64,000 bases of DNA. It comes from a bacterium. Lineage in GTDB: Bacteria; Bacteroidota; Bacteroidia; NS11-12g; UBA955. The notes beneath the pieces are model-generated. The model searched no databases, was not told the origin of the DNA, and saw only the letters and a list, made by a program, of their open reading frames with translations. Positions 1-64,000 of this stretch are shown here, piece after piece. The position numbers were made by a program, and so were the translations under genes. Location: positions 1,868 through 65,867 of the forward strand of contig JAQSCZ010000122.1 of the NCBI GenBank assembly GCA_029945665.1, in the 5' to 3' direction. Positions within the stretch are counted from its first letter, which is position 1. Every line of letters begins with the position of its first letter.

Positions 1-1657
1 AACCACTGATAAAACATTGTGTGTAAATGCAATATTGACCATAATAACCCACATTGTCAGAAATTAAGTTATCGGTAATATTCTCATCATAATCATAATA
101 AGAACAAATGCCGTATACATAACCTTGGTTACTTGCAGACTTATTTGCAAGGATTTGGTTTCTTTGAATATTAACATAACCATAACTTGGCTGATAAGTG
201 TAAAACAAATCACCCATAGCGATACCGACCATGTAATAGCCGTAAGCTTGGTTTTTTCTAATTATGTTGTCACTCACATTAAGGAAACTGGTATTTGAAT
301 TGTATAAATAGTAACCTTGTATTCCTTGAAAATAATAACCTGCGCTTAAATTATTCTCAATTAAATTTCCACTAATTGAGGTAGCGATACCAGTAGCATT
401 TTGTGGACTGTAGATATAGATACCTTTCCAATAATAACTACCATCGCAATTTTTAATGGTATTATTATTAATTTTATAGGCTAATGCGTAAAATACATAC
501 CAACCATAGTGATTTGCTGAACTATTTGCGGCAGTCACATCATTGTTATCTGCTACGTTATTTGTAATGTCCATATAATAACCGTAGTAAATATAACCAT
601 GGTAATTGTTATATAGAGATGTTAAGTTTTTGGTGGTATTATTAGAAATAGAAAAACGGTTGGTTGTATTATTTAAACCTTGGTTTTGATTCGCCCAAAA
701 TGCATAAGTTGCAGTTTGTGAAGTTGCCGGGGTAGAACCCACAAAAGGCCAATCGTGTAAATTGTTGCCATCTATCTTTAATGAGCGACTTGTTGAATAG
801 CCATAATATGTGTAAATACCATATAGAGATGAAAAACAATTGGCTGAAGTAGCATTTGCTCTTGAAATATCATTGTTCAATACTTGGTTACCATTGGTAT
901 AATACATCCAAACTGCCATGTAATAAAAATTTTGAATGGTGTTGCCAGTGATGGTATTATTTTGTGCGGTATTTGTGTAAGAGGAAGAACTACCAGAACA
1001 GGTGATACCATAAGTTGGTCCAGGGCTGTTTACATTTGTTGTACGCATTAAGTTACCAGAAATTGTATTGTTGTTGCCATAAGTAACAGTGTTAAATGTG
1101 GTAACCGCAGTAGCAGATGATGAAAACGAAATATAGGCTCCACCAGAAGTTGTTCCAGTTGCCATGGCACTAAATTCAATCGTTCCATTTGAAATGGTAT
1201 TGTTATCAGATCCTTTTGAATCAGAACCAATTGTAAATCTGTAACCTTGTGCATACTGAGATGTCGTTGTGTTGCGAACAATTAATTTATCAAAAGTGAA
1301 AAAATCCGCTCCATTAATTAAAATAACAGCATCTGCAATTGAGAAGGCAACAAATTTGCCACCACCGTTGATTGTAACAGTATTGGTGGCAGAAACGCCT
1401 GCAATTACTGGAAAAGCAACTTGAGCAGTTTCAGTAATGTCTGTTTTGACATTCACCACTACAGCTCCGTTAACACCATTGGTTACAATGTTGTTTCGGA
1501 AATCTTGCCAATTGGCAAAGTTAGTTCCACCAGTTGCGGCCGTGTTGTCTATGGTATAAGTACCAGACATTTGGGCCGAGACTGAGCCCATAACACCCAC
1601 AAACACTAGCATAAGCAGTAATTTGAGGCTTTGTTTTAATTTGTACATTTTTTTCAT
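1..1657 (-). CDS. Secreted right-handed parallel beta-helix repeat protein, 3'-truncated by window edge (C-terminus lies beyond position 1)
   Basis: Manual reverse-complement translation shows an ATG at 1655-1657 followed by the signal peptide MKKMYKLKQSLKLLLMLVFVGVMGSVSAQ, and the frame stays open to position 1. The protein has many degenerate N-N-T-I-x-N/G-x-Y beta-helix-like repeats. It is absent from the ORF track because it is edge-truncated. Confidence 0.6.
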   Translation of the reverse strand, partial: MKKMYKLKQSLKLLLMLVFVGVMGSVSAQMSGTYTIDNTAATGGTNFANWQDFRNNIVTNGVNGAVVVNVKTDITETAQVAFPVIAGVSATNTVTINGGGKFVAFSIADAVILINGADFFTFDKLIVRNTTTSQYAQGYRFTIGSDSKGSDNNTISNGTIEFSAMATGTTSGGAYISFSSSATAVTTFNTVTYGNNNTISGNLMRTTNVNSPGPTYGITCSGSSSSYTNTAQNNTITGNTIQNFYYMAVWMYYTNGNQVLNNDISRANATSANCFSSLYGIYTYYGYSTSRSLKIDGNNLHDWPFVGSTPATSQTATYAFWANQNQGLNNTTNRFSISNNTTKNLTSLYNNYHGYIYYGYYMDITNNVADNNDVTAANSSANHYGWYVFYALAYKINNNTIKNCDGSYYWKGIYIYSPQNATGIATSISGNLIENNLSAGYYFQGIQGYYLYNSNTSFLNVSDNIIRKNQAYGYYMVGIAMGDLFYTYQPSYGYVNIQRNQILANKSASNQGYVYGICSYYDYDENITDNLISDNVGYYGQYCIYTQCFISG

Positions 1658-1700
1658 AAAACTTATTTAATTTAATTGATTTTTAAGTATTTTAACTGAA

Positions 1701-1731
1701 CAAATATATCAATCAAATTTTAATAAGCAAA
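1701..1731 (-). promoter_or_regulatory. Candidate Bacteroidetes sigma-A promoter (TTTG-N19-TATATTTG) for the beta-helix gene
   Basis: On the minus strand TTTG (plus-strand coordinates 1728-1731) is followed by a 19-nt spacer and then TATATTTG (1701-1708). The -7 box lies about 44 nt upstream of the ATG at 1657. This matches the Bacteroidetes -33/-7 consensus TTTG / TAnnTTTG. Confidence 0.4.
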
Positions 1732-1774
1732 CGTTTATTAAAAAAAAGTATGAAAAATTTACAATAGCTACATT

Positions 1775-3853
1775 TTAAAATGACAATAGTATAAAATGCT
1801 CAGCGCTTTTATAAGAAGTAGCAAATTTTTTAAAATAATCTCTTTCAAAATTTCGCTTATCAAAAAAACTAATACTAGCGCCATACTTAGATAACTTTGG
1901 AGGAATTGTCATATTTGCTACCAGGCCTTTATGGTATCTATTTACAATTAAAATTCCGTTTTTATGGACATTGTCTTTGAGTATTTTATCTATTGTCAAA
2001 AATCTGTCATAAAACTGAAAGCCTACATTTTTGTCATAAAAAACTGGCGAAGCCTTGACTGAATTTTTTAAATTACATTTCTTAATTCCAGTTATCCCTT
2101 GCTTCCAATAAAATGGTTCGAGAAAAAATTTGATCCCAGCTTCGTTATTTAGAAAAACGCTATCAGAAAACAAATAAACTGTTGTACCATCTATAAAACT
2201 GTAAACATTATGACTCTTGATATGGTGCACCACAATTATTCTTTGACTATCGTGTATGTATTTCTCGTATAAAATATTTGAATAAAACAATATGACTATC
2301 AATGGCAAGTATAGCAACACCCATTTGTATCGGTTGATGTGGAACATCAATATCAAAATTATAATCAAGTATATAGCAAGCATCTGCATGGTATCTATAT
2401 ATAGGCCGCCTACGTATGAATATGGCAACCTATCAATTTGCGTAACCAACCAATTACTAAACTGCAGTAAATATAAAATAATACTGCCAAAAATAATTGC
2501 TATCGAAGGTATAAAACTTAGTACAATAAGGATTATCAATCCTATAAGAATAAGACTGGTAATAGGTATTATTAAAAGATTAGAAAGTATAAAATAATTC
2601 GGAAATTGATGGAAATAAAAAATTCCGATTGGGAAAGTAAGCAATTGCGCTGCTAGGGAAACAGAAATAAGGCCCCAAAGATATTTGTCGATCCAAAATC
2701 TAGGTTTATACCAGTTCTGAATCAAAGGTTGAATAAAAACGATACCAAGCACAGCTAGATAAGACAGCTGAAACCCAATATCTACAATGAATTTTGGATT
2801 ATACGCTAACAAAAGGAAGGCCGAAGCGTATATGTTATTATAAATATTTACTTGATACCTCAATAATTTGCCAATTGATATAAAGCTAAACATAATAGAA
2901 GCTCTTAAAACTGAAGATGAGAGGCCCGTCATAAAAGCATAAAACCAAATTCCAAGCAGTAAAATTATAACTTGTAAAAGCTTACCTCCTTTAAATTTCC
3001 TTAGGGGGGCTGTAAAAAGCGCCAAAACCAAATAAATTATTCCTGCATGCATGCCGCTAACAGCCAAAACATGCAAGGTACCAGTTCGCATAAAAGCTGA
3101 GGTGATATCAGGATCCAGATCGTCCTTGTATCCCATCAAAAGCGCCTCTGCAACACCAGCCTCTTTGGCGCTTTGAATATTTGTTTTAATAATCTTGAGC
3201 ACATGGTTACGCCATTTATTTGCATATTGAAAAATTGATAAGGTATAAATCTTACTAATTCTATGACTTGAAGAATCAGCAAATAATTGGTAACTAATAT
3301 TATGAAAACTTAGGTATCGTTTATAATCAAATTCCTCAGGATTAGAGGGTGGTTTGACAGCAATATATTTTGAGTTAACCCAGAAATGAGATCCTATGGC
3401 AGGCTTTATAATTCCTTGACCCTTTTTCAAATAAAATAAAAGGCTGCCTTGAGCACTCATTGCCTTCCTATTTGAATCAACAACGCCAATGACTTTGGCA
3501 TAGCATCTATAAAATTTATTTTTTTCAGTGACGCCATCATCGACAACAATTTCTAAAAACTTGGATTTTGAGAAGGTCGTAAAATGTTTTGGTTGTGCTT
3601 GCTCATCATAACCATGTGTCCTTAAATAGCCAAGACAGAGCATTACCATCGTTATTAAAACCCCAACATACTTTTGCTCTCTGAATAGATGATTGGAGCT
3701 TCTACTGCTTGTATACAATAGGTATAATGCAAGCGAAAAAAACAGCAAAACAATTGGCAAAACAAAACCAACTGGGCAATAGAGTGAAATGAAAATTCCT
3801 AAAATAAATGGCACCAAAAGCCTGACAAAAGGTATGGCATGCCAACTAAACAT
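1775..3853 (-). CDS. ComEC/Rec2 family competence/DNA internalization membrane protein
   Basis: 692-aa polytopic membrane protein. It has a ComEC-like core, 'LHVLAVSGMHAGIIYLV...' (compare the ComEC LAISGLH motif), and hydrophobic segments throughout. Confidence 0.65.
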   Translation of the reverse strand: MFSWHAIPFVRLLVPFILGIFISLYCPVGFVLPIVLLFFSLALYLLYTSSRSSNHLFREQKYVGVLITMVMLCLGYLRTHGYDEQAQPKHFTTFSKSKFLEIVVDDGVTEKNKFYRCYAKVIGVVDSNRKAMSAQGSLLFYLKKGQGIIKPAIGSHFWVNSKYIAVKPPSNPEEFDYKRYLSFHNISYQLFADSSSHRISKIYTLSIFQYANKWRNHVLKIIKTNIQSAKEAGVAEALLMGYKDDLDPDITSAFMRTGTLHVLAVSGMHAGIIYLVLALFTAPLRKFKGGKLLQVIILLLGIWFYAFMTGLSSSVLRASIMFSFISIGKLLRYQVNIYNNIYASAFLLLAYNPKFIVDIGFQLSYLAVLGIVFIQPLIQNWYKPRFWIDKYLWGLISVSLAAQLLTFPIGIFYFHQFPNYFILSNLLIIPITSLILIGLIILIVLSFIPSIAIIFGSIILYLLQFSNWLVTQIDRLPYSYVGGLYIDTMQMLAIYLIIILILMFHINRYKWVLLYLPLIVILFYSNILYEKYIHDSQRIIVVHHIKSHNVYSFIDGTTVYLFSDSVFLNNEAGIKFFLEPFYWKQGITGIKKCNLKNSVKASPVFYDKNVGFQFYDRFLTIDKILKDNVHKNGILIVNRYHKGLVANMTIPPKLSKYGASISFFDKRNFERDYFKKFATSYKSAEHFILLSF

Positions 3854-3856
3854 GAA

Positions 3857-4660
3857 TTATAAATATCTTCTCTTTACAAGTAGGAAGAATTCTGCCGCTA
3901 AATCTTCATTCTCATTCCAAGCATAGGTCTCTGCAACCTCACTTTCAATGTAATCAGCAGCTATTGCAAAAGAACCAGCTGTTTCAACAGCTAAAATACA
4001 AGATTTGTAAGCGTCGGCATTGCCCTGAAACAACTCATTGATAAACTCAAACTTTTTACTGATTGAAATAGCTTTCACCAATTCTTTAATTGGGGTATCT
4101 TTTAATTTATCCGCTAAATTTACCACAGGCTGTTTAAATTTGGCTAATTTGCCATTCACAGTAGCCTCATCATTATCAATCTCATCCTGTTTAGAAACGA
4201 TTGTGGTTGAAATTGGAGGGCTTAATTTTTCTTGAACTGGTTCTTTTTTGTCCTCTTCAATTGCTGGTTTAGAATTTTTATTTTCAATAGCCTGAGGAAT
4301 TGCATTGTCTTGTACTTCCTTTTTTGTAACTGGAATATTGATGACTGGAATATTGATAACTGGGACAGGCCTTTCCACTTCCACTTCAATTTCTGCTATT
4401 GGTTCAATAATTGGCAAATTATCCTTTGGCGCATCAGGTACTATGACAGGTTCGGATTTAATGATTTTTATTTCGACAGTTTGTTTAGTCTTTGCATTTA
4501 TATCTATCAACTGGGCTTGCTCATAAATATGAATGGCGCCTTGCTTGATGCGATCTTGCACAAACGAAAAATTGCCAATTGCCTCGGCCTCTGTTATAGT
4601 ATCATTAAGAGCATTTATAGATAGCTTTAATGCATTCAAGATTTCAATATTATTTGACAT
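3857..4660 (-). CDS. Hypothetical protein with short tandem PVINI repeat and acidic/Pro-rich linker
   Basis: 267-aa ORF packed 3 nt upstream of the ComEC-like gene. It contains 'PVINIPVINIPV', encoded by a tandem 15-nt DNA repeat near 4330-4360. I did not recognise a family. Confidence 0.4.
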   Translation of the reverse strand: MSNNIEILNALKLSINALNDTITEAEAIGNFSFVQDRIKQGAIHIYEQAQLIDINAKTKQTVEIKIIKSEPVIVPDAPKDNLPIIEPIAEIEVEVERPVPVINIPVINIPVTKKEVQDNAIPQAIENKNSKPAIEEDKKEPVQEKLSPPISTTIVSKQDEIDNDEATVNGKLAKFKQPVVNLADKLKDTPIKELVKAISISKKFEFINELFQGNADAYKSCILAVETAGSFAIAADYIESEVAETYAWNENEDLAAEFFLLVKRRYL

Positions 4661-4671
4661 GGAAGACTGAA

Positions 4672-5208
4672 TTAAAATTTATTCTTCCACATCATACTCT
4701 CCACAGGCTTTATGGTGCGAGTGCTATACTTCGCATTTTTCTTTTTGTTATACATGGTATTTACCTCACCAGCAACCATAAAATAAATCAACTGACCGAT
4801 AGGCATGCCAAAATATACCTTTACTGGCTGTGAAACGCTAATTTCAAGTGTCCATGTATTACAAAATCCAACATCACCTTTTCCTGCTGTTGCATGTATA
4901 TCTATACCTAATCTACCCGTACTACTTTTTCCTTCCAAGAATGGCACATGAGCGTGGGTTTCTGTATACTCTTCTGTGACACCTAAATATAAAGTTCCTG
5001 GATGCAGGACTATGCCTTCTTGAGGTATTTCAAAATGGTCAATTTTATTGTGTCCTTTTGCGTCTAATATTCTGTCTTTGTAGGTAGCTAAATATCTACC
5101 TAAATGCACATCGTAGCTATTAGTTCCTAAACATTCTGGGCGAAATGGCTCAATTAAAATATTGCCATTTTCAATTTCATCTAAAATTTGTTGGTCTGTA
5201 AGTATCAT
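4672..5208 (-). CDS. dcd: dCTP deaminase
   Basis: 178 aa. N-terminus MILTDQQILDEIENGNILIEPF and overall length are typical of the Dcd/dUTPase-fold family. Confidence 0.85.
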   Translation of the reverse strand: MILTDQQILDEIENGNILIEPFRPECLGTNSYDVHLGRYLATYKDRILDAKGHNKIDHFEIPQEGIVLHPGTLYLGVTEEYTETHAHVPFLEGKSSTGRLGIDIHATAGKGDVGFCNTWTLEISVSQPVKVYFGMPIGQLIYFMVAGEVNTMYNKKKNAKYSTRTIKPVESMMWKNKF

Positions 5209-6083
5209 TTTTGTTGTATTTCAAAGCACATAATCATGCGGTCATCACTGCACGAAATAAATCTGTTTATTCCAATCCACAAAATTTTATTGACAGAAGA
5301 TTGATGTGCCTCATATTTTTCGTTGCTAATTACCTTCAATAATTCATGGTTTTCTGACTTCCATAATTTTATTGACTTATCTAAACTGCAAGTTGCGAAA
5401 TAAGTTTGGGTTTCATTAAAACTAATACAATTAATATGGTACCAATGGGCACTTATGATTTTTAGCACTTCAAGATTATCCCATACTTTCAAAACGGCAT
5501 CTCGGCCACCACTTATTAATATATTATTTTCAAAATCGTAATCTAGCGCAAAAATAGACTGATCATGGGCTGTTTGAAACTTTACAATATTAGCTAATTT
5601 ATCAAGTTGCCAAATAATCCCTTCGCTACCAGCAACAAAAACAGTTGTCTCTGTGGCAACCATTTTTCTTAGGCTTTTATTAGATAAATTAGATTGTTTT
5701 TCAATAACAAAATCCTTTGTCAAAACTATAAGAATACCATTTCCATTGGCTAATAAAAATTTATCATACCATACAAGTATATCAAAAATGGCAGAAGTAT
5801 CAAATTGCAATTGATTCACAATTTTTTTAGTCGTCAGATTAAAGACAGTCAATACACCCTTGTTACCACCGCATAGTAAGTTGTCCTTAAATCTGCAAAG
5901 ACTATAGATCGGATATGGGAAGCGGATTAACAATTGCCCGTCAGCCTGTTCCAAATTCCATTTTACAACCATTCCATCTGCACCACTGCTGTAAAATACA
6001 TTGGTATCCTCACCCTTGCAAAGGGTATAAACAGCTTGGCTATGTCCGCTAAAATTTCTTACCTTCGCTACTTGTATTGACAT
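5205..6083 (-). CDS. WD40-repeat protein
   Basis: Repeated WD40 blade endings: GADGMVVKWNL, SGGRDAVLKVWD, SLDKSIKLWK, CSDDRMIMCFE. Overlaps dcd by 4 nt. Confidence 0.7.
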   Translation of the reverse strand: MSIQVAKVRNFSGHSQAVYTLCKGEDTNVFYSSGADGMVVKWNLEQADGQLLIRFPYPIYSLCRFKDNLLCGGNKGVLTVFNLTTKKIVNQLQFDTSAIFDILVWYDKFLLANGNGILIVLTKDFVIEKQSNLSNKSLRKMVATETTVFVAGSEGIIWQLDKLANIVKFQTAHDQSIFALDYDFENNILISGGRDAVLKVWDNLEVLKIISAHWYHINCISFNETQTYFATCSLDKSIKLWKSENHELLKVISNEKYEAHQSSVNKILWIGINRFISCSDDRMIMCFEIQQK

Positions 6084-6711
6084 GCCACTAATATTTGAAA
6101 AAACAATTGATACTGCAAAGAAACTAGCTGTTTGGCAAATAACCGAATCCGATGAAGAACTTTTTGCAATTCATCAATTTTCGATCCGTCATGATTACAC
6201 AAAAAAACGCAATCTAGAACTTGCGGTTTCACAGATACTACTCAATCATTTGCTTGGCTTTAGTGCACATCTTAACTTGACAAAGGATGCCTACGGAAAA
6301 CCTTTTTTAAATAATTCTAATATTGCCATTTCTTTTAGTCATTCAAAACAAATGGTGGCTTGTATTATTGATTTAAACGGCAGCGATGTTGGAATTGACA
6401 TTGAAATAATCAGAGAAAGGATTCAATATATTTCACACAAGTTTCAGTCAACTAGGGATTTTACTATTTTGAATGGAATTTTGTCTAGCCATTTAATTTG
6501 GGGTGGAAAGGAAGTTCTTTATAAAATTTATGCAAAAAAAGAATTGGATTTTATCGACCATCTAAGTGTCAATTTTAATTCTGAGATAAGCCTCACAAAT
6601 AACCAATTTCGAGGAGAAGGCTATGGAACAGTTGATAAAGGACATCACACATCTGTCCACCATTTATTCTATGAAACAATTGGTGAATTTATGTTGGTAT
6701 GGGGCTACTAA
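6082..6711 (+). CDS. 4'-phosphopantetheinyl transferase (Sfp/EntD-type)
   Basis: Motifs 'YGKPF', 'ISFSHS' and 'GIDIEII' match the Sfp-type PPTase signature. Confidence 0.7.
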   Translation: MPLIFEKTIDTAKKLAVWQITESDEELFAIHQFSIRHDYTKKRNLELAVSQILLNHLLGFSAHLNLTKDAYGKPFLNNSNIAISFSHSKQMVACIIDLNGSDVGIDIEIIRERIQYISHKFQSTRDFTILNGILSSHLIWGGKEVLYKIYAKKELDFIDHLSVNFNSEISLTNNQFRGEGYGTVDKGHHTSVHHLFYETIGEFMLVWGY

Positions 6712-6992
6712 GTTCATTGGTAAAAAACTTTCAAAATTACCATATACTATGCGATAGCGTAATAATGCCGAGCCAGAATACAATGCTAAAAAATCATGGA
6801 TTGTAAACCCAGCCATCATATTTGGTTTACTGAGAGACGTAAAAAAAGGAAAATAAAATGGTCGAAAAACTAAACCAATAAATTAATACAATTTAGAAGT
6901 AAAACATAAAATATCAAAATGGTATTCGTTCTGATTTTACTATATTTGCGCCAAGTTATTATAGTATAATTGCTTTCTAATCAGTTAAATAA

Positions 6993-7952
6993 ATGTCATT
7001 CAAATTTAGTGAAATCGGCAAAAAAATAGTATTTATTTTAATTCTAATATTTTGTTGTACCCCTATTGTAGATCCGCCATTGGCGCTATTAATAGGATTT
7101 ATTTTAGCACAAACCATCGGACATCCTTTTTTAAAATGGAATAGCAAAGCCACCAGTTGGTTGCTTAAAATATCGGTTGTTGGTCTTGGCTTTGGCATGA
7201 ATTTGCACCATGCGATTACCGCAGGTAAAGAAGGATTATACTTTACTATTTTCTCAATTACGATTACCATGTTGGCCGGTTGGTTAATAGGAAAATGGCT
7301 GAAAATAGAACATAAAATTTCATACTTAATTTCAAGTGGTACTGCAATCTGTGGAGGAAGTGCGATTGCTGCAGTTTCACCAATTATTAAGGCAGACGAC
7401 AAACAAATGAGTGTAGCACTAGGGACTGTATTTATATTAAATTCCTTAGCGCTATTTATTTTCCCCATTATCGGACATTTATTAGACATGTCTCAGCATG
7501 AATTTGGTATTTGGAGTGCAATAGCTATTCATGATACCAGTTCTGTTGTTGGAGCAGCATCGCGCTTCGATCAATACTTTCCTTCAACTTCCTTGGAAAG
7601 TGCACTTCAAGTTGCTACAACAATAAAATTAGAACGCGCCCTTTGGATTATTCCTCTTTCTATTTTAACCGCATTTTTTACTAAAGGTGAAAATAAAAAA
7701 ATAAGTATACCTTACTTTATTGGATTTTTTATTTTAACAATGGCCATCAGTACATTTGTTCCTCAATTTCAGGCGGCATATAGCGCTATTGTTTTAGTTT
7801 CCAAACAAGGTCTAACGGTTACATTATTTCTAATAGGCGCTGGATTATCTTTAAAGACCATTCAAGCTGTTGGCTTTAAGCCAATGTTACAAGGAATTTT
7901 GCTATGGCTTTTAATCAGTCTTATTTCAATTTTTACTATCCTCACATTTTAA
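6993..7952 (+). CDS. YeiH/UPF0324 family putative sulfate-exporter-type inner membrane protein
   Basis: 319-aa polytopic membrane protein with Gly-rich helices resembling the YeiH family. Confidence 0.55.
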   Translation: MSFKFSEIGKKIVFILILIFCCTPIVDPPLALLIGFILAQTIGHPFLKWNSKATSWLLKISVVGLGFGMNLHHAITAGKEGLYFTIFSITITMLAGWLIGKWLKIEHKISYLISSGTAICGGSAIAAVSPIIKADDKQMSVALGTVFILNSLALFIFPIIGHLLDMSQHEFGIWSAIAIHDTSSVVGAASRFDQYFPSTSLESALQVATTIKLERALWIIPLSILTAFFTKGENKKISIPYFIGFFILTMAISTFVPQFQAAYSAIVLVSKQGLTVTLFLIGAGLSLKTIQAVGFKPMLQGILLWLLISLISIFTILTF

Positions 7953-7965
7953 TTACTTTTGTACA

Positions 7966-8466
7966 ATGGTTCAAGCATTAATAAATGGCAAATCAATAAG
8001 TATTGAATACTCAAATAAAACTGTAAGCCTCGATGGGGTTGAGAACACCTTGAATATTCTAAGTTTGAACAACCATAAAAACTTACATTTACTTTATAAT
8101 AACCATTCGTATTTTATAGAAGTACTAGAATTCAACAACGCTACTAAAACCTATTTACTCGGTTTTGATGGCAAAACATTTGAAGTTGGAATTAAAGACC
8201 GTTTTGACCAGTTGTTGCACAGCATGGGTCTTGATACCGTCAAAAACAGCAAGGTAAATGAGTTAAAAGCTCCGATGCCAGGACTTGTATTAAGTATAAA
8301 AACAGAGATTGGCCAAGCAGTTAAAAAAGGTGATGCTATTTTAATTTTAGAGGCCATGAAAATGGAGAATGTTATTAAATCACCTACAGACGGGACTATT
8401 AAAACAATTCACATTGTTGATAAACAAGCTGTTGACAAGAACCAAATTCTTATTACTTTTGAATAA
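7966..8466 (+). CDS. Biotin/lipoyl-attachment domain protein (biotin carboxyl carrier-like)
   Basis: C-terminal 'AILILEAMKMENVIKSPTDGTIKTIHI' carries the EAMKM biotinylation motif. Confidence 0.7.
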   Translation: MVQALINGKSISIEYSNKTVSLDGVENTLNILSLNNHKNLHLLYNNHSYFIEVLEFNNATKTYLLGFDGKTFEVGIKDRFDQLLHSMGLDTVKNSKVNELKAPMPGLVLSIKTEIGQAVKKGDAILILEAMKMENVIKSPTDGTIKTIHIVDKQAVDKNQILITFE

Positions 8467-8482
8467 TTACAATTTAATAATC

Positions 8483-9088
8483 ATGAAAACAAAAATCTAC
8501 CTACTATCCTTTCTAACATTGACATTGCTTATCTCCTCATGCGGAAGTTTATCAATTTCCCAAAAACGCTATAGTAGGGGTCTCAATATTGACCTTTTTG
8601 CTTCAAAGGATGCAAAAACGATGGAACAAAAGGCCAAAGTTGCAACAAAAAAATCGGCTAATAATAATCAAGTCAACATTGCTGAAAATATTTCAAATAA
8701 CACCCCAAAATTAAACAATACTGTAGTTGATTTTTCTATAAAATCAGATAAAATTGAAGCAAAGCCGATTAAACTTAATAAATCCTTAATAAAAAATGTA
8801 AGACAACTTAGGAATACAACACAACAAATTTCTAAAGTTTCGAATCAAACATTTAACAATTCTGAGAAAAAATCAGCCTATTCAGCTTCACCAAAAGAAA
8901 ACACGGAAACTGAGACTATTTTGTTAGTTATACTTGCCTTGTTCCCAATCTTATGTTTAATCGCAGTATACTTATACGACGGTGGTATCACCACAAATTT
9001 TTGGATTGATTTGCTTTTACATTTAACTTTCATAGGTGCAATTATTTTTGCGCTACTGGTTGTTCTAGATGTGATCGATTTATCTTAA
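8483..9088 (+). CDS. Hypothetical lipoprotein with N/K-rich low-complexity region and C-terminal TM helices
   Basis: ATG at 8483 gives MKTKIYLLSFLTLTLLISSCGS (lipobox). It is in frame with the longer track ORF 8369.., which I reject because it would overlap the upstream gene. Confidence 0.5.
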   Translation: MKTKIYLLSFLTLTLLISSCGSLSISQKRYSRGLNIDLFASKDAKTMEQKAKVATKKSANNNQVNIAENISNNTPKLNNTVVDFSIKSDKIEAKPIKLNKSLIKNVRQLRNTTQQISKVSNQTFNNSEKKSAYSASPKENTETETILLVILALFPILCLIAVYLYDGGITTNFWIDLLLHLTFIGAIIFALLVVLDVIDLS

Positions 9089-9138
9089 GATATATCTAAA
9101 AATAAGAGGGTTTGTCATATTTACTTTGTCTATATAAT

Positions 9139-9175
9139 ATAATTGTATTATAATTGTAAATTATAATACAATTAT
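9139..9175. promoter_or_regulatory. Perfect 16-bp inverted repeat (ATAATTGTATTATAAT-N5-ATTATAATACAATTAT) overlapping the oxyR start codon; candidate operator
   Basis: Read directly from the sequence: the arms are 9139-9154 and 9160-9175, separated by TGTAA. The oxyR ATG is at 9174-9176. LysR-type regulators typically autoregulate via dyad sites. Confidence 0.4.
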
Positions 9176-10112
9176 GACTATTACGCAATTAGAATACATC
9201 ATAGCCCTTGATACCCATAGGAATTTTGTTAATGCTGCTGAAAGTTGCTTTGTCACGCAACCTACCCTTAGCATGCAAATACAGAAACTAGAAGATGAGT
9301 TAGGTGTTAAGATTTTTGATCGCAGCAAGCAACCTGTCATACCAACCCATATTGGTGAAGGTATCATAGCCCAAGGCAGAAATGTTTTGAAAGAACACAG
9401 CAAAATTATTGAACTCATTCAAGATGAAAAAGGTATTATAAAAGGAAATATTAGATTGGGAATCATTCCAACTGTAGCTCCTTACTTAATACCACGATTT
9501 CTAATAAAATTTTTGAGTAAATATCCTGATGTCAATTTAATTGTCAATGAATTAACAACAGAGCAAATAATTTATCAATTAAAAAACGATTTGCTTGATT
9601 GTGGCATTATGGCTTCGCCAATTAAGGATAAAAACTTAAACGAAGAAACTTTGTACTATGAAGAGTTTGTTACATATGTTTCTCCATCTAATAAATTATG
9701 GAAGAAAACAACCGTAAAACCAGAAGATTTAGACTTGGCTGATATATGGATTTTAACCGAAGGTCATTGCATGCGCAACCAAGTAATAAACATCTGTGGC
9801 GAACGAAAAAAAGATGGTTTAAAAGCCCGTTTTGATTACCAAACAGGCAGTGTTGAGACTTTGAAAAGAATTGTTGATCAGGATGATGGAATCACAATTT
9901 TGCCTGAATTAGCCATTTCAGAATTTGGTCCCGATGAAATCGATAAGGTTAGATACTTTAAATTCCCAGAACCTGTAAGGGAAATCAGTATTTTCACTCA
10001 CCGCCATTTTGTAAAAAAGAAACTAATCAAAACTTTAATGGATGAAATTATTTCTAATGTGCCAAATAAAATGCGCAAGAAAGAAAAAAGAGATGTTGTT
10101 AAGATTCACTAA
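9174..10112 (+). CDS. oxyR: LysR-family hydrogen-peroxide sensor/regulator OxyR
   Basis: The N-terminal HTH 'SCFVTQPTLSMQIQKLEDELGV' and 'GIIPTVAPYLIP' align with E. coli OxyR. The redox cysteine pair is conserved in 'EGHCMRNQVINICGE' (compare the GHCLRDQ...C context of Cys199/Cys208). Confidence 0.8.
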   Translation: MTITQLEYIIALDTHRNFVNAAESCFVTQPTLSMQIQKLEDELGVKIFDRSKQPVIPTHIGEGIIAQGRNVLKEHSKIIELIQDEKGIIKGNIRLGIIPTVAPYLIPRFLIKFLSKYPDVNLIVNELTTEQIIYQLKNDLLDCGIMASPIKDKNLNEETLYYEEFVTYVSPSNKLWKKTTVKPEDLDLADIWILTEGHCMRNQVINICGERKKDGLKARFDYQTGSVETLKRIVDQDDGITILPELAISEFGPDEIDKVRYFKFPEPVREISIFTHRHFVKKKLIKTLMDEIISNVPNKMRKKEKRDVVKIH

Positions 10113-10125
10113 ATTGAGATTTTCC

Positions 10126-10932
10126 TTAGAGGAATAGAATCTTTATCAATGTAATTAATACAAAAACAACAAACACTATAGAAAGTGTTTTTGGTTTTAA
10201 GGTTTGTGCATATTTAACACCGTATCCTGATGCCAAGATTGCACTCGAAATAACAGGAATTAGTAGTGGCCAAACCAAATAACCGGTTTGATATTTAAAA
10301 TCTACAAACTGCATTGGCTTGATAGACCCATAGAAGATAATTAAAGGCATTGCAATAATTGGAATTACCGACAACGATAAACCTGTTGCAAACTTTATAG
10401 GCAATTTGAGTACTTTATTAAAATAAGGAACTAGAACAATCCCACCACCTAAGCCGCTTAAGGCAGTGACTAATCCGGCAAATAGCCCTGCGGGAATAAA
10501 TTTTCCTATTTTAGGAATCACTAATTCTGTAATCTCAGTCTTATTAGAAAAAAGCATTCTTATGGTTGTCAATATTAGGATGCCAGCAAATATATAATTG
10601 AACAATTGCGGATTGTTTATCCCATTGATATATATAAAATACGTTAGTATTAATGAAGAAACTGATGCAGAGATACCCGCAGCAAATGCAGAAGGAATAT
10701 GTGTGTTCTTTAATTTCAGTTGCTTAACTGTACCGCTGATACCAACCATAAATACAATAACTAAACTATTGGCCAAAGTATAAGCTACATTACCGTTTGA
10801 AATCTCATGATATACCAATAATTGTTGAATGACTGGTACGAATACAATGCCGCCTCCTACACCTAGCATCCCTGCTAAAAATCCCCCCACAAAACCAGCA
10901 AGTACTAATAATGATATTTCAATTAATGGCAA
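10126..10932 (-). CDS. TauE/SafE family sulfite/anion exporter membrane protein
   Basis: Two Gly-rich 'GxGGG' half-repeats (GMLGVGGGIVFVP, LSGLGGGIVLVP) characteristic of TauE/SafE. Confidence 0.75.
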   Translation of the reverse strand: MPLIEISLLVLAGFVGGFLAGMLGVGGGIVFVPVIQQLLVYHEISNGNVAYTLANSLVIVFMVGISGTVKQLKLKNTHIPSAFAAGISASVSSLILTYFIYINGINNPQLFNYIFAGILILTTIRMLFSNKTEITELVIPKIGKFIPAGLFAGLVTALSGLGGGIVLVPYFNKVLKLPIKFATGLSLSVIPIIAMPLIIFYGSIKPMQFVDFKYQTGYLVWPLLIPVISSAILASGYGVKYAQTLKPKTLSIVFVVFVLITLIKILFL

Positions 10933-10933
10933 A

Positions 10934-12571
10934 TTATTTAATGGTTAAAATGGATAGGTATTGCGCAAGATCATTTAACAAATTTATAGACTTTAAAACA
11001 TCTTTGTCAGAATTAAATGTAGATTCTATGACCGCCTCTTCATAATAATATCGCCTTGCTATTTCTGAACTTAGCATAGTCATAATTTCGACCTTGTTTT
11101 TCTCAAGATCATTCATTTTTATTTTCTTTATACTATTTTCAATTGACTCAATCTCATTTTTAAGAATCGCCAAATTATCTTCTTCTGCAACCTTTTCCTT
11201 AAATAATTTTAAAGCAGTTTCGCTGTTTGTGAAATAGTTAAAGTTTTGTGTGGTAATAAAATTCTTAAAATCAACAAAATCCTTTTCTGATATCTTGAAA
11301 TTACTGATATCTGCAATGGCTTCGTGTTCATTGCGATAGTGAGTTGCAAAATCAAAAATAAGATAATTTTTTTCTAAATTTTTACTCAGATTCGAGAGCT
11401 TACTTTCTGCAACTAACACATCTGGCTTAACGCCTCCTCCGTCATATACAACTCTGCCACTTTTCGTTTTAAAAGCCTTCCTTAAACTATCTGGCACAAT
11501 ACCTGCGCTTCCATCTGGATTCCGATGGCTATAATCAAGCAATTGTATGCAACGATTAGAGGGTATATAGTATTTGGCTATGGTTAATTTCATTTGCGTG
11601 CCGTAAGGCAAACCTTTGGTATTTTGAACTAAACCCTTGCCAAAGGTATTTCTGCCAATAACAACTCCTCTATCAAAGTCCTGAATGGCACCACAAACAA
11701 TTTCACTAGCGCTTGCGGAATGGCTATTAACTAAAACCACCAATGGAATTGTGGCATCTACCACTTGATCTAGGGTTTTATACTCTCTAAAAGCCTCATC
11801 TGCTCTGCCTTTAGTCGTAACAACTATTTGATTAATACCAATAAAAATATTAACAATACTAACTGCCTCATGCAATAAACCACCACCATTATCTCTTAGA
11901 TCGAGCACAATATTTTTCACGCCTCTTTGCTTAAGATTTACTAAAGCATCTTTCACTTCTTTGGCAGCTCCCATCATAAAATGATCTAATTTTATATACC
12001 CTATTTCAGCATTGACCAATCCAAAATAAGAAACATTTTTTAATTTAATATCTTCTCTTGTAATTTCTACTAGTTTTTTAATGCCATCTCGTTCAATTGT
12101 TAGCACTACCTTGGTATTAGGAGATCCTCTTAAGGCATCACTAGATTCTTCTAAACTTTTCCCAACAAAATTCTTTCCATTGACTTCTATCAACTTGTCG
12201 CCAACTCTTAGGCCTGCTTTATCTGCTGCTAGACCTCTATAAACAATATTAATGTATTGATAATCGCCCCGCTTTACACTGCTACAACCAATCCCTCCAT
12301 ATTCCCCACTTCGCATTATCATCGCATCTTCTGCCTGACTTTCAGTGTAAAAATTGGTGTATGGATCTAAAGAGCCCAACATGGCATCAATGCCCTTTTT
12401 CATCAATTCTCCAGGTTTTATATCATCTACATATCCCGTATGAATCTCTTTATATACCCCTCCAAAAATTTCAAGATTTTTACTGACTTCAAAATAATCA
12501 TCTGCTTGCTTAAAAGCAAAAATAAATAGGAGCCCAATTGAAATAATAAATAATTTCCGTTTTGAAAACAT
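10934..12571 (-). CDS. ctp: S41 family C-terminal processing peptidase (Ctp/Prc-like) with PDZ domain
   Basis: PDZ 'GLRVGDKLIEVNG', S41 core 'VLDLRDNGGGLL', and 'SASASEIVCGAIQD...GKGLVQ' with the catalytic Ser/Lys context. Confidence 0.9.
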   Translation of the reverse strand: MFSKRKLFIISIGLLFIFAFKQADDYFEVSKNLEIFGGVYKEIHTGYVDDIKPGELMKKGIDAMLGSLDPYTNFYTESQAEDAMIMRSGEYGGIGCSSVKRGDYQYINIVYRGLAADKAGLRVGDKLIEVNGKNFVGKSLEESSDALRGSPNTKVVLTIERDGIKKLVEITREDIKLKNVSYFGLVNAEIGYIKLDHFMMGAAKEVKDALVNLKQRGVKNIVLDLRDNGGGLLHEAVSIVNIFIGINQIVVTTKGRADEAFREYKTLDQVVDATIPLVVLVNSHSASASEIVCGAIQDFDRGVVIGRNTFGKGLVQNTKGLPYGTQMKLTIAKYYIPSNRCIQLLDYSHRNPDGSAGIVPDSLRKAFKTKSGRVVYDGGGVKPDVLVAESKLSNLSKNLEKNYLIFDFATHYRNEHEAIADISNFKISEKDFVDFKNFITTQNFNYFTNSETALKLFKEKVAEEDNLAILKNEIESIENSIKKIKMNDLEKNKVEIMTMLSSEIARRYYYEEAVIESTFNSDKDVLKSINLLNDLAQYLSILTIK

Positions 12572-12613
12572 TAAACAAATTTAACAACTTTTGGCTGAAA
12601 ATAAGAAAATATT

Positions 12614-13492
12614 TTAGTTGCGGTGATCCATTCCCCAAAGCATTTTATTGCGCAGGGTTTTCAAATAAGTATCGCCTTCAAAACGCACTAAATTGATTGA
12701 AAAATCAGCTTTCTTAATGGCTATTTGAACTTTATTGTCAATTGTCACAGAGCGACTATCCAAACTTGCTAAAAAATAATTACTCCTACCCTCTATTTCA
12801 AAACTCAATACTTGGTCATCTGGAATAATCACTGGACGAACATTGAGGTTATGAGGTGCAATTGGCGTTACAACAATACTTCCTGACTTAGGAAATAAAA
12901 TTGGCCCACCGCAACTTAAAGAATAACCAGATGAGCCAGTAGGAGTGGCTACGATTAAACCATCAGCCCAATATGAATTAAGGGGTTCTCCATTTAAGAA
13001 TGCGTGAACAATGATCATACTACTCGTTTCCTTTTTATGCAGAACGAAATCATTCATGGCGTAATTAAAATCAAACAATTGTTGGTTACTCTCTAATTGT
13101 AAAAGATTCCTTTTGTCAATTAAATAACTCCCGCGCTTTAATTGATTGAAAGCATCCTTTAATCCACTGGTATTAACATTGGCTAAAAACCCAAGTCGAC
13201 CCGTATTTACGCCAATTAAGGGAATGCCACTGTCGGATAAAATCTCAACGGCATCAAGTATGGTGCCATCCCCACCAATGCAGATAAGGTAGTCAATTAA
13301 TTTATTTTTACTAGATAACTTATCAAAAACTTCTTTGGTATTAATATCTAAATTAAAGTTTTTAAATTCCTTAATTAGATGTTCATGATAAAAAACAGTA
13401 ACTCCCTCTGAAATTAGAAACTCAATAATTTCTTGTACCAAATTTAATTGGTTATCTGAATTAATTACTTTTGAATACAGTCCTATTTTCAT
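12614..13492 (-). CDS. nadK: NAD+ kinase
   Basis: 'GGDGTIL' and 'NTGRLGFL' NAD-kinase signatures. 292 aa. Confidence 0.9.
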   Translation of the reverse strand: MKIGLYSKVINSDNQLNLVQEIIEFLISEGVTVFYHEHLIKEFKNFNLDINTKEVFDKLSSKNKLIDYLICIGGDGTILDAVEILSDSGIPLIGVNTGRLGFLANVNTSGLKDAFNQLKRGSYLIDKRNLLQLESNQQLFDFNYAMNDFVLHKKETSSMIIVHAFLNGEPLNSYWADGLIVATPTGSSGYSLSCGGPILFPKSGSIVVTPIAPHNLNVRPVIIPDDQVLSFEIEGRSNYFLASLDSRSVTIDNKVQIAIKKADFSINLVRFEGDTYLKTLRNKMLWGMDHRN

Positions 13493-13561
13493 GTTAGTTA
13501 ATCACAAAGGTAATTGATTTATATTGAGCCTTCAAAATTCCTATAAAGTTGCGAAGGCATA

Positions 13562-14080
13562 TTAAAATTCAAATCTCATCACTTGCGTTTGGAGCTTATT
13601 GCTTTTATGAAGCGCACGGTCGTATAATTGGAAAGTGTAGTACATAGAATCTGGAAATAAGCCAATATACGGAGATGCTTTAAGTAACAACCTAATTTCA
13701 CCACTTATTCCTTTTGATTTGCCCGTAGGTGTTAAATTTACAATCCTTTCATTATAGTTGAGTGTGTCAGCTGGGAAGGAGGGATTTGGAATTTTTGAAG
13801 CTATTCCATTTTCAATTTGAAATATTTCAATAATTAAGTTATTGTAATAAGGGGAGCCCTCATTAAAGGGTGAAATTGTATCTTCGGTATTCAAACCAAT
13901 ATCACCATCGCCATCAACATATGAAACTATAAAATTAACTGCCGAGTCTTTGCCCTTTAGCTTTAATTGTTCTACCAATTTGAACGATATACCAGGAATA
14001 ATAGAATCTTTATTAGCTTCCTGCTTGCAACTTGCAATAAAAATTAAAATGAATATAAATATACTATATTTTTGAGCCAT
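13562..14080 (-). CDS. Small lipoprotein with DGDGDIG motif (paralog of 31319..31783)
   Basis: Signal/lipobox MAQKYSIFIFILIFIASCKQ. Contains 'YVDGDGDIGLNTED' (DNA 13901-13918). Same architecture as the lipoprotein preceding the T9SS adhesin. Confidence 0.5.
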   Translation of the reverse strand: MAQKYSIFIFILIFIASCKQEANKDSIIPGISFKLVEQLKLKGKDSAVNFIVSYVDGDGDIGLNTEDTISPFNEGSPYYNNLIIEIFQIENGIASKIPNPSFPADTLNYNERIVNLTPTGKSKGISGEIRLLLKASPYIGLFPDSMYYTFQLYDRALHKSNKLQTQVMRFEF

Positions 14081-15062
14081 GCTTCTAAATCAGTTAGAAA
14101 AAGCGATTTTTACTGTTACCGATTCACAATTTGAACAGCTTGCACTTGAGGTATTTCGCCATCAAAGCAAACATTGTGAGGTGTTTAAGCAGTATTTGCA
14201 CTTTTTAAAATCTGACATAACAAAGATAAACAAGCTTGAAGAGATTCCCTATTTACCGATAGAATTTTTTAAACATTTTAAAATTACCACAGGGCATTTT
14301 TTACCGGAAATTGTTTTTGAAAGCAGCAGTACGAGTGGAATTGGAATTAGTAAGCACCATGTAAAGTCAACTTCATGGTACCAAACCGCATTTAATAAAA
14401 GTTTTGAATTTAATATACAAAAACCTGAATTATTCTGTCATTTAGCACTACTCCCATCCTACTTAGAGAGAGAGAATTCATCACTCGTTTTTCAAATTAA
14501 TGAATTTATTCAAAAGAGTAATTACAAAGAAAGTGGCTTTTTTTTATACAATCACCAAGAATTAGCAGAACGAATTAGACAAAACGAGGACCATCAAATA
14601 CCCACGATTTTGTGGGGTGTAACCTACGCGCTTATTAACTTTTCAGAAGCTTTCCATTTAGAACTCAAACACACCCAAATTATTGAAACAGGCGGCATGA
14701 AAGGAAAAAGAAAAGAAATTGTTAGAGATGAATTACATGCTTTATTAAAATCTGCATTTCAACTAAACGCCATAGGGGGAGAGTATGGCATGACGGAATT
14801 AATGAGTCAGGCCTATTCATTAAGCAATGGCTTATATCAATGTCCGCCTTGGATGAAGATAACAACCCGTGAAATCAATGACCCATTAACACCCATTAAT
14901 AATTACAAGAATGGGGTATTAAATATTATTGATTTGGCTAATTTAAACAGTTGCGCATTCATTGCAACTTCTGATATTGGAAAAGTGCACCCCAACGGCC
15001 AATTTGAAGTTTTAGGTAGACTCGACAACAGTGATACAAGAGGCTGTAATTTGCTGGTATAA
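14079..15062 (+). CDS. LuxE-like acyl-protein synthetase / adenylate-forming acyltransferase
   Basis: 'FESSSTSGIG' adenylation-type P-loop and 'IETGGMKGKRKE' match the LuxE/PaaK-like family common in Bacteroidetes polysaccharide loci. Confidence 0.5.
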   Translation: MLLNQLEKAIFTVTDSQFEQLALEVFRHQSKHCEVFKQYLHFLKSDITKINKLEEIPYLPIEFFKHFKITTGHFLPEIVFESSSTSGIGISKHHVKSTSWYQTAFNKSFEFNIQKPELFCHLALLPSYLERENSSLVFQINEFIQKSNYKESGFFLYNHQELAERIRQNEDHQIPTILWGVTYALINFSEAFHLELKHTQIIETGGMKGKRKEIVRDELHALLKSAFQLNAIGGEYGMTELMSQAYSLSNGLYQCPPWMKITTREINDPLTPINNYKNGVLNIIDLANLNSCAFIATSDIGKVHPNGQFEVLGRLDNSDTRGCNLLV

Positions 15063-16011
15063 TAAATATTTAAATCCTGCTTTGATAATAATTATTCAAC
15101 AACTAAAGACTTACATTAGCTCTCAAAAGATTGCGCATTGGCTTATACTACTAGTGTTTTGTACGATTAGTGTTTATGTAAATTATGGCTTAGGACTGCA
15201 AGAAAGAATCAATCAATTGAGCGGCTTAAAAGAATATGGAAGCTATGTTGCATTGTATGCTGTTCATTCAATTTTTGCATTTTTAGTCTATAGTATTTTA
15301 TATCAAAAATACGAGTTTTGGAAAGCCCCAGGATTTGTCATTTTATTAGTTTGCAGTTTTTTAATTTTTGCCCTGCGAGCAACCATATCTCAGCACTTTG
15401 ACTTAATTGAAGATTGGTCACGTGAGGGTCAAAAGAGAATCAATCAGTTTGTTTTTAACGATGTTTTTAGATTGCTTTGCATATTTATACCAATTTCACT
15501 CATTTGGTTACTTGTTGACAGAAAAACTATGCCCTTGTATGGTTTAACCCTAAAAAATCACAAGCCCAAGGTGTATTGGATTCTTTTGCTTTGTATGCTG
15601 CCATTAATAGCTGGAGCAAGCTGTTTGAGCGACTTTCTAAGTTATTATCCCAGATTACATATATTACAAAATTACAATCCACCAACCTGGAAATTATGGC
15701 TATTTGAACTATTTTACGGCATGGACTTTTCCTCAATTGAGCTCTTCTTTAGAGGTTTTTTAGTCATTGGTTTTGCTAAATATGTAGGTAGCAACAGCAT
15801 CCTTCCAATGGCTTGTTTCTATTTATCTATCCATTATGGAAAGCCTATGGGTGAGGCTATAAGCTCATTTTTTGGTGGTACAATTTTAGGTGTTATTTCT
15901 TACCATAGTGGTAGTATATTTGGCGGCATAATGGTACACGCTGGAATTGCATGGTTAATGGAAGCTGGTGGCGTTATTGGAAATTATATTAAAACATTAT
16001 GGGTGGATTAA
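15031..16011 (+). CDS. CPBP (CAAX protease) family intramembrane metalloprotease
   Basis: 'ELFFRGFLV' (EExxxR-type motif 1) plus distal His-containing helices. Polytopic. The start is uncertain because it overlaps the previous gene by 32 nt. Confidence 0.55.
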   Translation: MIQEAVICWYNKYLNPALIIIIQQLKTYISSQKIAHWLILLVFCTISVYVNYGLGLQERINQLSGLKEYGSYVALYAVHSIFAFLVYSILYQKYEFWKAPGFVILLVCSFLIFALRATISQHFDLIEDWSREGQKRINQFVFNDVFRLLCIFIPISLIWLLVDRKTMPLYGLTLKNHKPKVYWILLLCMLPLIAGASCLSDFLSYYPRLHILQNYNPPTWKLWLFELFYGMDFSSIELFFRGFLVIGFAKYVGSNSILPMACFYLSIHYGKPMGEAISSFFGGTILGVISYHSGSIFGGIMVHAGIAWLMEAGGVIGNYIKTLWVD

Positions 16012-17129
16012 AAATAATTGGTACAAACGCCTTGACATATCCAGAAATTAGAAATTTTGCAGGACATGCATATACCAATTTTCGTTTCAAAAAAGTTTTT
16101 GACTTCTATAAATTTCCCGCTTATTTTCTTTTTAAACTAAAAGGGTTAATTAATCGAAAATGGCTGAATAGCTATATGGATTTGGGCTTAAATAAAGTTA
16201 GTTTCTATCATTTTTTCAATGTCATTAACTTAGGTAACAAGCCCACCATTATAACCTTTGAAACCAGTTTGCCCAGATGGAATGATACAACTAATGATTT
16301 TAAAAATGGCCTTGAAATAATCGCCAAAAAAAATTGTGTTCAACTAATCGCTCTTTCTCAATCGGCCTATGATAGACAGGCAATGGTTTGCAAAAAATAC
16401 AGGCCAGATTTATTACATAAGATAATGGCTAAAAACCGTGTGATTTTGCCACCCCAAATTAATTTCATTAACCATATTAATGAAAAAAGGGAGCCTGGAA
16501 AATTCATTATTTTTACTATTGTCGGGGCCGATTTTTTCAGAAAAGGTGGGCAAGCTATTTTGAATGCTTTTGAAGAATTAATTACACAAAACCAACCAAT
16601 TCATCTAAATATTGTAAGCACGCTTAACTATGGCGACTATGCCTCGAAAACAAATATTGAAGATTTTGAATTGGCCGTAAAATTGATTCAAAAATACCCC
16701 AATCATATTTCACACTTCAAATCGCTTTCAAACGAATCTGTAAAAACGCTGCTATTAGATACAGATGTTGCACTTTTGCCTAGTATTGCCGAAACTTTTG
16801 GTTATTTTATATTAGAGGCTCAAGCGGCAGGTTGTCCTGTGATTACAACGGATATAAGGGCAATGCCGGAAATAAACAGTATAGAAACCGGTTGGTTAAT
16901 CCCAATTAGAAAAGCGAATAGTGACGAAGCTGAAATAGATAATCCAACGGCTTTAATATCCAAAATAAGCATTCATTTATGCCAAATAATTAATGAAATA
17001 TTGGCAGAGCCAAGCATTGTCAGAGAAAAAGGCGCTAAAGCTTTAAATAATATTATAAAAAATCACTCGCCAATGCATCACCAAGCATTGCTCGAATCTA
17101 TTTATACTTCAATCTTACAAAATGAGTAA
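15999..17129 (+). CDS. Glycosyltransferase family 1 (GT4-type, GT-B)
   Basis: C-terminal 'LPSIAETFGYFILEAQAAGCPVITTD' E-x7-E motif region. Confidence 0.75.
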   Translation: MGGLKIIGTNALTYPEIRNFAGHAYTNFRFKKVFDFYKFPAYFLFKLKGLINRKWLNSYMDLGLNKVSFYHFFNVINLGNKPTIITFETSLPRWNDTTNDFKNGLEIIAKKNCVQLIALSQSAYDRQAMVCKKYRPDLLHKIMAKNRVILPPQINFINHINEKREPGKFIIFTIVGADFFRKGGQAILNAFEELITQNQPIHLNIVSTLNYGDYASKTNIEDFELAVKLIQKYPNHISHFKSLSNESVKTLLLDTDVALLPSIAETFGYFILEAQAAGCPVITTDIRAMPEINSIETGWLIPIRKANSDEAEIDNPTALISKISIHLCQIINEILAEPSIVREKGAKALNNIIKNHSPMHHQALLESIYTSILQNE

Positions 17130-18402
17130 ACGCATATTTTGGATATTGGCCATAGGTTTGCATTTTTTATTTTTGTTAATGCAACTATTGGGGCATACAA
17201 CGATGCTACAGGATACCAAAGAATATCTCTTTGCGGCAGACAACTTGATCCAATATCATCAACTCTATTGTAACGACTTTAGCGCGCCTTTAAATCCAGA
17301 TTATTTAACCAAAAGACCCTTTTTATACCCTGCTATTTTAGCAATCTTTAGATTAATCAGTTTTGAAAACAATTCTATTTTTTTAGCCATTGTTTTAATA
17401 ATTCAAAACTGCGTAAGTTTATTTAATCTAAAAATAATGCTAAAAATTGTTAGCCATTTTAAAGGTGATGTGAACTATCTCTATGCTTTTATCTTATTAA
17501 TAATTACACCAGCACAATTGATTTATGCGAATCTAATTATGACTGAAATATGGCTTCAATTCATCATCTTAATGCTACTTAACTATTTTCTATTTTACCG
17601 GGATAGTAAAAAATGGCAAGTATACGCTTCAATTTTATGCATTGCTGGCATTGCATTAAAACCGGTTATCATATTTTTAGCGCTTATTTTTCCTGCATTA
17701 ATAATTTATTTTTATTATAAAAAATTAAATTTGAGACTCATTGTGATAAGTATACTACCCGCAATTTTTGTGCTATTAACCATTCAATGGAATGCGAAAC
17801 GAACAGGTTCTTATCAATATTCTGCTATTAGCACCATTAATCTTTTACATTACAATGCTTATACCCTTTTAATTCATGAGGAAGGCATTTCTAAAGCGGA
17901 TTCAACTATAGACGATATCACAAAACAGTCGTTGCAGAGAGCAAGTTACAGTGAGCAACAAAAATACAAGGAAAAAGCTGCCAAAAGCATAATTGGTAAT
18001 CATATTGGAGCCTATACTTATCTGCATCTAAGAGGCGCATTTTTATGTTTACTTGACCCAGGAAGATTTGACATCACGCAATTTTTCAACTTACCACATA
18101 CACAAAATTTGGTTTACGAAGCCAGTAAAAAAAACAACAAGCTGCAACTTGTTAAAAGCTTTATAAACCCACTTGGCATTGTTTTAATAGGCCTCTTTGC
18201 TTGCAATATTTTTAAACTGATTTTCGGAGTTAAATTTATCTTCTCAAAGCATACCAAATCACTTAATAAATTTTTACTATTACTATTTCCTTTATATATT
18301 ATATTAATTACTGGACCAATAGGAAGTAGTCGATTTGCCATACCATTTATACCAATATATTTTGCTATTATTTTAATTACTTTAAGTCGGGGTAAAGTTT
18401 AA
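17122..18402 (+). CDS. Polytopic membrane protein, possible Wzy-like polymerase or GT-C glycosyltransferase
   Basis: 426 aa, 10 or more hydrophobic helices, sits in the polysaccharide locus. I did not recognise a diagnostic motif. Confidence 0.35.
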   Translation: MSKRIFWILAIGLHFLFLLMQLLGHTTMLQDTKEYLFAADNLIQYHQLYCNDFSAPLNPDYLTKRPFLYPAILAIFRLISFENNSIFLAIVLIIQNCVSLFNLKIMLKIVSHFKGDVNYLYAFILLIITPAQLIYANLIMTEIWLQFIILMLLNYFLFYRDSKKWQVYASILCIAGIALKPVIIFLALIFPALIIYFYYKKLNLRLIVISILPAIFVLLTIQWNAKRTGSYQYSAISTINLLHYNAYTLLIHEEGISKADSTIDDITKQSLQRASYSEQQKYKEKAAKSIIGNHIGAYTYLHLRGAFLCLLDPGRFDITQFFNLPHTQNLVYEASKKNNKLQLVKSFINPLGIVLIGLFACNIFKLIFGVKFIFSKHTKSLNKFLLLLFPLYIILITGPIGSSRFAIPFIPIYFAIILITLSRGKV

Positions 18403-18643
18403 AAAATTAGTTAAATATGGTATATTTTCATTTTGTTAAAAGCAAAAGTGCCTAATACAATTGCTTACTTTCCAAATCCATTGAATAGATTTAAATAAAA
18501 CGGCTATGGATTCACTAAATTAAAAATTTACAACACATTGAACTAAATTGTAAAACTGGAAAATAAAGCTAATGATGAAAATGGATAACTGAGTTTTGAA
18601 GCTAGGCTTTATGTTTCAATAACTATTTTCAAGTTGATTAAAC

Positions 18644-19381
18644 TTAAACTTTGTTGGAATTAATAACTTTTGTAAAATCAATTTTATTAAACAACTTACT
18701 TTGTAACACTTCTGTATTTAATTCAAGATGGTTAACACTATGGGCATCTGTACCTAAAAAACTGTAGTGTCCATTTTGAATTAACCATTGGGCTAATTTT
18801 TTTGCACCTGGTGAATAATAACCAATAAGAGACAATAAATTGATTTGAAATTTAATCCCTGTTTCAAGGATTTTTTCTACTTGCTCATAATTATTTTGCA
18901 AATACACATAGCGCTCAGGATGTGCAAATACTGGGGAATAACCTTGAGTTCTTAAATCAAATACAAGCTCCGTGAAAAAAATCGGTTTATTTAAAAAAGA
19001 GGTTTCTACAAGCACGTATTCCTTGTCGAAGGTCATTAGTTTTTCTCTGTTCTTTACCCTGTCAAGAAAATACTCATCCATATAATACTCCGCTGCGAAA
19101 TCTATTTCGAGAGGAATCCCATTACTAGAAAATGCTGCATTTAAAAGGTTTCTTTTTTCTCCTATTATTTCAGGGGTATTCTCGTAATAATTAGCCATTA
19201 TGTGAGGCGTAGCAATGATTTTTGAGTAACCTAAATCAACAAAATAATTTGCCATTATTAAAGAATTTTCAATTGTTTTTGAACCATCATCAATTCCAAA
19301 TAAGATGTGATTATGCATGTCCCACTTTAAAGGGGAAATACTGCTCGCTTTCTTTGAAAAGAATCGATCTAAAAAACCCAT
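18644..19381 (-). CDS. cpsB: PHP-domain protein-tyrosine phosphatase CpsB/YwqE-type
   Basis: Hallmark 'DMHNHILFGIDDG' metal-binding motif. 245 aa. Confidence 0.8.
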   Translation of the reverse strand: MGFLDRFFSKKASSISPLKWDMHNHILFGIDDGSKTIENSLIMANYFVDLGYSKIIATPHIMANYYENTPEIIGEKRNLLNAAFSSNGIPLEIDFAAEYYMDEYFLDRVKNREKLMTFDKEYVLVETSFLNKPIFFTELVFDLRTQGYSPVFAHPERYVYLQNNYEQVEKILETGIKFQINLLSLIGYYSPGAKKLAQWLIQNGHYSFLGTDAHSVNHLELNTEVLQSKLFNKIDFTKVINSNKV

Positions 19382-19385
19382 TCCA

Positions 19386-21782
19386 TTATTTTTTTAGTTT
19401 TTTGAAGAATTTAGCAATTTTACTCATTCTATTTTCGTTGTCATCTTCATAATAACCATACCCATAACCATTGCCATAGCCGTAATTATTTCCATATTTA
19501 CTGCCATAAGTATTCGTTCTATTGACATCATTAATAACGACTGAAAGGTTGGTATAATTCTTACTTTTATACAGATTATTGATATTATTAATTACAATTT
19601 CTTTCGAAAAACCAGAACGGACTACGTAGATTGATAAGTCGCATTTTTTAAACACGTTGTTAGCGTCTGTTACCAAGCCAATGGGAGGATTATCCGCCAT
19701 TATAATATCATAATCCTGATGTAAATTTTCTAATAAATCGTCAAATTCCTGCTTCAAAAGCAACTCATTCGGATTAGGAGGAATGGGGCCAGAAGTAATA
19801 AAGTCCAAATTTTTTAAGCTTGACTTATGAATGGTGTTTCGCCATTCGGAAATTCCAGAAAGGATTGAACTAATACCTTGATTATTTTCAACATTAAAAC
19901 CAACATGTATCTTTGGTTTACGCATATCCAAATCAAGCACTACAACCCTTTTACCTGTTAATGCTAATATTGCGGCGAAATTAATAGCAAAAAACGTTTT
20001 ACCTTCACCACTAATAGTCGATGTAACACCAAAAATTTGTTTAGATTTTTTCGGTAACATAAAATCCGAATTTGTTCTAATTGCTCTTAGAGATTCGCTA
20101 ATTGAAGACTTTGGGTTACCATCGACAACAAGCGTAGACGCTGGCATTTTCTTTTGATAGGTCGGAATAGAGCCTAAAATTGGTGCTATTAATCTATTTT
20201 CGATTTGTTTTTGAGAATAGATGACGTTCATTAATAAATATTTTATTAATATGAATAAAAGGATAGGCAAGACCCCAATAATAATAAACAAAGACCATAC
20301 TTTAGTTCTATTAGGAGAAATTGGATCATTAGAAACTGTAGCTTCGCTTAGAATAATAAACTCTGGAACCGTACCTGCCTTTGATATTTGATATTCTATT
20401 TGTTTTTCGACAAGTGAAAGGTAAAATTTCTCATATAATGAATTAAATCTTTTCAGGCGGTCAAATTCTGTTTTCTTAGAAGGCAAAGTCGAATACTTAT
20501 CCTTTAATTCAGCAATTTTTTTACTAATTAATGCTGTTTGCTCGGCTATATTTCTTTTATTTTCCTTTACAAAATTTAGAATTTGTGCTTTATTCATGGA
20601 GATCTCCAACTCGATTTTGCGATAAGGCAAAGTCACTTCTTTGTTTGAAATTTTGAGTAATTCTCTTTGTTTAAATAAATTATTCAATTCATTAATGCCG
20701 TTAGCAATATCCTTGTTTTCAATACCATATACCAATGGTACTATATTGTCCTTACTTTCATTTCTTTGAATAAATTCCAATATACCATCTGTAGATTGTG
20801 CAGTTTGACTAATTTCGAATTTATTCTTTTCTAATTCATCAATTTCCTTTGAAATTACTGAGAACTCTGCCTCTGGGGCAGATGTTCCTGATGATTTCAC
20901 AAAACTTTCGATTTCATTTTCATATTTATCAAGTTTATCGCTTGTTTCTTCAATTTGAGATTGAATATACAACAATGTTTGTTCTTGAGATTTTTGCTTT
21001 TTCTCCAAAGAGTGTTTTAGGTATACTGTATCAAATGCATTGACAATTACACGGGCTTTTTCTTTGTTAAAATCGGTAAGGGAAATTTGAATGGTTCGAG
21101 CCTCGTCATTGGAGGCAATAACACTCAGATTGCTGAGAATAGACGAAACAAGTGAATATTTACTATTCAGTCTAAAATAGTAATTCTTTTGGTCTTCAAT
21201 AGATGAAATTCCTTTGTCATGTAAAAGTGCAAATTTGAAATCACCCATAGTCACTATATCACCGATTTTATGTATTTCGCCTTCCTCATTATCATTGCCC
21301 ATTTCAGAAATTTGATAGTTTAAATTATCAATAAAAGTTACTGCAAAATTCCTATCATAAGGTGTATGAATGGGGTCAGAAATAATGTGAACTTTGAAAG
21401 GTGAACTTCTAAAAATTTCTGTTGTTTGGATATTACCAATCGCATAATAGGATATACTTAAATCAACGATGCGAAGCACATCCTGTGCCACCAAAGGCGA
21501 ACGAATCAATTCTATTTCACCCGATAGGTTATCATTTTGAACACTCGAGAGACTATTTAAGCCAACATTGGAGGCTTCTCTTTGAATTTCTAATTTAATC
21601 AAAGAAGAGGCCTTATAAACTGGCTTAGTATATTTTAAATAATAATGACTGCCAATTATTGAAATAATAATAGAGATGGGAATCCAATACCATTTTTTCT
21701 TAAGAATGAGAATAAGTTTTTGAACATCAAATTCAATATTTGCAGAACCGTTATTCTCGATATTTAAATTATCATCTTTCAT
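19386..21782 (-). CDS. wzc: Polysaccharide co-polymerase/tyrosine autokinase (Wzc/GumC-like)
   Basis: N-terminal Wzz-like periplasmic domain between two TM segments. Walker A 'SGEGKTFFAINFAAILA' and 'VVLDLDMRKPK'. C-terminal Tyr cluster 'GYGNGYGYGYYEDD'. Confidence 0.9.
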   Translation of the reverse strand: MKDDNLNIENNGSANIEFDVQKLILILKKKWYWIPISIIISIIGSHYYLKYTKPVYKASSLIKLEIQREASNVGLNSLSSVQNDNLSGEIELIRSPLVAQDVLRIVDLSISYYAIGNIQTTEIFRSSPFKVHIISDPIHTPYDRNFAVTFIDNLNYQISEMGNDNEEGEIHKIGDIVTMGDFKFALLHDKGISSIEDQKNYYFRLNSKYSLVSSILSNLSVIASNDEARTIQISLTDFNKEKARVIVNAFDTVYLKHSLEKKQKSQEQTLLYIQSQIEETSDKLDKYENEIESFVKSSGTSAPEAEFSVISKEIDELEKNKFEISQTAQSTDGILEFIQRNESKDNIVPLVYGIENKDIANGINELNNLFKQRELLKISNKEVTLPYRKIELEISMNKAQILNFVKENKRNIAEQTALISKKIAELKDKYSTLPSKKTEFDRLKRFNSLYEKFYLSLVEKQIEYQISKAGTVPEFIILSEATVSNDPISPNRTKVWSLFIIIGVLPILLFILIKYLLMNVIYSQKQIENRLIAPILGSIPTYQKKMPASTLVVDGNPKSSISESLRAIRTNSDFMLPKKSKQIFGVTSTISGEGKTFFAINFAAILALTGKRVVVLDLDMRKPKIHVGFNVENNQGISSILSGISEWRNTIHKSSLKNLDFITSGPIPPNPNELLLKQEFDDLLENLHQDYDIIMADNPPIGLVTDANNVFKKCDLSIYVVRSGFSKEIVINNINNLYKSKNYTNLSVVINDVNRTNTYGSKYGNNYGYGNGYGYGYYEDDNENRMSKIAKFFKKLKK

Positions 21783-22612
21783 TATTTAGACACTAGAGTA
21801 TTTACTAAAATTGAGAAGGTAACGAGTACTTGCACGATATTAATGATAAATACATTATCCCGAATACTTTCAGCAACAGGTCTTCTAACTGGTTCAATAT
21901 ATATAATATCGTCTGGTTTCAAGCTTATAATAGAATTTTTCATATCAGCAATTGTCCTCAAATTCACAATTTTAATTTCAGGATCTTTTAAATCCCCACG
22001 AATTATTCTGATATTGTAACCTTTTGAATTGTTATCAATTCCACCATACAAAGCAATTGCCTCTAAAAGGTTCATAGTTGGACTTGCAAAAGGGATAACT
22101 TGGCCGCCCTTACCGCCCAGAAAAATAATTTTTTTGTTTGCAACTTTAGAAATAACATAAACTTCGTTGTAATAGCTTTCATACTTAGCAGAGAGTAAAC
22201 TATCTAATTGAGATATTTTTAGGCCGAACACTTTTTGCTTACCAATTACGGGAAAATGACACATTCCATCAACAGATACTTCAAAAGATGGCTTATCAAT
22301 TGATACTGTATTTGCGTCACCAAAAGTAGAAGTAGCAATAAGTTTACCAGATGGATCAATGATTGATTCTCCAGAATTCGTATACAAGGTAAACTGAATT
22401 TTATCACCAACTTTTATAGGATAATCAATGATGGTTTTTTGATATTCTGATTTCCAATTTACTTCTTCATTTTCAGCTTTCAACAATACATTGGAAGTAT
22501 AAGATTTACAACCTGAAAAAAGAAAAATTGCTGCAATTAAAAAACCAACTGAATGCAATAATTTTACAATTGAATTGTCGGGCAAAGCTTTCGCTATTTT
22601 TTGAGGCTTCAT
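21782..22612 (-). CDS. wza: Polysaccharide export outer-membrane lipoprotein (Wza-like, Poly_export/SLBB)
   Basis: Lipobox '...LFSGCKS'. Poly_export/SLBB-like sequence. Overlaps wzc by 1 nt. Confidence 0.8.
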
Positions 22613-23472
22613 TTTTTTAATAGTTTAATTAAATATTCTCCATATCCGCTTTTTATAAGCGGCAAGGCAATTTTCTCTAATTGGGCACCATCAATATAAC
22701 CCATTCGCCATGCAACTTCTTCAATGCTTCCAATTTTCCAACCTTGGCGTTCTTCTATCACTTGAACAAACTGGCCGGCTTGCATAAGACTATTAAAAGT
22801 ACCAGTATCCAACCAGGCAGTTCCACGCTGCAATATTCCAACTTTTAATTTTCCTAGTCTCAAATATTCTTTGTTAACATCCGTAATCTCATACTCACCA
22901 CGTGGCGATGGCTTTAAATTTTTGGCTATTTCTACCACATCATTATCATAAAAATACAAACCAGGTACAGCATAATTAGATTTTGGTTCAAGGGGTTTTT
23001 CTTCAATGCTTATGGCCACATTATTTTCATCAAACTCAACAACGCCATATCTTTCTGGATCGCTCACATGATAGGCATAAATTACACCACCAGTTGGGTT
23101 GTTGTTAGATTGCAGGAGTGATTGAAGTGACGAACCAAAGAAAATATTATCTCCTAAAATAAGGGCCACTTTTTCTTTGCCAATAAACTTCTCTCCAATT
23201 ACAAATGCTTGCGCTAAACCATTGGGTATGGCTTGTTCTGCATAGGTAAATTCGCAACCTAATTGTTTACCATCCCCTAATAATTTTTGAAAATGCGGTA
23301 AATCATGCGGTGTTGATATAATTAATATTTCTTTAATACCTGCCATCATTAGTGTAGATAACGGATAGTAAATCATTGGTTTATCATAAACAGGCATCAT
23401 TTGTTTACTAATGGCAAGTGTTAATGGATGTAATCTGGTTCCACTGCCGCCCGCTAATATTATTCCTTTCAT
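22609..23472 (-). CDS. rfbA: Glucose-1-phosphate thymidylyltransferase
   Basis: '[18 protein letters not shown]' N-terminus. 287 aa. Confidence 0.95.
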
Positions 23473-23492
23473 GTGTATTATATCTTTAATTT

Positions 23493-24548
23493 TTATCTAC
23501 TTGCATACATGGCTTGATAGTATTGCTGGTAGTTGCCAGTGGTAACATTCGTAAGCCAATCTTGATTGGATAGATACCAATCTACTGTTTTTTCTAACCC
23601 TTGCTCAAATGTAACGGAGGGCTCCCATCCCAATTCATTCATTAGTTTACTTGCATCGATGGCATATCTAAAATCATGACCCGCTCTGTCAGTCACATAG
23701 CTAATTAATTTTTCAGATTCGCCTAGTTCTCTTCCTAATTTATGATCCATCAGTTGACATAGAAATTTCACCAATTGGATATTTTGCCATTCGTTATTCC
23801 CACCAATATTGTATGTTTCACCATTTCTTCCTTTGTGAAAAATATCGTCAATAGCACGCGCATGATCCTCAACAAATAACCAATCTCTCACATTTTCACC
23901 TTTGCCATAAACAGGAAGTGGTTTATTGTGCATGATATTGTTTATCATTAATGGGATTAATTTTTCAGGAAAATGATGAGACCCATAATTATTGCTACAG
24001 TTAGATATTTTCACCTGCATTCCATAGGTATGGTGATAGGCTCTCACAAAGTGATCGCTTGAAGCTTTTGAGGCTGAATAAGGTGAATTAGGGCTATATG
24101 CTGTGGTTTCCAAAAATTTACCCTCATCTCCTAGTTGACCATATACCTCATCGGTGCTTACATGGTAAAATATTTTATCCGCAAATTGATTGTGCCATAT
24201 ACTTTTAGCCGCATTCAATAAATTTACTGTTCCAACAACATTAGTTAATACAAACTCAAGCGGATTTGAAATAGAACGGTCAACATGCGATTCTGCTGCT
24301 AAATGAATAACGGCATCAAATTGAAGATTATGAAACAACTGATTGATAAAATCTCCATCTGTAATATCCCCTTTAACAAAATGATAATTTGATTTATTTT
24401 CTACATCTTTAAGATTCTCGAGATTACCCGCGTAGGTTAATTTATCTAAATTATATATTTCATATTCAGAATAATTATTTACGAACCTGCGAACCACATG
24501 CGAGCCAATAAAACCGGCTCCTCCAGTTATTAATATTTTTTTTGTCAT
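23493..24548 (-). CDS. rfbB: dTDP-glucose 4,6-dehydratase
   Basis: '[15 protein letters not shown]' Rossmann fold, the '[10 protein letters not shown]' catalytic YxxxK, 351 aa. Confidence 0.95.
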
Positions 24549-24569
24549 AGCAAATACTTTAAATGTTAT

Positions 24570-25364
24570 TTATAATAAATCCTCAAGATACATATCAAAT
24601 ATTAAAGTAGCATTTGGTGGTATTACTCCGGGATATCCCTTTTCGCCATAAGCTAGGTATGCTGGTATAATTACTCTAACCTTCATTCCTTTATTCATCA
24701 AAGGCAATATCTCTATCCAACCACCAATAACGCCTGCGCCAACTACTGGCAATTTAAAAGGTTCAAAAGTTCCGAAATTACCATCGAATTTTACCCCATT
24801 TTCCAAATATCCTGCATAATAAATCATGGCGGTTTGACCTTCTTTTGCTTTGTTGTTTTTATCGCCTGGGCTGATTACAATATATTTGAGCCCAGATTTT
24901 AATTTCACGGTATCTTTCCCTTTTCCACTGTATGCTGTATATGCAACAGGCTTTTTAACATTCACCAACTCAACTTCGAATATCAAAGTTGAATTCGGTG
25001 GTATATCGCCTAAATCTTGACTGCCATAGCCTAAGCCCGAGGGGATAATTAAGGTTGCTGTCTCACCTGTTTTCAAATAAGAAAAACCTTCATCCCAGCC
25101 AGGAATTACTTGCTGAGCACCAAGTGTAAAAGAAAAAGTTTGATTGCGGTCTTTTGAACTATCAAATTTTTTGCCGTTGGTTAATGTACCGGTATAATGC
25201 GCTTCAATTTGATCTCCAGCAGCAGGCACAATGCCTTTTGGATTCTTTTTAGTTATTACATACCGTAAGCCAGTTTTGGTTGTAACAGTGTCATTTTTTA
25301 CACCCTCGGCATTTATTAAACCGAAAGCCATCATTAACAATAAAAGGTTGATCGTTTTTTTCAT
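24570..25364 (-). CDS. FKBP-type peptidyl-prolyl cis-trans isomerase, two FKBP domains, secreted
   Basis: Signal peptide. Two FKBP modules ('HYTGTLTNGKKFDSS...LIFEVELV' and 'IYYAGYLENGVKFDGN...LIFDMYL'). Confidence 0.85.
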   Translation of the reverse strand: MKKTINLLLLMMAFGLINAEGVKNDTVTTKTGLRYVITKKNPKGIVPAAGDQIEAHYTGTLTNGKKFDSSKDRNQTFSFTLGAQQVIPGWDEGFSYLKTGETATLIIPSGLGYGSQDLGDIPPNSTLIFEVELVNVKKPVAYTAYSGKGKDTVKLKSGLKYIVISPGDKNNKAKEGQTAMIYYAGYLENGVKFDGNFGTFEPFKLPVVGAGVIGGWIEILPLMNKGMKVRVIIPAYLAYGEKGYPGVIPPNATLIFDMYLEDLL

Positions 25365-26234
25365 TTATTCTACTTTTAAAATATTTATTTCATAAACAAG
25401 GGTTGAAAATGGGGGAATCATTAAATCTACACCTTTGGCTCCAAAACCTAAGTCGTAGGGCAAAATAAAGGTGGCTTTTTCACCCGCTTTCATTTTAAGT
25501 AACATATCAAACATTCCAACAGGTTGGAACTGTTCGCGCGTTACTCTGATAATTTGTGGTTGTCCCATGGTATAGGTGTTATAGAACTCTGTATCATCAA
25601 ACAATTTGCCAATAAAATGAAATTTAACAATGCTATTTTCATGAATAAATTTAGCAGTATCTGCATTGGCTTTTGCATGAAATTGAGAGCGAATACCCGT
25701 TGAGGAATCAAGTTCCATTGTTAATCCTTTACGCTTGGTATAGGCAATAATGTTTTCTACCTCAGCATTCCAACGGACAATTTTTTCGGTATTGATTACA
25801 CTATCTACTTGGTATTTATTCATTTTTCTATCCATTTTAATGATAAATTTCAAATCACTGCCAGGTTTAATATAATTGGGAAGCGACATTTCCATTCGCG
25901 TTTTATAGAAAAAGGAATCAGCATTTATTAAAAATTGTGCACTATCACCTTCGGCCAGTATACCTAGCGCTTCCATGATATCACCTCCCTTATGGGTTGG
26001 CATTACCAGTAGTATTCTATCTGGGGTTCTATTAAAGTTACTATAAACCACAGAGTCTTCCGAATTTGTTATGCTATAATAACATTGCAAATAATCGCCA
26101 ATGGAAGGCAGGGTTGTTTTTTCTCCTCGCTTTAGGAATTTAAAACGCAATCCACTTTCTGTTTTTGAATACTTGCCACAAGCACTCAAACCGATAAAAA
26201 CGGCAATAAGTATGCTGAATTGATATTTATGCAT
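25365..26234 (-). CDS. FKBP-type peptidyl-prolyl isomerase lipoprotein (GldI-like candidate)
   Basis: Lipobox 'IGLSACGK'. C-terminal FKBP domain '...FILPYDLGFGAKG...LVYEINILKV'. Tandem with the preceding FKBP gene. F. johnsoniae GldI is an FKBP lipoprotein; orthology is not established. Confidence 0.7.
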   Translation of the reverse strand: MHKYQFSILIAVFIGLSACGKYSKTESGLRFKFLKRGEKTTLPSIGDYLQCYYSITNSEDSVVYSNFNRTPDRILLVMPTHKGGDIMEALGILAEGDSAQFLINADSFFYKTRMEMSLPNYIKPGSDLKFIIKMDRKMNKYQVDSVINTEKIVRWNAEVENIIAYTKRKGLTMELDSSTGIRSQFHAKANADTAKFIHENSIVKFHFIGKLFDDTEFYNTYTMGQPQIIRVTREQFQPVGMFDMLLKMKAGEKATFILPYDLGFGAKGVDLMIPPFSTLVYEINILKVE

Positions 26235-27246
26235 TGAGTTCTTTTAGATATAATTTTAAACTATCTTTCACTTGTTGTATTGTTTCTTCCAATGAAGCGG
26301 TGCTGCTTCCACCTGCAGCATTAAAATGCCCGCCACCGTTAAAATGATTCCTAGCAAATGCATTGGCCGCAAAATCACCTTTACTTCTGAAACTCATCTT
26401 AACCAATTTTGTTCTATCGATAATCAAGATGGCAAATTTAATACCTTCTATGCCTAATCCATAATTTACCAATCCTTCTGTATCACCTGTTTGAATTTTA
26501 AATTGTTTTAATTCTTCTCTGTTAATACTAATGATGGCCGTTTTATATTCTCTTAAAATTTCTAATTTTTTATTTAGTGCATAGCCAATAAACCGCACGC
26601 GGTCTTCAGTAAAACTATCAAAAACCAGATCGTGTATTGCTACATGATCGATACCATAATCCATTAAATCAGCTGCTATTCTGTGTGTATTACTGCTGCA
26701 GTTACTATGTCTAAAAGACCCGGTATCTGTCATAATTCCAGTATAAAGACACGCCGCACAATCTTTATCAAGGTATTGATGATTATTACTTTCCACAATA
26801 AAACGGTAAACAAGTTCACAAGTACTGCTGGCTTTATCATCCCAATAGGTGAGTTGTTCGAAACCTTGAGGAAACTGATGGTGATCCATCAATATTTTTA
26901 TTGCATTGCTTTTACCTACTGCTTCTCCAAATTCGTTAATTCTTGACAGATCATTAAAATCAAGACAAAAAATAAAATCTGCATTCATAGCAAGCTCGGT
27001 AGCAACTTCCTCATTTTCCTCGAAAATTACAACCTCTTGGCTGCCTTTCATCCAATGTAAAAAAGACGCAAAATCTGTTGGTGTTACAACGGTTGAGTGG
27101 ATTCCATGATTTTTTAAAAAAATTTGTAAGCCAAGACTTGATCCCATTGCATCTGCATCGGGTTTATGATGCGTAGTGATAACAACCTTTGGGGAGTTAA
27201 TGGATTGAATTGCACGGAGAATATCTGAAGCTTGGTGATTTGACAT
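26227..27246 (-). CDS. nrnA: DHH/DHHA1 phosphoesterase (NrnA-type oligoribonuclease / pAp phosphatase)
   Basis: DHH motif 'HHKPDADAMGS' and the DHHA1 'GGGHFNAAGG' motif. Confidence 0.85.
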   Translation of the reverse strand: MSNHQASDILRAIQSINSPKVVITTHHKPDADAMGSSLGLQIFLKNHGIHSTVVTPTDFASFLHWMKGSQEVVIFEENEEVATELAMNADFIFCLDFNDLSRINEFGEAVGKSNAIKILMDHHQFPQGFEQLTYWDDKASSTCELVYRFIVESNNHQYLDKDCAACLYTGIMTDTGSFRHSNCSSNTHRIAADLMDYGIDHVAIHDLVFDSFTEDRVRFIGYALNKKLEILREYKTAIISINREELKQFKIQTGDTEGLVNYGLGIEGIKFAILIIDRTKLVKMSFRSKGDFAANAFARNHFNGGGHFNAAGGSSTASLEETIQQVKDSLKLYLKELNA

Positions 27247-27605
27247 TAATTTGAACTTGCAAATATGCTTAAATATACGTTATCTGTGGTATTTTTTTTC
27301 GCCCAAAAGGTCAGTTTTTACTGACCAATGGCTTATTTATAAGACATTCGTTTGGTCGAATATTTTATTTCGACCCTGTAAAAGCAAATTTAGCACCGAG
27401 GCCAAAGACTATTTTCAGTTTAATTATTCAAAATATTTGTTAAAACGGCGTATTAATGTTGAATTAACTTAATATTTCGCCCATACATATACTGCATAAA
27501 AAGCGTTTATATATCTGAATATGTGCGATTTACAAATTTATCCCCTTTTCAACTTGTTGATTTCTACACTTTTTTATATATTTCACTTTTAAAAACTACT
27601 AAACT

Positions 27606-28520
27606 TTGATTAAAAAATCATCTGTTTTTTTCCTTTTTTGTTTATTATTTATCTATTCCTGCTCGAAAAAAGAGGAAAAGATAATACCCAACAATGTGCC
27701 CTTAAATTATGAAGATGTTCCGACTGTAAAGGTAGAAAATTATATCAATAGAATATACATCGACCTATTAGGTCGTGAACCCTTAAACATAGAAAAAATA
27801 AGAGATGTAGCATTATTGCGCGATGGTAAATTAGGGTTTGATATCAGAAAACAATTGATCACAAGATTGATGACGGATTCGATATATGTACCTGGAGATT
27901 CTTCGTATAAAAGAGCCTATTACCAAAGATTATATGACTTATCAAAGGCTCGACTTTTAGAAGGTGCTGAAGACAACGAATTTGAAAGTCAAATTGGCAT
28001 TGCTCAATTTGGACTAATTTCTTCGCGTTTATTAGGGGATTCCATTGGTGTTTTCTCAGCCATGGTAACGATTGATAGATGCAAAAATGTTTTACGGGCT
28101 AGGAGAGCCTATCAATTAGGGCTTATTGACATTAATCAAATGTATGCATATATGCTAAACAATCCAATCTATGACGTTACCAATATGAATTCTCTCAATT
28201 TTGTAAATGCATCATTTGATGATTTGTTCTTTAGATTTCCAATACGTGATGAATTTAGTATTGCATTTGATATCATCGAAACAGGAAAAGGAGGCAGTTT
28301 GTTTGGAGGGTTTGCCTCGAACAAATCGGAATATTGCCAATTGCTCGTAGATTCAAGAGAGTTTCATGAAGGTATGATTAAGTGGTGCTATTTAGCGCTG
28401 ATTGGCAGAGAGCCAACAACTCAGGAAACCTATAATTTAATGGTTGATTATTACCCAACAAAGAATCTTCAAAAAGTACAAACCCTAATATTAATGACAG
28501 ATGAGTATGCGCATTTTTAA
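27606..28520 (+). CDS. Lipoprotein with two DUF1549/PSCyt2-like 'GREP(T)' motifs
   Basis: A TTG start gives MIKKSSVFFLFCLLFIYSCSKK (lipobox). Motifs 'RIYIDLLGREPLNIEKI' and 'CYLALIGREPTTQETYNLM' resemble the R-x-x-LDL-x-GL-PPT-x-EE motif I recall for DUF1549. Confidence 0.45.
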   Translation: MIKKSSVFFLFCLLFIYSCSKKEEKIIPNNVPLNYEDVPTVKVENYINRIYIDLLGREPLNIEKIRDVALLRDGKLGFDIRKQLITRLMTDSIYVPGDSSYKRAYYQRLYDLSKARLLEGAEDNEFESQIGIAQFGLISSRLLGDSIGVFSAMVTIDRCKNVLRARRAYQLGLIDINQMYAYMLNNPIYDVTNMNSLNFVNASFDDLFFRFPIRDEFSIAFDIIETGKGGSLFGGFASNKSEYCQLLVDSREFHEGMIKWCYLALIGREPTTQETYNLMVDYYPTKNLQKVQTLILMTDEYAHF

Positions 28521-29004
28521 AACACTTTTATCAGTTTTGTTTTTAATGCTCTTTTTGCAATGCACTAAGAATAAAAACACAAACTACGAAATTGTAGAAA
28601 CAGCCTCTTATGGGGATAATTTAAATAAAGACAAAGACAAAACAAATATTGAATTTCACAGTATTTTAAGCACAAATTTATTTCAAAAACCTTCATCAAT
28701 CAATGAGTTAACAAGAACTGATCGCGTGATTCAAAGTTGTGGTGATAAAACCTTAATCAACGAAGTCATTATTAGTAATTACATGAATTCAAATCAAGTA
28801 ATTTTACCAAGCAGACGAAGAATGATTGATAGCACTGAACGTTTTGTAGAAGAAACCTATATTAGATTTTTTATTAGACGACCAACCCAAGCAGAAAAAA
28901 CTTGGTTTATTAACTTTATTAACGCCAATGCATCTAATCCAAGTTTTCGCCCTGAATTGGTGTACACGGCATTTTCCGCCTCTGATGAATATATGTTTTA
29001 TTAA
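28501..29004 (+). CDS. Secreted/lipoprotein paralogous module with a third 'RRPTQAEK' motif
   Basis: Signal 'MSMRIFKTLLSVLFLMLFLQCTKN' and motif 'TYIRFFIRRPTQAEKTWFINFI'. Overlaps the upstream gene by 20 nt in another frame. Confidence 0.4.
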   Translation: MSMRIFKTLLSVLFLMLFLQCTKNKNTNYEIVETASYGDNLNKDKDKTNIEFHSILSTNLFQKPSSINELTRTDRVIQSCGDKTLINEVIISNYMNSNQVILPSRRRMIDSTERFVEETYIRFFIRRPTQAEKTWFINFINANASNPSFRPELVYTAFSASDEYMFY

Positions 29005-29025
29005 TTTTCCCAAAAGCAACATAAA

Positions 29026-30363
29026 ATGAAAAGAAGAGAATTTGTAAAGAAAACAGCCGCTTTAACAGCCGGAAGCCTAGTAATACCCTATATATTGCCT
29101 TCAGGAAGTTTATTTGCCCAAACCAACGCCCCATTGGCCGAACATGTTGTTTACGTTTTATTCGGCGGAGGATTAAGACAACAAGATTCCATCCTTCAGC
29201 GTTACTTAGCTGATAGTCAAAATTTTAATGTAGGCGGTAATATACTCTACAACATGCTAGAAGGAGCTCCACCAACGAGCAAAATCGCCTACGGCACAAC
29301 ACCTGCTGGGCAGCCGGACGGCATTCAACCGATACCTAAAATTTTATCCCAAACTCTTCAAAAACAAGGGACCATTTTTGCCGAAATGAGAGCTATTTCT
29401 GGTGGTCATTATGGAGGGCTAAATTCACTTATAACGGGTTCAAGAGTTGAAGGACAAGGCTTAAAAGTTCGACCAATAAATCCAACTGTTTTTGAATATG
29501 CCAGAAGATTTGGTGGTTTTAAAGCCACGGATACTTGGTTTATTGGAAACACCATCGGTAACTCTGTGCCTCTTCTGAATTCAAGTAAACATCCTGATTT
29601 TGGCTTAACCTATGGTGGCAATTTTTTTGCTCCCAATATAACTTTCGGAAGCGACGGTTACGCAGCACTCTCGAATGCAAAAATTTATCATCCACAAGAA
29701 GAACTTGAACCAATGTACAAAATGAAGAACTTTTTAGATAATTCATTTAACATAAAAAAAGGCGACATGCCAGGTATCCGCAATACTGATGCTGAACGAA
29801 CTCAAATAAAAGAATTCATAGCGAATACTTTCAAAAATCAAGCTTCAGGGCAGTTGCCAATGCCCCCAGTTAGTGGAGGCGATGGCACGACAATAGGTTA
29901 TGCAGCAGAAGTTCTTAAAGTTTTCAAACCTAAACTTCTGGTCGTTAATATGAGTAATATTGATGGTTGTCATGGCAATTTTACTGGCTATTTACAAGCC
30001 ATGCACAGAGCAGATCATGCCCTTGGTTTTCTTTGGAATTATATTCAATCAATTCCTGAAATGAAAGATAAAACAATTATGTGTTTTGTTCCAGAATGTG
30101 GTAGAAATTTAAAACACAATCCCATAATCGACCAAAATGATTGGTATGGTTACGACCATGGAGACGCCAACTCTTTGCGTGTATTTGGTGGCATGGTAGG
30201 ACCAAATGTTCAGAGTAACCTTATGGTTGGATCTGAATCTAATCCCATTGGTGTAGTTACTGATTTTAATTTAACCATTGCAGAAATTTTAGGTTATAAA
30301 AGCGATGTCATGGATGCGGGATTAATTGATGGCAATGCAAAAAGTTTATTTGATAGAATCTAA
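29026..30363 (+). CDS. Tat-secreted DUF1501 family (sulfatase/alkaline-phosphatase-like fold) protein
   Basis: Twin-arginine signal 'MKRREFVKKTAALTAGSLVIP...AQ'. ~445 aa. The size and Tat leader are typical of DUF1501 proteins, which are usually paired with DUF1549/DUF1553 or DUF1800 partners. Confidence 0.6.
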   Translation: MKRREFVKKTAALTAGSLVIPYILPSGSLFAQTNAPLAEHVVYVLFGGGLRQQDSILQRYLADSQNFNVGGNILYNMLEGAPPTSKIAYGTTPAGQPDGIQPIPKILSQTLQKQGTIFAEMRAISGGHYGGLNSLITGSRVEGQGLKVRPINPTVFEYARRFGGFKATDTWFIGNTIGNSVPLLNSSKHPDFGLTYGGNFFAPNITFGSDGYAALSNAKIYHPQEELEPMYKMKNFLDNSFNIKKGDMPGIRNTDAERTQIKEFIANTFKNQASGQLPMPPVSGGDGTTIGYAAEVLKVFKPKLLVVNMSNIDGCHGNFTGYLQAMHRADHALGFLWNYIQSIPEMKDKTIMCFVPECGRNLKHNPIIDQNDWYGYDHGDANSLRVFGGMVGPNVQSNLMVGSESNPIGVVTDFNLTIAEILGYKSDVMDAGLIDGNAKSLFDRI

Positions 30364-30365
30364 AT

Positions 30366-31319
30366 ATGAATCGATACAAATATATTGGTCTAATTTTTTG
30401 TTTGTTAGCATTTGTTGCTTGCAAAAAAAATAGTAATAAAAGTAATCCATTTGATGATTGGACAACTACTAGTCGCGGTTCTGTTATGCAAGATCTAGCT
30501 ATTGATCCAAATACCATTGAAGGGCTGCATAAAAATATATTTAAACCAACTTGTGCTAACAGTGGTTGTCATGATGGAAATTTTGAACCAGATTTTAGAA
30601 GTGTTGAGAGCTCTTATAATTCTTTATTGAATCGAATGGCAACTAATACTGACCCTCAAAATGCGCAATATGCTAAGCGCGTGGTTCCAGGTGATGCTGC
30701 CAGCAGTATGTTGTTGCATAGATTAACTACATTTATTCCTGGATCACAGGGGGTGATGCCACTTTCATTAGAACCTACGAGTGATTGGGTTGTTAAGAAA
30801 AGTCAGTATTTAGAGAACATTAAAAACTGGATTAATGACGGCGCAAAAGACCAATTTGGCAACAGCGCTTTAAGTACTGATTTTCCGCCTCAAATGGCAG
30901 GAATTATAGCCTTTGCAGATGGCTCAGTAACTCCCCTTCCGCATAGTGGATATAATCCAATTGAAATTCCTTCAGGTACTTCTAGTATTAAAATTATGGT
31001 GGCTTACACCGATGACAAAACGCCAGTCAATCAATTTGGAACAACTACGCTTAATTATTCTTTAAATCCGAATAATTACTCAGGTGCCGAGACCAACATG
31101 ACAGTAGAATCTTCTCCGTTTAATACCAAAGGATTTTCAAGTAGCAATGTAGATTACTGGCACAGTGTAACGCTTTCAGTTAGTACACTTGGTGCAGCCT
31201 TAAACGATGTTTTATGGATTAGAACGCAAACCACCGACAAAGTTAATTCGCCTGTTTATATTCCTTCCATTCCCGCTGCTTTCAACACAAAAAAATATTT
31301 TTCAATTCGCATTAATTAA
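30366..31319 (+). CDS. Lipoprotein with PSCyt1-like (planctomycete cytochrome c-like) domain carrying atypical CX4CH
   Basis: Lipobox 'LLAFVACKK'. The stretch 'IFKPTCANSGCHDGNFEPDF...RVVPGDAASSMLLHRL' parallels the PSCyt1 pattern (C..CH...VVPG.PE.SLL) but has four residues between the cysteines (30552-30572). Confidence 0.5.
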   Translation: MNRYKYIGLIFCLLAFVACKKNSNKSNPFDDWTTTSRGSVMQDLAIDPNTIEGLHKNIFKPTCANSGCHDGNFEPDFRSVESSYNSLLNRMATNTDPQNAQYAKRVVPGDAASSMLLHRLTTFIPGSQGVMPLSLEPTSDWVVKKSQYLENIKNWINDGAKDQFGNSALSTDFPPQMAGIIAFADGSVTPLPHSGYNPIEIPSGTSSIKIMVAYTDDKTPVNQFGTTTLNYSLNPNNYSGAETNMTVESSPFNTKGFSSSNVDYWHSVTLSVSTLGAALNDVLWIRTQTTDKVNSPVYIPSIPAAFNTKKYFSIRIN

Positions 31320-31783
31320 TGAAAAACAAATTTTTATATCGTCGATTTAATTTGCTTCCTATCTGCATTCTTATATTTCTAAGCAGTTGTAAAAAAGATG
31401 ACTCATTGAGTGGCAATAGCAAAGTGCCATTTATAAAAATGCTCGATGTTTCTTCAACAACAATTTTGCAATTTAAAGATAGTTTAGTCATTCGATTTGA
31501 ATACACAGATGGTGATGGTGATATCGGAGAACTAAATCCTGATGAAAATGATTTACAGATAAAAGATAAAAGACTGAGTAAAGCTGACTATTATTTTATA
31601 AAACCTTTATCTCCTCCGGGATCTGATATCAAGACAAAAGGTATTATAGCAGTCCAAATGAAAAACACCTTTTTATTAGGCACTGCCAACAGCGAGACTA
31701 CTACTTTTGAATTGAAGCTCAAGGATAGAGCAGGCAATTGGAGCAATAGCATCATTACGCCAATAATTACCATTACAAAATAA
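31319..31783 (+). CDS. Small lipoprotein with DGDGDIG motif (paralog of 13562..14080)
   Basis: Lipobox 'LIFLSSCKKD'. Contains 'FEYTDGDGDIGELNPDEND' (31508-31528). Its start overlaps the upstream stop (TAATG) and it ends 1 nt before the adhesin gene. Confidence 0.5.
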   Translation: MKNKFLYRRFNLLPICILIFLSSCKKDDSLSGNSKVPFIKMLDVSSTTILQFKDSLVIRFEYTDGDGDIGELNPDENDLQIKDKRLSKADYYFIKPLSPPGSDIKTKGIIAVQMKNTFLLGTANSETTTFELKLKDRAGNWSNSIITPIITITK

Positions 31784-34700
31784 TTGAATACTTTTTTCAA
31801 ATATCGTACATTATTGGGTGCTTTTTTAGATAACAAGATAGCGCTTTTTCTGCTGTCATTACTAAGTATACTACCGACATATTTAGCAGCACAAACTACT
31901 TATAAAATGAGTAACAATAAGGTTTATGACTGCAGAGGAAAGTTAATTGATAGCGAGGGTAATAAAGTAAATACAAGCTGGTATGCCAGCAATGAGGATT
32001 TTATATTCACAATTTCTGTGAGTGGTGCCAGTAAAATTAATATCAAATTTACAAATCCATTCAATGTCGAAGCAGGCTCAGATTTTTTAAAGGTATACAG
32101 TGGTAAGGATACTTTTTCAGGATTCATAAAAAAGTATGATAACAACAACAAACCTTCAGGTACTATTTCTGTAACAGATAGTTGTATCACATTTTATTTT
32201 CATTCTGATAAATATGTCAATGGCGATGGATTTGAACTCAGCTGGGAAGCAAAAATAACTTCCGTTCCTCAGCCAAAATTTACACCCATTACTAATCCTA
32301 ATTGCAACACTAATAAAATTCGCATTATACTTGATCAAAAATTTAATTGCGACTCAGTGAAGGCAAAAAATTTTAAATTATCAGGCACCTTAACAACTGC
32401 CGTGAGCAATGCCGTTGGCGTTGGGTGTGATGGTAAAAATGAAAGCAATACTTTTGACATTTCATTTGCTTCAGCCTTAAATCAAAGTGGTAATTATGTA
32501 CTTGATTTTAATTCTACTTTCAAAGATCAATGTGATAGTATTTGGAAAATAAACGCAAAATTAAATTTCAAAATTACAGATTGCCCCATCAAGGTGGTAC
32601 TTAAAAGTACAAAAGATACCCTCTGCACAGGTGCATGTGCAACACTTACAGCAACAATAACAGGTGGAAATTCAGCAAACTACACTTACACTTGGTTTAG
32701 CGGCACCTTAACGGGCAAACCACCTCATATTATTTGCCCGACTATTAACACAAGATACATTTTGGAAGTTTCGGATGGCGTGTCTATACCCGGGCGTGAC
32801 ACGATAGATATTATTGTTTTGACACCTCCTGTTGCGCAAAATGACACAACGGTTTGTCAATCGAGTGGACCATTTAATTTAATGGCCAATCCCACCGGTG
32901 GCAAATGGTCGGGCACTGGAATCACAAATGCAAGCAATGGAACTTTTAATCCATCTATTTCTGGCAGCGGTATTTTTAATATTACTTACCAAAATGGAAA
33001 ATGTAGTGATATTGTTGTTGTTACCGTTAAAGCAATAAATGCAGGACCACCAAATGCCGCATGCCCAAGCAGTGCAGCCTTTATGGTTAGTAATTTTTCA
33101 CCAACAGGAGGTACTTGGAGTGGACCCAATATTAATGCTTTAGGAATTATTACACCTCCTGCCAGTATAGGAACTTTTCAAGTAACATACACATGGAATG
33201 GTTGTACGGCCAAAAAAGACATCAATATAGATGGTATAAGTATAAAAAAATACGATACAATTTGTAAATCTGTTCCTTATGATACAATTTTATTTACACC
33301 TGCAGGCGGAAATTGGACTGGCCCAGGAATTTCTAATACACGATTAGGGATTAGTATACCTTACAATGCTGGTGCTGGAAATAAACTATATATATACACC
33401 ATTAATGGTTGTAAAGACACGCTTAAAAGATTCATTAAAGATGTTGATGCAAGATGGGATGAAATTGCTTGTCCAGATGCCGGACAAAGAACCTTGCCCG
33501 CTGGTATACCTACTGGTGGATTATGGTCTGGTAAAGGTATTTTCGATCCTGTCAATGGGATTTTTGATGCAGATAGTTTTCGGGTACCCGGTCAAAGCAC
33601 TTTTGTTCAAGTTAATTTAACCTATACAACCTTATCAGGCTGCAAAGACGATAAGATTATGTACCTGCGATACTCCCGCTTTTATAAAGATACTGTCAAA
33701 AATTGTGTCACGGATACGAGTTATTATTTGCGCTATCAATATGTTTTTAATGACCCTTGGAATTTGCTTTTTACTGGCAGTAATGCTATAATTGGCAATT
33801 CAATTTACTACCAAAAATTTAGTCCATCACTTGCTGGGAGAGGTACATATCATCAAATAATTGGAGATGGCAATGGCTGCAAAGACACAATTATAATTCA
33901 AATTTATCCAAGAGCCAAAATCCAAAATGATACTATTTTATGTATAGCAGATAATCCTTATCAGTTATACAATGCCGAAAAGAAAGGAACTTTTTCAGGC
34001 AAAGGCATAACAAATGGTGTTACGGGTATCTTTAATCCAGCTTTGGCAGGTTCAGGCACACATTTAATCATGTATAATCAGCCAGGTAAATGTCAAGATA
34101 CAATAAGGATTAAGGTCAATGCATTACCCATTGTGAAAATCAATGGATTGTCGCAATTCTATTGCTTTAGGGATACTATTATAACTGCTAATTTAACCCC
34201 TATAGGTGGCATATTTACTGGAGCAGGCACGAATGGAAATACATTTAATCCTAGAACTGCGGGCACCGGAATCCACAGAATGAAGTATGTTTTTGGAACA
34301 GGAAAGTGTATCAATCAAGATGTTTTAGATATTGAAATAGGAGATACTTTAAAACTAGACTTAATTAGCGATAAAGATACCATATGTATTGGGACAACAG
34401 TAACTTTAAATACCAAAGCTACAGGTGGCAGCAATAATTATGATTTAACTTGGAGCAGTGGACCAACCAATGTCAGTGCTATTTTCATTTCACCTAAAAA
34501 AACCACATTGTACACTGCAACGTTAAAAGATGGTTGTAGTGACTCTGTAGTTAAGCAAAAGTTAATATATGTGCATCCCCAAATGTATAGTAGCAGCAGT
34601 ACTAGTCCAATTCAATGCTATGGTAATCAAGGTTTCATAAATCTAAAAATGAATGGAACTGGTCCTTTTTCATATCTTTGGAATACGATTCCACCACAAA

Positions 34701-35344
34701 CCAATGCTATAATAAATGCCCCTGTCAATAATACTTACAAAGCAACCATAACCAATACTTCCACTGGTTGTAAATATGATACAAGTCTGCAAATTCCCGG
34801 ATACAACGCGATAAGAGCCTATTTTACTTTCTCTCCAAATGACAGATGTTTATACAGTAACAATGCTGAATTGCAGATTATTAATCTAAGTGATGGCGGC
34901 ATAACCGGAACCTGGGATTTTGGAGATGGCACAATTATTCCTTATGATCCAGCTACCAATCCAAGTCACTTATACGACGGATTAAAAGAAAATTATAAAG
35001 TAAAACTAACGATATCTAATAGTGGTAATTGTATTGATAGTTTTTATGTTAATATCTGTGTAATTGATACCGTTACTATCATATTGCCTACAGCATTTAC
35101 CCCAAATGATGACGAGATGAATGATATTTTTAGAATTGAATCCACTTCTATTTCTAAATCGACAATGGCTATTTTTAATAGATGGGGTGAAAAAGTATTT
35201 TACAGTGAAGATTCAAAAATTGGGTGGAATGGAACCTACCAAGGGAAACCATGCCCTACAGACTATTATGTTTATTATATTAGCTATAAAGGAAAAAAAA
35301 CTGCAACACGTTACACAAAAGGTGTCTTGTTTTTAATACGGTGA
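31784..35344 (+). CDS. Giant T9SS type-B CTD (gliding-motility-associated C-terminal domain) cell-surface protein with N-terminal CUB-like domain, ~9 Cys-bracketed Ig-like repeats and a PKD domain
   Basis: Signal peptide. CUB-like domain 'CRGKLIDSEG...SGFIKKYDNN...GDGFELSWEA' (~31930-32260). Repeats of the form C-x(8-12)-P-x-GG-x-W[ST]G-x-GI-x(15-30)-C. PKD domain 'GTWDFGDGTIIPYDPATNPSHLY'. C-terminal 'LPTAFTPNDDEMNDIFRI...IFNRWGEKVFYSED...GWNGTYQGK' is the type-B/CHU_C sorting domain. Confidence 0.8.
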   Translation: MNTFFKYRTLLGAFLDNKIALFLLSLLSILPTYLAAQTTYKMSNNKVYDCRGKLIDSEGNKVNTSWYASNEDFIFTISVSGASKINIKFTNPFNVEAGSDFLKVYSGKDTFSGFIKKYDNNNKPSGTISVTDSCITFYFHSDKYVNGDGFELSWEAKITSVPQPKFTPITNPNCNTNKIRIILDQKFNCDSVKAKNFKLSGTLTTAVSNAVGVGCDGKNESNTFDISFASALNQSGNYVLDFNSTFKDQCDSIWKINAKLNFKITDCPIKVVLKSTKDTLCTGACATLTATITGGNSANYTYTWFSGTLTGKPPHIICPTINTRYILEVSDGVSIPGRDTIDIIVLTPPVAQNDTTVCQSSGPFNLMANPTGGKWSGTGITNASNGTFNPSISGSGIFNITYQNGKCSDIVVVTVKAINAGPPNAACPSSAAFMVSNFSPTGGTWSGPNINALGIITPPASIGTFQVTYTWNGCTAKKDINIDGISIKKYDTICKSVPYDTILFTPAGGNWTGPGISNTRLGISIPYNAGAGNKLYIYTINGCKDTLKRFIKDVDARWDEIACPDAGQRTLPAGIPTGGLWSGKGIFDPVNGIFDADSFRVPGQSTFVQVNLTYTTLSGCKDDKIMYLRYSRFYKDTVKNCVTDTSYYLRYQYVFNDPWNLLFTGSNAIIGNSIYYQKFSPSLAGRGTYHQIIGDGNGCKDTIIIQIYPRAKIQNDTILCIADNPYQLYNAEKKGTFSGKGITNGVTGIFNPALAGSGTHLIMYNQPGKCQDTIRIKVNALPIVKINGLSQFYCFRDTIITANLTPIGGIFTGAGTNGNTFNPRTAGTGIHRMKYVFGTGKCINQDVLDIEIGDTLKLDLISDKDTICIGTTVTLNTKATGGSNNYDLTWSSGPTNVSAIFISPKKTTLYTATLKDGCSDSVVKQKLIYVHPQMYSSSSTSPIQCYGNQGFINLKMNGTGPFSYLWNTIPPQTNAIINAPVNNTYKATITNTSTGCKYDTSLQIPGYNAIRAYFTFSPNDRCLYSNNAELQIINLSDGGITGTWDFGDGTIIPYDPATNPSHLYDGLKENYKVKLTISNSGNCIDSFYVNICVIDTVTIILPTAFTPNDDEMNDIFRIESTSISKSTMAIFNRWGEKVFYSEDSKIGWNGTYQGKPCPTDYYVYYISYKGKKTATRYTKGVLFLIR

Positions 35345-35369
35345 TAAGTCATAATTAAGTAATGGATTT

Positions 35370-35903
35370 TTGCTTAATTTTGAGAACATTATGAAATTCA
35401 AAAGCATTTTAAACAAATCATTAATGGTATTTGGCATACTATTAATTCTCATACAATTCGTTGGAACTGAAAAAAATGAAAGTGATATAAAAACAAATAG
35501 TATTGCCAATAAATATGCTATCCCAAACAACATTCAACTAATACTTACGACAGCTTGCTATGACTGCCACAGCAATAAAACAATTTACCCATGGTATGCT
35601 AAGTTACAGCCTGTAGCTTGGTGGTTAAACGACCACATAGTAGAAGGTAAGAGCAAATTTAACTTTGATGAATTTACTAGCTACCCGTTGTATAGACAAT
35701 ATCACAAATTAGAAGAAGTGGTTGAAGAAGTGGAGGAAGGTGAAATGCCGCTTTCTTCTTATACCATCATTCATAGGAATGCAAATTTAACAGATGGTCA
35801 AAAAACTGAATTAATTAACTGGGTAAAAGGAATTCGCACGACTATGGAAACCACTTATCCTGCAGATAGCCTTATAAATCCTAAAAAAAGGAAACAATCT
35901 TAA
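35370..35903 (+). CDS. Heme-binding-domain (CXXCH) small secreted/membrane-anchored protein
   Basis: N-terminal hydrophobic anchor. 'TTACYDCHSNKTIYPWYAKLQPVAWWLNDHIVEG' (CYDCH at ~35557-35571) resembles the Bacteroidetes haem-binding domain family. Confidence 0.55.
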   Translation: MLNFENIMKFKSILNKSLMVFGILLILIQFVGTEKNESDIKTNSIANKYAIPNNIQLILTTACYDCHSNKTIYPWYAKLQPVAWWLNDHIVEGKSKFNFDEFTSYPLYRQYHKLEEVVEEVEEGEMPLSSYTIIHRNANLTDGQKTELINWVKGIRTTMETTYPADSLINPKKRKQS

Positions 35904-35997
35904 CCGTTACAATTGTTTGGCCATATTAGGATTGTGCTTGCGTATTTGACTTTGTTTTTTATATTGTCAATACTTTTCTGCAATTTTGAGGCGTTAA

Positions 35998-36744
35998 ATG
36001 TCCATTTCTGTAATAATAATTGCCAAAAACGAAGCTGATAATTTAAGAATATCACTTCCCAAGTTACATTGGTGCGACGATATTATACTCATTAACGACC
36101 AAAGCACGGATGGCACTGTTGAAGTGGCCGAAGAATTTGGATGTAAAATATACAATCGCGTATTTGATGGCTTTGGTACACAAAAGCAATTTGCGGTAAG
36201 CAAAACCAAGTATGAATGGGTATTGAATATCGATGCTGATGAGGTGATAAGCGATGCGTTAATTGCTGAAATTTTGGCTTTAAAACTTACTTCGAATCAA
36301 ATAGCTGGCTATATGTTGCCAATACAACATGTATTTTTAGGCAAAGTTTTTAAATATGGCAAAGAGAGCAAATTTTACCATCTGCGCCTCTTTAATAAAA
36401 CCCTAGGAAATTTTGATCATGCAAAAGTGCACGAAAAAGTAAAGTTAAATGGCATAACCATGCGGTTAGAAAATATCATTTTGCACTATAGTTATAAAGA
36501 CCTCAAGCATTATTTTGAAAAATTCAATCAATATACTACTATTGGCGCTATCAAATTGAAAGATAAAGGTAAAAGTCGCAACCTATTTTTAACTGTTGCA
36601 AGCTTCCCATTTTATTTTTTAAAACATTATTTTATTTATGGCAATATTTTGAATGGCCAATCGGGGTTTATTTGGAGTTATTTAAATGCGTGGTATCATG
36701 TTGTTAAATATTTAAAATTACACGAATTAAATGTTAAGCAATGA
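35998..36744 (+). CDS. Glycosyltransferase family 2
   Basis: 'ISVIIIAKNEADNL', 'DQSTDGT', 'LNIDADE' (GT-A DxD). Confidence 0.8.
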   Translation: MSISVIIIAKNEADNLRISLPKLHWCDDIILINDQSTDGTVEVAEEFGCKIYNRVFDGFGTQKQFAVSKTKYEWVLNIDADEVISDALIAEILALKLTSNQIAGYMLPIQHVFLGKVFKYGKESKFYHLRLFNKTLGNFDHAKVHEKVKLNGITMRLENIILHYSYKDLKHYFEKFNQYTTIGAIKLKDKGKSRNLFLTVASFPFYFLKHYFIYGNILNGQSGFIWSYLNAWYHVVKYLKLHELNVKQ

Positions 36745-37451
36745 GTGGACTTAGGGTTTTAATGTATCATAAAGTTTCGGCTTCTGAAAATGACTTTCTT
36801 ACAGTTACAGTCGAACAAATTACCACACAACTGGTATGGCTGCAAGAACGTTATAATTTTATCACCCTTCATGATTTATTGCAGTATATTGATAATAAAA
36901 AAGCACTCCCTACCAAAGCGTTACTCATTACTTTCGATGATGGTTATTTAAATAATTACACCTTGGCCTATCCTATTTTCAAACGACTTAAAATTCCGTT
37001 TTCAATATTTTTAATAGGGGATTTTATTGGTCGAACGATTGAACACGATGGACAAGAACAAATATTTTTAAACAGTAATCAATTATTAGAAATGAGAGAT
37101 TTTGTGCAATATGGATACCACAGTAATTCGCATACAAATCTAATGGCAATAAATTCTGAATTATGGGAAACTGAGGTTGCAAATTGTGTTAAGACATTTA
37201 AAAATTTACCTATTGAAATTGAACCTGCATGGGCTTATACGTATGGGGGCTTTCCAAAGAAAAACTTTAAACATTTTCAATATTTAAAAAAAATCTTCGC
37301 AGACCAAGGTATCCACTCTGCCTTTCGGATTGGCAATAGAATTAATAAAAAAGAATTAATAGACCCTTATGCCATTGAAAGGCTTGATATAAGAGGGGAC
37401 GATTCATTTTTTAAATTCAAATTAAAAGTCAAAATAGGCAAACTATTTTAA
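36741..37451 (+). CDS. Polysaccharide deacetylase (NodB/CE4) family protein
   Basis: 'LLITFDDGYLNNYTLAYPIFKRLKIPFSIF' NodB motifs 1-2. Overlaps the GT2 gene by 4 nt. Confidence 0.75.
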   Translation: MSGLRVLMYHKVSASENDFLTVTVEQITTQLVWLQERYNFITLHDLLQYIDNKKALPTKALLITFDDGYLNNYTLAYPIFKRLKIPFSIFLIGDFIGRTIEHDGQEQIFLNSNQLLEMRDFVQYGYHSNSHTNLMAINSELWETEVANCVKTFKNLPIEIEPAWAYTYGGFPKKNFKHFQYLKKIFADQGIHSAFRIGNRINKKELIDPYAIERLDIRGDDSFFKFKLKVKIGKLF

Positions 37452-37490
37452 TTGACACCAAGGCTTAAAATAAATCTGTAATTTTGAGCC

Positions 37491-38264
37491 ATGAATACTG
37501 ATTCAAGATTAGAGGCCTTCGGAAGATTGCTTACCATAATGGATGAATTAAGGGCTAAGTGTCCTTGGGACAAAGAACAAACCACCGAATCTTTGCGACA
37601 TCTTACCATTGAGGAAACGTATGAATTAAGCGATGCAATTCTCAAAAATGATGCAGAAGAAATAAAGAAGGAACTTGGTGATATTCTATTACACATTGTA
37701 TTTTATGCAAAAATTGGTGCTGAAAAATCACAATTTAATATTGAGGATGTCATTACACAACTTTGCGAAAAATTAATTCGACGCCACCCGCACATTTATG
37801 GTGAGGTAATAGCCGAAGATAGCAACACAGTTAAACAAAACTGGGAACAAATAAAATTGAAGGAAAAGGGAAATGAAAAAAAATCTGTTTTTAATGGCTT
37901 ACCAAATTCGTTGCCATCCCTTTTAAACGCCTATCGAATGCAAGAAAAAGCGGCCCAAGTTGGATTTGACTGGGAAAAAAAAGAACAAGTTTGGGCAAAA
38001 GTAGAAGAAGAATTAGAAGAATTTAAAGTAGCCGATTCAGATTTAGAAAAAGAAAATGAATTAGGTGATTTATTATTCTCATTGGTCAATTATGCGCGAT
38101 TTAGTGCTATCAATCCAGATGATGCGCTTGAAAAAACCAATCGAAAGTTCATCAAGCGTTTTAATTATATTGAAGCCAAAGCCGAAATGCTTAATCTCGA
38201 TCTTAAAACAGTTGGTTTAGCCCAAATGGACCAATGGTGGAACGAGGCTAAACTTATTCCTTAG
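37491..38264 (+). CDS. mazG: Nucleoside triphosphate pyrophosphohydrolase MazG
   Basis: 'LRAKCPWDKEQT...EETYEL', 'ELGDILLHIVFYA', and a second EExxE module. Confidence 0.9.
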   Translation: MNTDSRLEAFGRLLTIMDELRAKCPWDKEQTTESLRHLTIEETYELSDAILKNDAEEIKKELGDILLHIVFYAKIGAEKSQFNIEDVITQLCEKLIRRHPHIYGEVIAEDSNTVKQNWEQIKLKEKGNEKKSVFNGLPNSLPSLLNAYRMQEKAAQVGFDWEKKEQVWAKVEEELEEFKVADSDLEKENELGDLLFSLVNYARFSAINPDDALEKTNRKFIKRFNYIEAKAEMLNLDLKTVGLAQMDQWWNEAKLIP

Positions 38265-38335
38265 CAACAAATCAAAGTCAATACCAACTGCGAATTGAAT
38301 ATTAATTCCTAATATTCGATTATCTTTGCAACCTT

Positions 38336-39430
38336 ATGGATAATACACAAGCCTTAAAATTAGTTGCACTGAATGATTTACACATTTCGCTTGGTGGTAA
38401 AATGGTGCCTTTTGCAGGATTTAACATGCCTGTGCAGTATAGTAATTTAATTCAAGAACACAACCAAGTGCGCAACAGTGTTGGGGTTTTTGATGTTTCT
38501 CACATGGGGGAATTCCACTTAAAAGGCGAAAAAGCCTTGGATTTAATACAATTGGTAACCAGCAATGATGCTTCAAAATTAGTAAATGGAAAAGTTCAAT
38601 ACAGTTGCTTACCGAATAACACGGGTGGTATTGTAGATGATTTATTGGTTTATAAAAACAGCGATACGGAATATTATCTTGTTGTTAACGCTTCAAATAT
38701 TGATAAAGATTGGGATTGGATTTCTTCACATAATACCTTTGGTGTTCAGATGGAAAATATCAGTGATCAATTGAGTTTATTAGCAGTGCAAGGTCCTAAT
38801 GCCATTAAAGCGCTTCAAAAAATTACTGATGTAGACCTTTCTTCGATGGAGTATTACTCTTTTAAACACGGGACAATTGGTGGCTGTGAACATGTTATTA
38901 TTTCAAATACTGGTTATACTGGTGCTGGTGGATTTGAATTGTATGTTGCAAATAAAGATGCCCGCAAATTATGGGATGCTGTATTTGAAGCAGGTGCTGA
39001 ATTTGGCATTCTACCTGCAGGATTAGGCTGCAGAGATACTTTAAGACTCGAAAAAGGTTTTTGTTTATATGGTAATGATATCAATGATACGACCTCTCCT
39101 ATTGAAGCTGGTTTAGGTTGGATCACTAAATTCACTAAAGATTTTGTGAATAGTGCCTATCACAAATCATTAAAAGACAATGGTGTTTCTAAAAAACTTG
39201 TTGGTTTTGAAATGATAGACCGCGGCATTCCCCGTCAACATTACAATATTAAAGATGCGCAGGGCAATACAATTGGCGAAGTTACTTCAGGCACTCAATC
39301 ACCGAGCCTAGGTAAAGCCATAGGATTGGGCTATGTAAACACAGCCTTCAGTACTGCAGATTCTGAAATTTATATTGAGGTTAGAGACAAAGCACTCAAA
39401 GCTAAAGTTGTAAAAATTCCTTTTTTATAA
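38336..39430 (+). CDS. gcvT: Glycine cleavage system aminomethyltransferase T
   Basis: '[16 protein letters not shown]', 364 aa, GcvT fold motifs. Confidence 0.95.
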
Positions 39431-39467
39431 CCCTTGATATTTAGATTAAATCGCTTAAGTTTGAAAT

Positions 39468-40121
39468 ATGAAAAACTTAAGGCTTTTTAATTCTGTGTTT
39501 TTAGGTGTTTTTATTTCTGTTTCGGCATTTGCCCAAAGAGAGTTTTCATCCGTTACCCGCAACAATCCGTATGACAAAATGGTGCATTTTGTGCCACTTC
39601 CATTGTTAGTTGGAGGGTTTGAGATGGGTTATGAGAAGGCTACCACTCATAAAGAATCATTTTATCTGCAAGTTGGATATTATACTGCCAAAAATCCAGG
39701 GCTCTATAAACTTAAAAATGATGGTTATTCAGATATGAATGGACTAAAGTTGGAATGTCAATACCGCTTTTTTAGAAAAACTAATAATTACATAAAAAAT
39801 GTATGGATTGGTCCATTTGTAAATTTCAAGACACTCTCTATGAAATATACAGAAACCACCTATACCACTACCTATAACCCTTATAATGTTAAAACCAATA
39901 CCATTAATGAAAACAGAATGGCAACCTCATTAGCTTTTGGTTACATGATGGGTCTAAGAAAGTCTGTTTTTGAAAATATTTATTTAGATCTTTCATTAGG
40001 AGGTGGCGTATATATTCCAGTTGCAGGTAGCAATCACGAACAATTAAATATTGGACTCATATCCCCATACCAAAGAGGTGTTCAGTTAAGAATGAATTTA
40101 GGGTTTTGTATCGCTTTATAG
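39468..40121 (+). CDS. Predicted outer-membrane beta-barrel protein (DUF3575-like)
   Basis: Signal 'VFISVSAFAQ'. Alternating amphipathic beta-strand pattern. Aromatic C-terminus. Confidence 0.4.
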   Translation: MKNLRLFNSVFLGVFISVSAFAQREFSSVTRNNPYDKMVHFVPLPLLVGGFEMGYEKATTHKESFYLQVGYYTAKNPGLYKLKNDGYSDMNGLKLECQYRFFRKTNNYIKNVWIGPFVNFKTLSMKYTETTYTTTYNPYNVKTNTINENRMATSLAFGYMMGLRKSVFENIYLDLSLGGGVYIPVAGSNHEQLNIGLISPYQRGVQLRMNLGFCIAL

Positions 40122-40135
40122 GACTTTCTACCTAA

Positions 40136-40753
40136 ATGAGAAAAACAGAAATCATTCTAATTGGTGTTTTATGTTTTTCTGCCGTATTTATTCTCAATGG
40201 TTTTACTAAAATAAGCTCAACATTACTCCTCATTTCAAGTAGCTTACTCGCTATACTCTATTTTGCATTTGGGTTCTTATTAATAAACAATAAGCACCTT
40301 TATAAAATATTTAGCAAATCGACTTATGAAGATTTAAATACTTTAAAAATTATTTTAAGCATCTTTTTAGGATTTGTATTCAGCAATATTATCATAGGAA
40401 TTCTTTTTAAACTCATGCTATGGCCTGCATCTGAGCCTATGATAATGACTAGCGGCTTAACGATCATTGTAGGTTTAATTGTATTAGTAATAATTCAACT
40501 TGTGACCCATAAAATTCTGTTCGTTCAAAATCTGCGTTATTTTATTTGGACTGTGTTTTTTGCCATTATTTATCTAATGCCCTACCGAACCTTGATTGAA
40601 GCTAGGTATCTACAAAAATATCCTGATTATTCAAATGCAATGTCGCGCTATTATGAAAATCGCACTTTAGAGAATCAGAAACTATTTGAGGAAGAGAACC
40701 AAAAATATCACGAACTGAAAATGAGTGAATTTGGTGAAAGGGGCACGCGCTAA
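40136..40753 (+). CDS. Hypothetical integral membrane protein
   Basis: Five or six TM helices. No recognised motifs. Confidence 0.35.
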   Translation: MRKTEIILIGVLCFSAVFILNGFTKISSTLLLISSSLLAILYFAFGFLLINNKHLYKIFSKSTYEDLNTLKIILSIFLGFVFSNIIIGILFKLMLWPASEPMIMTSGLTIIVGLIVLVIIQLVTHKILFVQNLRYFIWTVFFAIIYLMPYRTLIEARYLQKYPDYSNAMSRYYENRTLENQKLFEEENQKYHELKMSEFGERGTR

Positions 40754-40755
40754 TC

Positions 40756-41418
40756 TTAATCCTTTAAGAGATGGCTAAAAGACTTTCTAAGTTTACTAAC
40801 CTTTGGATCGATAACAGCTGTGCAGTAACTATTTTCTAGTCTGTTTTGGTTGTAATAATCTTGGTGATAATCTTCGGCATTATAATAAATTCCAAGCGGT
40901 TGAACTTCTGTAACAATTGGATTCTCAAATATTTTTTCTTCTGTTAATTTTTTTATGAATGCTTCTGCACTGTCTTTTTGTTGTGGACTATTGTAAAATA
41001 TAGCTGAGCGATATTGTGTACCTATATCATGGCCTTGTCTATTCAAGGTCGTTGGATCGTGCATGGTAAAAAATACAGTTAGTAAAGTATTGTAATCCAC
41101 GATGTCTGGATTGTAGATAATCTGAACAGCTTCGGCATGGCCTGTAAAACCAGTACAAATTTCCTTATAAGTAGGATCTTTTGTTTTACCTCCAGTATAT
41201 CCGCTAATAACAGTATCAACGCCCTTCAATCTGGCCATCGTTGTTTCAATGCACCAAAAACAGCCGCCTGCAAATGTGGCTGTATCCCTTTTTAAATTAC
41301 TATCATTCATATTTGTTCTATTGCTAACATTATTTGCTTTATTATTGTTTGTTTTGGCATTACAGGCCATTAAACAAAAAACCAAAAATAGGGATAGTGG
41401 CCATTGTAACTTTTTCAT
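40756..41418 (-). CDS. msrA: Peptide-methionine (S)-S-oxide reductase MsrA with N-terminal lipoprotein signal
   Basis: 'GGCFWCIE' active site. N-terminus 'MKKLQWPLSLFLVFCLMACNAK' (lipobox), so it is predicted to be extracytoplasmic. Confidence 0.85.
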   Translation of the reverse strand: MKKLQWPLSLFLVFCLMACNAKTNNNKANNVSNRTNMNDSNLKRDTATFAGGCFWCIETTMARLKGVDTVISGYTGGKTKDPTYKEICTGFTGHAEAVQIIYNPDIVDYNTLLTVFFTMHDPTTLNRQGHDIGTQYRSAIFYNSPQQKDSAEAFIKKLTEEKIFENPIVTEVQPLGIYYNAEDYHQDYYNQNRLENSYCTAVIDPKVSKLRKSFSHLLKD

Positions 41419-41456
41419 CTTTTATTTTAAACAGTATTGAATTACTTTTGTACTTT

Positions 41457-43883
41457 ATGTTAAAACAAAAATATTACTTATTGTTAATTATCAGTTCACT
41501 ATTATTGTTCAGTTGCAGCAAATTCACGACTAAACTTTCGGAAGATGAAAAAGAAGGACACCCAGGATATCAAGAACAATTGCTTTTTATTAAAACCAAC
41601 GGCACGAATGTAATGCCGGATTTATCACATTATAATTGGGTGCCAAATTCAATAAAGAGATCCACCTCAGGGGCATTACTTAATTTATCAGAACTAGGTC
41701 CTAATAACGTTGGTGGCAGAACCCGCGGAATGATTACAGACATTAGCAATCCAAATAGAATTGTTGCAGGTGGGGCATCCGGTGGTGTATTTGTATCTGA
41801 TAACAAAGGATCCAGTTGGCGTGCGATCAACGACCAACAATTAAATCCAAGTGTCACCGGAATGGACCAAAATCCATTTCTTCCCAATGTTATATACTAC
41901 TGTACAGGCGAAGGCAGTGGAAACAGTGCTGATATATTAGGTGCGGGTATATTTAAATCTACCGATGGTGGTAATACTTTTTCGCAACTAAGTGCTACCA
42001 ATAATACCAATTTTAATGTTTGTTGGAGTATAAAATGCTCCCCAAAAGACACCAATGTGTTATATGTTTCGACAGGAAGAGCAGGTGTTTGGCGTAGTGA
42101 TGATGCAGGCAGTACTTTTACAAAGGTATTTGCCTCTACTATTGAAATTAATGACCTTGAAGTATTGCCAAATGGCAGTGTTTTATTTGCTGTTAAAGGT
42201 GGTGGGGTTTATAGATCTTCAAATGGCGACTTAGGCACATTTACTAAAATAAATTCAATTAACTCCGCTTCAACAGCGCGAGGTGAACTAGCCTATTGCA
42301 AAGAATACCCAAATGTTGTTTATGCCGCAATTTCAGGCGTCGACAATGGTTACTCGGGTGTTTTAAATCAGTTTTATAAATCAAGTGACAGTGGTAAAAC
42401 TTTTACCCCCAGAAATAATCCTAACGGCATAGTTAAATTTAGTTTTACATGGTATTGTTTAACCATGTCTGTCAAATCAGATGATAGCAATAGTATTTTC
42501 ATTGCTTCTTTAGATGCTGGTTATAGTAGAAATGGAGGCAATAGTTGGAACAAGGCTAATATCATTCACTCCGACCACCATGCCGCACAAAATATGAATG
42601 ATTCAGAATTATTGGTTGGCAGTGATGGAGGTATCTGTATTTATAAATGGAACGATTTTTCAAAATTTAAGTCTTTAAACAATGGCTATAATGTAACACA
42701 ATTTTATTCTGGTGCTGTATCACCTTTTAGCAATAATATCATGGGAGGTTGCCAAGACAATGGCACTAACGAAAGCACTGGAAATGACAGCGCATTTAAT
42801 AATATCTTTGGAGGGGATGGAGCTTACACATTCTATCACAATGCATTGGAAGACACAAAATACTTATCCTATCAAAATGGTGTTGTCATAAGACGAGAAG
42901 GTTTAGTTGATAATAATATTAGTAATAAACTTCCCTCGGGCAGCACGGGCATTTGGTTCATTCAGCCCTATGATGTAAGTGAATATAACAGCGATTGGGT
43001 GATTTATCCAGCAGGTTTAAATTTATTAATTAGCAACAATAGCGGCAATAATTTCACCAAGCTAGGAAATATATCAAATGGAAAATTATTCGCATCTAAT
43101 TCTTCCTATGATGGCAACCCCGCTGTATATGCTGGCGGTAGTAATTGCCTTATGGGATTTGACTCTATGCTTAATACATCTCCAAAATTAATCAACTACT
43201 TATCAAAACTTCCAAATGCAATAAAGAGTTCATTTTGTAACAGTATAAAGGTCATTCCAGGTTACCGAGACCGTGTTTATTTGGCCTATAGTAATATCAA
43301 TGATTCTGGTAGATTATACAAAGGCTTTGATATGCTTTCGGGTAACCCAAAATTCAAAAATATTAGTGGAAATTTACCAAAAGGCTTACCAGTAAATTGG
43401 GTGGAATGCGACCCTGTAAATCCTGAAAGAGTAATATTTGCTGGCACTGACTTTGGATTATACGTGAGTGAAGACAGTGGTACAACTTGGATTAAAGATA
43501 CCAGAATACCTAATGTGGTAGTAAGCAGTATCAAAGTAAGTGTCAATAAAAAAGATATTTATTTCTTTACCCATGGCCGTGGTGTTTTCAAGGCTACTAT
43601 TAAAAATAATTACAATGTTGGTTTAAATAAAACAAACTCAACTGCAAGATTATTTCAAATATTCCCAGTACCTGCTTCGAATCTGCTAAATATTGAGCTC
43701 AATTCAAACCTTAAAGATGCTAACTTCAGTATTTATACAATGCTGGGTGAAATCGTAGCAAAAGGGGAATTAGTGTCAGGTATTAATAGCGTTGATATTG
43801 ATGAATTAAAAAGTGGTAATTATATTATTCTTATAGAAAAGGACGGGAAATCAGAAAGCACTGCATTCAATGTAAATAAGTAA
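41457..43883 (+). CDS. BNR/Asp-box repeat (sialidase/GH74/sortilin-like beta-propeller) protein with T9SS type-A C-terminal sorting domain
   Basis: ATG at 41457 gives MLKQKYYLLLIISSLLLFSCSK. Six or more Asp-box motifs (SDNKGSSW, STDGGNTF, SDDAGSTF, SDSGKTF, SRNGGNSW, SEDSGTTW). C-terminal 'IFPVPASNLLNIE...SIYTMLGEIV...SGNYIILIE' is a type-A CTD. Confidence 0.7.
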   Translation: MLKQKYYLLLIISSLLLFSCSKFTTKLSEDEKEGHPGYQEQLLFIKTNGTNVMPDLSHYNWVPNSIKRSTSGALLNLSELGPNNVGGRTRGMITDISNPNRIVAGGASGGVFVSDNKGSSWRAINDQQLNPSVTGMDQNPFLPNVIYYCTGEGSGNSADILGAGIFKSTDGGNTFSQLSATNNTNFNVCWSIKCSPKDTNVLYVSTGRAGVWRSDDAGSTFTKVFASTIEINDLEVLPNGSVLFAVKGGGVYRSSNGDLGTFTKINSINSASTARGELAYCKEYPNVVYAAISGVDNGYSGVLNQFYKSSDSGKTFTPRNNPNGIVKFSFTWYCLTMSVKSDDSNSIFIASLDAGYSRNGGNSWNKANIIHSDHHAAQNMNDSELLVGSDGGICIYKWNDFSKFKSLNNGYNVTQFYSGAVSPFSNNIMGGCQDNGTNESTGNDSAFNNIFGGDGAYTFYHNALEDTKYLSYQNGVVIRREGLVDNNISNKLPSGSTGIWFIQPYDVSEYNSDWVIYPAGLNLLISNNSGNNFTKLGNISNGKLFASNSSYDGNPAVYAGGSNCLMGFDSMLNTSPKLINYLSKLPNAIKSSFCNSIKVIPGYRDRVYLAYSNINDSGRLYKGFDMLSGNPKFKNISGNLPKGLPVNWVECDPVNPERVIFAGTDFGLYVSEDSGTTWIKDTRIPNVVVSSIKVSVNKKDIYFFTHGRGVFKATIKNNYNVGLNKTNSTARLFQIFPVPASNLLNIELNSNLKDANFSIYTMLGEIVAKGELVSGINSVDIDELKSGNYIILIEKDGKSESTAFNVNK

Positions 43884-44552
43884 ATGTCATCCCATCATAT
43901 AGTAAGAGAAGGTCAGGAGCCTGCATTAATCATAGCAAATGGTAGTGCATGTACAATTGAATTGCTCAACCAACTATTAGAATGGAGCCCTTTTATTATA
44001 GTACTTGATGGTGCCCTAAACCGGGTGTTAGATCTGGGTATTAAATTCGATGTTGCTTTGGGCGATTTTGATGGTTTCAATGAAGACCAAATACGTGATT
44101 TAATTCCACCTGATACAGCCATAGAACACACACCCGACCAGAATAAAACAGACCTTGAAAAAGGCATTGAGTTCCTAATCGCAAAGGGCATGGAAGCTGT
44201 AAATATTGTATGGGCTACAGGTAAAAGAAGTGACCATTATCTTAACAATATTGGCACAATTGCAAGATATCATAAACAAATTAAAATGGTCATGTTAGAC
44301 GATTATTCTCGTATTTACGCTATCGATTCGGGCTTTAAAAAACACAAGAACAAAGGTGATAATTTCTCTTTGATTCCTTTAAATGAGGTTAAAAATATTA
44401 AAACAACCAATCTTGACTGGAACTTAAGCAATTCCGATTTAAATTTCCCCTATTCCACTAGCAGTAGCAACAAAGTTTCAAATACAGATTTCGTCAGTAT
44501 CTCTTTCGATTCAGGTTTCTTATTAGCCATGGAATGCAATGATTTGGACTAA
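43884..44552 (+). CDS. Thiamine diphosphokinase
   Basis: 'ALIIANGS...', the 'ALGDFDGF' TPK motif, 222 aa. Confidence 0.65.
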   Translation: MSSHHIVREGQEPALIIANGSACTIELLNQLLEWSPFIIVLDGALNRVLDLGIKFDVALGDFDGFNEDQIRDLIPPDTAIEHTPDQNKTDLEKGIEFLIAKGMEAVNIVWATGKRSDHYLNNIGTIARYHKQIKMVMLDDYSRIYAIDSGFKKHKNKGDNFSLIPLNEVKNIKTTNLDWNLSNSDLNFPYSTSSSNKVSNTDFVSISFDSGFLLAMECNDLD

Positions 44553-46317
44553 ACTTAAAAATAATTGGCCTCTGCTAATATTGCTCATTTTGCATGGTGC
44601 ATTGCTTTTTTATGACTACAATAGTATTCCTTTTTCGCATGATGAATTAAGCGCTATTGACAGGTGTCGATTTACTTCTTTCTCCGAACTCATTAATTTA
44701 GGCGTAATGCCTGATGGACATCCAGCTGGGATACAAATATTACTATATCTTTTAATAAATAACTTCGGGGTTCATGAATGGATCTTAAAATTACCGTTTG
44801 TGTTGGCAGGTATTGGCAGTCTCTATTTTATTTATAAAATCAGCGCCTCCTTATTCAATCGCTACGCAGCTATTACTGCTAGTATTTTCTTTATATTCCA
44901 AAGCTATTATTTAAGTCAGATAGTCGTTGCAAGACCCTATAGCATAGGCCTTTTGCTAAGCTTAGGGGTTGTTTTTATAGGTCTAAAAATTAAAACAAAT
45001 CCAAGCTACCGAACCAACTATTTAATACTTTTTCTATTCGCAATTGGGTCTTTTTATTCACATTACTTTAGTTTTTTGCAAACCATCATTTCAATTGGTA
45101 TCTTTTATGCTTTTTATAGCGAGCGTTTGAACAACCGCTATTTTTACTTGGCTGTTTCAGCTGCAATCATTGGCTTTTTACCACATGGCTTGATTACATT
45201 ACAACAATTGGGAATGGGCGGTTTAGAGTGGCTGGGCAAACCCTCTCCTGATTTCTTCGCAAGTTTCTTTTATAATTTTTACAACAGCAGTTATATCCTC
45301 TTAATGACTGGAATTGGTTTGTTTGTCTTTAGTTTTTTTGTAAAAAGTAGGAGTAAAAAAACGAAACCCATATTACTTATATTATTTCTTTTACCCGTTG
45401 CAATTTTATACGCCTATTCCATTGTACGAGCACCGGTTCTGCAAGGTCCTGCTTTATTTTTCTGCACCCCCTACCTCTTAATATTTTCAGGCAATGGTAT
45501 TAATTATTTTAACAAATATTTTAAACTGATAGGTATAATCGCCCTTGCATTGTTTCAAGGATACACACTCATTATTAGCAATCAATTTTACAGCTTAAGA
45601 AACTACCAACCCATTGAAAAATTTGTAATCCAATCCGAGGAAAATTTAAAAAATAACGGAACAAATAAAAGTTTGGTACTATGGTCGGGTAATTCGCATT
45701 ATATAGCCTATTACCTACAGAAATATAATTTTAAAAACAGGATTATTACAACGGATACGCTTAAGGATATTAAGCAAATTGATTGGAGAAGATATGACGC
45801 TATAATTTGCAATCAATTGCCTCCAAATATCTTCTATGCGTTAAAAGACAGTTTCCCTTTCGTTCAATCTTGTGAAAATAACTTATTGTATACTTGTATG
45901 GTGCTAACACGCAAGTCAGGAAATAGAGCACTATACAAAGTGCCGCCTATCAAACTAAAATTTACCATTGATAGCGCTAAAGAATGGAGTAAAGTTTCAT
46001 ACCTTTATAAATTGGATTCCATTATTGATAATGCGAATTATTTTATAGAATTTAAACCACTTCTTGATTCAAGTATTCGGGGTGCTGAATTGGTTTTAGA
46101 AACTTATAGAGGTGAAGAAATCATAGACTGGCGTTCGGTCTATTTAGAACCAGAGAATCTTTTGTCATTGAAAGTTAAAGATGTGATTAAAGACTTTAAT
46201 AATAATATAAAAATTAAGCTGTATATTTGGAATAGCACCAAAATATCCACAAAACCAATAGAGGTAATGATGCTAATTAGAGAAGACAATCCCTCGGAAT
46301 ATATTTTTAAACCTTAG
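44539..46317 (+). CDS. GT-C fold glycosyltransferase (ArnT/PMT family 39/83-like) membrane protein
   Basis: 592 aa. N-terminal ~11 TM helices with a loop 'HDELSAIDR' (DE motif). C-terminal soluble domain. Confidence 0.45.
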   Translation: MIWTKLKNNWPLLILLILHGALLFYDYNSIPFSHDELSAIDRCRFTSFSELINLGVMPDGHPAGIQILLYLLINNFGVHEWILKLPFVLAGIGSLYFIYKISASLFNRYAAITASIFFIFQSYYLSQIVVARPYSIGLLLSLGVVFIGLKIKTNPSYRTNYLILFLFAIGSFYSHYFSFLQTIISIGIFYAFYSERLNNRYFYLAVSAAIIGFLPHGLITLQQLGMGGLEWLGKPSPDFFASFFYNFYNSSYILLMTGIGLFVFSFFVKSRSKKTKPILLILFLLPVAILYAYSIVRAPVLQGPALFFCTPYLLIFSGNGINYFNKYFKLIGIIALALFQGYTLIISNQFYSLRNYQPIEKFVIQSEENLKNNGTNKSLVLWSGNSHYIAYYLQKYNFKNRIITTDTLKDIKQIDWRRYDAIICNQLPPNIFYALKDSFPFVQSCENNLLYTCMVLTRKSGNRALYKVPPIKLKFTIDSAKEWSKVSYLYKLDSIIDNANYFIEFKPLLDSSIRGAELVLETYRGEEIIDWRSVYLEPENLLSLKVKDVIKDFNNNIKIKLYIWNSTKISTKPIEVMMLIREDNPSEYIFKP

Positions 46318-47204
46318 CTTATAGGACCAGTTAACACATCGAACAATCGTTTATGAAAATAAAGTTTTTCTCTACCAGATTTTTTCTCAATTAACAATCC
46401 CATGCTTTCCAAATGTTTTAAATAGGTGGACGCTGTTTGTCTATGACAATTCATGACTTTTAATAAATCTGCCGCTTTGATAAATGGCTTTTCGAATAAC
46501 AGAACCATCAGTTCGTTGGCCGGCAGTGGATACAAGGTGTACTTATAGAGCATTTCGTGGGTTGATTTTTTCAAATTATTCAAGTCTGTTATTTGCTTTT
46601 GAGCTGCAAGCGCAGCCTCTTGCACAGTGCTTAAAAAGAAAAGAACCCAGCCCTGTAAGTCGTCATTTTCGAATGCATTGTGCAATAACTGATCGGCTGT
46701 TTTTAAATTACTTTTAATCGCAAACGACAACGGCAATAATGGCCATTCTAACAAGCCTTGTTCTTTCATCCAATGATTAAAAATGGTATTGGCTAAAAAG
46801 ACTTGATATTTTAATTCCTCTTTTTGTATGGCAATAAAACCATGTAACAAAGCCATGTATAGCAGGGCATCAGGAGCGGTATTTAATTCTAAATAACTGT
46901 TAATCTCTTTTTTTAATAAAGGTAATTGTACCTTTTTGCGTTTACTTTTTTGAACGAAAGGAAAATTCAAACTGAGTACATTGGCATTCACTTGTTTCAA
47001 ATTCTGACCGATATTTGCCATTTCAAAAATAAGTTGAGCAGTGCTATCATTCAGTTGATTTTCGGAAGCATTGGCTTCGAACACTCTTATGGCTGCTAAA
47101 TTGAACCCATCCATCTCCATAGCACTCCTGGCTTCGCTTATAAATAGCAGATTCAATTCCTCATTGGTCCACTCATTTTTAACCGCTTTTATATAGCCAT
47201 TCAA
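46314..47204 (-). CDS. Fic/Doc-fold-like protein with degenerate active-site motif and C-terminal winged-HTH
   Basis: 'LLHGFIAIQKEEL' sits where Fic proteins carry HPFx[DE]GNGR, and the catalytic residues are not conserved. C-terminal 'HRQTASTYLKHLESMGLLIEKKSGREKLYF' is wHTH-like. Confidence 0.35.
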   Translation of the reverse strand: MNGYIKAVKNEWTNEELNLLFISEARSAMEMDGFNLAAIRVFEANASENQLNDSTAQLIFEMANIGQNLKQVNANVLSLNFPFVQKSKRKKVQLPLLKKEINSYLELNTAPDALLYMALLHGFIAIQKEELKYQVFLANTIFNHWMKEQGLLEWPLLPLSFAIKSNLKTADQLLHNAFENDDLQGWVLFFLSTVQEAALAAQKQITDLNNLKKSTHEMLYKYTLYPLPANELMVLLFEKPFIKAADLLKVMNCHRQTASTYLKHLESMGLLIEKKSGREKLYFHKRLFDVLTGPIS

Positions 47205-47410
47205 CTCCGAAATGGCTTTCCATGTTTCGGTAAGTGCTTTTAAAATGAGATAACTTTCGGCAATTCTATATTCTGATAATTTTTTAATTTTGGACTAATT
47301 TTAAGCAAATATGTCGAAATATTTTTATTTTTTCAACATATTTAAAATTTATTACAAACTTTACTCATTTTATTTGCAGTATAGAAGCCTCAGTTTAATC
47401 CTATTTATTT

Positions 47411-47418
47411 TACTTTTG
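47411..47418 (+). promoter_or_regulatory. Candidate -7 element (TACTTTTG) for glnN
   Basis: Matches Bacteroidetes TAnnTTTG 12 nt upstream of the glnN ATG. I found no well-spaced -33 TTTG. Confidence 0.3.
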
Positions 47419-47429
47419 TACCAATAAAA

Positions 47430-49601
47430 ATGAACACAACCATGGGTGCATCCATTCAACAACAAAACGCTTTAAGAAAGAACATGAAACAAATTTCAGA
47501 GTATTTCGGAGAAAACATTTTCGGGCCACAAGCCATGACCGAATTTGTTAGTAAAGAAGCCATTAAGGCCGTTACTGAATCTAGAAATACTGGCAAACCG
47601 ATGGACCGCAAGATGGCTGATCAAATTGCCGAGGGCATGAAAAATTGGGCCATTAGTAAGGGAGCTACGCATTACACCCATTGGTTTCAACCCTTGAGAG
47701 GATCCACTGCAGAGAAACACGATGCATTTTTCGATCCAACAGGCATCGATACAGGCATGGAATCATTCTCAGGTAAATCATTGGTGCAACAAGAACCCGA
47801 TGCTTCAAGCTTTCCTAATGGGGGTATTCGCAATACTTTCGAAGCCAGAGGTTACAGTGCTTGGGACCCATCCTCGCCTGCATTTATTATGGAAAAAGCA
47901 AGTGGTAAAACCCTTTGTATACCTACTGTTTTTGTTGCCTATACAGGCGAAGCTTTAGATTATAAAGCACCATTAATTAAATCAACTAATTTTTTAACTA
48001 AAACAAGTACGGATGTTTGCCAATATTTTGATACCAAAGTAAAGAACACGAAAGTGTCTTTAGGTATTGAGCAAGAATACTTTTTGGTAGATGCCGAACT
48101 CTATAATCAACGTCCTGATTTGGTGTTTGCAGGCCGAACACTTATGGGCAATATGCCAGCCAAAGGTCAGCAATTAGAAGACCATTACTTTGGCAGCATA
48201 CCAGATAGAGTTTACAATTATATGACCGATTTCGAGCAAGAGGCTTTTAAGTTGGGTATTCCTTTAAAAACTAGACATAATGAGGTTGCTCCAGGTCAGT
48301 TTGAATGTGCTCCAATGTTTGAAGAAGCTGATATTGCAATAGACCATAATTCTTTGTTAATGGATGTCATGCAGAATGTAGCCAACAGACATAATTTAAA
48401 AGTACTTTGGCATGAGAAACCTTTTAAAGGTGTAAACGGTTCAGGTAAACACAACAACTGGTCGATAGTAACCGATACCGGGGTTAATTTATTATCTCCT
48501 GGCCATAGCCCACAAGATAATTTGCAGTTCTTAACTTTCTTTATCAATACCATTAAAGCGGTACACGACCACGATGATTTATTAAGAGCCAGTATTGCCA
48601 CTGCTGCCAACGACCATAGATTGGGTGCTAACGAGGCACCTCCGGCTATTATGTCAGTATTTATTGGTAGCACACTTACACAAGTACTAAATCAGTTTGA
48701 GAGTGCAATTGCAAGCAAGAAACCAAGTAAAGTAAGCGAGAAAACAATCAGTGTTTACCGTATTCCTGAAATTTTATTAGACAATACAGATAGAAACAGA
48801 ACCTCTCCTTTTGCATTTACAGGTAATAAATTTGAGTTCAGAGCCGTTGGTTCAAGCGATCATTGCGCCAATGCTATTATTGTTTTAAATACTATTGTTG
48901 CCAACCAATTGGCCCAATTTAAAAAAGAGGTTGATGCCCTTATTAAAAAGAAAGTTAATAAAACCGAAGCTATTGAACAGATATTGAGAGGCTATGTAAA
49001 ATCAACGAAACGCATATTATTCGAAGGCAATGGCTACGGCGATGCCTGGGTAAAAGAGGCGGCAAAACGCGGTTTAAAAAATGTTAAAACTGCCCCTTAT
49101 GCATTAGATGCTTACAATACCAAAAAGACGCACGATTTATTCATAGACAATAATATTTTTACACCTAGAGAATTAGAAGCAAGAACAGAAATTAAGTTTG
49201 AAAACTACTTGTTGAAAGTGCAGATAGAAGGCCGAATTTTAGGTGAGTTGGTTAAGAACTACGTCATTCCATCAGCAGTAAATTATCAGAAAAGTTTGGT
49301 AGATGCTATAGAAGGTTTAACCAGAATAGGACAAGCCAAATCGGCCACCAAATCTTTGCAAGAAATAGCCCGTGAAATTTCTGAAAACCTAAATGCAATA
49401 TGGGAAAACAATGCAAAGATGACAGAAGAACGCAAGAAAGCCAATAACTTGGCACATGCAGATAAAAGAGCCAAGGCTTATTGCGATAAGGTAAAACCCT
49501 ATTTCGAAAAAATAAGAGAGAGTGCAGATAAACTTGAGGAATTGATAGACAATGATTCTTGGAAACTGCCTAAGTACAGAGATTTGTTGTTCTTTAAATA
49601 A
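47430..49601 (+). CDS. glnN: Glutamine synthetase type III
   Basis: 723 aa with a GSIII-type N-terminus. Both the length and the Bacteroidetes context fit GlnN. Confidence 0.9.
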   Translation: MNTTMGASIQQQNALRKNMKQISEYFGENIFGPQAMTEFVSKEAIKAVTESRNTGKPMDRKMADQIAEGMKNWAISKGATHYTHWFQPLRGSTAEKHDAFFDPTGIDTGMESFSGKSLVQQEPDASSFPNGGIRNTFEARGYSAWDPSSPAFIMEKASGKTLCIPTVFVAYTGEALDYKAPLIKSTNFLTKTSTDVCQYFDTKVKNTKVSLGIEQEYFLVDAELYNQRPDLVFAGRTLMGNMPAKGQQLEDHYFGSIPDRVYNYMTDFEQEAFKLGIPLKTRHNEVAPGQFECAPMFEEADIAIDHNSLLMDVMQNVANRHNLKVLWHEKPFKGVNGSGKHNNWSIVTDTGVNLLSPGHSPQDNLQFLTFFINTIKAVHDHDDLLRASIATAANDHRLGANEAPPAIMSVFIGSTLTQVLNQFESAIASKKPSKVSEKTISVYRIPEILLDNTDRNRTSPFAFTGNKFEFRAVGSSDHCANAIIVLNTIVANQLAQFKKEVDALIKKKVNKTEAIEQILRGYVKSTKRILFEGNGYGDAWVKEAAKRGLKNVKTAPYALDAYNTKKTHDLFIDNNIFTPRELEARTEIKFENYLLKVQIEGRILGELVKNYVIPSAVNYQKSLVDAIEGLTRIGQAKSATKSLQEIAREISENLNAIWENNAKMTEERKKANNLAHADKRAKAYCDKVKPYFEKIRESADKLEELIDNDSWKLPKYRDLLFFK

Positions 49602-49681
49602 GCAACCTATCCCCTCAAACCCTTTGCGAAGGAATTTGAAATTAGATTCATGTAAACAATACTACTTGTACTATTTATTAA

Positions 49682-49715
49682 AAACCCTTTCTGATATGAA
49701 AGGGTTTTTAATTTT
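49682..49715. terminator. Rho-independent bidirectional terminator hairpin
   Basis: AAACCCTTTC-TGATATG-GAAAGGGTTT is a perfect 10-bp stem. It is followed by TTTAATTTT and preceded by AAAA. It lies between convergent glnN (+) and the NTF2-like gene (-). Confidence 0.75.
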
Positions 49716-49908
49716 AACAATAGGAGAAAAGAATTTATTGTTTGGTTTAGGAATTCCCTTTTGTGACTTTTGTGTTTAAAGGTTTCCGGCATTTATTCCA
49801 CTTTGCTTTGAGCTCTCTTATAAATTATAAAAGGGAGCCTGCACCTTGCAAACTCCATTTCCATTGTTTCATTGCTTTAATTGTAAAACAAGTGCTAAAA
49901 TCTTAGCA

Positions 49909-50295
49909 TTAATTTTCGGAATGGTAAAAGAATTGTTCCGAAACAATTTTACCTTCCTCTACTTCGTAAACAGCAATTTCATCCATTTTCATCCTGCCTT
50001 GTTCTTTAACTGTAACATCCATACCCATGGCTACTGTAAAGTAATTACCGGCCACTAGTGGCTGCGAGCAAAAGCCATCGTGCATTTGTTCAACCTTTTG
50101 TTGCCAGGTTTTAGCTTTCTCTTGAATCTTAACAAGTCCTTGAACCGATTCGAAATCTGAATCTTCGGGCTCAATACTAATGGCAGTATCGCTAAATAAT
50201 TCGGATTGAATAAGATCGTACTGTCCTTGTTGGGCAAGTTCGTAAAATCTGTTTGCCACTTCTTGAGTGGAACGGGTGGTGGTTTGGGTGGTCAT
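49909..50295 (-). CDS. NTF2/SnoaL-like fold small protein
   Basis: 128 aa, acidic, secondary-structure pattern typical of NTF2-like. No catalytic motif recognised. Confidence 0.4.
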   Translation of the reverse strand: MTTQTTTRSTQEVANRFYELAQQGQYDLIQSELFSDTAISIEPEDSDFESVQGLVKIQEKAKTWQQKVEQMHDGFCSQPLVAGNYFTVAMGMDVTVKEQGRMKMDEIAVYEVEEGKIVSEQFFYHSEN

Positions 50296-50511
50296 AATAC
50301 TATTTATTTATATGGTTAATAATGTATCGAAATTACCGGGGTTATTTAAAGCCGAGATGCTTTTGAGGTTATGAATTGATTATTTAATTACTGCTTTAAA
50401 ATGAAGCTAATATTTAGCTACCATGTAATACCCAAGGCGGGCGCTTTCTATTATAATAACTTAAAGCAAATGCTTTGTTATTTGCCTTATTAAGGGTTAG
50501 TTTGTATTGTT

Positions 50512-51624
50512 TTGAAATTATTACTTTACATACTGTCCTTATTATTGATAGGCAACCTACATGGGCAGGCAATGGCTTTGAAAGTTGTAGATGTGCAACA
50601 ATCTAAATGCGAGCAATTAGAACAAGGTTGCCGATTGCAAAAACGAATTGTTAGCCAAACCTTAATTGGAGACACTTTGAGCACCAACATAGGTATAAGA
50701 TCTAATTGTGGAGGTATATGCGAAGTAGAAGCCTTTGTAAACAAGGATACTTTAAAGATTTATTACCATGAAGGCACAATAAATCGCGATACCATATCTG
50801 ATACTGTAATTTTAATAACAAAAAGTATTGCACGGTGTAAATGCTGTTTCGAATTTAATTTTAAAACAAAAGGACTAAGTGAAATCCCCACGGTAACCAC
50901 CATTAATGATTCAATTTTTAACTATTACCCCAATAAATACAAATTGTTTAAAGTGAATTTCGATTTGCTTAATAAAGATACCGTGAATTATACCGATCTA
51001 TATGGTAGAAAGCAAGGCAAATGGTTAAAGCAAGAAGACGATTCAGATTACATAAACCTTGATAGTAATACCTATATTGCTTATTATAGAGACAACTACC
51101 TAAAGTCTTCTATATATAAAGAGTTTTATAAGAATGGTGTACTAAAATTGGAATACAAAGTAAACAATTTTAACGAGCAAAATGAAACTGAATATTATGA
51201 AAATGGAGATGTAAAGAACCAATATATCAGTTTTGGACAAGGGAGCACTGTCAGTTATGATTTTTACACAAATCAACAAATTGAGCGTATAAGTTACGAA
51301 ACCCAAGGCTTCAAAGAAACCACTACTTTTTATGAAAATGGAGGAATTAAAAGCATTAAAAGCAAATTAATAAACAAGGATTTCTATAGCACTGGTATGC
51401 TTAAAAAAGAAATATTTGGAAACAATGCCCCTAACCATATAAATGCCAAATACTATTACGACAATGGATTGCCAATGGCCATAAAAACTATAAAACCGCA
51501 CAAAGGCAAACCCATTGTAAAATGGAAATGCTACGATAAGCAGGGCAATAGGGTGCCTAGGGAAGCTTTAATAAAGCGAGGGTTTAAATTGCTGGAGGAA
51601 AATTCTGTCTATCTGTATTTCTAA
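50512..51624 (+). CDS. Secreted MORN-variant/YwqK-family repeat protein with Cys-rich N-terminal domain
   Basis: Signal peptide. N-terminal Cys cluster (CEQLEQGC...NCGGIC...RCKCC). C-terminal repeats of the Y-x-NG-x-(L/V)-K type. Confidence 0.45.
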   Translation: MKLLLYILSLLLIGNLHGQAMALKVVDVQQSKCEQLEQGCRLQKRIVSQTLIGDTLSTNIGIRSNCGGICEVEAFVNKDTLKIYYHEGTINRDTISDTVILITKSIARCKCCFEFNFKTKGLSEIPTVTTINDSIFNYYPNKYKLFKVNFDLLNKDTVNYTDLYGRKQGKWLKQEDDSDYINLDSNTYIAYYRDNYLKSSIYKEFYKNGVLKLEYKVNNFNEQNETEYYENGDVKNQYISFGQGSTVSYDFYTNQQIERISYETQGFKETTTFYENGGIKSIKSKLINKDFYSTGMLKKEIFGNNAPNHINAKYYYDNGLPMAIKTIKPHKGKPIVKWKCYDKQGNRVPREALIKRGFKLLEENSVYLYF

Positions 51625-51650
51625 GTGTTACAATTTCATTATTCATACAA

Positions 51651-52094
51651 ATGGACATTAAAGACAAAAACACGTTAGCAATTGGACTTGGACTGACTTT
51701 GGTGACAGTTAGTAATATTATTGGACACTTTGCTGGACCATTTTCTATTTTGGCAACACCAATTCTTTTGACAATAATTATTGCAGGAATAAACTCTCAA
51801 CTATATAAGTCAAATTTTATATTAACAATAGTATATAACTTCGGACTGTTGCTATTGAATGATTTATTGATACGACTTTATGCAGGAGGAACGCATGACC
51901 AAGTTGGAAAGGCTTTGATTTCGCTGTTTTTTATTGTGGCATTTGTATTGGCGCTTATAACAATGGCCATTTATTGCTTTATATCTTTTGACGAAAAATC
52001 AAGGACGAAAAAAATATTAACCAATCTTTTTATTATACTAATTCTAGCAAGCACAACTGGTCTCATTTATGCTTCTGCGCTCTCCAATTTATAA
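51651..52094 (+). CDS. Small hypothetical membrane protein (4 TM)
   Basis: Hydrophobicity only. Confidence 0.35.
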   Translation: MDIKDKNTLAIGLGLTLVTVSNIIGHFAGPFSILATPILLTIIIAGINSQLYKSNFILTIVYNFGLLLLNDLLIRLYAGGTHDQVGKALISLFFIVAFVLALITMAIYCFISFDEKSRTKKILTNLFIILILASTTGLIYASALSNL

Positions 52095-52416
52095 GACATA
52101 AGGTGAAATAAAGCCTGCTATGAGATAAAATTTCCAAATTCTAGGCTTTGTTATTTCGTTAAAAATATCTTGATTTTAAAAACACCATAAAATCAAAGCA
52201 TCAGAATACCCTTTATTCTGCCAGGCTGAGTTTATCGAGGCTTAACTGATACCTAACAAAATCGCCTAAAATCTGCTTTTTGGTTATCTATCTGCCCTCT
52301 TCCTTTAATCTAAAAAACTAAACATGCGAAATATGTAACTTTATTGAAAAATTATGTAATGCATACAAAAATTGAAAAATGCAGCTTTGCAAGCTATCAA
52401 TTCACTAACAATCAAA

Positions 52417-52824
52417 ATGAAAAATATTAAATATACGCTTTTTGTGGCAATTGCCATATTCACGACTTCCTGTGCTTCAAGTATAAAATTCCCCGTTTCA
52501 ACTATCACACCAGCAGCAGAAATAACTGCGGCCATGAAACAGGATAAAAACAAAAACTACGTGATAGAAGTTAACGCAGTTAATCTGGCAAGTCCTGATA
52601 GACTTAATCCTCCAAAAAAAACCTATGTGGTTTGGATTACAACCGCAGACAATGGCACTAAGAATATTGGCCAAATGGTTATTAAAAACGCTCAAAAATC
52701 TTATCTAAAAACAAGCACACCTTTTAAAGCTTTAGAAATATTTATTACCGCAGAGGATCAAGGCGATATTTCGTATCCTTCGGGAGTTGAGATATCTAGA
52801 ACAATTGTTTCAAGTAAGAAATAA
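52417..52824 (+). CDS. Hypothetical lipoprotein
   Basis: ATG at 52417 gives MKNIKYTLFVAIAIFTTSCASS. In frame with the longer track ORF starting at 52372. Confidence 0.4.
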   Translation: MKNIKYTLFVAIAIFTTSCASSIKFPVSTITPAAEITAAMKQDKNKNYVIEVNAVNLASPDRLNPPKKTYVVWITTADNGTKNIGQMVIKNAQKSYLKTSTPFKALEIFITAEDQGDISYPSGVEISRTIVSSKK

Positions 52825-52879
52825 ATTGACTTTTTAATAGTTTCTTAGCATTCCTTGTTGTTTCATCAAGGAATTGTAA

Positions 52880-54295
52880 TTACCACTTAACCTTATACCC
52901 TTTTTTAACTCGCACACCAGTATAGGGCAATACACACCTAAAACCTAATAATGGCAAGGCTTTACTCTGTTCTAGTTGTGATACCTTGTGAGTGGTATTT
53001 TTATAATTGGAGGCTAAGTATTTGCGTTTCATATTGGTATTATCGCTTACAAACCTACTGGCCCATTTTTCATTTAATGAATCTTTGGTAATCATTTCAG
53101 GATAAATACCTTGGCTATTCAAATATACTTTGAAATTATTTTTATAAAATTGGGCATATTGCGTAAAATGCTTGTAATAAACCTTTTTCAAAATACTATC
53201 CATATACTTTTCTTTTTGATGATAAAAGGGATTTGGAAAAAAGACTTTGTATAATTGATAATCAAACAATCTTGGATTTGTTAGGTATATTGGTTCATTA
53301 AGAGCCGATACTTGAACGAATCTATATTTTAAACGCCCAATACTGTCTTTTTCTTCTATCTAGCCATATTGATCTAATGGATTTGAATACATAAAACTAT
53401 ACCATCCATTGATTAGCAAAACATCGTATTCCGCTATCCCTGTGCCTTGCCGATAGTTTTCTAAATCGAGCAGCCATTCTGAAACACCACTGTAAAAATT
53501 GAAACCTATTTTTTCGAAATTAGAAGATTGTTTAGTTTTATACGAATTTACAAGTTGATAATAAAGCATCCATTTATCAAGAAAATCAGATTGATTGAGG
53601 GAGTTCGTAATAGTTTTTGAGTTTTGTAAATCATTAGTGTAGGAGGCTGCCAAATTCCATTCTGCTTCTGTTGGCAGGCGGTATTGCGGAAAAAGTATAC
53701 CATCCTCTACTTTTACATATTCTTTAGATTTTTGTTCTCTACCTTTAATAAAATTATTAAAATTATTTCCTTTTTCAGGCAAATAAACTTCATTCAAATA
53801 GGACTCGGTATTAAAATTATGATCATCAGTTGTTTTACTCATATCAATATTAATAATTTCAGTTTTATCTAAAATCATTTCATTTAGGCGGTCTGTTTTC
53901 CATTCCAAATAAGATTTAACTTGAAACCATGTTACACCAGTAACAGGATACCACATAAAGGCTGGATGGTTGTTGTAATCTTGAATCATAGGGTCGTTAT
54001 ATTGCAACCATAAACCGCCTACTGTATCTTTGGGATAGGCCTGCTTATAAACCTCCGGATAGCTTTGGAAAACATTTTTTAACCACAGGATATAGGTTTT
54101 ATAATGAATATTGGATTCTTCGGTAACGCTTATGTAATAAGGCAACAAAGTATCGGATTGAACCAGCACCATACCTTGTGGCGCAGTTTGAGTTAATTGT
54201 TCATTGAAAGTAGTATGAAGATTTGTTGAACTTTGTAATAAAAACCAAAACCCTACCAAAGAAACTAGCATGCCAAATAAAATTGTCCTTTTCAT
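52880..54295 (-). pseudogene. SUMF1/FGE-sulfatase family (GldJ/GldK-like) secreted protein interrupted by a single in-frame TAG
   Basis: Two track ORFs (53360..54295 and 52880..53269) lie in the same frame, separated only by a TAG at 53360-53362. Reading through gives ...PLDQYG*IEEKDSIGRLKYRF... The N-terminal part has the FGE motif 'YRLPTEAEWNLAAS' and the C-terminal part ends in 'LGFRCVLPY'. Confidence 0.6.
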
Positions 54296-54354
54296 CTTTA
54301 ATTAGATTGTAAACAAATATATAGCAATTATAGCCAAAGGTAAACTAAAATACC

Positions 54355-54957
54355 TCACAACAACTCCAACTGTCTTGGCAATAATGCAAAACTCATGCGG
54401 TGGTGGGCATTGGCACCATATAAGCGTATGGCATCACGGTGTTTTAGGGTACCATAGCCTTTGTTCTGTTGCCAATGGTATTCAGGAAAATCCAAAGCCA
54501 ATTTTTCCATGTAGGCATCACGGTGGGTTTTAGCCAATATGGAGGCTGCCGCTATGCTCTTCAATTTACCATCGCCTTTTACAACCGTGGTATAAGGTAT
54601 ATTTTTATAGGGTTTAAAACGGTTGCCATCTACTAAAATATGGTCAAAGCTTTCTGTAAGTGCATCGAGGGCCAAGTGCATGGCTTTAATAGAGGCATTC
54701 AGAATATTAATCTTGTCTATTTCCAGAGGCGAAAGGGTGGCCACGGCCCATATACATTGCTCCTCGATTAATGGGCGCAATAATTGCCTCTGCTTTTCGC
54801 TAAGTTGTTTAGAGTCGTGTTAGACATTCAAGCCTTGCAATTCCACTCCGTTGGGAATAATAACTGCTGCTGCAAATACTGGTCCTGCCAAACAACCTCG
54901 GCCCGCTTCATCGCAACCGGCTTCAATTCGATTGGGTAGAAGGAAATCAGTTAGCAT
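54355..54957 (-). pseudogene. rnhB: Ribonuclease HII interrupted by an in-frame 9-nt insertion containing TAA
   Basis: Manual translation from the ATG at 54957 gives [59 protein letters not shown], followed by the track ORF (TTG start) 54355..54780. The conserved GLNDSKxLS motif is split by GTC-TAA-CAC (TAA at 54820-54822). Confidence 0.7.
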
Positions 54958-55026
54958 ATTATTAAAAACAATTTGTTGGGACATGATATATCATGTCTCA
55001 ACAAAATCGTAAAAATTGCAATATTA

Positions 55027-55572
55027 TTACATAAACGCAGAAGCCGTTGCTATCGTTGTAGCATCATAATCTTGCACACTAGCGCCATTTCTGATTATTG
55101 TTAGCGTCTCGATTTTATCGCCTTCTTTTATAGCATCTACTACAGATTGACCATCGATAACACGACCGAATACAGTGTGCTTGCCATCTAGCCAAGGTGT
55201 GGCAATATGGGTAATAAAAAATTGACTGCCATTAGAAGCAGGACCAGCATTGGCCATACTTAAAATACCCGGTCCATTGTGGGTTAAACTATTGTCAAAC
55301 TCATCTTTAAAACGGTAACCTGGTCCGCCACGGCCATCGCCACCTGGATCACCACCCTGTATCATAAAATCAGGAATAACGCGGTGAAAAGTTAAGCCAT
55401 TGTAGTAAGCATCGCCTGGAGGCGTCGCTTTGTTTGGCAATTTACCCTCTGCCAAACCAACAAAGTTGGCGACGGTTAAAGGGGTTTTTGTGTGTTCTAA
55501 AAAAAGGATGATGTTTCCTTTGTTGGTAAGCATTTCTGCGTACAAGCCTTCTGGTAATTGTGAGTAGTCCAT
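55027..55572 (-). CDS. Cyclophilin-type peptidyl-prolyl cis-trans isomerase
   Basis: '[15 protein letters not shown]', '[17 protein letters not shown]'. Confidence 0.9.
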
Positions 55573-55574
55573 TG

Positions 55575-56180
55575 TTATTTTTTTCCGAATAAATTTGATA
55601 TGATATTTAAAATGCCGCCGCCGCTTTGTGCAGTTTGGGTTTGATTGGTATTATTTGATGTTTCTGTAGCACCTGTGAACATGCCAATGATATTACTGAT
55701 ATCTAGTCCACCAGCACCACCTGTAAATTTACCTATTAAATCTGAAATACCTCCAGAATCAGAAACACCTGTTTGTTGTTTTTGTTTGCCTAAATAACCC
55801 ATTATTACAGGGGCTATCAAGGGTAATAACTTAGAAATACTACTAGCATCTGCTCCACTATTGGCGGCCAATGCATTTTCCACCTGACCTTTGTTATCGC
55901 CTAATAAATGTTTAAGAATACCTTCACCTTGGGAATTGCCTCCACCTTGAAAGAATCCCATCACATCATCTAACACACTACCGTCGTGGTCGCGATCAAG
56001 GGCAGCCATCAAGCCATTTGCTCCACCATTGCTTACGTTGTTCTGTATGGCACTAAAAAGAGTCGGAACAGCTTGCTGTAAGGCGGCTGTCGTTTGACCT
56101 TTATCGGCTCCAATTTGTTGACTTAATGAATTAATTTCACTGTCACCAAATAGGTTCATTAGTTGATTTAAATCGCTCAT
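55575..56180 (-). CDS. Gly/Ser-rich DUF937-like protein
   Basis: Low-complexity G/S/Q-rich with 'LLGG'-type repeats. Function unknown. Confidence 0.4.
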
Positions 56181-56312
56181 TTTTTATATTTGTATGTTAA
56201 GGCACAAAAATAATTTAAATTAGACAAAATGGGGGATTATTTTATTTTAATCTCAACCTAAATTTTCCGTAACATTGCAATTGCATTATTTAACCCTCCT
56301 TTAACCTCAAAA

Positions 56313-58358
56313 ATGGTTACCAAAGATATTCTATTAAAAGCATACACCCTCATGTGCAAAGCCAGAGCCATGGCTGCTATATACGAAGAAAACAGACCGA
56401 TTACAAAGTATGTTCACTCTACCAGTAAAGGCCACGAAGCCATTCAAATAGCAGCAGGTTTTTTACTAAAATCAATTGATTACGCTGCACCATATTACCG
56501 AGATGAGAGCATGTTGCTAAGCATGGGCATGCAACCTTATGAGCTTATGTTGCAATTATTAGCCAAGGCTGATGACCCTTTTAGCGGAGGCAGAACCTAT
56601 TATTCGCACCCATCTTTAAAAAGAGACAATATGCCTAAAATGCCACATCAAAGTAGTGCTACAGGCATGCAGGCGATTCCGGCAACAGGCATGGCACATG
56701 GTATAAAGTATAAGGAGAGCCAGAATCTATTGCCTGATGGTGATAAACCTATTGTTTTGTGCAGTATTGGTGATGGCAGTATGACCGAAGGTGAAGTGAG
56801 TGAAGCATTACAAATGGCCGTTTTAAAAGAATTGCCTATTTTATACTTGGTACAAGACAATGATTGGGGAATTTCGGCCAGTGGCGATGAAATGCGAGCC
56901 ATGGATGCCTATGAATTTGCAGCAGGATTTAAAGGATTAAAGAGAGCTAAAACAGATGGAAGCGATTTTGTAGAATGTTATGATGATTTAAAATCGGCCA
57001 TTGAGTGGGTAAGAAAAAACAGAAAACCCATGTTGTTGCATGCTAAAGTACCTTTGCTAGGTCACCATACAAGTGGTGTCAGAAGTGAGTGGTATCGGGA
57101 TGATTTGGAGAAGCAATTGGCAGATGATCCATTTCCAAAATTAAAAAAGATATTACTAGATTTAGCTGAATCAGAGCTTAATCTTTTAAAAATAGAAGCA
57201 GAGTGTAAGAGAGAAATTGCGGATAGTTTTGACAGGGCTGTAAAAGCACCTGATCCAACACCAGAAAGCTTGTACTTGCATGAATTTGCACCCACTCCGG
57301 TAACCGAAGAGAAAGGGATTCGAAGTCCAGAGGGTAAGGAACCCATTGTTATGGTAGATGCTGCTCTTTTTGCATGTGACGAAATTTTAAGAAAACACCC
57401 AGAGGCCCTTTTATATGGTCAGGATGTTGGTATTCGCTTAGGTGGTGTATTTAGAGAAGCGGCTACTTTAGCAAAAAAATATAGTAAGGACAGAGTGTTT
57501 AACACCCCAATTCAAGAAGCCTATATTGTTGGATCGACAGTTGGAATGAGTGCTGTGGGTTGTAAACCAATTGTAGAAATCCAATTCGCGGATTATATAT
57601 GGCCAGGCATTAATCAATTGGTAGAAGAGGTTTCTAAAAGTTGTTATTTGTCGAATGGCAAATACCCTGTTCAAACCTTGATTAGAATTCCGACGGGCGC
57701 GTATGGTGGAGGTGGACCATACCATTCCGGTACAGTAGAAAGCAGTATACTTCAAATAAAAGGTATTAAAATTGTTTATCCAAGCAATGCAGCCGACATG
57801 AAAGGCTTGTTAAAAGCAGCTTTCTACGATCCAAATCCGGTGGTGATGTTTGAGCATAAGGGCTTGTATTGGAGTAAAGTTCCTGGAACAGATATGGCCA
57901 AATGCCCAGAACCAGATGAGGAGTATATTATTCCACTGGGCAAAGCTAGAACTGTATTGCATGCAGATGATGCGGCTGTAAAATACGGTGAATCAATGGC
58001 CATAATAACCTATGGGATGGGTGTATATTGGGCTTTAAATGCCGCCAAAAAATTTGAAGGAAAGGTAGAAATTATTGACTTAAGAACCCTTAGCCCTTGC
58101 GATGACGAAGCGATTTACAATGCCTCTAAAAAACATGGGAAAGTGCTAGTACTAACTGAAGAAACTTTACGTAATTCATTTGCTGAAGCCATTGCTGGTA
58201 GAATCCAATTTAATTGTTTCAATTATTTAGATGCGCCAGTTCAAACCATGGGATCAGCTAATTTACCTGCCATACCATTAAACATTGGATTGGAGAAAGA
58301 AATGCTGCCGAATGCCGATAAGGTCGCCGCAGTTATAGAACAAATGTTATCCTATTAA
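56313..58358 (+). CDS. Fused 2-oxoacid dehydrogenase E1 component alpha/beta subunit (TPP-dependent)
   Basis: 681 aa. The alpha part has the TPP motif 'GDGSMTEGE...', and the beta part has transketolase-like Pyr and C-terminal domains. Confidence 0.85.
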   Translation: MVTKDILLKAYTLMCKARAMAAIYEENRPITKYVHSTSKGHEAIQIAAGFLLKSIDYAAPYYRDESMLLSMGMQPYELMLQLLAKADDPFSGGRTYYSHPSLKRDNMPKMPHQSSATGMQAIPATGMAHGIKYKESQNLLPDGDKPIVLCSIGDGSMTEGEVSEALQMAVLKELPILYLVQDNDWGISASGDEMRAMDAYEFAAGFKGLKRAKTDGSDFVECYDDLKSAIEWVRKNRKPMLLHAKVPLLGHHTSGVRSEWYRDDLEKQLADDPFPKLKKILLDLAESELNLLKIEAECKREIADSFDRAVKAPDPTPESLYLHEFAPTPVTEEKGIRSPEGKEPIVMVDAALFACDEILRKHPEALLYGQDVGIRLGGVFREAATLAKKYSKDRVFNTPIQEAYIVGSTVGMSAVGCKPIVEIQFADYIWPGINQLVEEVSKSCYLSNGKYPVQTLIRIPTGAYGGGGPYHSGTVESSILQIKGIKIVYPSNAADMKGLLKAAFYDPNPVVMFEHKGLYWSKVPGTDMAKCPEPDEEYIIPLGKARTVLHADDAAVKYGESMAIITYGMGVYWALNAAKKFEGKVEIIDLRTLSPCDDEAIYNASKKHGKVLVLTEETLRNSFAEAIAGRIQFNCFNYLDAPVQTMGSANLPAIPLNIGLEKEMLPNADKVAAVIEQMLSY

Positions 58359-58379
58359 TGAGTCCTCTATTTTTTTAAA

Positions 58380-59024
58380 ATGGCCAAGAATAAGCTAAAG
58401 AAATTTAACGAATACGATACTTTTTCGAATACTTACGATGCACGGAACCAATTGAAAGGCAAATGGCACAGTGAGGTTTTTAAAAACAAAAAGCCGATCA
58501 CTTTGGAGTTAGCCTGTGGACGTGGAGAATACACTGTAGGGCTTGCACAATTATACCCAGAAAGGAATTTTATTGGTGTAGATGTTAAAGCCTCTAGAAT
58601 GTGGCAAGGGGCTAAGTTTGCCTTGGAAAATAATCTGACTAATGTGGCATTTATTCGCATTCAAATTGACTTCCTAAATGATTTTTTTGCAGATGGTGAA
58701 GTTGATGAAATATGGATTACATTTCCCGATCCACAGCCACAAAAAACAAGGATTAAACAACGTTTAACGAGTCCGAAGTTCCTAGAAAAATACGCCAATC
58801 TGTTAGGTAGGAATAAGTTCATTAATTTGAAAACAGACAGCGATTTATTATTCAAGTATACATTGGAAACATTGACTGATAAGAATGTACAAATGAATGA
58901 ATTATATTTGAATATCGACGAATTAGATGAAATGAAAGAAGAGCTAAAGATAAAAACATATTATGAAAAAATGTGGCGTGAGAAAGGGATTATAATTAAG
59001 TATCTAAAGTTTCAGTTCATCTAA
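58380..59024 (+). CDS. trmB: tRNA (guanine46-N7)-methyltransferase
   Basis: 'LELACGRGEYTVGLAQ' SAM motif, 'FPDPQPQKTR...KQRL'. Confidence 0.9.
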   Translation: MAKNKLKKFNEYDTFSNTYDARNQLKGKWHSEVFKNKKPITLELACGRGEYTVGLAQLYPERNFIGVDVKASRMWQGAKFALENNLTNVAFIRIQIDFLNDFFADGEVDEIWITFPDPQPQKTRIKQRLTSPKFLEKYANLLGRNKFINLKTDSDLLFKYTLETLTDKNVQMNELYLNIDELDEMKEELKIKTYYEKMWREKGIIIKYLKFQFI

Positions 59025-59252
59025 CAGAGTGTTGGAAGTGTTCCGCTAATTTTATTTATCTAGAATTAGCACAATTGTAATAAAACTGTCATAATACCAA
59101 GACAGTACAACCTTTTTAGTTTGGGGTGGTCTAATCTTAAAACTAAAACCTTTAAAACCATGTTTATTTATCGTTACCTTCGGAACTCTTACAATTACTT
59201 TAAAAAATTAATCATACTTTTGAGGAACATTAATTATTAATGTGCTCATCAT

Positions 59253-60803
59253 ATGAAGAAAATTTTAATGATCGCTCTCTTTGCTATAGCAATGCAAACA
59301 AGAGCACAAAAACCAACTTGGGCAGAAGATGTTGCATGCATTGTATACAGCCACTGCACTAGTTGTCACAACCCCAATGGCTCAGGTCCATTTTCTCTAT
59401 TAGATTTTAATGATGCCGTTAACCGAAGCAACAGCATTAAATTTCAGGTGAGTAACAAAACTATGCCGCCTTGGCCAGTCGATAATCATTATCGAAAAAT
59501 GGCACACGAGAGAAGTTTATCTGATGTGGAAGTGAATACCATTTTAGCCTGGATAAACAATGGCATGACCCAAGGTAATATGGCCAATGCCCCTACTCCA
59601 CCGGTGTATTCATCGGCATTGGTAATTGCCAATCCTGATCTAAAATTAAAACTACCAACTTATACCGTTCCTACCATCACACAAGATTTATATAGATGCT
59701 TTGTAATGCCTACAGGCCAATCTATTCAAAAGTTCATTACAGGAATTGAAATAATTCCTGGAAACAAAAGCATCGTTCACCATGCACAAGTATTTTACGA
59801 TACCACTGGTGCAACAACGACTTTAGATGCCAATGACCCAAATCCTGGTTATTCTTCGGCTGGAGGAGTAGGTACGGATGCCGCAGTATTATTGGGCACT
59901 TGGGTGCCAGGTGCTAGTCCTATTTTCGTGCCTGCTGGCATGGGTAAGCGCTTGCCCCCCACAGCAAAAATAGTGGTTCAAATTCATTACCCTGAATATG
60001 CAAGCGGGCAAACAGATTCAACAAAAGTGAATTTTCTGTTTACCTCAAGTAGCGTTAGAAATATTAGCGATGCGCCTATTTTAAACCATTCAACTACCAT
60101 GAAGGATGGGCCATTATTTATTCCAAAAAATACTGTTAAAACCTTTCATGAAGAATTTTTTGTGCCACTTAACGCCACCATTTTAAGCATTGGACCGCAT
60201 GGTCACTTACTCTGTAAAAGTATGAAAGCCTATGGCATTACTTTAGCTGGCGACACCATCAAATTGATAAATATTCCAAAATGGGATTTTCATTGGCAAG
60301 GTTCTTATGATTTTAAACAACCCATTAAAATTCCAATAGGTACGACACTACATGGCGAAGCTACATACGATAACACGGCTGCAAATTCAGAAAACCCAAA
60401 TGACCCACCTCAAGATGTAAGCTTAGGCGAAGCTACAACAGATGAAATGATGTTGTTTTATTTCTCTTATTTAGCCTATAAATCGGGTGATGAAAATATT
60501 GTAGTGGACACCTTTCAACATCAACCACACCATAACAATTGCACTAGTGCATATAACACCTCTATTAGTACTCTAGACATTTCAAGTGATTTAGTGTATC
60601 CGAATCCTAGTAATGGTTTATTTCATTTAAAAGTGCAAAACAATAACGCATTTGAGATAATTGTTTATAACCATTTGGGTCAAAAAGTATGGAATGGCAA
60701 AAATACCACTGAGATAGATTTATCAGCGTTTGGAAATGGTATTTACAATGTAAGTATCATTCAAAACAATAATATTTACAATAGCAAGTTAGTAAAGGAA
60801 TAA
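59253..60803 (+). CDS. Secreted c-type heme (CXXCH) + copper type II ascorbate-dependent monooxygenase-like (PHM/DBH fold) protein with T9SS type-A CTD
   Basis: Signal 'AMQTRAQ'. 'CIVYSHCTSCHNPNGSGPF' is a PSCyt1-like CXXCH (59355-59369). CuH-like H176/H177/H245 ('VHHAQVFY', 'QIHYPEY'). CuM-like 'GPHGHLLC' plus 'TTDEMMLFYFSY'. C-terminal 'VYPNPSNGLFHL...IIVYNHLGQKV...NGIYNVSII'. Confidence 0.6.
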   Translation: MKKILMIALFAIAMQTRAQKPTWAEDVACIVYSHCTSCHNPNGSGPFSLLDFNDAVNRSNSIKFQVSNKTMPPWPVDNHYRKMAHERSLSDVEVNTILAWINNGMTQGNMANAPTPPVYSSALVIANPDLKLKLPTYTVPTITQDLYRCFVMPTGQSIQKFITGIEIIPGNKSIVHHAQVFYDTTGATTTLDANDPNPGYSSAGGVGTDAAVLLGTWVPGASPIFVPAGMGKRLPPTAKIVVQIHYPEYASGQTDSTKVNFLFTSSSVRNISDAPILNHSTTMKDGPLFIPKNTVKTFHEEFFVPLNATILSIGPHGHLLCKSMKAYGITLAGDTIKLINIPKWDFHWQGSYDFKQPIKIPIGTTLHGEATYDNTAANSENPNDPPQDVSLGEATTDEMMLFYFSYLAYKSGDENIVVDTFQHQPHHNNCTSAYNTSISTLDISSDLVYPNPSNGLFHLKVQNNNAFEIIVYNHLGQKVWNGKNTTEIDLSAFGNGIYNVSIIQNNNIYNSKLVKE

Positions 60804-60815
60804 AGTCCTTATTAA

Positions 60816-61643
60816 ATGAAGCTTATTCTTAATTTTTGTTTGTTTATTGTAGTCAGTGCCTGTGTACCAAACACCGAACAAAAAACAGCATTAGTTGCGA
60901 AGCAAGCAGTTCCCACTTTATTAAATGTTAAGATAGATTATACCCATCGGGTCATCCACATTTTTGTAGCTTTATGTGATAATCAATACCAAGGCATTGT
61001 GCCAGTTCCACCTAAGATTGGAAATGGTAGAGATTTAAATAATAACTTGTATTGGGGCTGTGGTTTTGGTATTAGAAGTTACTTTAAAAAAAGTAAGGAA
61101 TGGAAATTACTAAGACGTTATGCAATCGATTCCATCAAACTTGAAAGACTTGTTTTTAAGCACACAAGTAAGCACTACTATTTAGTTGCCGACGCATATA
61201 ATGGCAAATATATTGAGACTTGTACAAAGGATTTCTTAAACAGTGTTGCAGGTATTGAAAAAGACACACTACATATTGACAATAAAACCATTGGTATTAA
61301 AGGCTATTCAAAACTATCGGCCTATATAGGACATGATGGCTTAATGGATTTTAACTTGGTAGACAACTATCAAAATACTGATAAAAAACAAAGAGACTGC
61401 ATTATTTTAGCCTGTATTAGTAAAGGCTATTTTTCAAATTACATTAAAAATGCAAATGCAAATCCACTTGTTTGGACCACTGGATTGATGTGCCCTGAAG
61501 CATACACTATTCACGATGCTTTAACTGGATATGTACTAAATGAGAGTAGCGAAGCAATTAGAAATAGAGCCGCTCTTGCCTATTCTACACATCAAAAATG
61601 CAGTTTAAAAGCTGCTCGCCATTTATTGGTTACAGGCTTTTAG
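60816..61643 (+). CDS. Hypothetical lipoprotein
   Basis: Lipobox 'FIVVSACVPN'. Starts 13 nt after the monooxygenase-like gene. No recognised family. Confidence 0.4.
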   Translation: MKLILNFCLFIVVSACVPNTEQKTALVAKQAVPTLLNVKIDYTHRVIHIFVALCDNQYQGIVPVPPKIGNGRDLNNNLYWGCGFGIRSYFKKSKEWKLLRRYAIDSIKLERLVFKHTSKHYYLVADAYNGKYIETCTKDFLNSVAGIEKDTLHIDNKTIGIKGYSKLSAYIGHDGLMDFNLVDNYQNTDKKQRDCIILACISKGYFSNYIKNANANPLVWTTGLMCPEAYTIHDALTGYVLNESSEAIRNRAALAYSTHQKCSLKAARHLLVTGF

Positions 61644-61723
61644 AAATATGATTTAAAATATGCAAACAATCAACCTTAAAACCCACCTCTCTTCCCAAAC
61701 TTTTAGTTAGTTTTGAACCCTCA

Positions 61724-63019
61724 ATGAAATATTTTTTATTAATTACAATTGGTCTTTTTTATTTTATTCTGAATTCAAATGCGCAGGATACCAGCTATGC
61801 CCGTAAGGTTTTGAATGAATTGTGCAGTCCTAAATATGCTGGGCGAGGCTATGTGGAGCATGGAGACAAAAAAGCCGCTGCCTATATTCAGAATCAATTT
61901 AAATCGATTGGATTAAAGAAAGTGGAGGGCACTTACCAGCAAAAATTCACTTTTCCTGTGAATACTTTTCCAGGTAAGGTTATTGTAAAATACAATGGTC
62001 AATTGCTAGTAGCTGGTCGCGATTATATTATTAATGCTGGCTGCAAAAGCTATAGATATAAGGGTTCTATCAATTTTAGCAGTATTGACAATTTGAAAGA
62101 TAGTAGCTTTTACGACCGCATTGGATACAATCAGAAAATGGCAGTCATTGATACTTTTAATACTAAATACTTTGGCGAAGCGGTATTGACAAATAAAAAA
62201 TACTTGACTGATTTTAAAAAAGAGTTAATTGTCAAGTTGACCAATGATAAAATGACTTGGACCAGTGCTTACGAGCAGGACAACAAATGCATCATTACCC
62301 TAAAAAGCAATGTATTTGATAGAAATAAACCAGCGGAATTTGACATTGAAATTGAAAGTGAATTTTATGGTGGTTATTCAGAGCAAGGCCAATTATATGG
62401 CACCTATACCTCTCAAAATGTATTAGGAATGTTAGAAGGGACAGAAAACAGAGATAGTTTTATTGTTTTTACTGCTCACTATGACCACCTTGGAATGATG
62501 GGCTCAACAGCTATGTTTCCGGGAGCGAATGACAATGCAAGTGGCATCGCAATGCTATTAAATCTCGCTAAATACTTTAAGGCGCATCCACAAAAATACA
62601 ACTTACTGTTTATCGCATTCTCAGGTGAAGAAACAGGTTTAATTGGCTCACAATTCTATGTTAAACATCCTATCATTCCATTGGAAAAGATTCATTTTTT
62701 AATCAATATCGACCTAATGGGAAATGGGGCCGAGGGTGTTATGGCAGTAAATGGAGCGACTTTTAAAGAACAGTTTAATTTATTGACAAAAATTAACACC
62801 AAAAACAATTATTTACCAACAGTAAAAGCGCGCGGTAGAGCACAAAACAGCGACCATTTTTATTTCAGTGAAGCAGGTGTCCCTTGTTTCTTCTTTTACT
62901 TAATGGGTCCATATCCATATTACCATGATATAGATGACAAAGCATCGGCAGTACCTTTCACAAATTTTAGCAATGCCTTTTTATTGTTTCGCGATTTTAT
63001 AATTGGCTTACAACCATAA
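61724..63019 (+). CDS. M28 family zinc aminopeptidase, secreted
   Basis: 'HYDHLGMMG', 'GANDNASGIAMLLNLAKY', 'FIAFSGEETGLIGSQ'. Signal peptide. Confidence 0.85.
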   Translation: MKYFLLITIGLFYFILNSNAQDTSYARKVLNELCSPKYAGRGYVEHGDKKAAAYIQNQFKSIGLKKVEGTYQQKFTFPVNTFPGKVIVKYNGQLLVAGRDYIINAGCKSYRYKGSINFSSIDNLKDSSFYDRIGYNQKMAVIDTFNTKYFGEAVLTNKKYLTDFKKELIVKLTNDKMTWTSAYEQDNKCIITLKSNVFDRNKPAEFDIEIESEFYGGYSEQGQLYGTYTSQNVLGMLEGTENRDSFIVFTAHYDHLGMMGSTAMFPGANDNASGIAMLLNLAKYFKAHPQKYNLLFIAFSGEETGLIGSQFYVKHPIIPLEKIHFLINIDLMGNGAEGVMAVNGATFKEQFNLLTKINTKNNYLPTVKARGRAQNSDHFYFSEAGVPCFFFYLMGPYPYYHDIDDKASAVPFTNFSNAFLLFRDFIIGLQP

Positions 63020-63022
63020 TTA

Positions 63023-64000
63023 TTAGTGTTGCACTTCTAATTTTATATTAGCCTCTGCCCCATTTGAAATTATTTTCACCATATAAATACCATTGGCCAA
63101 ATTCCCAATAAATAAAGGCTGATTTTCTCCTTGATATTGCAAAACAACTCTACCTGAAAGATCTGTTATCTTCAATTCAATTGGTGTATTAAAAGCACTT
63201 ATAACATGCACATATTCCGCACTTGGATTTGGATAAATTTTAAATACTTCAGACTGCTGAATGGCTGAGAGATTTGTAAAATCCTTGGTAACAATTACTG
63301 TATCGTTGCTATTGCAAGCCCCATTGACAATGAGCCTTACAGTCTTGTTATTAGCATTAACATATTGATGAACAGGATTTTTAAGTGTGCTGCTATCACC
63401 ATCACCAAAATACCATTTGTAAGTCATATTACTACCTGTTGAAGTATTGTTAAATCCAACGATATTGCTGCCAATATAACCATAGGTAAAGTTCGCCTTA
63501 ACAAAAGTATCAGCTGAAACCGTTGCAGTATTTGAAATGGTATAAGTTTGTGCTTGTCCACCTGTTACTGTAATTGCCAATGTGGCCCCTTTAACCCCTG
63601 ATGAATTATAGCTTACTTTATGAGGCCCAGCAGTGTTAGCAGTGGCAGGCGTTCCACCTGTAAAAGTCCATTGTCTAGTCGCAACATTTACATCACTTGA
63701 ATCGGTGTAGGTAACAGTTTGACCAATACAAACTTGTTTTGGATTGTTGTAAAAATTAAGATAGGCGAATTTGATACTTTTAATAGTGTCCTCGGTGTTA
63801 CAAGTATTGGTTGAAATTAATCTGACATTATAAGTCCCGCCCGCCGCATAATTATGTAAAGGACTTGCAATCAATGCTGAATCTAAATCACCAAAGTACC
63901 ATTTGTCGGATGTAGAATTATTGGATGTATTCGTAAAAGTTACTTTGCCCTTTTCGGCTGCAACCCAAGTAAAATTAGGTTTCATTTTTGAATCAGATTT
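63023..64000 (-). CDS. PKD-domain protein with T9SS type-A CTD, 5'-truncated by window end
   Basis: PKD 'WYFGDGDSSTLKNPVHQY'. CTD 'FKIYPNPSAEYVHV...ITDLSGRVV...NGIYMVKII'. On the minus strand the frame stays open through 64000 (KSDSK before the first in-window Met), so the true start lies outside the window. Confidence 0.7.
   Translation of the reverse strand, partial: KSDSKMKPNFTWVAAEKGKVTFTNTSNNSTSDKWYFGDLDSALIASPLHNYAAGGTYNVRLISTNTCNTEDTIKSIKFAYLNFYNNPKQVCIGQTVTYTDSSDVNVATRQWTFTGGTPATANTAGPHKVSYNSSGVKGATLAITVTGGQAQTYTISNTATVSADTFVKANFTYGYIGSNIVGFNNTSTGSNMTYKWYFGDGDSSTLKNPVHQYVNANNKTVRLIVNGACNSNDTVIVTKDFTNLSAIQQSEVFKIYPNPSAEYVHVISAFNTPIELKITDLSGRVVLQYQGENQPLFIGNLANGIYMVKIISNGAEANIKLEVQH

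Follow-up and report, generated by a model that had tools for sequence, protein, structure and literature searches.

A co-inherited six-gene cassette of uncultured Bacteroidota predicted to encode an envelope module with a Tat-signal protein, a PSCyt1-type lipoprotein and a T9SS cargo protein

Within a 64,000-nt stretch of bacterial DNA (GCA_029945665.1, JAQSCZ010000122.1:1868-65867; hereafter the window), six consecutive genes, g1 to g6 (27606-35344), form a co-inherited unit whose order and strand are kept across 80 species-level loci as far as the contigs reach. We consider it rather likely that they constitute an operon encoding a self-contained envelope module of uncultured aquatic and soil Bacteroidota, a distant and rearranged counterpart of the DUF1501-PSCyt modules. 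The parts of this module would be a Tat-exported, metalloenzyme-like g3, a PSCyt1-type g4, scaffold-like g1 and g2, a presumably calcium-binding g5, and a T9SS-delivered g6 (Table 1). Our reference modules are those of Planctomycetes, Verrucomicrobia, and Lentisphaerae, in which a DUF1501 protein with a Tat signal is encoded beside PSCyt proteins, often with binding domains, an arrangement that has been described but not explained (Kamneva et al. 2012, PMC3542564; He et al. 2017, PMC5615132).

Table 1. Genes of the cassette and the gene that follows it (window positions)
Gene	Position	Strand	Product and features
g1	27606-28520	+	304 aa; lipoprotein, lipobox Cys19; DUF4214/phycobilisome-linker-like helical units; first cassette gene
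g2	28501-29004	+	167 aa; lipoprotein, lipobox Cys21; DUF4214-like helical units
g3	29026-30363	+	445 aa; twin-arginine signal MKRREFVKK; alkaline-phosphatase-superfamily fold; probably a distant DUF1501 relative
g4	30366-31319	+	317 aa; lipoprotein, Cys19; PSCyt1-type cytochrome c-like domain, then C-terminal beta-sandwich
g5	31319-31783	+	154 aa; lipoprotein, Cys24; motif Y-x-D-x-(D/N)-G-D-x-G
g6	31784-35344	+	1186 aa; signal peptide, CUB, Ig-like repeats, PKD, T9SS type-B sorting domain; last cassette gene
g7	35370-35903	+	177 aa; Haem_bd (PF14376), CYDCH; outside the conserved cassette

The ORF listing gives seven consecutive plus-strand genes in 27606-35903 rather than the nine reported in the initial annotation, a count that is reached only by adding a GT2 glycosyltransferase gene (g8, 35998-36744) and a deacetylase gene (g9, 36741-37451), both past 35903 and beyond a 94-nt gap. 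Read from the sequence, g1 and g2 overlap by 20 nt, g2 and g3 lie 21 nt apart, and g4 and g5 share 1 nt in a TAATG. Of three overlaps claimed earlier, this last one, at 31319, is real, whereas g5 and g6 (31783/31784) abut with a gap of zero given the TTG start of g6, and g3 and g4 (30363/30366) are separated by 2 nt (TAAATATG) and therefore do not overlap. The g6 start is itself uncertain, with TTG at 31784 and the NCBI record placing it at 31814; for g1, the start in that record (27696, 274 aa) would cost the protein its conserved signal peptide.

Co-inheritance is seen directly in the synteny. Counting only those of the 80 loci whose contig extends far enough, g1 is present in 64 of 64, g2 in 76 of 76, g4 in 72 of 72, g5 in 66 of 68, and g6 in 60 of 60, and all six genes were found in 65 loci; on two short contigs (L019 and L028), g4 is present and is not followed by g5 and g6. 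The encoded proteins have diverged to 30-60% identity, yet order, strand, lengths, and overlapping junctions are kept: the lengths of all six genes are nearly constant between loci, the g3/g4, g4/g5, and g5/g6 junctions are predominantly 4-nt overlaps, and a 20-nt overlap is the most frequent g1/g2 junction among 68 loci. The flanks vary, with the most widely shared gene family reaching at most 14 of 62 loci upstream and at most 11 of 50 downstream. That the packing is a local accident of genes with unrelated functions might be argued from g1-g5, which have no annotated function and on all five of which Pfam is silent, but this synteny already refutes such a reading, which we regard as extremely improbable. 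The initial annotation's view of a tightly coupled unit is thus borne out for g1-g6, which are syntenic rather than dispersed in other genomes. Of 66 loci, 24 have a TAnnTTTG -7 box 30-50 nt ahead of g1. Relatives of the cassette's core protein occur in more than 550 species-level genomes, and the whole cassette survives intact in dozens and probably hundreds of species of uncultured Bacteroidota.

The genes that follow do not share this history. As annotated, g7 encodes a CXXCH heme-binding protein (Haem_bd, E 2.7e-46; motif CYDCH), but its proposed coupling to the cassette fails, as no g7 homolog lies beside the cassette in any of the 50 loci that extend 6.2 kb or more past g3; g8 and g9 were likewise never found there (0/50). 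The distance from g6 to g7 is 25 nt to a TTG start, 46 nt to an ATG at 35391, and 79 nt to the start in the NCBI record, and a Bacteroidetes-type -7 box, TAATTTTG, is located at 35375-35382, between g6 and the g7 starts, meaning that g7 may have its own promoter. We conclude that g7, g8, and g9 are unrelated neighbors of the cassette. The heme-associated system suggested in the initial annotation does not hold as far as it includes the CXXCH protein, and surface capture or oxidation is at most a candidate function.

The initial annotation had named Pfam searches as the decisive check on its domain assignments. These searches gave no significant DUF1549, PSCyt1, DUF1501, DUF1553, or DUF1800 match on the window proteins, the outcome by which the annotation had asked to be refuted, and no Pfam family reaches threshold on g1-g5 of the window; of the remaining models, CHU_C (PF13585) was found on g6 and Haem_bd on g7. 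More sensitive comparisons nevertheless recover part of the proposal. For g4, PSCyt1 (PF07635, gathering cut-off 22 bits) matched none of 40 orthologs at E<=10. When the N-terminal domain alone (residues ~45-170, ahead of the beta-sandwich at ~175-317) was compared with true PSCyt1 domains by hhalign, it matched those of Emticicia (96.3%, E 1.6e-9) and Singulisphaera (90.3%, E 1.5e-6), and on this profile evidence it is homologous to PSCyt1 cytochrome domains, upholding the earlier call of a CX4CH PSCyt1-like domain. Both a heme attachment motif and a distal ligand are present, since C63-x4-C68-H69 (C63-ANSG-C68-H69 in the window) and M131-P132 are invariant in orthologs, with the motif being CX4CH rather than CXXCH; a CX4CH variant, CAMSGCHD, also occurs in a protein that passes PF07635. 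A fold search did not confirm a cytochrome fold in g4, its matches being dominated by the beta-sandwich. We describe g4 as consisting of a PSCyt1-type cytochrome c domain, probably with a single heme, and an Ig-like domain. Its best profile match, Emticicia oligotrophica WP_015031189.1 (a 240-aa "c-type cytochrome domain-containing protein" on plasmid NC_018749, L083:6806-7528), is also a small, lipoprotein-like Bacteroidota protein with the motif C-A-x-S-G-C-H-D, and it opens with a genuine PSCyt1 domain (43.7 bits). In the place taken by the beta-sandwich in g4, it carries another cytochrome domain, with CXXCH, and its neighbors are Rieske, DUF5777, YceI, and ccsA genes rather than a g1-g6 cassette.

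The two helical lipoproteins had been read as DUF1549-like fragments sharing a GREPT motif. The motif is present in g1 (LIGREPTT, alongside LLGREPLN), whereas g2 has RRPTQAE instead. Among 40 orthologs of each, g1 has an invariant Cys19 and conserved LGREP, FRFPT..EF, and TDEYA.F motifs, and g2 an invariant Cys21 and a conserved C-terminal unit, R.PT..E...F...PE.VY.AF..SDEY.FY, whose homolog in g1 is the middle unit (hhalign 78%, E 1.7e-5). Matches to DUF4214 and phycobilisome linkers recur across these orthologs, the window copies themselves falling below threshold: PBS_linker_poly matches 27 of 40 g1 orthologs (best E 1e-8), DUF4214 matches 24 of 40 g1 and 23 of 40 g2 orthologs (best E for g2 3.6e-6), and the g1 profile finds the REP domains of ApcE in the PDB at E 9e-6. 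Like DUF4214 (PF13946) and the phycobilisome linker REP domain (PF00427; ApcE), both proteins show a helical "..LGR.P...E......(S/T)(D/x)EY" repeat, although most of their matches are sub-threshold and confined to single units; in contrast to phycobilisome linkers, they are lipoproteins of a nonphotosynthetic phylum, and nothing suggests that they bind phycobiliproteins. As judged from these profiles, g1 and g2 are DUF4214/phycobilisome-linker-like repeat lipoproteins, not DUF1549 or DUF1553 proteins, and they probably serve as protein-protein scaffolds.

These assignments bear on the arrangement first proposed for the region, a nine-gene, heme-centered operon in which a planctomycete PSCyt1-PSCyt2(DUF1549)-PSD1(DUF1553) protein has been split around a DUF1501 gene and coupled to Haem_bd. 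The PSCyt1-like g4, a g3 that can be linked to DUF1501, and a genuine Haem_bd gene 25-79 nt downstream of g6 speak for it, as does a weak PSCyt2 match in 17 of 40 g1 orthologs, though every one of these is below threshold and covers the N-terminal "LDLLGR.P..E" motif only; the window copy of g1 reaches 14.6 bits where the cut-off is 29.8. Against it, hhalign of g1 and g2 with true PSCyt2-PSD1 proteins gave just 3.6% and 1.0%, the best local match being a short motif at the PSD1 C-terminus, and DUF4214 and the phycobilisome linker match better. PSCyt2 was absent from all 40 g2 orthologs, PSD1 matched 1 of 40 g1 orthologs (E 0.089), and DUF1800 (PF08811) matched none of the 40 g1 and 40 g2 orthologs at E<=10. 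With g7-g9 missing beside the cassette in all 50 loci and a -7-box-like motif preceding g7, this arrangement is largely refuted for g7-g9 and for its DUF1549 and DUF1553 parts, and we consider it quite improbable as a whole.

The g3 protein carries a twin-arginine signal and has an alkaline-phosphatase (AP)-superfamily fold, so that much of its annotation as a Tat-DUF1501 protein stands, but DUF1501 itself (PF07394, gathering cut-off 27 bits) gave no match to g3 of the window at E<=1 and matched 1 of 28 orthologs (E 0.034), in the same Pfam search that scores true DUF1501 proteins at 285-485 bits. A profile built from g3 orthologs only reaches 6.6% against DUF1501 in hhalign, whereas one enriched with intermediates reaches 97.9% (E 3.9e-13, 361 columns), with other AP-family proteins matching g3 better. 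One such intermediate, P0275, matches the g3 profile at E 9.7e-41 and scores 28.6 bits on PF07394. Relatives of g3 thus appear to bridge it to DUF1501, a link for which the intermediate sequences are needed, and by the profiles g3 is no more distant from other AP-family proteins than from DUF1501, among them unmodeled "alkaline phosphatase family" proteins of Fulvitalea (99.4%) and Acaryochloris (100%). Classical sulfatase (AslA, 6%) and PhoA (0.2%) went undetected by g3 sequence profiles. In contrast to AP-superfamily enzymes such as phosphonate monoester hydrolase, PhoK, PafA, S1 sulfatases, and NPP, g3 has, as read from the alignment and not from a structure, glycine (G-G) at the first metal-binding Asp of the superfamily and His128 at the nucleophile position, suggesting that it may not be a classical hydrolase.

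The lipoprotein g5 has the expected DGDGD motif (YTDGDGDIGE in the window) and, in 40 orthologs, invariant C24, D64, G67, D68, G70, D83, R85, and D90. It has no sequence match in Pfam or the PDB, and its motif points to a probable calcium-binding protein, small and rich in beta structure. As described earlier, g6 is a CUB/PKD type-B T9SS protein, with Pfam and NCBIfam matches to CUB (E 1.7e-7), PKD (2.4e-5), CHU_C (5e-17), and TIGR04131 (3.6e-17) and a run of Cys-paired Ig-like repeats; its C-terminal domain scores 62.3 bits on TIGR04131 (cut-off 35) and 62.2 bits on CHU_C (cut-off 27). A full-length alignment of 56 sequences (55 orthologs and the window) has 135 columns conserved at 95% or more, including about 30 cysteines; g6 is a one-to-one orthologous T9SS type-B cargo protein. 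Sorting signals are also seen in the other products: the lipobox Cys is invariant in the g1, g2, g4, and g5 families. These lipoproteins may face either the surface or the periplasm, the strict C-X-K-(D/E)2 export signal (PMC5080379) being carried by just 2-9 of the 40 orthologs in each family. The organism also encodes a PorK/GldK-like protein.

With SprB-like type-B cargo (TIGR04131/CHU_C), g6 shares its C-terminal domain, Ig-like and SprB-like repeats, and PKD. In another reading, g6 would be the functional product, a SprB-like surface adhesin or filament, with g1-g5 acting as its dedicated assembly, anchoring, or modification factors and g3 acting not as a catabolic hydrolase but as an LtaS/EptA/MCR-1-like transferase that places a phospho-alcohol on a lipid, a glycan, or g6. 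We find this unlikely. The g3 protein lacks a membrane domain of the LtaS or EptA kind, the flanking families of the loci include no conserved SprF/PorP-like partner gene beside g6, it is hard to see what a cytochrome-like lipoprotein would contribute to the assembly of an adhesin, and related PVC modules lack T9SS altogether (PMC3542564). Unlike SprB-like cargo, g6 has an N-terminal CUB and is a fixed member of a cassette whose six products include a Tat enzyme and a cytochrome-like lipoprotein.

Returning to the envelope module that we favor, we tentatively propose a mode of action that seems possible though far from assured. At the cell surface, g6 would capture a macromolecular or particulate substrate; the outer-membrane lipoproteins would keep the g3 enzyme, which would be periplasmic or associated with the outer membrane, together with the g4 heme protein; and jointly these would act on a phospho- or sulfo-ester-type group of the captured substrate by hydrolysis or redox processing. 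A bolder and more doubtful proposal is that of an envelope machine, previously undescribed and widespread, in which the T9SS-delivered surface protein hands captured substrate or electrons to an outer-membrane lipoprotein platform bearing a covalent-heme PSCyt1 cytochrome and a Tat-exported, nucleophile-less AP-fold metalloenzyme, making it an extracytoplasmic redox or hydrolytic system. Were this so, the chemistry of the cassette would reveal the role of DUF1501-PSCyt modules in Planctomycetes and Verrucomicrobia.

The likeness to those modules, of which one on a Singulisphaera plasmid (NC_019893, locus L084) is an example, lies in a gene for a Tat-signal AP-superfamily protein adjoining one for a PSCyt1-domain protein, and in partners with binding or Ig-type domains. 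The cassette differs in its host phylum, Bacteroidota, in having two DUF4214/PBS-linker-like lipoproteins in place of PSCyt2 and PSD1, and in window proteins that fail the Pfam models of these families. It also has a fixed calcium-motif lipoprotein and a T9SS-secreted CUB/Ig protein of ~1180 aa, and its cytochrome domain is carried by a small lipoprotein that also has an Ig-like domain, not by a protein of 800-1000 aa. Since their description, DUF1501-PSCyt modules, which have multiplied greatly in Planctomycetes and Verrucomicrobia, have gone without an assigned function, a problem that a version as compact as six genes could help to approach. The hosts of the cassette are abundant freshwater, wastewater, and soil Bacteroidota. 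The cassette is retained intact in at least 65 species-level genomes, and such strong conservation throughout the phylum of a unit that joins an enzyme with a Tat signal, a heme-type lipoprotein, and a T9SS surface protein points to an important envelope function. Pfam does not see five of the six families, which are annotated only as "hypothetical," and annotation pipelines miss the whole system. Finally, whereas the heme motif of DUF1501-PSCyt modules is CXXCH, the cassette indicates that PSCyt1-type domains can use a CX4CH motif.

Seven ORFs lie head-to-tail on the plus strand in 27606-35903 of the window, and the nine genes of the initial annotation are reached only if the downstream GT2 and polysaccharide deacetylase genes are added. 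Read from the sequence, g1 and g2 overlap by 20 nt (28501-28520), g2 and g3 are 21 nt apart, g4 and g5 share a 1-nt overlap in TAATG, and g6 follows g5 with a gap of 0; the overlap proposed at g3/g4 (30363/30366) proved to be a 2-nt gap. The g6/g7 spacing is 25-79 nt, according to the g7 start chosen. In the public record GCA_038205575.1 (MAG contig JBBRBR010000002.1), g1-g5 are all without annotation, g6 starts at 31814 and g7 at 35424, and g1 starts at 27696 (274 aa), 30 codons short. Such a start loses the lipobox Cys and signal peptide kept in 40/40 aligned orthologs, and the TTG at 27606 is to be preferred for g1.

Genes of the cassette (g1-g6) and their downstream neighbors (g7-g9). Presence is given as loci with the gene out of those, among the best 80, whose contig reaches far enough for it (tblastn).
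Gene	Position	Strand	Length (aa)	Presence	Remark
g1	27606-28520	+	304	64/64	
g2	28501-29004	+	167	76/76	
g3	29026-30363	+	445		
g4	30366-31319	+	317	72/72	
g5	31319-31783	+	154	66/68	
g6	31784-35344	+	1186	60/60	
g7	35370-35903	+	177		
g8 (GT2)	35998-36744				after 94-nt gap, outside 27606-35903
g9 (polysaccharide deacetylase)	36741-37451				outside 27606-35903

The g3 family comprises 924 homologs in a large protein collection, none with a precomputed Pfam domain and, among those shown, all named 'hypothetical protein' save one 'twin-arginine translocation signal domain-containing protein'. In a scan that took a single genome for each GTDB species, at least 557 stretches encode a g3 relative, and the best 80 of these loci, used here as the synteny sample, are Bacteroidota MAGs except for two labelled only 'bacterium' and 'Sphingomonadales'. 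When the window proteins were searched against these 80 loci by tblastn, g1-g2-g3-g4-g5-g6 kept order and strand wherever the contig was long enough, with the complete set of six seen in 65 loci; the genes are thus not dispersed, in keeping with the single unit initially proposed. Protein identity drops to 30-60% across the loci, gene lengths are near constant, and 4-nt overlaps make up the majority of junctions. The 20-nt overlap is the commonest g1/g2 junction (68 loci), and as it is unusually long and constant, it suggests translational coupling of the two genes.

The conserved unit is exactly g1-g6, since the flanking families vary and g7-g9 are never near the cassette elsewhere: clustering of flanking ORFs placed the most widespread neighbor in 14/62 upstream and 11/50 downstream loci, with none higher, and tblastn found g7 near the cassette in 0/50 loci and likewise never found g8 or g9. 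On two short contigs the cassette ends after g4, followed in one (L019:3958-5420) by two paralogous lipoproteins of ~197 aa and in the other (L028:6939-7655) by a 238-aa membrane protein with a HEFGH motif; these could be true truncated variants or assembly chimeras.

The Bacteroidetes-type -7 box has the consensus TAnnTTTG, and such a box lies 30-50 nt 5' of g1 in 24/66 loci. A box of this type, TAATTTTG, is also present in the window at 35375-35382, between g6 and g7, and the two positions would fit both an operon start at g1 and a transcript of its own for g7. Sigma-70 promoter-like sites numbered 31, fewer than the shuffle mean of 46.8; terminator-like sites, all on the minus strand, showed no enrichment (9 vs 6.8 in shuffles). 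Rfam matched no riboswitch or other RNA, either in the window or 5' of g1.

Pfam and NCBIfam searches of the window proteins confirmed the domains assigned to g6 and g7 but gave nothing significant for g1-g5, with g2 and g5 drawing no match; the family names proposed for these genes fail by this measure. For g3, named a DUF1501 protein, PF07394 did not match the window protein, and neither Pfam nor a PDB profile search gave a useful match. The g3 orthologs are 57-100% identical, with a near-invariant Tat motif, RREF(I/V)KK, and invariant residues that include G48, G49, R51, Q53, H128, D313, H316, H327, D330, H331, D377, H378 and D380. In a tblastn search of plasmids, every protein returned for g3 was labelled 'sulfatase-like' or 'alkaline phosphatase family', and none was annotated as DUF1501. 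Singulisphaera plasmid NC_019893 supplied the references, namely three DUF1501 proteins (285-485 bits) and two of PSCyt1-PSCyt2-PSD1 type; the g3 ortholog profile alone did not match DUF1501 (hhalign 6.6%).

Searched exhaustively by HMM, 1.84 billion cluster representatives yielded 886 g3 relatives, and the full-length distant ones carry weak Phosphodiest, Sulfatase or Metalloenzyme matches, or DUF1501 matches (6/45); one relative, P0275, matches the g3 profile at E 9.7e-41 and scores 28.6 bits on DUF1501, above the cut-off. A profile of g3 plus intermediates aligned to DUF1501 over 361 columns (hhalign 97.9%, E 3.9e-13), and the controls Escherichia coli AslA (6%) and PhoA (0.2%) were negative. 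Two proteins nevertheless matched better than DUF1501, one from Acaryochloris named 'sulfatase-like' (100%, E 8.5e-45) and one from Fulvitalea named 'alkaline phosphatase family' (99.4%, E 1.4e-21). We place g3 in an unmodelled, Tat-exported clade of the alkaline phosphatase (AP) superfamily, outside PF07394, with DUF1501 as a probable relative of this clade. In a colinear alignment, G-G appears where the superfamily has its first metal-binding Asp, and the nucleophile position appears to hold His128; the DUF1501 sequences also appear to have G-G and His at these positions. A distant g3 relative of 997 aa, P0344, has a C-terminal region with weak, sub-threshold multiheme cytochrome c7/c3 matches (E about 1e-3), a fusion that hints that the g3 enzyme clade may be linked to heme proteins elsewhere too.

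The description of g4 as a PSCyt1-like CX4CH lipoprotein holds by homology to true PSCyt1 domains, though not by any Pfam PSCyt1 match: Pfam matched 0/40 orthologs, with the window copy likewise lacking PSCyt1 (PF07635), and no PDB sequence matched. The stretch P-T-C63-A-N-S-G-C68-H69-D-G-x-F-E-P-D-F-R is invariant in 40 orthologs, as are R105-V106, P108, M131-P132, W155 and G159-A160, with G109 nearly so. A structural model (pLDDT 87) predicts a helical domain at ~45-170 and a beta-sandwich at ~175-317, and fold searches gave Ig/CBM-like matches to the sandwich only. Tblastn of the domain against plasmids returned nothing significant, but an E=6 match pointed to a genuine PSCyt1 reference, Emticicia WP_015031189.1. 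This protein passes PF07635 (43.7 bits) and carries C-A-M-S-G-C-H-D, the same CX4CH variant as g4, and in domain-only hhalign comparisons g4 matched the Emticicia PSCyt1 at 96.3% (E 1.6e-9) and the Singulisphaera PSCyt1 domains at 90.3% (E 1.5e-6). We infer that g4 may bind heme. In this 240-aa di-cytochrome protein, encoded on the Emticicia oligotrophica plasmid NC_018749 (region L083:4937-7528), the PSCyt1 CX4CH domain (CAMSGCHD) is followed by a CXXCH domain. Its gene is clustered with genes for a Rieske 2Fe-2S protein, a DUF5777 beta-barrel and YceI, with ccsA a few genes away, a different, apparently redox context for this PSCyt1 variant.

Both g1 and g2 contain repeated helical units, and the lipobox Cys of each is invariant. 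Among g1 orthologs, PBS_linker_poly was matched in 27/40 (best 1e-8), DUF4214 in 24/40 and PSCyt2 (DUF1549), more weakly and over a single motif, in 17/40; among g2 orthologs, DUF4214 was matched in 23/40 and PSCyt2 in 0/40. The g1 profile matched ApcE REP domains in the PDB (E 9e-6), g2 had no meaningful match in the PDB profile search, and window g1 scored 14.6 bits against Pfam PSCyt2, where the cut-off is 29.8. We class both as predicted DUF4214/linker-like lipoproteins because DUF4214 and PBS_linker matches recur, the two share a unit (hhalign 78%), and hhalign against true PSCyt2-PSD1 proteins gave only 3.6% for g1 and 1.0% for g2, so that their earlier reading as DUF1549-like fragments is not upheld. 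The 'GREPT' motif cited for that reading is a generic feature of the DUF4214/linker-like repeat and no evidence for DUF1549; the quoted motifs do occur in the window proteins, except that g2 carries RRPTQAE and not GREPT. A reading of g1 and g2 (471 aa jointly) as two halves of one DUF1800 or PSCyt2-PSD1 protein was rejected on the ortholog Pfam and hhalign comparisons, and a g1-g2 frameshift fusion, prompted by the conserved 20-nt overlap, was set aside as unlikely since g2 keeps its own lipobox Cys.

The lipoprotein g5 has invariant D64, G67, D68, G70, D83, R85 and D90 and no family match in Pfam, NCBIfam or the PDB profile search. In g6, Pfam and NCBIfam identify CUB (1.7e-7), PKD (2.4e-5), CHU_C (5e-17) and TIGR04131 (3.6e-17), and g6 and 55 orthologs (56 sequences) align end to end; 135 columns reach at least 95% conservation, ~30 cysteines among them. 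We see g6 as a fixed orthologous component of the cassette and not a random adhesin. The adjoining g7 matches Haem_bd (2.7e-46).

The predicted route of g3 is export in folded form via Tat, and for g1, g2, g4 and g5 a lipid anchor in the outer membrane is expected. Type-B T9SS cargo is secreted and then retained on the cell surface, and g6 should be secreted and kept there by this route. A 311-aa ORF at 53360-54295 (minus strand) matches PorK/GldK structures (E about 1e-5), consistent with type IX secretion or gliding machinery in the organism. The lipoprotein surface-export signal has been defined as C-X-K-(D/E)2 (PMC5080379); K at +3 is common in g1, g2, g4 and g5, with the strict signal in 2-9 of 40 orthologs per family.

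Among described systems, the nearest is the DUF1501 plus PSCyt1/PSCyt2/PSD1 module of Planctomycetes/Verrucomicrobia-type (PVC) bacteria, in which a Tat-signal DUF1501 protein lies beside cytochrome-motif proteins, often with carbohydrate- or protein-binding domains, and whose function is unassigned (PMC3542564; PMC5615132). Like that module, the cassette combines a Tat-exported protein of AP fold with a PSCyt1 domain and a partner that carries binding domains. It lacks PSCyt2 and PSD1, has two DUF4214-like lipoproteins, a CX4CH heme motif, a lipoprotein with a calcium motif and a cargo protein of the T9SS, and belongs to a different host phylum. No description of a cassette of this sort turned up in full-text literature searches by domain names. 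It is best filed as a conserved six-gene Bacteroidota variant among modules of the DUF1501-PSCyt kind. Support is good for the six-gene unit and for what its parts are; a capture-and-process mechanism for it is a tentative and rather doubtful proposal. Of the initial annotation, the co-inherited unit and the PSCyt1-type g4 stand, but the gene count, the Pfam family names and the coupling to g7 do not.

Elsewhere in the window, the GT2 and deacetylase genes (35998-37451) overlap by 4 nt, and in other genomes the pair does not accompany the cassette; the best NCBIfam match of the deacetylase is the PgaB N-terminal part, well below cut-off, and the two look like a small exopolysaccharide-modification pair. 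Upstream of the cassette, ~19000-27250 on the minus strand (L085:1-8221) holds capsule/EPS export genes (Wzz/GNVR tyrosine-kinase type, Poly_export), dTDP-sugar genes, two tandem FKBP-type isomerase lipoprotein genes and a DHH/DHHA1 phosphoesterase gene, and this flank recurs only in L001 and L003, the two closest relatives with contig upstream of g1. Finally, 54001-58000 has a GC content of 0.40 vs ~0.33 elsewhere, with no rRNA or tRNA by Rfam; its ORFs are ordinary protein genes, among them one of 681 aa that, by eye, we take to resemble a fused dehydrogenase E1 component.

Follow-up and report, generated by a model that had tools for sequence, protein, structure and literature searches.

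Background

PSCyt1 (PF07635, 'Planctomycete cytochrome C') is an exported domain that, to our knowledge, owes its annotation as a cytochrome to its sequence only. What PSCyt proteins do is not known (PMC5615132). In Planctomycetes and Verrucomicrobia, genes for PSCyt1, PSCyt2 and PSD1 occur in modules together with DUF1501 (Kamneva et al. 2012, PMC3542564). A second described system is FoxE from Rhodobacter ferrooxidans SW2 (PDB 5mab, 5mvo), a dihaem c-type cytochrome and the closest solved relative of the protein analysed here; so far as the title of entry 5mab and the reference list of PMC9250108 describe it, FoxE is a putative Fe(II) (iron) oxidase.

Both haem domains of FoxE carry a canonical haem motif, and PSCyt1 carries CXXCH. 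Haem sites with the longer spacing CX4CH are known to us almost only from multihaem proteins (cytochrome c3, hydrazine dehydrogenase) and from engineered variants. They are an accepted, rare variant (PMC11492766). Haem 3 of the anammox hydrazine dehydrogenase is a CX4CH site, rare and diagnostic for that enzyme (PMC6469936), in bacteria whose cytochrome maturation is of System II (PMC4222556). Among the papers searched, none joins CX4CH with Bacteroid*.

Here we analyse a lipoprotein gene, g4, within a 64-kb stretch of DNA from an uncultured Bacteroidota bacterium (the window, meaning all 64,000 nucleotides). We propose, with a probability of about 0.7, that a monohaem c-type cytochrome, in kind like PSCyt1 and FoxE, forms the N-terminal domain of its product, a lipoprotein of the periplasmic side, and that it binds haem through a CX4CH motif.

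Results

The g4 gene and its product

The features of g4, all on the forward strand, are as follows.

30366..31319, + strand: g4, 317-aa lipoprotein, ATG start; N-terminal helical cytochrome-c-like domain and C-terminal beta-sandwich
30366..30422, + strand: signal peptide with lipobox LAFVA-C19, read from sequence
30498..30881, + strand: cytochrome-c-like domain, about residues 45-172, four helices
30552..30572, + strand: CX4CH, Cys63-Ala-Asn-Ser-Gly-Cys68-His69, proposed haem attachment site and proximal ligand
30681..30725, + strand: VVPGDAASSMLLHRL, the V-x-P-G-x4-S-x-L-x2-R motif common to PSCyt1 and FoxE
30756..30761, + strand: Met131-Pro132, invariant in 27/27 diverse domains, proposed distal (sixth) haem ligand
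30828..30851, + strand: WINDGAKD, C-terminal helix of the cytochrome-c-like domain; W155, I156 and G159 invariant
30891..31316, + strand: C-terminal beta-sandwich (Ig-like), pLDDT >90, weak Foldseek Ig-like matches

The codons tgt gct aac agt ggt tgt cat (30552..30572) encode C-A-N-S-G-C-H in the frame of the g4 ORF, which is intact. Codons and frame agree exactly with a preliminary description of this DNA, which had placed a CX4CH motif here; the other motifs it had quoted for the protein are likewise present, with VVPGDAASSMLLHRL at 30681..30725 followed by GVMPL and then WINDGAKD. This is the only haem motif of the protein, and g4 is the sole ORF of at least 110 aa with a CX4CH in the window.

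The N-terminus, MNRYKYIGLIFCLLAFVAC, contains the lipobox, whose Cys19 is invariant in 35 aligned homologues, and a twin-arginine motif is absent from the signal peptide. Sec export and lipidation are implied by the lipobox signal peptide, and this predicted route (Sec/lipoprotein, not Tat) fits what haem c maturation requires.

AlphaFold2 modelled full-length g4 with a pLDDT of 86.4 and the cytochrome-c-like domain alone with a pLDDT of 88 and a pTM of 0.84; loop 65-67 has a pLDDT below 50 in the full-length model. The modelled N-terminal helix stops at the first cysteine of the motif, and Met-Pro is placed in a loop about 9 residues ahead of the C-terminal helix. This predicted topology is consistent with that of class I cytochromes c.

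Conservation of the CX4CH spacing

The search for homologues of g4 returned 761, and the best 120 of them (41-100% identity) were inspected for the motif. C[AS]N[SA]GCH was found in 118, the other two being fragments of 226-227 aa without any cysteine. A further 148 representatives of 50%-identity clusters comprise 139 with CX4CH, one with CX5CH and eight fragments whose match starts downstream of the motif. The check on lineage conservation that the preliminary description had suggested came out in its favour, with the spacing kept in 118/118 close and 139/140 distant full-length homologues. That description had also allowed for a sequencing indel, expected to leave orthologues all with CXXCH; the full-length homologues have CX4CH and, in one case, CX5CH. 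The family is large: the full-length g4 profile matched at least 870 50%-identity clusters among the matches listed (874 representatives), a scan of species-representative genomes, by patterns that include the motif, gave at least 533 stretches coding for a relative, and a g4 homologue is encoded at 84/84 genomic loci fetched. The 80 best genomic matches are all from metagenome-assembled genomes; complete genomes with the family include OZ257142.1 and OZ253959.1. Because the spacing is kept in hundreds of species, the CX4CH of g4 is a real, selected variant and not a sequencing error.

Within the motif, C63, C68 and H69, together with the adjoining D70 and G71, are invariant family-wide, and C63, C68, H69, M131 and P132 do not vary even among homologues of about 35% identity. 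The inner four residues are free to change (CANSGCH, CAVPGCH, CAQPACH, CANPTCH and others). No positions of the domain are better conserved than C, C, H and M-P in a set of more than 250 cluster representatives, where neighbouring residues drift; V106, P108 and S114 of the VVPGDAASSMLLHRL region are invariant in 27 diverse domains. Directly after the motif comes an invariant H-D-G-x-F-E-P-D-F-R stretch that neither PSCyt1 nor FoxE has. His55 and Met115 were also considered as haem ligands and were discarded, since neither is conserved in the wider family. Judged by alignment, the family retains exactly the residues that a His/Met haem c site requires.

Remote homology to PSCyt1

An hhalign comparison of 251 family domains with 120 real PF07635 proteins gave a probability of 94.9%, an E-value of 4.2e-8 and a score of 53.8, against E-values of 0.08-0.7 and scores of 9.6-15.8 for reversed and shuffled controls. 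The significant part of the match lies downstream of CX4CH. In the alignment the VVPGDAASSMLLHRL stretch falls on PSCyt1 VPGxPExSLL, Met131-Pro132 on MPP and WINDGAKD on WVKMGAPD; an extended, low-confidence part sets C63 and C68-H69 on the PSCyt1 C..CH with a two-residue gap.

In Pfam scans, where the PF07635 gathering score is 22 bits and a genuine PSCyt1 protein scored 68.5 bits, g4 had no PSCyt1 match at E up to 1 and 35 full-length family members had none at E up to 10. Sub-threshold PSCyt1 matches appeared in 2/27 diverse g4 domains (best E 0.0073), among which the other weak Pfam matches were to Cytochrom_C and Cytochrome_CBB3. No cytochrome model rose above threshold in Pfam and NCBIfam scans of g4 and 35 homologues, nor in Pfam scans of the 27 domains; a faint match to TIGR03806, a dihaem cytochrome family, covered residues 89-132 (E 0.096). 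By these profile comparisons the g4 domain is a remote homologue of PSCyt1 and not a Pfam member, because no member of the family reaches the threshold. The term "PSCyt1-like" in the preliminary description thus stands for homology and fails for membership of PF07635.

The two families share the same order of motifs (helix, Cys...Cys-His, V-P-G-x-P-x-x-S-x-L, M-P, I-x-x-W-I-x-x-G-A-x-D), both are exported, and the neighbours of g4, like those of PSCyt1, include a Tat-exported protein and, judged by sub-threshold matches, a PSCyt2/PSD1-like one. They differ in their haem motif, CXXCH in PSCyt1 and CX4CH in the g4 family, and in the region between CH and VPG, which is unrelated (HDGxFEPDFR...SxYxxL in g4, GGLRLD...GGDSGP in PSCyt1). 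The g4 domain belongs to a separate lipoprotein, joined to a beta-sandwich, whereas the PSCyt1 domain is fused to PSCyt2/PSD1; the g4 family is found in Bacteroidota and PSCyt1 in the Planctomycetes-Verrucomicrobia-Chlamydiae superphylum.

Comparison with FoxE and other solved structures

A profile search of all PDB sequences with the g4 domain returned one protein, FoxE (5mab), at E 1.6e-4, and both FoxE haem domains align to the domain profile. The VVPGDAASSMLLHRL region was aligned to FoxE IIPGDPEASKVFQHL, Met131-Pro132 to RMPP and WINDGAKD to WIKQGAK, so that the CH, IIPGDPEAS, RMPP and WIKQGAK stretches of FoxE coincide with motifs of the g4 family. Identity between the two proteins is about 20%. 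FoxE has two domains with a canonical haem motif in each, whereas g4 has a single CX4CH, and neither the lipid anchor nor the beta-sandwich of g4 is seen in FoxE.

Foldseek with the model of the g4 domain gave no significant match in the PDB, the FoxE entry ranking first at E 0.42, which is not significant. With the full-length model it gave only weak Ig-like matches to the C-terminal domain (E at least 2e-3), and the full-length profile gave only a spurious signal-peptide match against the PDB.

Precedents for the motif

CGTAGCHD and CATAGCHD hold haem in solved Desulfovibrio cytochrome c3 structures (2cth, 1j0o), where covalent haem at CX4CH is proven by crystallography. The c3 pattern C-[AG]-T-A-G-C-H-D nearly equals the C-A-x-[SA]-G-C-H-D of the g4 family, whose versions include CANSGCHD, CANAGCHD, CATSGCHD and CALAGCHD. 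The likeness is confined to the local motif. Cytochrome c3 is a class III multihaem protein with bis-His ligation and a fold unrelated to that of g4. It is absent from the PDB profile and Foldseek results for the g4 domain, and a class III assignment of g4, which has a single haem motif, was rejected. The most fitting reading is that the two converged on a four-residue loop that works. Haem 3 of hydrazine dehydrogenase resembles g4 in being a natural CX4CH site, but that enzyme is an octahaem, HAO-like protein of an unrelated family.

A conserved six-gene exported module

The g4 gene lies fourth in a series of six genes (27606..35344), of which the other five are listed here.

27606..28520, + strand: g1, 304-aa lipoprotein with DUF4214-/PSCyt2-/PSD1-like helical repeats, syntenic at 75/84 loci
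28501..29004, + strand: g2, 167-aa lipoprotein, DUF4214-like, syntenic at 76/84 loci
29026..30363, + strand: g3, 445-aa protein with twin-arginine signal, probably of the alkaline-phosphatase superfamily, syntenic at 81/84 loci
31319..31783, + strand: g5, 154-aa lipoprotein, present at 79/84 loci
31784..35344, + strand: g6, 1186-aa secreted protein with CUB and Ig/SprB/PKD repeats and a CHU_C type IX secretion signal, syntenic at 77/84 loci

Genes g1-g6 form a strictly syntenic exported module, common in freshwater, soil and wastewater Bacteroidota, and Pfam coverage is absent for 5/6 of its proteins. Among 31 orthologues of g1 all matches were sub-threshold (PSCyt2 in 15, best E 1.3e-4; PSD1 in 5; DUF4214 in 21), and for g2 DUF4214 was sub-threshold in 5/5 orthologues. 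The N-terminus of g3 is MKRREFVKK, with R3 and F6 invariant; its orthologues matched Pfam TAT_signal in 5/33 cases and Phosphodiest in 3/33 (best E 2.2e-4), and we take g3 to be probably an alkaline-phosphatase-superfamily protein. A DUF1501 match was sought by Pfam in the 33 orthologues of g3 and was not found. Direct hhalign comparisons with single canonical sequences from the related contig L086 were not significant either for g3 as DUF1501 (E 0.27) or for g1 as PSCyt2/PSD1 (E 0.1), and these assignments were dropped. The tightest partner of g4 is g5, which has no family match, overlaps the g4 stop by one base at its start, and stays beside g4 even at loci without g1-g3. Pfam matches of g6 are to CHU_C (5e-17), CUB (1.7e-7) and PKD (2.4e-5). 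Some related long-read contigs (L085, L086) contain frameshifted genes, none of them at the g4 homologue.

A scan of 86 loci for further CX3-5CH proteins near the module yielded only chance motifs in spurious ORFs, and the conserved module contains no haem maturation gene (84 loci).

The gene context of g4 loosely echoes the modules of PSCyt1/PSCyt2/PSD1 with Tat-DUF1501. In both, a Tat-signal protein stands beside a protein with a cytochrome motif and beside helical proteins of PSCyt2/PSD1 type (putatively so for g1), every product is exported, the gene arrangement is kept, and no function has been assigned. Unlike in the modules of Planctomycetes and Verrucomicrobia, the parts here are separate lipoproteins, the Tat protein g3 has no DUF1501 match, and the module has two extra members, g5 and g6, the latter encoding the type-IX-secreted CUB protein.

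Canonical haem motifs elsewhere in the window

The preliminary description had noted two genes with canonical CXXCH, and they are indeed the sole CXXCH ORFs of at least 110 aa in the window: CYDCH at 35370, in an ORF that matches Pfam Haem_bd at E 2.7e-46, and CTSCH at 59253, in an N-terminal cytochrome-c-like stretch. Two such proteins in the window lead one to expect c-type cytochromes in this organism. The Haem_bd gene at 35370 was excluded from the g4 system because it adjoins it in only 2/84 loci. When the CXXCH domain of 59253 was compared with the g4 family by hhalign, the match was confined to the W-I-N-x-G helix (E 0.001).

Discussion

We suggest the following picture of g4. The protein would be exported unfolded via Sec and then lipidated at Cys19. 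One haem would be held covalently by Cys63 and Cys68 of the fixed CX4CH, which may be viewed as the canonical CXXCH of its relatives with a two-residue insertion. Its iron would be bound proximally by His69 and distally by Met131 of the invariant Met-Pro. Its partners would be the five other exported products of the conserved six-gene module, within which the cytochrome would probably serve as an electron-transfer partner. System II is the cytochrome maturation expected in Bacteroidota. The preliminary description had stressed that CX4CH needs compatible maturation, a fair point for which System II offers a precedent in anammox bacteria (PMC6469936, PMC4222556). Anammox bacteria and Wolinella have a second haem lyase whose WWD motif is altered.

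Among other readings, the likeliest is one that the preliminary description had also put forward: a non-haem derivative of a cytochrome c domain, whose invariant Cys, Cys, His and Met would make a disulphide and/or hold another metal such as copper or zinc, or would be kept for structure. The insertion departs from the CXXCH of FoxE and, where visible, of the 120 fetched PSCyt1 proteins; the cytochrome HMMs all remain below threshold for the g4 family; the model has low confidence in loop 65-67 (pLDDT <50); and copper, too, is typically bound by Cys, His and Met. Lost cofactor sites, however, normally decay, and here C, C, H and M-P are the most conserved positions over more than 250 cluster representatives. 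The residues kept are exactly those of a haem c site, ordered and spaced as in haem-binding relatives, and a cytochrome c3 CX4CH with nearly identical inner residues holds haem in solved structures. We consider a non-haem derivative unlikely.

A protein that binds haem and is no electron carrier could be a sensor, a catalytic protein or a haem-handling one, perhaps with one thioether or another distal ligand. The invariant H-D-G-x-F-E-P-D-F-R would suit a family-specific function near the haem, and the function of the module is itself unknown. Against this, the invariant M-P implies His/Met six-coordination, an arrangement typical of electron carriers in which no coordination site stays free, and FoxE, the closest solved relative, is described as a redox protein (putative iron oxidase). 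We consider a role other than electron transfer quite improbable. Finally, a sequencing or assembly indel, or a chance motif in an ordinary CXXCH protein, can be dismissed, given the intact reading frame of g4, the same spacing in 118/118 close and 139/140 distant full-length homologues from many independent assemblies and sources, and the relatives encoded in at least 533 stretches of species-representative genomes.

The preferred reading remains a monohaem c-type cytochrome. For the family as a whole the claim is broader, and we hold it with somewhat better than even confidence: that the family is large, natural and unannotated, that it consists of monohaem, His/Met, class-I-like c-type cytochromes with an obligatory CX4CH, and that it is set in a six-gene extracytoplasmic module which would be the Bacteroidota counterpart of the PSCyt/DUF1501 systems.

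Conclusions

The practical stake is modest: the finding amounts to a good annotation and a biochemical candidate and brings no new principle. If the reading is true, a single-haem family with a fixed CX4CH would be a clean natural system for the study of haem attachment, redox potential and lyase recognition. It would likewise offer a natural test bed for the handling of extended motifs by the System II haem lyase and for the role of PSCyt-type modules. The PSCyt/DUF1501 modules have had no known function since 2004, and the finding on g4 opens a first way into a probable distant relative of theirs, the strictly conserved exported module of six genes.

Results

CX4CH is fixed in a family of Bacteroidota lipoproteins

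The gene g4 encodes a lipoprotein whose N-terminus reads from the sequence as a signal peptide and lipobox. The preliminary description placed a CX4CH motif in it, and the codons bear this out exactly.

30366..31319, + strand: g4 ORF, 317 residues, first residues MNRYKYIGLIFCLLAFVAC; starts 2 bases past the preceding gene's stop codon
30552..30572, + strand: CX4CH motif, Cys-Ala-Asn-Ser-Gly-Cys-His
30681..30725, + strand: VVPGDAASSMLLHRL, downstream of the motif
30756..30758, + strand: Met131, within GVMPL
30828..30851, + strand: WINDGAKD

Homologues of g4 number 761 in a 90%-clustered collection (E <=1e-3) and 874 in a library of 50%-cluster representatives, 198 of the latter with E <1e-30. 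The pattern C[AS]N[SA]GCH is present in 118 of the 120 best homologues (41-100% identity), the other two being fragments of 226-227 aa with zero cysteines. Among 148 further representatives, 139 carry CX4CH, eight are fragments whose match begins past profile position 74, and one, the distant member P0267, has five residues separating its cysteines (CX5CH, CGSQGACH), either a real further extension or an assembly error. That member apart, both cysteines, the histidine and the four-residue spacing are constant across the family; the inner four residues vary (CANSGCH, CAVPGCH, CAQPACH, CANPTCH, CALSGCH and others). Scanning a single genome from each species gave at least 533 stretches encoding a relative, the best 80 of which are all from metagenome-assembled Bacteroidota (Bacteroidia, Flavobacteriales, Chitinophagales, Saprospiraceae, Vicingaceae, Cryomorphaceae).

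Aligning 27 domains of less than 52% pairwise identity leaves C63, C68, H69, D70, G71, P75, V106, P108, S114, M131, P132, W155, I156 and G159 invariant (full-length numbering). His55 and Met115 seemed conserved in close relatives but vary across the wider family, so His69 and Met131 form the only plausible axial ligand pair on this alignment. Residues 70-78 (30573..30599), D-G-x-F-E-P-D-F-R right behind the haem motif, are near-invariant and have no counterpart in PSCyt1 or FoxE; HDGxFEPDFR beside the haem motif is family-specific.

Scanning ORFs of at least 110 aa reveals only two further haem-c-type motifs in the window, both canonical CXXCH as previously described. CYDCH lies in the ORF at 35370..35903, which matches Pfam Haem_bd (PF14376, E 2.7e-46). 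CTSCH lies at the N-terminus of a 516-aa product (59253..60803), in a cytochrome-c-like stretch with MPP and WINNG that scores slightly below threshold for Haem_bd (23 bits) and Cytochrom_C (21.1 bits). In an unusual fusion, this stretch precedes monooxygenase domains of the copper type II (dopamine-beta-hydroxylase-like) kind and a tail for type IX secretion.

The domain is a remote relative of PSCyt1 and FoxE

No Pfam or NCBIfam model matches g4 or its homologues at threshold. By the own test of PSCyt1 (PF07635), g4 is not a member, failing on both defining counts, model score and CXXCH. Homology was tested at the level of alignments: 251 g4-family domains were compared by hhalign with 120 aligned proteins carrying precomputed PF07635 annotation, giving a probability of 94.9% and a score of 53.8. 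The label "PSCyt1-like" in the preliminary description thus holds as remote homology (E 4.2e-8, against 0.08-0.66 for controls) but not as Pfam membership. The controls, one reversed and eight column-shuffled alignments, scored 9.6-15.8. The match spans V-P-G-x4-S-x-L, M-P and I-x2-W-I-x2-G-A-x-D; when extended, it sets Cys63 on the first cysteine of PSCyt1 and Cys68-His69 on the PSCyt1 Cys-His; a gap of two residues lies in between, PSCyt1 having canonical CXXCH and the g4 family CX4CH. The Pfam model, at only 59 positions, spans that section of the domain in which the family has a sequence of its own, HDGxFEPDFR...SxYxxL, and this, we think, is why it misses the family. Scanned singly, the 27 diverse domains gave sub-threshold PSCyt1 matches in two (best E 0.0073), along with Cytochrom_C (0.012) and Cytochrome_CBB3 (0.05).

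Against all PDB sequences the domain profile finds one protein only, the dihaem cytochrome FoxE of Rhodobacter ferrooxidans SW2 (5mab, 5mvo; E 1.6e-4). The alignment takes in both haem domains of FoxE, the better one matching the family motifs in register through TTCH..., IIPGDPEASKVFQHL, RMPP and FAWIKQGAK. The AlphaFold2 models are confident (full-length pLDDT 86.4; domain alone pLDDT 88, pTM 0.84), and Foldseek with the domain model ranks FoxE top (E 0.42) and photosystem II cytochrome c550 third (E 4.9), neither significant. In the models an N-terminal helix is predicted to finish at Cys63, and Met-Pro to sit in a loop about nine residues ahead of a long C-terminal helix. An N-terminal helix ending at the first cysteine and a Met-Pro loop before the C-terminal helix are the class I cytochrome c layout. 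Between the cysteines, pLDDT drops below 50 at residues 65-67 of the full-length model; a beta-sandwich with only weak Ig-like Foldseek matches is modelled for residues 176-317.

CX4CH haem sites in other proteins

Reviews accept CX4CH among variant haem motifs (PMC11492766), and haem 3 of anammox hydrazine dehydrogenase occupies such a site (PMC6469936) in bacteria that mature cytochromes by System II (PMC4222556). Solved chains of Desulfovibrio cytochrome c3 have one CX4CH site, KCGTAGCHDS (2cth, 1a2i) or KCATAGCHDN (1j0o), close to the family's C-A-N-S-G-C-H-D and its variants CANAGCHD, CATSGCHD and CALAGCHD. These sites show that a near-identical sequence is compatible with two thioether bonds. 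Since the c3 fold is unrelated to the g4 domain, we read the likeness as convergence on a loop fitting the haem edge. The literature searched, which leaves out most subscription journals, makes no mention of CX4CH together with Bacteroid*.

g4 belongs to a conserved six-gene module

g4 occupies fourth place in a compact run of six genes (27606..35344; intergenic distances from overlaps to 21 bases), which is found in the same order and strand across 84 loci of other Bacteroidota genomes.

Synteny of the module genes (loci of 84)
Gene Loci
g1 75
g2 76
g3 81
g4 84
g5 79
g6 77

Missing genes fall mostly at contig ends. The two exceptions are L059 (6875-12057), with g4-g6 behind unrelated upstream genes in place of g1-g3, and L080 (3747-5211), with g4-g5 alone; the g4-g5 pair is the most stable unit. 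Flanking genes vary by lineage. The Haem_bd gene at 35370, directly downstream, was considered as a module part; just 2 of 84 loci, both in close relatives, have it next to the module. It therefore lies outside the module, to which it is probably unrelated.

All six products are predicted from sequence to be exported. Lipoboxes occur in g1, g2, g4 and the small lipoprotein g5. The N-terminus of g3 is MKRREFVKK, R3 and F6 being invariant, and 5 of 33 orthologues give Tat-signal matches. In g6, a CUB protein, a signal peptide is combined with a CHU_C domain for type IX secretion. For five of the six products Pfam offers no family. Orthologues of g1 recurrently match, below threshold, DUF4214 (21/31), PBS linker (18/31), PSCyt2 (15/31, best E 1.3e-4) and PSD1 (5/31), and all five g2 orthologues match DUF4214. 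Phosphodiest, an alkaline-phosphatase-superfamily model, matches 3 of 33 g3 orthologues (best E 2.2e-4), DUF1501 none of the 33; g5 has no family match. A repeated helical motif common to g1 and g2 (27606..29004), L-x-G-R-E-P / R-R-P-T-x-x-E ... D-E-Y, scores weakly against the DUF4214, phycobilisome linker, PSCyt2 and PSD1 models, a hint that these families may have a common repeat.

The module resembles in outline the planctomycete arrangement of PSCyt1, PSCyt2-PSD1 and DUF1501 described by Kamneva et al. (PMC3542564), whose function is called unknown (PMC5615132) and whose genes are adjacent in the canonical locus L086; the kinship of g1 and g3 is putative, as hhalign against single canonical L086 sequences gave no significant match for g3 with DUF1501 (E 0.27) or for g1 with PSCyt2/PSD1 (E 0.1). 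In two planctomycete-type contigs (L085:10001-12599, L086:3144-7188) the PSCyt1, PSCyt2 and PSD1 parts appear as short individual genes that overlap slightly; these look like assembly frameshifts, not true gene splits.

Discussion

The g4 domain shares ancestry with, and probably works like, PSCyt1/FoxE-type cytochrome domains; we regard its family as a sister family, new and without annotation, in which CX4CH is fixed. As its sequence implies, g4 would be exported by Sec and lipidated at Cys19. The host maturation system would then join one haem covalently to Cys63 and Cys68, with His69 and Met131, on conservation and alignment, as likely axial ligands. More speculatively, electrons may be exchanged with a module partner, most likely the Tat-exported g3 enzyme.

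A non-haem derivative, whose cysteines, histidine and methionine serve a disulphide or another metal, is unlikely: it would explain poorly why just the set of residues that haem c needs has been selectively kept. Possible, and less probable again, is a domain that binds haem and is not an electron carrier. Because the spacing is kept across homologues, representatives and the species scan, the sequencing indel for which the preliminary description proposed lineage conservation as a check is excluded, and CX4CH as an artefact is refuted.

These findings overturn nothing in current understanding, and the bound haem is a claim that we infer. The conserved six-gene module is a good target, and an obligate CX4CH family, putatively monohaem, in hundreds of species is noteworthy to cytochrome specialists.

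Follow-up and report, generated by a model that had tools for sequence, protein, structure and literature searches.

A frame encoding RNase HII (rnhB) is interrupted by a stop codon in the 64-kb stretch of DNA analysed here (hereafter the window), part of a metagenome-assembled Bacteroidota genome, which raises the question of whether the gene has been lost, is still decoded in some way, or was broken during assembly. The gene lies on the minus strand at 54984..54355, its closing TGA ending at 54355. Nine extra bases (minus strand, 54817..54825; GTCTAACAC in the placement of the initial annotation), absent from all relatives, stand between the GLN and DSK codons and bring an in-frame TAA at 54820..54822. 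The minus strand at this site reads GGC TTG AAT GTC TAA CAC GAC TCT AAA, that is, G L N V stop H D S K. The 5′ fragment (minus strand, 54823..54984) holds the DEAGRG catalytic motif and reads up to ...GVELQGLNV. The 3′ fragment (minus strand, 54355..54816) is in frame with it, with 154 codons open past the TAA, and runs from DSKQLSEKQR to the natural TGA with the DSK, VDGN, and HRD motifs. Sequence and translation thus agree with the initial annotation, which had described rnhB as broken at its GLNDSK motif by this TAA. The same annotation had taken the ATG at 54957 as the N-terminus of the protein; this codon exists and is likely the true start, and it matches the start of the 197-aa homologs and is the one used by most homologs. 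The alternative is the ATG at 54984, further upstream, which yields the 206-aa version annotated in the sister genome described below. Translation halts at 54 residues from the ATG at 54984 and at 45 residues from the ATG at 54957.

For the Pfam and NCBIfam profile scans, the stop in the joined rnhB product was masked as X. The joined product matched Pfam RNase_HII (PF01351) with an E-value of 2.6e-36 and 125.9 bits (cut-off, 25.8), and the NCBIfam ribonuclease HII equivalog (NF000595) with 224.1 bits (cut-off, 167). It also aligned along its length with the RNase HII structures of E. coli (7UWE chain C) and Thermotoga maritima (3O3F/3O3G), and the DEAGRG, DSK, DGN, and RD motifs (4/4), split over the two fragments, aligned with those of the E. 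coli enzyme (7UWE_C). The full-length profile match and the motifs are those of bacterial RNase HII, and the gene has the neighbours that it has in sister genomes, namely upstream genes for a cyclophilin-type PPIase and a DUF937 protein. Unlike members of the family, the window ORF is cut by a TAA, and its DEAGRG-to-DSK spacing is 32 residues, compared with 29 residues in 120/120 closest homologs. Judged on these grounds, the window rnhB is an RNase HII gene by descent and, as written, not a functional member of the family.

The site was then compared with that of relatives. A scan at one genome per species returned 80 rnhB loci, of which the closest, L001 and L002 (91% and 82% at the amino acid level, respectively), both read GLNDSKQL without extra codons; the DNA alignment displays a clean 9-column gap. 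A sister genome was found by an exact-protein look-up using the neighbouring cyclophilin gene (GCA_038205575.1, contig JBBRBR010000002.1, locus L081). It shares 98.7% DNA identity with the window over 5.2 kb, and its rnhB is intact, encodes 206 aa, and reads GGCTTAAACGACTCT at the site. Among the 120 closest RNase HII homologs in a collection of 5.8 billion proteins, GLNDSK occurs in 106, the remainder having close variants (xxNDSK-type). An insert between GLN and DSK was found in none of these 120 homologs and is also absent from L081, L001, and L002. We therefore rejected a lineage-specific insertion of three residues that was later mutated to a stop; relatives with three extra residues and no stop, named by the initial annotation as a case that would refute its reading, were searched for among the 120 homologs and the inspected loci and were not found. 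An exact look-up of the 54-aa truncated product showed that no other public assembly or contig carries it, and a JGI metagenome scan for either rnhB allele gave no match.

The comparison with the sister genome also bears on the age of the lesion. From 55692 to 54676, about 1 kb of near-identical sequence, the two genomes differ by one mismatch only (54998) besides the lesion. The flanks of the lesion are identical to L081 for more than 140 nt on each side, with 54997 to 54831 being 100% identical. Once the nine bases are taken out, the gene and the sister allele are unlike at 16 codons, of which 14 lie in the 3′ fragment (12 synonymous and 2 non-synonymous). Since 14/16 of the differing codons are synonymous, rnhB was under purifying selection until recently. 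The window has zero indels against the sister genome over 19.8 kb; therefore, the rnhB lesion is not part of a general indel noise. Given that the sister gene is intact and that the surrounding 1 kb is otherwise near-identical, the lesion is private to the strain and very recent, and these comparisons support the suggestion that rnhB is a recent pseudogene. The DUF937 gene (minus strand, 55575-56180) has a 3-nt in-frame deletion at approximately 55714, and its product is 201 aa long versus 202 aa in the sister genome; this is the only indel besides the rnhB lesion in the approximately 25 kb compared.

The form of the lesion is less simple than the clean 9-nt insertion first described. The 9-column gap against relatives is indeed clean, but no single contiguous 9-nt insertion can convert the sister allele GGCTTAAACGACTCT into the window sequence GGCTTGAATGTCTAACACGACTCT; the change needs either two insertions, of 8 nt (GAATGTCT) and of 1 nt (C), or one of 9 nt together with one substitution or more. 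The nine extra bases can be shifted by a few nucleotides, with TGTCTAACA, ATGTCTAAC, or GAATGTCT plus C as equally valid placements. The resemblance of the insert to the downstream sequence, also pointed out in the initial annotation, holds with a restriction: GTCTAACAC is a subsequence within the 13 nt that follow (GACTCTAAACAAC), which is the case at approximately 0.3% of window positions, this figure being post hoc because the 13-nt length was picked after the data were seen. The insert matches the preceding native 9-mer, the intact target GGCTTAAAC, at 6/9 positions, and has 4/9 bases in common with GGCTTGAAT. Judged by sequence, it resembles a degraded copy of the adjacent GACTCTAAACAAC or GGCTTAAAC.

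Other sources of the extra bases were considered. No second copy of TGAATGTCTAACACG was found in the window at up to 3 mismatches, and the best local resemblance to the insert, TGAATGCCT at 54701-54693, is a weak one (8/9 match); template switching from a nearby donor is unsupported on both counts. The footprint of an IS or transposon of the families that leave 9-bp target-site duplications was rejected, as there is no exact target duplication and no element or IS ends. Comparison with the TruSeq and Nextera adapters gave short partial resemblances alone and no identity.

The only other public assembly of the same strain is that of Logan, from run SRR23006903, for which a literature search found nothing. 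Those contigs share 100% identity with the window across stretches of 4.7, 5.5, and 5.3 kb, but break exactly at the lesion. One contig (_3700, L082) terminates at window position 54842 (...GGAGTGGA). Another (_12211, L084) begins at 54825 with GGCTAACACGACTCT and matches the window perfectly from 54823 onward; at 54824, it has G where the window has T (GG versus GT). The head of this second contig reproduces CTAACACGACTCT, TAA included. The 16 bridging bases of the window (minus strand, 54826..54841; ATTGCAAGGCTTGAAT) are absent from both contigs, and neither they nor the left half of the insert are reproduced. The Logan head GGCTAACACGACTCT has the length of the intact GGCTTAAACGACTCT, with two mismatches, and can be read in two ways, either as the window allele with one base altered or as an un-inserted gene with two substitutions (GGC TAA CAC GAC). 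The corresponding alleles are GGCTTGAATGTCTAACACGAC in the window, GGCTAACACGAC for the un-inserted length with two substitutions, and GGCTTAAACGAC for the intact gene.

Because CTAACAC before GACTCT, with its TAA in frame with the downstream ORF, was reproduced independently, some disruption of rnhB exists in the reads. The exact sequence of the lesion rests partly on thin read support, and its left half and the join are without independent confirmation. Given contigs of 5-15 kb, the chance of a break within approximately 20 nt of a given site was estimated to be below approximately 1%; hence, the Logan break is probably linked to the lesion, most simply via the G/T disagreement at 54824 and a bridging coverage of approximately 1x. 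A second Logan break, at 43983/43994, has a 12-nt overlap and no mismatch, and suggests coverage-dip breaks in a thinly covered genome.

The region around rnhB was inspected as well. The gene downstream of it (minus strand, 54295..52880) is a 471-codon GldJ/SUMF1-like paralog with an FGE-sulfatase domain, and it is cut by an in-frame TAG at 53362-53360. This TAG, which the Logan contig L084 also carries, aligns with a near-invariant Glu (D.YGEI.EKDS.GR) of 13 full-length homologs and is therefore a plain GAG-to-TAG nonsense mutation, independent of the rnhB lesion. NCBI lists the 311-aa N-terminal piece as protein MDI1235654.1 with no pseudogene label. Together with three ORFs that have no Pfam match, the GldJ-like pseudogene makes up a strain-specific island (approximately 50631-54330) between rnhB and SnoaL_5/GlnA, at the position where the sister genome has a response regulator, a histidine kinase, and a Por_Secre_tail protein. 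Homology to the sister genome stops 25 nt past the rnhB stop. The last 350 nt or so of rnhB, beside the island, are approximately 5% divergent from the sister genome versus an average of approximately 1%, which would fit a recombination tract. Across 30136-59569, compared with L081/L086, the divergence is mosaic, with 0 mismatches per 500 nt over 38000-41000 and 46500-48000 and a peak of up to 23 mismatches per 500 nt at 49500-50000, the pattern that would be expected of recombination tracts in a natural population.

On the other side of the gene, the upstream ATG of rnhB and the interval that follows the PPIase gene are covered by a 34-nt palindrome (54972-55005), whose 17-nt arms adjoin without a spacer. 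The arms match perfectly in the sister locus L081 and have one mismatch in the window; the midpoint of the palindrome is where a Logan contig (L083) of a different sample ends. The palindrome may be a terminator or an operator, or may simply be a trap for k-mer assembly. Elsewhere in the window, an ORF at 8369-9088 (plus strand) overlaps the end of a biotinyl-domain gene (7966-8466) by approximately 100 nt. A frameshift across 7966-9088 was rejected; these are two separate genes, the second ORF being over-extended upstream, and its true start is likely an internal ATG that precedes a signal peptide of the lipoprotein type (MKTKIYLLSFLTLTLLISSC).

We consider it probable, though by no means settled, that rnhB has undergone an ordinary, very recent, strain-private knock-out by a complex 9-nt insertion, the resulting allele being null. 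One very recent complex mutation would have added a net nine bases between the GLN and DSK codons and brought in the TAA. The truncated product would retain DEAGRG and lack DSK as well as both catalytic aspartates of the C-terminal part, and the allele, predicted to have lost its function, would be a pseudogene in the making. Since the insert resembles a degraded copy of GACTCTAAACAAC or GGCTTAAAC, it may have arisen by a small local imperfect duplication or by an error-prone repair event. E. coli and B. subtilis can do without RNase HII, their ribonucleotide excision repair being backed up by nucleotide excision repair and by other RNases H; a null rnhB allele would therefore be viable. No second RNase H gene was found within the 64-kb window.

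The locus resembles an ordinary young bacterial pseudogene in that the lesion is strain-private, the gene is otherwise intact with a history of purifying selection, and the neighbouring gene has a second nonsense mutation, which indicates that the strain carries such lesions. Unlike in an ordinary indel pseudogene, the lesion in the window is complex: it affects more than one base and is no clean tandem duplication. One natural event would not usually yield 8 + 1 nt, or 9 nt with a substitution, and this speaks against the knock-out, as does the possibility that a single read underlies both the bridging bases and the left half of the insert. The truncated product being in no other assembly, the knock-out is also without population-level confirmation. 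Taken as a recent knock-out, the lesion is an already known kind of event, the inactivation of a gene in a single MAG strain.

A possible, though clearly less probable, explanation is an artefact of assembly or consensus, in which the low-coverage bridge at 54841-54826 came from one erroneous or chimeric read or from a gap-closing tip join. The real allele may then differ from that of the window, having the un-inserted length with the two substitutions seen in the Logan head, or may even be an intact gene. The initial annotation had argued that a three-codon insertion with a stop is not a typical artefact, a statement that does not hold as made, since the Logan assembly breaks at the exact point, where a chance break is so rarely expected, and disagrees at 54824. 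An artefact is also favoured by the other Logan break at 43983/43994, which indicates a coverage-limited assembly, by the agreement in length of the Logan head with the intact allele, and by the look of the insert, which resembles the following 13 nt with many deletions and is what stutter in an alignment or consensus would give. However, CTAACACGACTCT in the Logan contig is unlike the intact allele, and its TAA shares the frame of the downstream ORF; Logan, moreover, keeps only k-mers seen at least twice, so that some lesion must be present in the reads. The absence of window indels against the sister genome over 19.8 kb argues that the assembler was not routinely adding them, and one error or SNP in the Logan "GG" reads would reconcile everything with a real window allele. 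As in low-coverage junctions and tip-joining errors of metagenome assemblies, an independent k-mer assembly breaks here and one base differs; unlike in such errors, part of the lesion, including the stop, recurs in the independent assembly. A misjoin of two distant loci was rejected, as the order from PPIase-rnhB to SnoaL-GlnA is the same in the sister contig.

It is improbable that the window sequence reflects population heterogeneity, with intact, G-stop-H substitution, and 9-nt insert alleles, or a larger unresolved insertion, collapsed by the MAG assembler. Both Logan contigs end at this site, and GG and GT both precede CTAACAC; the site also lies within the 322-nt interval (54998-54676) in which low divergence changes to the tract of approximately 5%, near the strain-specific island. 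Against this reading, the left Logan contig stops 11 nt before the first base that is unlike the intact allele, and its last 30 nt are plain rnhB with no repeat or mobile-element end. The junction sequence occurs only once in the window, even when up to 3 mismatches are allowed, there is no perfect target-site duplication, and the gene order on both sides agrees with that of the sister genome.

Least of all do the data favour an active RNase HII that is still made because the TAA is read through (inserting V-X-H), because ribosomes bypass the nine bases, or because translation re-initiates and the two fragments assemble, and we regard this as very unlikely. The insert keeps the frame and the 154 downstream codons are open and conserved, with nothing else in favour; an open downstream frame is, however, also what a very young lesion would leave. 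TAA is a normal terminator here, closing 49/59 long ORFs in the window, and UAA is read by both release factors, so that its readthrough is very low. No homolog tolerates extra residues at the site. The flanking codons (AAT or GTC versus CAC or GAC) are unmatched as take-off and landing pairs, AAT GTC TAA CAC GAC contains no in-frame matching codon pair that would restore GLNDSK, and the only AAC for a landing of tRNA-Asn lies 7 nt downstream and out of frame. Because the flanks are identical to those of a strain that lacks the insert, there is no dedicated or co-evolved recoding signal. The local RNA structure was not significant (minimum free energy, -22.2 kcal/mol versus a shuffle mean of -19.2; z = -0.87), and no Rfam element matched.

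With programmed bypassing of the phage T4 gene 60 type and with stop readthrough, rnhB shares one feature, a short stop-containing stretch in a continuous frame; unlike in T4 gene 60, rnhB has neither a take-off hairpin nor codons that match for take-off and landing, and its relatives do not conserve the gap. The readthrough or bypass that had been offered as the alternative to a pseudogene thus finds no support. An alternative genetic code or suppression was also rejected from the window data: TAA is the main terminator, no tRNA genes, suppressors included, were found within the window, and only two genes in the 64 kb have in-frame stops. We give equally little credence to the combined view that the stop is bypassed, or the fragments reassembled, with activity kept, or that a hypervariable multi-allele site explains the assembly failure; in that view, the in-frame TAG of the next gene might point to local suppression.

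The locus carries a methodological lesson, in that an apparently clean in-frame lesion of a MAG sits where an independent assembly of the same strain breaks, and such lesions need read-level confirmation before any claim of recoding is made. Beyond annotation, the rnhB lesion matters little. If it is real, rnhB should be labelled as one pseudogene rather than split into two ORFs, and the strain lacks RNase HII. RNase HII starts ribonucleotide excision repair, and given this role, the mutation spectrum of the strain may be mildly altered if the lesion is real.

Follow-up and report, generated by a model that had tools for sequence, protein, structure and literature searches.

The open reading frame (ORF) that occupies positions 59253-60803 of the window, the whole 64-kb stretch of DNA that was analyzed, probably encodes a secreted protein in which a cytochrome c domain is joined to a two-copper core resembling that of peptidylglycine alpha-hydroxylating monooxygenase (PHM). 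This is the kind of copper core that animals employ for noradrenaline and amidated peptide hormones. The features collected in Table 1 suggest a model, to which we assign a probability of roughly 60%, in which the protein is a self-contained extracellular redox enzyme with a heme-fed, non-coupled two-copper monooxygenase core of the PHM/DBH type. The fused heme probably takes over the job that ascorbate performs in the animal enzymes. The ORF and each of the residues named in an earlier note on this DNA lie exactly where that note had placed them. The 516-residue protein contains the motifs CTSCH (residues 35-39), VHH (H176/H177), IHY (H245), PHGH (H316/H318), and DEMM (M399/M400). Neither a published study nor a solved structure came to light for the family to which this ORF belongs.

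Table 1. Features of the ORF and its upstream region, in window coordinates
Feature	Residues	Position (nt)	Strand	Basis
Putative Bacteroidota-type -7 promoter element, TACTTTTG		59215..59222	+	Read from sequence; 31 nt 5' of ATG
Complete ORF, 516 amino acids plus stop codon	1-516	59253..60803	+	ATG start; signal peptide, cytochrome c domain, PHM/DBH-like two-copper core, T9SS C-terminal domain
Predicted Sec signal peptide, MKKILMIALFAIAMQTRA; predicted mature N-terminus Gln19	1-18	59253..59306	+	Hydrophobic N-terminus
Predicted mono-heme c-type cytochrome domain	~19-115	59307..59597	+	Weak Pfam matches, relatives, hhalign
Predicted heme c attachment motif C35-T-S-C38-H39 (two thioether Cys and proximal His)	35-39	59355..59369	+	Invariant in 34 homologues
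Met71 in invariant MPP(W) motif, candidate distal heme ligand	71	59463..59465	+	34/34 homologues
N-terminal beta-sandwich, predicted CuH domain	~125-270	59625..60062	+	Cu2_monooxygen, family profile, Foldseek
His176-His177, aligned to PHM CuH ligands His107-His108	176-177	59778..59783	+	HMMER alignment, invariant
His245, aligned to PHM CuH ligand His172	245	59985..59987	+	LQIHY vs PHM LQVHY; invariant
C-terminal beta-sandwich, predicted CuM domain	~275-420	60075..60512	+	Cu2_monoox_C, Foldseek, hhalign
His316-Gly-His318, aligned to PHM CuM ligands His242/His244	316-318	60198..60206	+	Both His invariant
Met399 (TTDEMM), aligned to PHM CuM ligand Met314 (SSDEMC)	399	60447..60449	+	hhalign E 6.2e-5
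Cys430 in linker, possible clade-specific disulfide partner of Cys29 (nt 59337-59339)	430	60540..60542	+	Both invariant in 34 close homologues
T9SS type-A C-terminal sorting domain	448-516	60594..60800	+	PF18962, TIGR04183

Relationship of the copper core to PHM and DBH

The earlier note proposed that the central part of the protein adopts a PHM/DBH-like copper monooxygenase fold, a proposal on which the two corresponding Pfam families are divided. Cu2_monoox_C (PF03712) matches residues 309-410 with 23.0 bits at a cut-off of 23, which is a borderline pass, whereas the match of Cu2_monooxygen (PF01082) to residues 131-247 scores 20.8 bits and falls below the cut-off of 30. Among 34 close homologues that share 44-83% identity, 33 match Cu2_monooxygen at E<=0.01 (best E 1.7e-9) and 31 match Cu2_monoox_C (best E 6.1e-10). 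The profile of the family matches human DBH (4zel; E 8.4e-6; residues 130-375), the best PDB match outside the C-terminal sorting domain (CTD), as well as rat PHM (1opm/1yjk; E 2e-5; residues 129-375). The AlphaFold2 (AF2) model of the protein, which has a mean pLDDT of 84.1, predicts the PHM-like double beta-sandwich whose absence from a structure prediction had been named as evidence against the assignment. When the model was compared to the PDB with Foldseek, the top 31 matches were all PHM or DBH with E values of 1e-13 to 1e-10. The alignment to PHM extends over ~300 columns with a TM score of ~0.66 (PHM-normalised) and an identity of 16-18%. All of the solved structures that match the core are eukaryotic, and the studies that we found cover the ascorbate-dependent enzymes PHM, DBH, and TBM.

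Conservation of the core was followed in the 34 close homologues and in a broader set of 151 sequences composed of the query and 150 representatives of 50%-identity clusters. In HMMER alignments, the sequence ivHHvlvf sits on TVHHMLLF of PHM and LVHHMEVF of DBH, and the predicted CuH ligands H176, H177, and H245 are present in at least 145 of the 151 sequences. Tyr147 and Gln243, which are both invariant, align to Tyr79 and Gln170 near CuH in PHM. A search of the PDB with the profile of the CuM domain alone produced no matches, so the pairing of Met399 with Met314 of PHM rests on hhalign, in which the alignment of the CuM domain was compared to a PHM fragment taken only in part from the HMMER alignment. 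The neighboring position 400 varies (M/F/L/C), while Met399 is invariant in the 34 homologues. Instead of the ligand loss in orthologs that had been named as grounds for rejecting the fold, we found that the His and Met residues are kept and align to the true ligands of PHM and DBH. As read from these alignments, all of the ligand residues match those of PHM and DBH one to one and are conserved, and the core is predicted to bind copper.

PHM (1PHM, 1OPM, 1SDW, 3MIH) and the protein described here have in common the core of two beta-sandwiches, the matched ligands, and transit through a secretory route. They differ in residues that surround the substrate. Arg240, Tyr318, and Asn316 constitute what we take to be the carboxylate clamp of PHM for peptidyl-glycine. 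Arg240 is replaced by Gly314, a position that varies in the family (A/F/T/S/G/M), and Asn316 is replaced by Leu401 (L/I/V in the family); the counterpart of Tyr318 is Tyr403 (Y/F). In the alignments, the peptidyl-glycine clamp is absent. Because neither Arg240 nor Asn316 is conserved, we rejected the possibility that the protein is an orthologue of PHM, and its substrate is not inferable from that enzyme. PHM also has a PAL partner domain, which the protein described here lacks, and its electrons come from soluble ascorbate, with each of the two coppers gaining one electron (PMC6123673); the bacterial protein instead carries a fused heme c domain and a T9SS signal. The group formed by DBH, tyramine beta-monooxygenase, and MOXD (4ZEL) has the same ligand set. 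The N-terminal accessory domain of DBH is a DOMON domain, whereas that of the present protein is a c-type cytochrome, and no dimerisation domain is found here. Membership in the PNGase F family was considered and rejected, inasmuch as the match to 1pgs (E 2.6e-4) trails those to PHM and DBH by some nine orders of magnitude.

Cytochrome c domain and export signals

The heme c-binding domain described in the earlier note is supported by an invariant CXXCH, an invariant Met71 within MPP, relatives that pass the cut-off for Cytochrome_CBB3, and a weak match to cytochrome c551. In the 151-sequence set, 139 sequences extend over the CXXCH region and 138-139 of them contain the motif, and Met71 was retained in all 146 sequences that cover its position. 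His85 varies among the 34 close homologues, and Met71 is the likely sixth ligand of the heme. The match of the protein to the Pfam family Cytochrom_C (residues 33-103; 17.7 bits) falls below the cut-off of 21.3, and those to Cytochrome_CBB3 and Haem_bd are weak as well; two relatives (P0136 and P0221) exceed the Cytochrome_CBB3 cut-off of 27 with 34-37 bits. The hhalign match to cytochrome c551 spans the region from CXXCH to the C-terminal helix and is weak (P 0.006). Helices in the cytochrome region of the AF2 model comprise residues 23-34, 52-67, and 91-102. A search of PDB sequences with the profile of the cytochrome domain gave a best E value of only ~0.5, and Foldseek with an AF2 model of the isolated domain (pLDDT 76) gave no match at E<=0.001. 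Together, the motif and its candidate distal ligand predict that this domain binds heme. Across the 151 sequences, Cys29 and Cys430 are both present in 31, both missing in 94, and mixed in 26, a pattern that may reflect a disulfide bond in one clade.

The hydrophobic character of the N-terminus that precedes Gln19 is maintained among homologues. Gln19 itself is kept in at least 90% of the 34 homologues, where it directly precedes a conserved PTW motif. Signal peptidase I substrates in Bacteroidota follow a "Q-rule", and conservation of Gln19 as the residue after the predicted cleavage site fits this rule. At the other end of the protein, the type-A CTD reported in the earlier note passes the curated cut-offs of both models that describe it: Por_Secre_tail (PF18962) matches residues 448-514 (E 1.4e-10) with 41.7 bits versus a cut-off of 27, and the NCBIfam model TIGR04183 (T9SS type A sorting domain) scores 40 bits versus a cut-off of 23 (E 2.8e-10). 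A further match of the family profile is the CTD that NucA contributes to the T9SS translocon complex 8glk_D. This domain is present in 113 of the 129 cluster representatives that are near full length. T9SS sorting domains are found on three other ORFs of the window, at 31784-35344 (CHU_C), 41334-43883, and 63023-63985 (Por_Secre_tail); no genes for the T9SS machinery were identified within its 64 kb. The export and sorting signals predict that the protein is ultimately located outside the cell. Our full-text search of a limited literature collection found no c-type cytochrome described as T9SS cargo.

Conservation and genomic context of the family

Ten residues that correspond to predicted heme and copper ligands (C35, C38, H39, M71, H176, H177, H245, H316, H318, and M399) are invariant in all 34 close homologues. 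All ten are also present in 122 of the 151 sequences of the broader set, and nearly all of the exceptions are truncated fragments. The copper ligands and the heme motif remain nearly universal down to ~34% identity; because it is conserved in this manner, the ligand pattern is far above chance. Five representative clusters that lack the copper ligands still persist. In every non-truncated representative, the copper core is immediately preceded by the cytochrome domain, and the same order is found in a second architecture in which a redoxin domain precedes the cytochrome c and PHM-like modules. This fixed pairing of heme and copper argues for functional coupling between them.

At E<=1e-30, the family comprises 2,400 clusters (50% identity), and in the species-genome set at least 523 stretches carry relatives. 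The carriers include abundant environmental Bacteroidota (Chitinophagales, Saprospiraceae, and Flavobacteriales); one that has been cultured is Flavipsychrobacter stenotrophus RB1R16 (locus L076). Database names for these proteins are only generic ("T9SS type A sorting domain-containing protein", "mono/diheme cytochrome c family protein", and "hypothetical protein"). The substrate of a family that is so large yet named only generically represents a sizeable annotation blind spot. No paper on a bacterial fusion of cytochrome c to PHM or DBH was found by full-text search of the limited collection.

As stated in the earlier note, the gene is followed by a lipoprotein gene and an M28 peptidase gene. 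The first of these is a 275-amino acid ORF that contains the lipobox VVSAC and has no family match; the next ORF matches M28 peptidases with an E value of 1.6e-37. We rejected the notion that conserved neighbors act as functional partners, since among 80 related loci the lipoprotein and the M28 peptidase recur only in the two closest relatives. The lipoprotein recurs at a single locus (L002), and the M28 peptidase, TrmB, and E1 dehydrogenase recur solely at L001 and L002. The neighbors met most often elsewhere, each at 13-14 loci, seem to be housekeeping genes, RecJ-like and deaminase-like as judged from their sequences. No neighboring redox partner is conserved in the 80 loci, and the lack of a conserved operon partner fits an enzyme that brings its own module for electron entry. 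Upstream of the gene, TACTTTTG matches TAnnTTTG, presumably the Bacteroidota -7 consensus, in AT-rich DNA, and we assign it as a promoter element with low confidence.

Proposed electron flow and alternative explanations

In the proposed model, the protein would be exported by Sec, after which heme would become covalently attached in the periplasm at C35, C38, and H39 with Met71 as its sixth ligand. Copper would then be loaded, with H176, H177, and H245 binding CuH and H316, H318, and M399 binding CuM. The type-A CTD would direct the folded protein across the outer membrane through the T9SS. Outside the cell, the His/Met cytochrome domain would accept single electrons from an external donor, the heme would pass these electrons to CuH, and CuH would relay them to CuM, which would bind O2 and bring about C-H hydroxylation of a substrate other than peptidyl-glycine. 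Entry of electrons at CuH and their passage over ~11 A to CuM have long been debated for PHM, DBH, and TBM. The prediction in the earlier note that the protein receives electrons via its own heme is reasonable as a hypothesis, and the presence of the fused heme points to a physiological donor other than ascorbate. Weaknesses of the model are that no reductant for the heme is evident outside the cell and that support for the cytochrome fold comes from sequence only.

There are precedents for an extracellular heme that supplies single electrons to a copper oxygenase. LPMOs are able to use H2O2 as a co-substrate, and the cytochrome domain of fungal cellobiose dehydrogenase is one of their reductants. 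A bacterial LPMO is reduced and activated by CjX183, a small c-type cytochrome of Cellvibrio japonicus Cbp2D (PMC8981238). In these systems an extracellular heme replaces a small-molecule reductant, as we propose by analogy for the protein described here. There, the cytochrome and the copper enzyme are distinct polypeptides, and copper is held in a mononuclear histidine brace, whereas the present protein is a single polypeptide with two copper sites of the PHM type. The histidine brace is absent here because the predicted mature N-terminus is Gln19 rather than His. The likeness is one of mode of action and not of family membership; indeed, we rejected assignment to the LPMOs, the sole member of which in the Foldseek list (8gul_A) has an E value of 3.3e-4 and a TM score of ~0.1.

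The same cofactors would equip the protein to act as an oxidase, a generator of reactive oxygen species, or a peroxygenase, and the fold and ligands therefore speak equally for this explanation, which we consider unlikely. Such an enzyme would reduce extracellular O2 to yield superoxide or H2O2, in the service of oxidative polymer attack or antagonism, or would consume H2O2 as a co-substrate. Relatives fused to AhpC/TSA peroxiredoxin-like domains provide a link to peroxide or thiol chemistry, none of the residues by which PHM recognizes its substrate is retained, and the choice of electron donor altered the yield of H2O2 from O2 in the CjX183-LPMO system (PMC8981238). However, the CuM Met and the equivalents of Tyr79 and Gln170 are strictly conserved, which suggests that a PHM-type catalytic cycle has been kept.

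A six-coordinate His/Met heme can serve as donor or acceptor, and electrons might accordingly flow in the reverse direction, from a substrate such as a reduced metal ion, phenol, or amine oxidized by the copper core to the heme; alternatively, the heme might function in redox sensing or partner docking. We regard these possibilities as quite improbable. A protein exported by the T9SS would have no obvious acceptor beyond the heme except O2, and the complete His2Met set of CuM constitutes an O2-activating site, which to our knowledge activates O2 in every characterized member of the PHM/DBH family. Moreover, the heme domain is fixed on the N-terminal side, beside the CuH domain, a position that matches entry of electrons at CuH. 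It is scarcely credible that the beta-sandwiches have no catalytic role and form an adhesin or other binding module, or a surface protein that binds or stores copper, and that CXXCH is incidental or structural: although the fold superfamily has non-redox members such as PNGase F, many T9SS cargo proteins are adhesins, and five representative clusters persist after loss of their copper ligands, selection for binding only would not maintain six copper ligands and a heme motif so nearly universally, and the PNGase F match is far poorer than those to PHM and DBH.

Extension of the heme-fed monooxygenase model from the single protein to its relatives is a proposition on which we are evenly balanced: that they form a very large, unstudied bacterial family of ascorbate-independent PHM/DBH-type monooxygenases in which a fused cytochrome c delivers electrons to CuH, and which are exported by the T9SS in Bacteroidota to the cell surface or medium to hydroxylate an abundant extracellular substrate (for instance a peptide, amine, or polymer C-H). 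If so, a catalytic core that has been characterized in eukaryotic enzymes only would have its counterpart in bacteria, and the family would join LPMOs as a further, new class of enzymes for extracellular oxidation in abundant environmental Bacteroidota. The range of known T9SS cargo would likewise be widened by a c-type cytochrome. The protein would also be a naturally occurring PHM-type enzyme whose electron donor is built in and can be followed by spectroscopy, inasmuch as the fused heme would provide a one-electron donor that can be tracked optically in studies of intramolecular electron transfer, and it may offer a bacterial scaffold for C-H hydroxylation that is probably easily expressed.

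The redoxin (AhpC/TSA)-cytochrome c-PHM-like proteins of other bacteria (for example P0221, P0264, P0268, P0269, and those at locus L081) contain a homologous module with the same CXXCH, VHH, HxH, and (D/E)EM motifs. They differ in that an N-terminal redoxin domain of the thioredoxin fold is present and the T9SS CTD is missing; because they lack this CTD, these proteins are probably periplasmic. No published study of them was found in the literature searched. The redoxin fusion of these related forms hints at a role for thiol or peroxide in electron supply or chemistry. At locus L081, four of the modules are spread across three adjacent genes in a tandem amplification.

Conservation of a predicted two-copper core

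The earlier note had read the gene product as a cytochrome c fused to a copper monooxygenase fold resembling that of peptidylglycine alpha-hydroxylating monooxygenase (PHM) and dopamine beta-hydroxylase (DBH) and to a type IX secretion system (T9SS) sorting domain, an interpretation that is supported here. Translation of the gene places every residue it listed exactly: CTSCH at residues 35–39, His176/His177, His245, His316-Gly-His318, and Met399/Met400 in TTDEMM. A word-index search with the 516-aa protein turned up more than 2,447 relatives; among the best 120, identity ranges from 44 to 99%, nearly all are about 500–540 amino acids long, and many carry precomputed matches to PF01082 or PF03712. 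When these two Pfam models were searched directly, as the note had proposed, the query itself scored borderline or below the cut-offs, but 33/34 and 31/34 homologues, respectively, in an alignment of 34 sequences (44–83% identity) match them.

The profile of this alignment matches human DBH (4zel; E 8.4e-6) and rat PHM entries (E ~2e-5) over residues 129–375. It superimposes ivHHvlvf on TVHHMLLF (His107/108), lqiHy on LQVHY (His172), and PHaHL on VHTHH (His242/244) of PHM; a separate profile comparison with a PHM fragment aligns TTDEMM with SSDEMC (Met314; E 6.2e-5). His107/108 and His172 of PHM are ligands of the CuH copper site, while His242/244 and Met314 are ligands of the CuM site (PMC6123673). 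Tyr147 and Gln243, which align with PHM Tyr79 and Gln170 near CuH, are invariant among the 34 homologues.

The AlphaFold2 model built on the alignment (mean pLDDT 84.1, pTM 0.67) contains two beta-sandwiches between residues ~130 and ~410. When the PDB was searched with this model by Foldseek, only PHM or DBH occupied the first 31 ranks (E 1.2e-13 to 1.1e-10; 289–366 aligned columns; TM 0.55–0.67 normalised to PHM; 15–18% identity), and every profile match outside the C-terminal sorting domain (CTD) falls in the same two enzymes, so that all strong solved-structure matches to the core are PHM or DBH. The next relevant matches, the T9SS CTD of NucA (8glk_D) and PNGase F (1pgs; E 2.6e-4), are far weaker. 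Thus, the PHM-like beta-sandwich on which the reading had been staked beforehand is present in the predicted structure.

Retention of the ligands in orthologs, on which it had likewise been staked, was surveyed in the query and the 150 best cluster representatives (31–70% identity to the query). Of the 151 sequences, 122 contain the full set of ten proposed ligands (C35, C38, H39, M71, H176, H177, H245, H316, H318, and M399); the 29 exceptions comprise 22 truncated fragments, 2 proteins with a single substitution, and 5 that lack the copper ligands. Fold and ligand retention, the two points at which the reading could have failed, thus both speak for it. Met399 is the candidate CuM ligand because Met400 varies. 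The five proteins without copper ligands (P0212, P0224, P0242, P0247, and P0259) are full-length and keep the heme motif and the Met of the MPP motif, with most copper ligands replaced (e.g., YS..L/W/Q/Q); within the family, these may represent pseudo-enzymes or cytochromes put to another use. An exhaustive search by HMMER with residues 20–440 retrieved 12,126 clusters at 50% identity with E≤1e-3; their number falls to 6,825 at E≤1e-10 and to 2,400 at E≤1e-30.

The peptidyl-glycine clamp of PHM, which we take to be Arg240, Asn316, and Tyr318, is not retained, and we rejected the protein as a PHM orthologue. The position of Arg240 is occupied by Gly314 (A/F/T/S/G/M across the family), that of Asn316 by Leu401, and that of Tyr318 by Tyr or Phe at residue 403. 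The protein also lacks a PAL domain.

Features of the gene, its product, and the surrounding window (nucleotide positions are those of the window)
Feature	Position	Strand	Details
Gene under study	59253–60803	+	516 aa
TACTTTTG	59215–59222	+	31 nt 5' of start codon
Cys29 codon	59337–59339	+	
Cys430 codon	60540–60542	+	
Cytochrom_C	residues 33–103		Pfam 17.7 bits, cut-off 21.3; fails
Cu2_monooxygen	residues 131–247		Pfam 20.8 bits, cut-off 30; fails
Cu2_monoox_C	residues 309–410		Pfam 23.0 bits, cut-off 23; borderline pass
Por_Secre_tail	residues 448–514		Pfam 41.7 bits, E 1.4e-10, cut-off 27; passes
CUB-domain protein	31784–35344	+	1186 aa; type-B (CHU_C) sorting domain
Sortilin/BNR-like protein	41334–43883	+	849 aa; Por_Secre_tail
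Exported protein	53360–54295	-	311 aa; FGE-sulfatase (SUMF1-like) domain, E 1.3e-8
Predicted lipoprotein	60816–61643	+	275 aa; lipobox VVSAC
PKD-repeat protein	63023–63985	-	320 aa; Por_Secre_tail

The predicted heme domain and a proposed electron path

In the single-sequence Pfam search, Cytochrome_CBB3 and Haem_bd scored below their cut-offs. Two relatives, P0136 and P0221, exceed the Cytochrome_CBB3 cut-off (34–37 bits vs 27), and hhalign aligned the domain with Pseudomonas cytochrome c551 over 62 columns that run from CXXCH as far as the C-terminal helix (P 0.006). CXXCH is present in 138–139 of the 139 sequences covering the region, and Met71 of the MPP(W) motif in all 146 covering that position; His85 varies in the 34-sequence alignment. 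As expected, the AlphaFold2 model has an N-terminal helix that leads into CXXCH, as well as a C-terminal helix. The best PDB match of the cytochrome-domain profile reached only E ~0.5, and Foldseek found no significant fold match for the isolated domain model (pLDDT 76). Conservation is the chief support for the heme c-binding domain of the earlier note. Judged from its sequence, the N-terminal domain very likely binds heme c.

PHM takes one electron from ascorbate for each of its coppers, which lie ~11 Å apart (PMC6123673). In DBH, the same core is preceded by an accessory N-terminal DOMON domain (PMC12164859); the protein studied here has no DOMON domain, and the cytochrome c domain holds that position. 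The predicted six-coordinate His/Met heme c domain always immediately precedes the CuH domain in the chain. On the most straightforward interpretation, the heme serves as a one-electron entry point. Electrons would pass from heme to CuH and then to CuM, where O2 would be activated for subsequent C-H hydroxylation. CjX183, a secreted bacterial c-type cytochrome domain, reduces a copper monooxygenase and generates less H2O2 from O2 than does ascorbate (PMC8981238); by analogy, this precedent shows that such an arrangement would be workable. The chief rival readings, in which the protein acts as an uncoupled oxidase or peroxygenase, electrons flow in the opposite direction, or the protein is not a catalyst, are less well supported, since the complete PHM-type ligand set and the second-shell residues are conserved.

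The copper core is a known kind of enzyme; what is new here is that it is obligatorily joined to a c-type cytochrome, is predicted to leave the cell through the T9SS, and occurs in bacteria. The literature searched contained no account of a heme c-PHM/DBH fusion from bacteria. Apart from one JGI entry, which gives the names of the Pfam domains, source databases call family members only "T9SS type A sorting domain-containing protein", "mono/diheme cytochrome c family protein", or "hypothetical protein".

Cys29 and Cys430 are invariant solely in the clade of the query and co-vary across the 151 sequences (both in 31, neither in 94, mixed in 26). This pattern suggests a possible clade-specific disulfide, which would anchor the cytochrome domain at the C-terminal end of the core.

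Start site and predicted export through the T9SS

The N-terminus (MKKILMIALFAIAMQTRA|QKPTW) resembles a Sec signal peptide. Gln19 is kept in at least 90% of the 34 homologues, consistent with the Bacteroidota habit of placing Gln at the mature N-terminus. The nearest public homologue (P0001/P0270; NCBI MDI1235658.1) is 99% identical and annotated as 503 aa; being 13 residues shorter, it matches a start at Met14, which would cost it the signal peptide. Its start site appears to have been miscalled, and the error would conceal export. P0271, from another source, is the 516-aa version. The TACTTTTG element matches the Bacteroidota -7 consensus TAnnTTTG, which may well be chance, as the spacer is AT-rich.

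The type-A CTD was confirmed by Por_Secre_tail and by TIGR04183 (T9SS type-A sorting domain; 40 bits vs cut-off 23), the sole NCBIfam match, and 113 of 129 near-full-length representatives carry a CTD. Three further proteins in the window bear T9SS sorting domains, so the source bacterium probably uses this system; the window yielded no gene for the T9SS machinery. The protein would first be exported by Sec, then acquire heme and fold in the periplasm, and finally leave as a folded holoprotein through the T9SS. No description of a c-type cytochrome as T9SS cargo was found in the literature searched. The window also encodes an exported protein with an FGE-sulfatase domain, a fold used as well by the T9SS/gliding components GldJ and GldK/PorK.

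Genomic neighbors and related architectures

Relatives were confirmed in at least 523 of 599 pattern-matching stretches in a one-genome-per-species set. Nearly all of the best 80 loci are labelled Bacteroidota (Chitinophagales/Chitinophagaceae, Saprospiraceae, and Flavobacteriales); MAGs account for most of the 80, and cultured Flavipsychrobacter stenotrophus RB1R16 is among them. The gene is followed, as originally described, by a lipoprotein and an M28 peptidase. The lipoprotein, which has no Pfam or NCBIfam match, begins 12 nt past the stop codon and is therefore probably co-transcribed. Among the best 80 loci, it recurs beside a homologue in L002 only; even L001, where the homologue has 82% identity, lacks it. 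The lipoprotein is thus a recently gained or lost neighbor, and we rejected it as a conserved partner. The peptidase recurs in L001 and L002 only. All-against-all clustering of flanking ORFs revealed sharing by at most 14 of the 80 loci, and the most widely shared ORFs appear to be housekeeping genes. Since its neighbors are not conserved across these loci, the gene is a stand-alone unit.

In some relatives, Ig/PKD spacers separate the cytochrome c and PHM-like module from the CTD; in others, the module follows an N-terminal AhpC/TSA redoxin domain, there is no CTD, and the protein is probably periplasmic. Locus L081 (GCA_054033915.1, JBPNMT010000094.1, 4171–15188) encodes four redoxin-cytochrome c-PHM-like modules in three adjacent genes: a 1251-aa protein in which two modules stand in tandem and, after two unrelated genes, proteins of 674 and 626 aa. 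All four retain the CXXCH, VHH, HMH, and (D/E)EM motifs and lack a T9SS CTD, and a PSCyt1/PSCyt2/PSD1 protein adjoins them.
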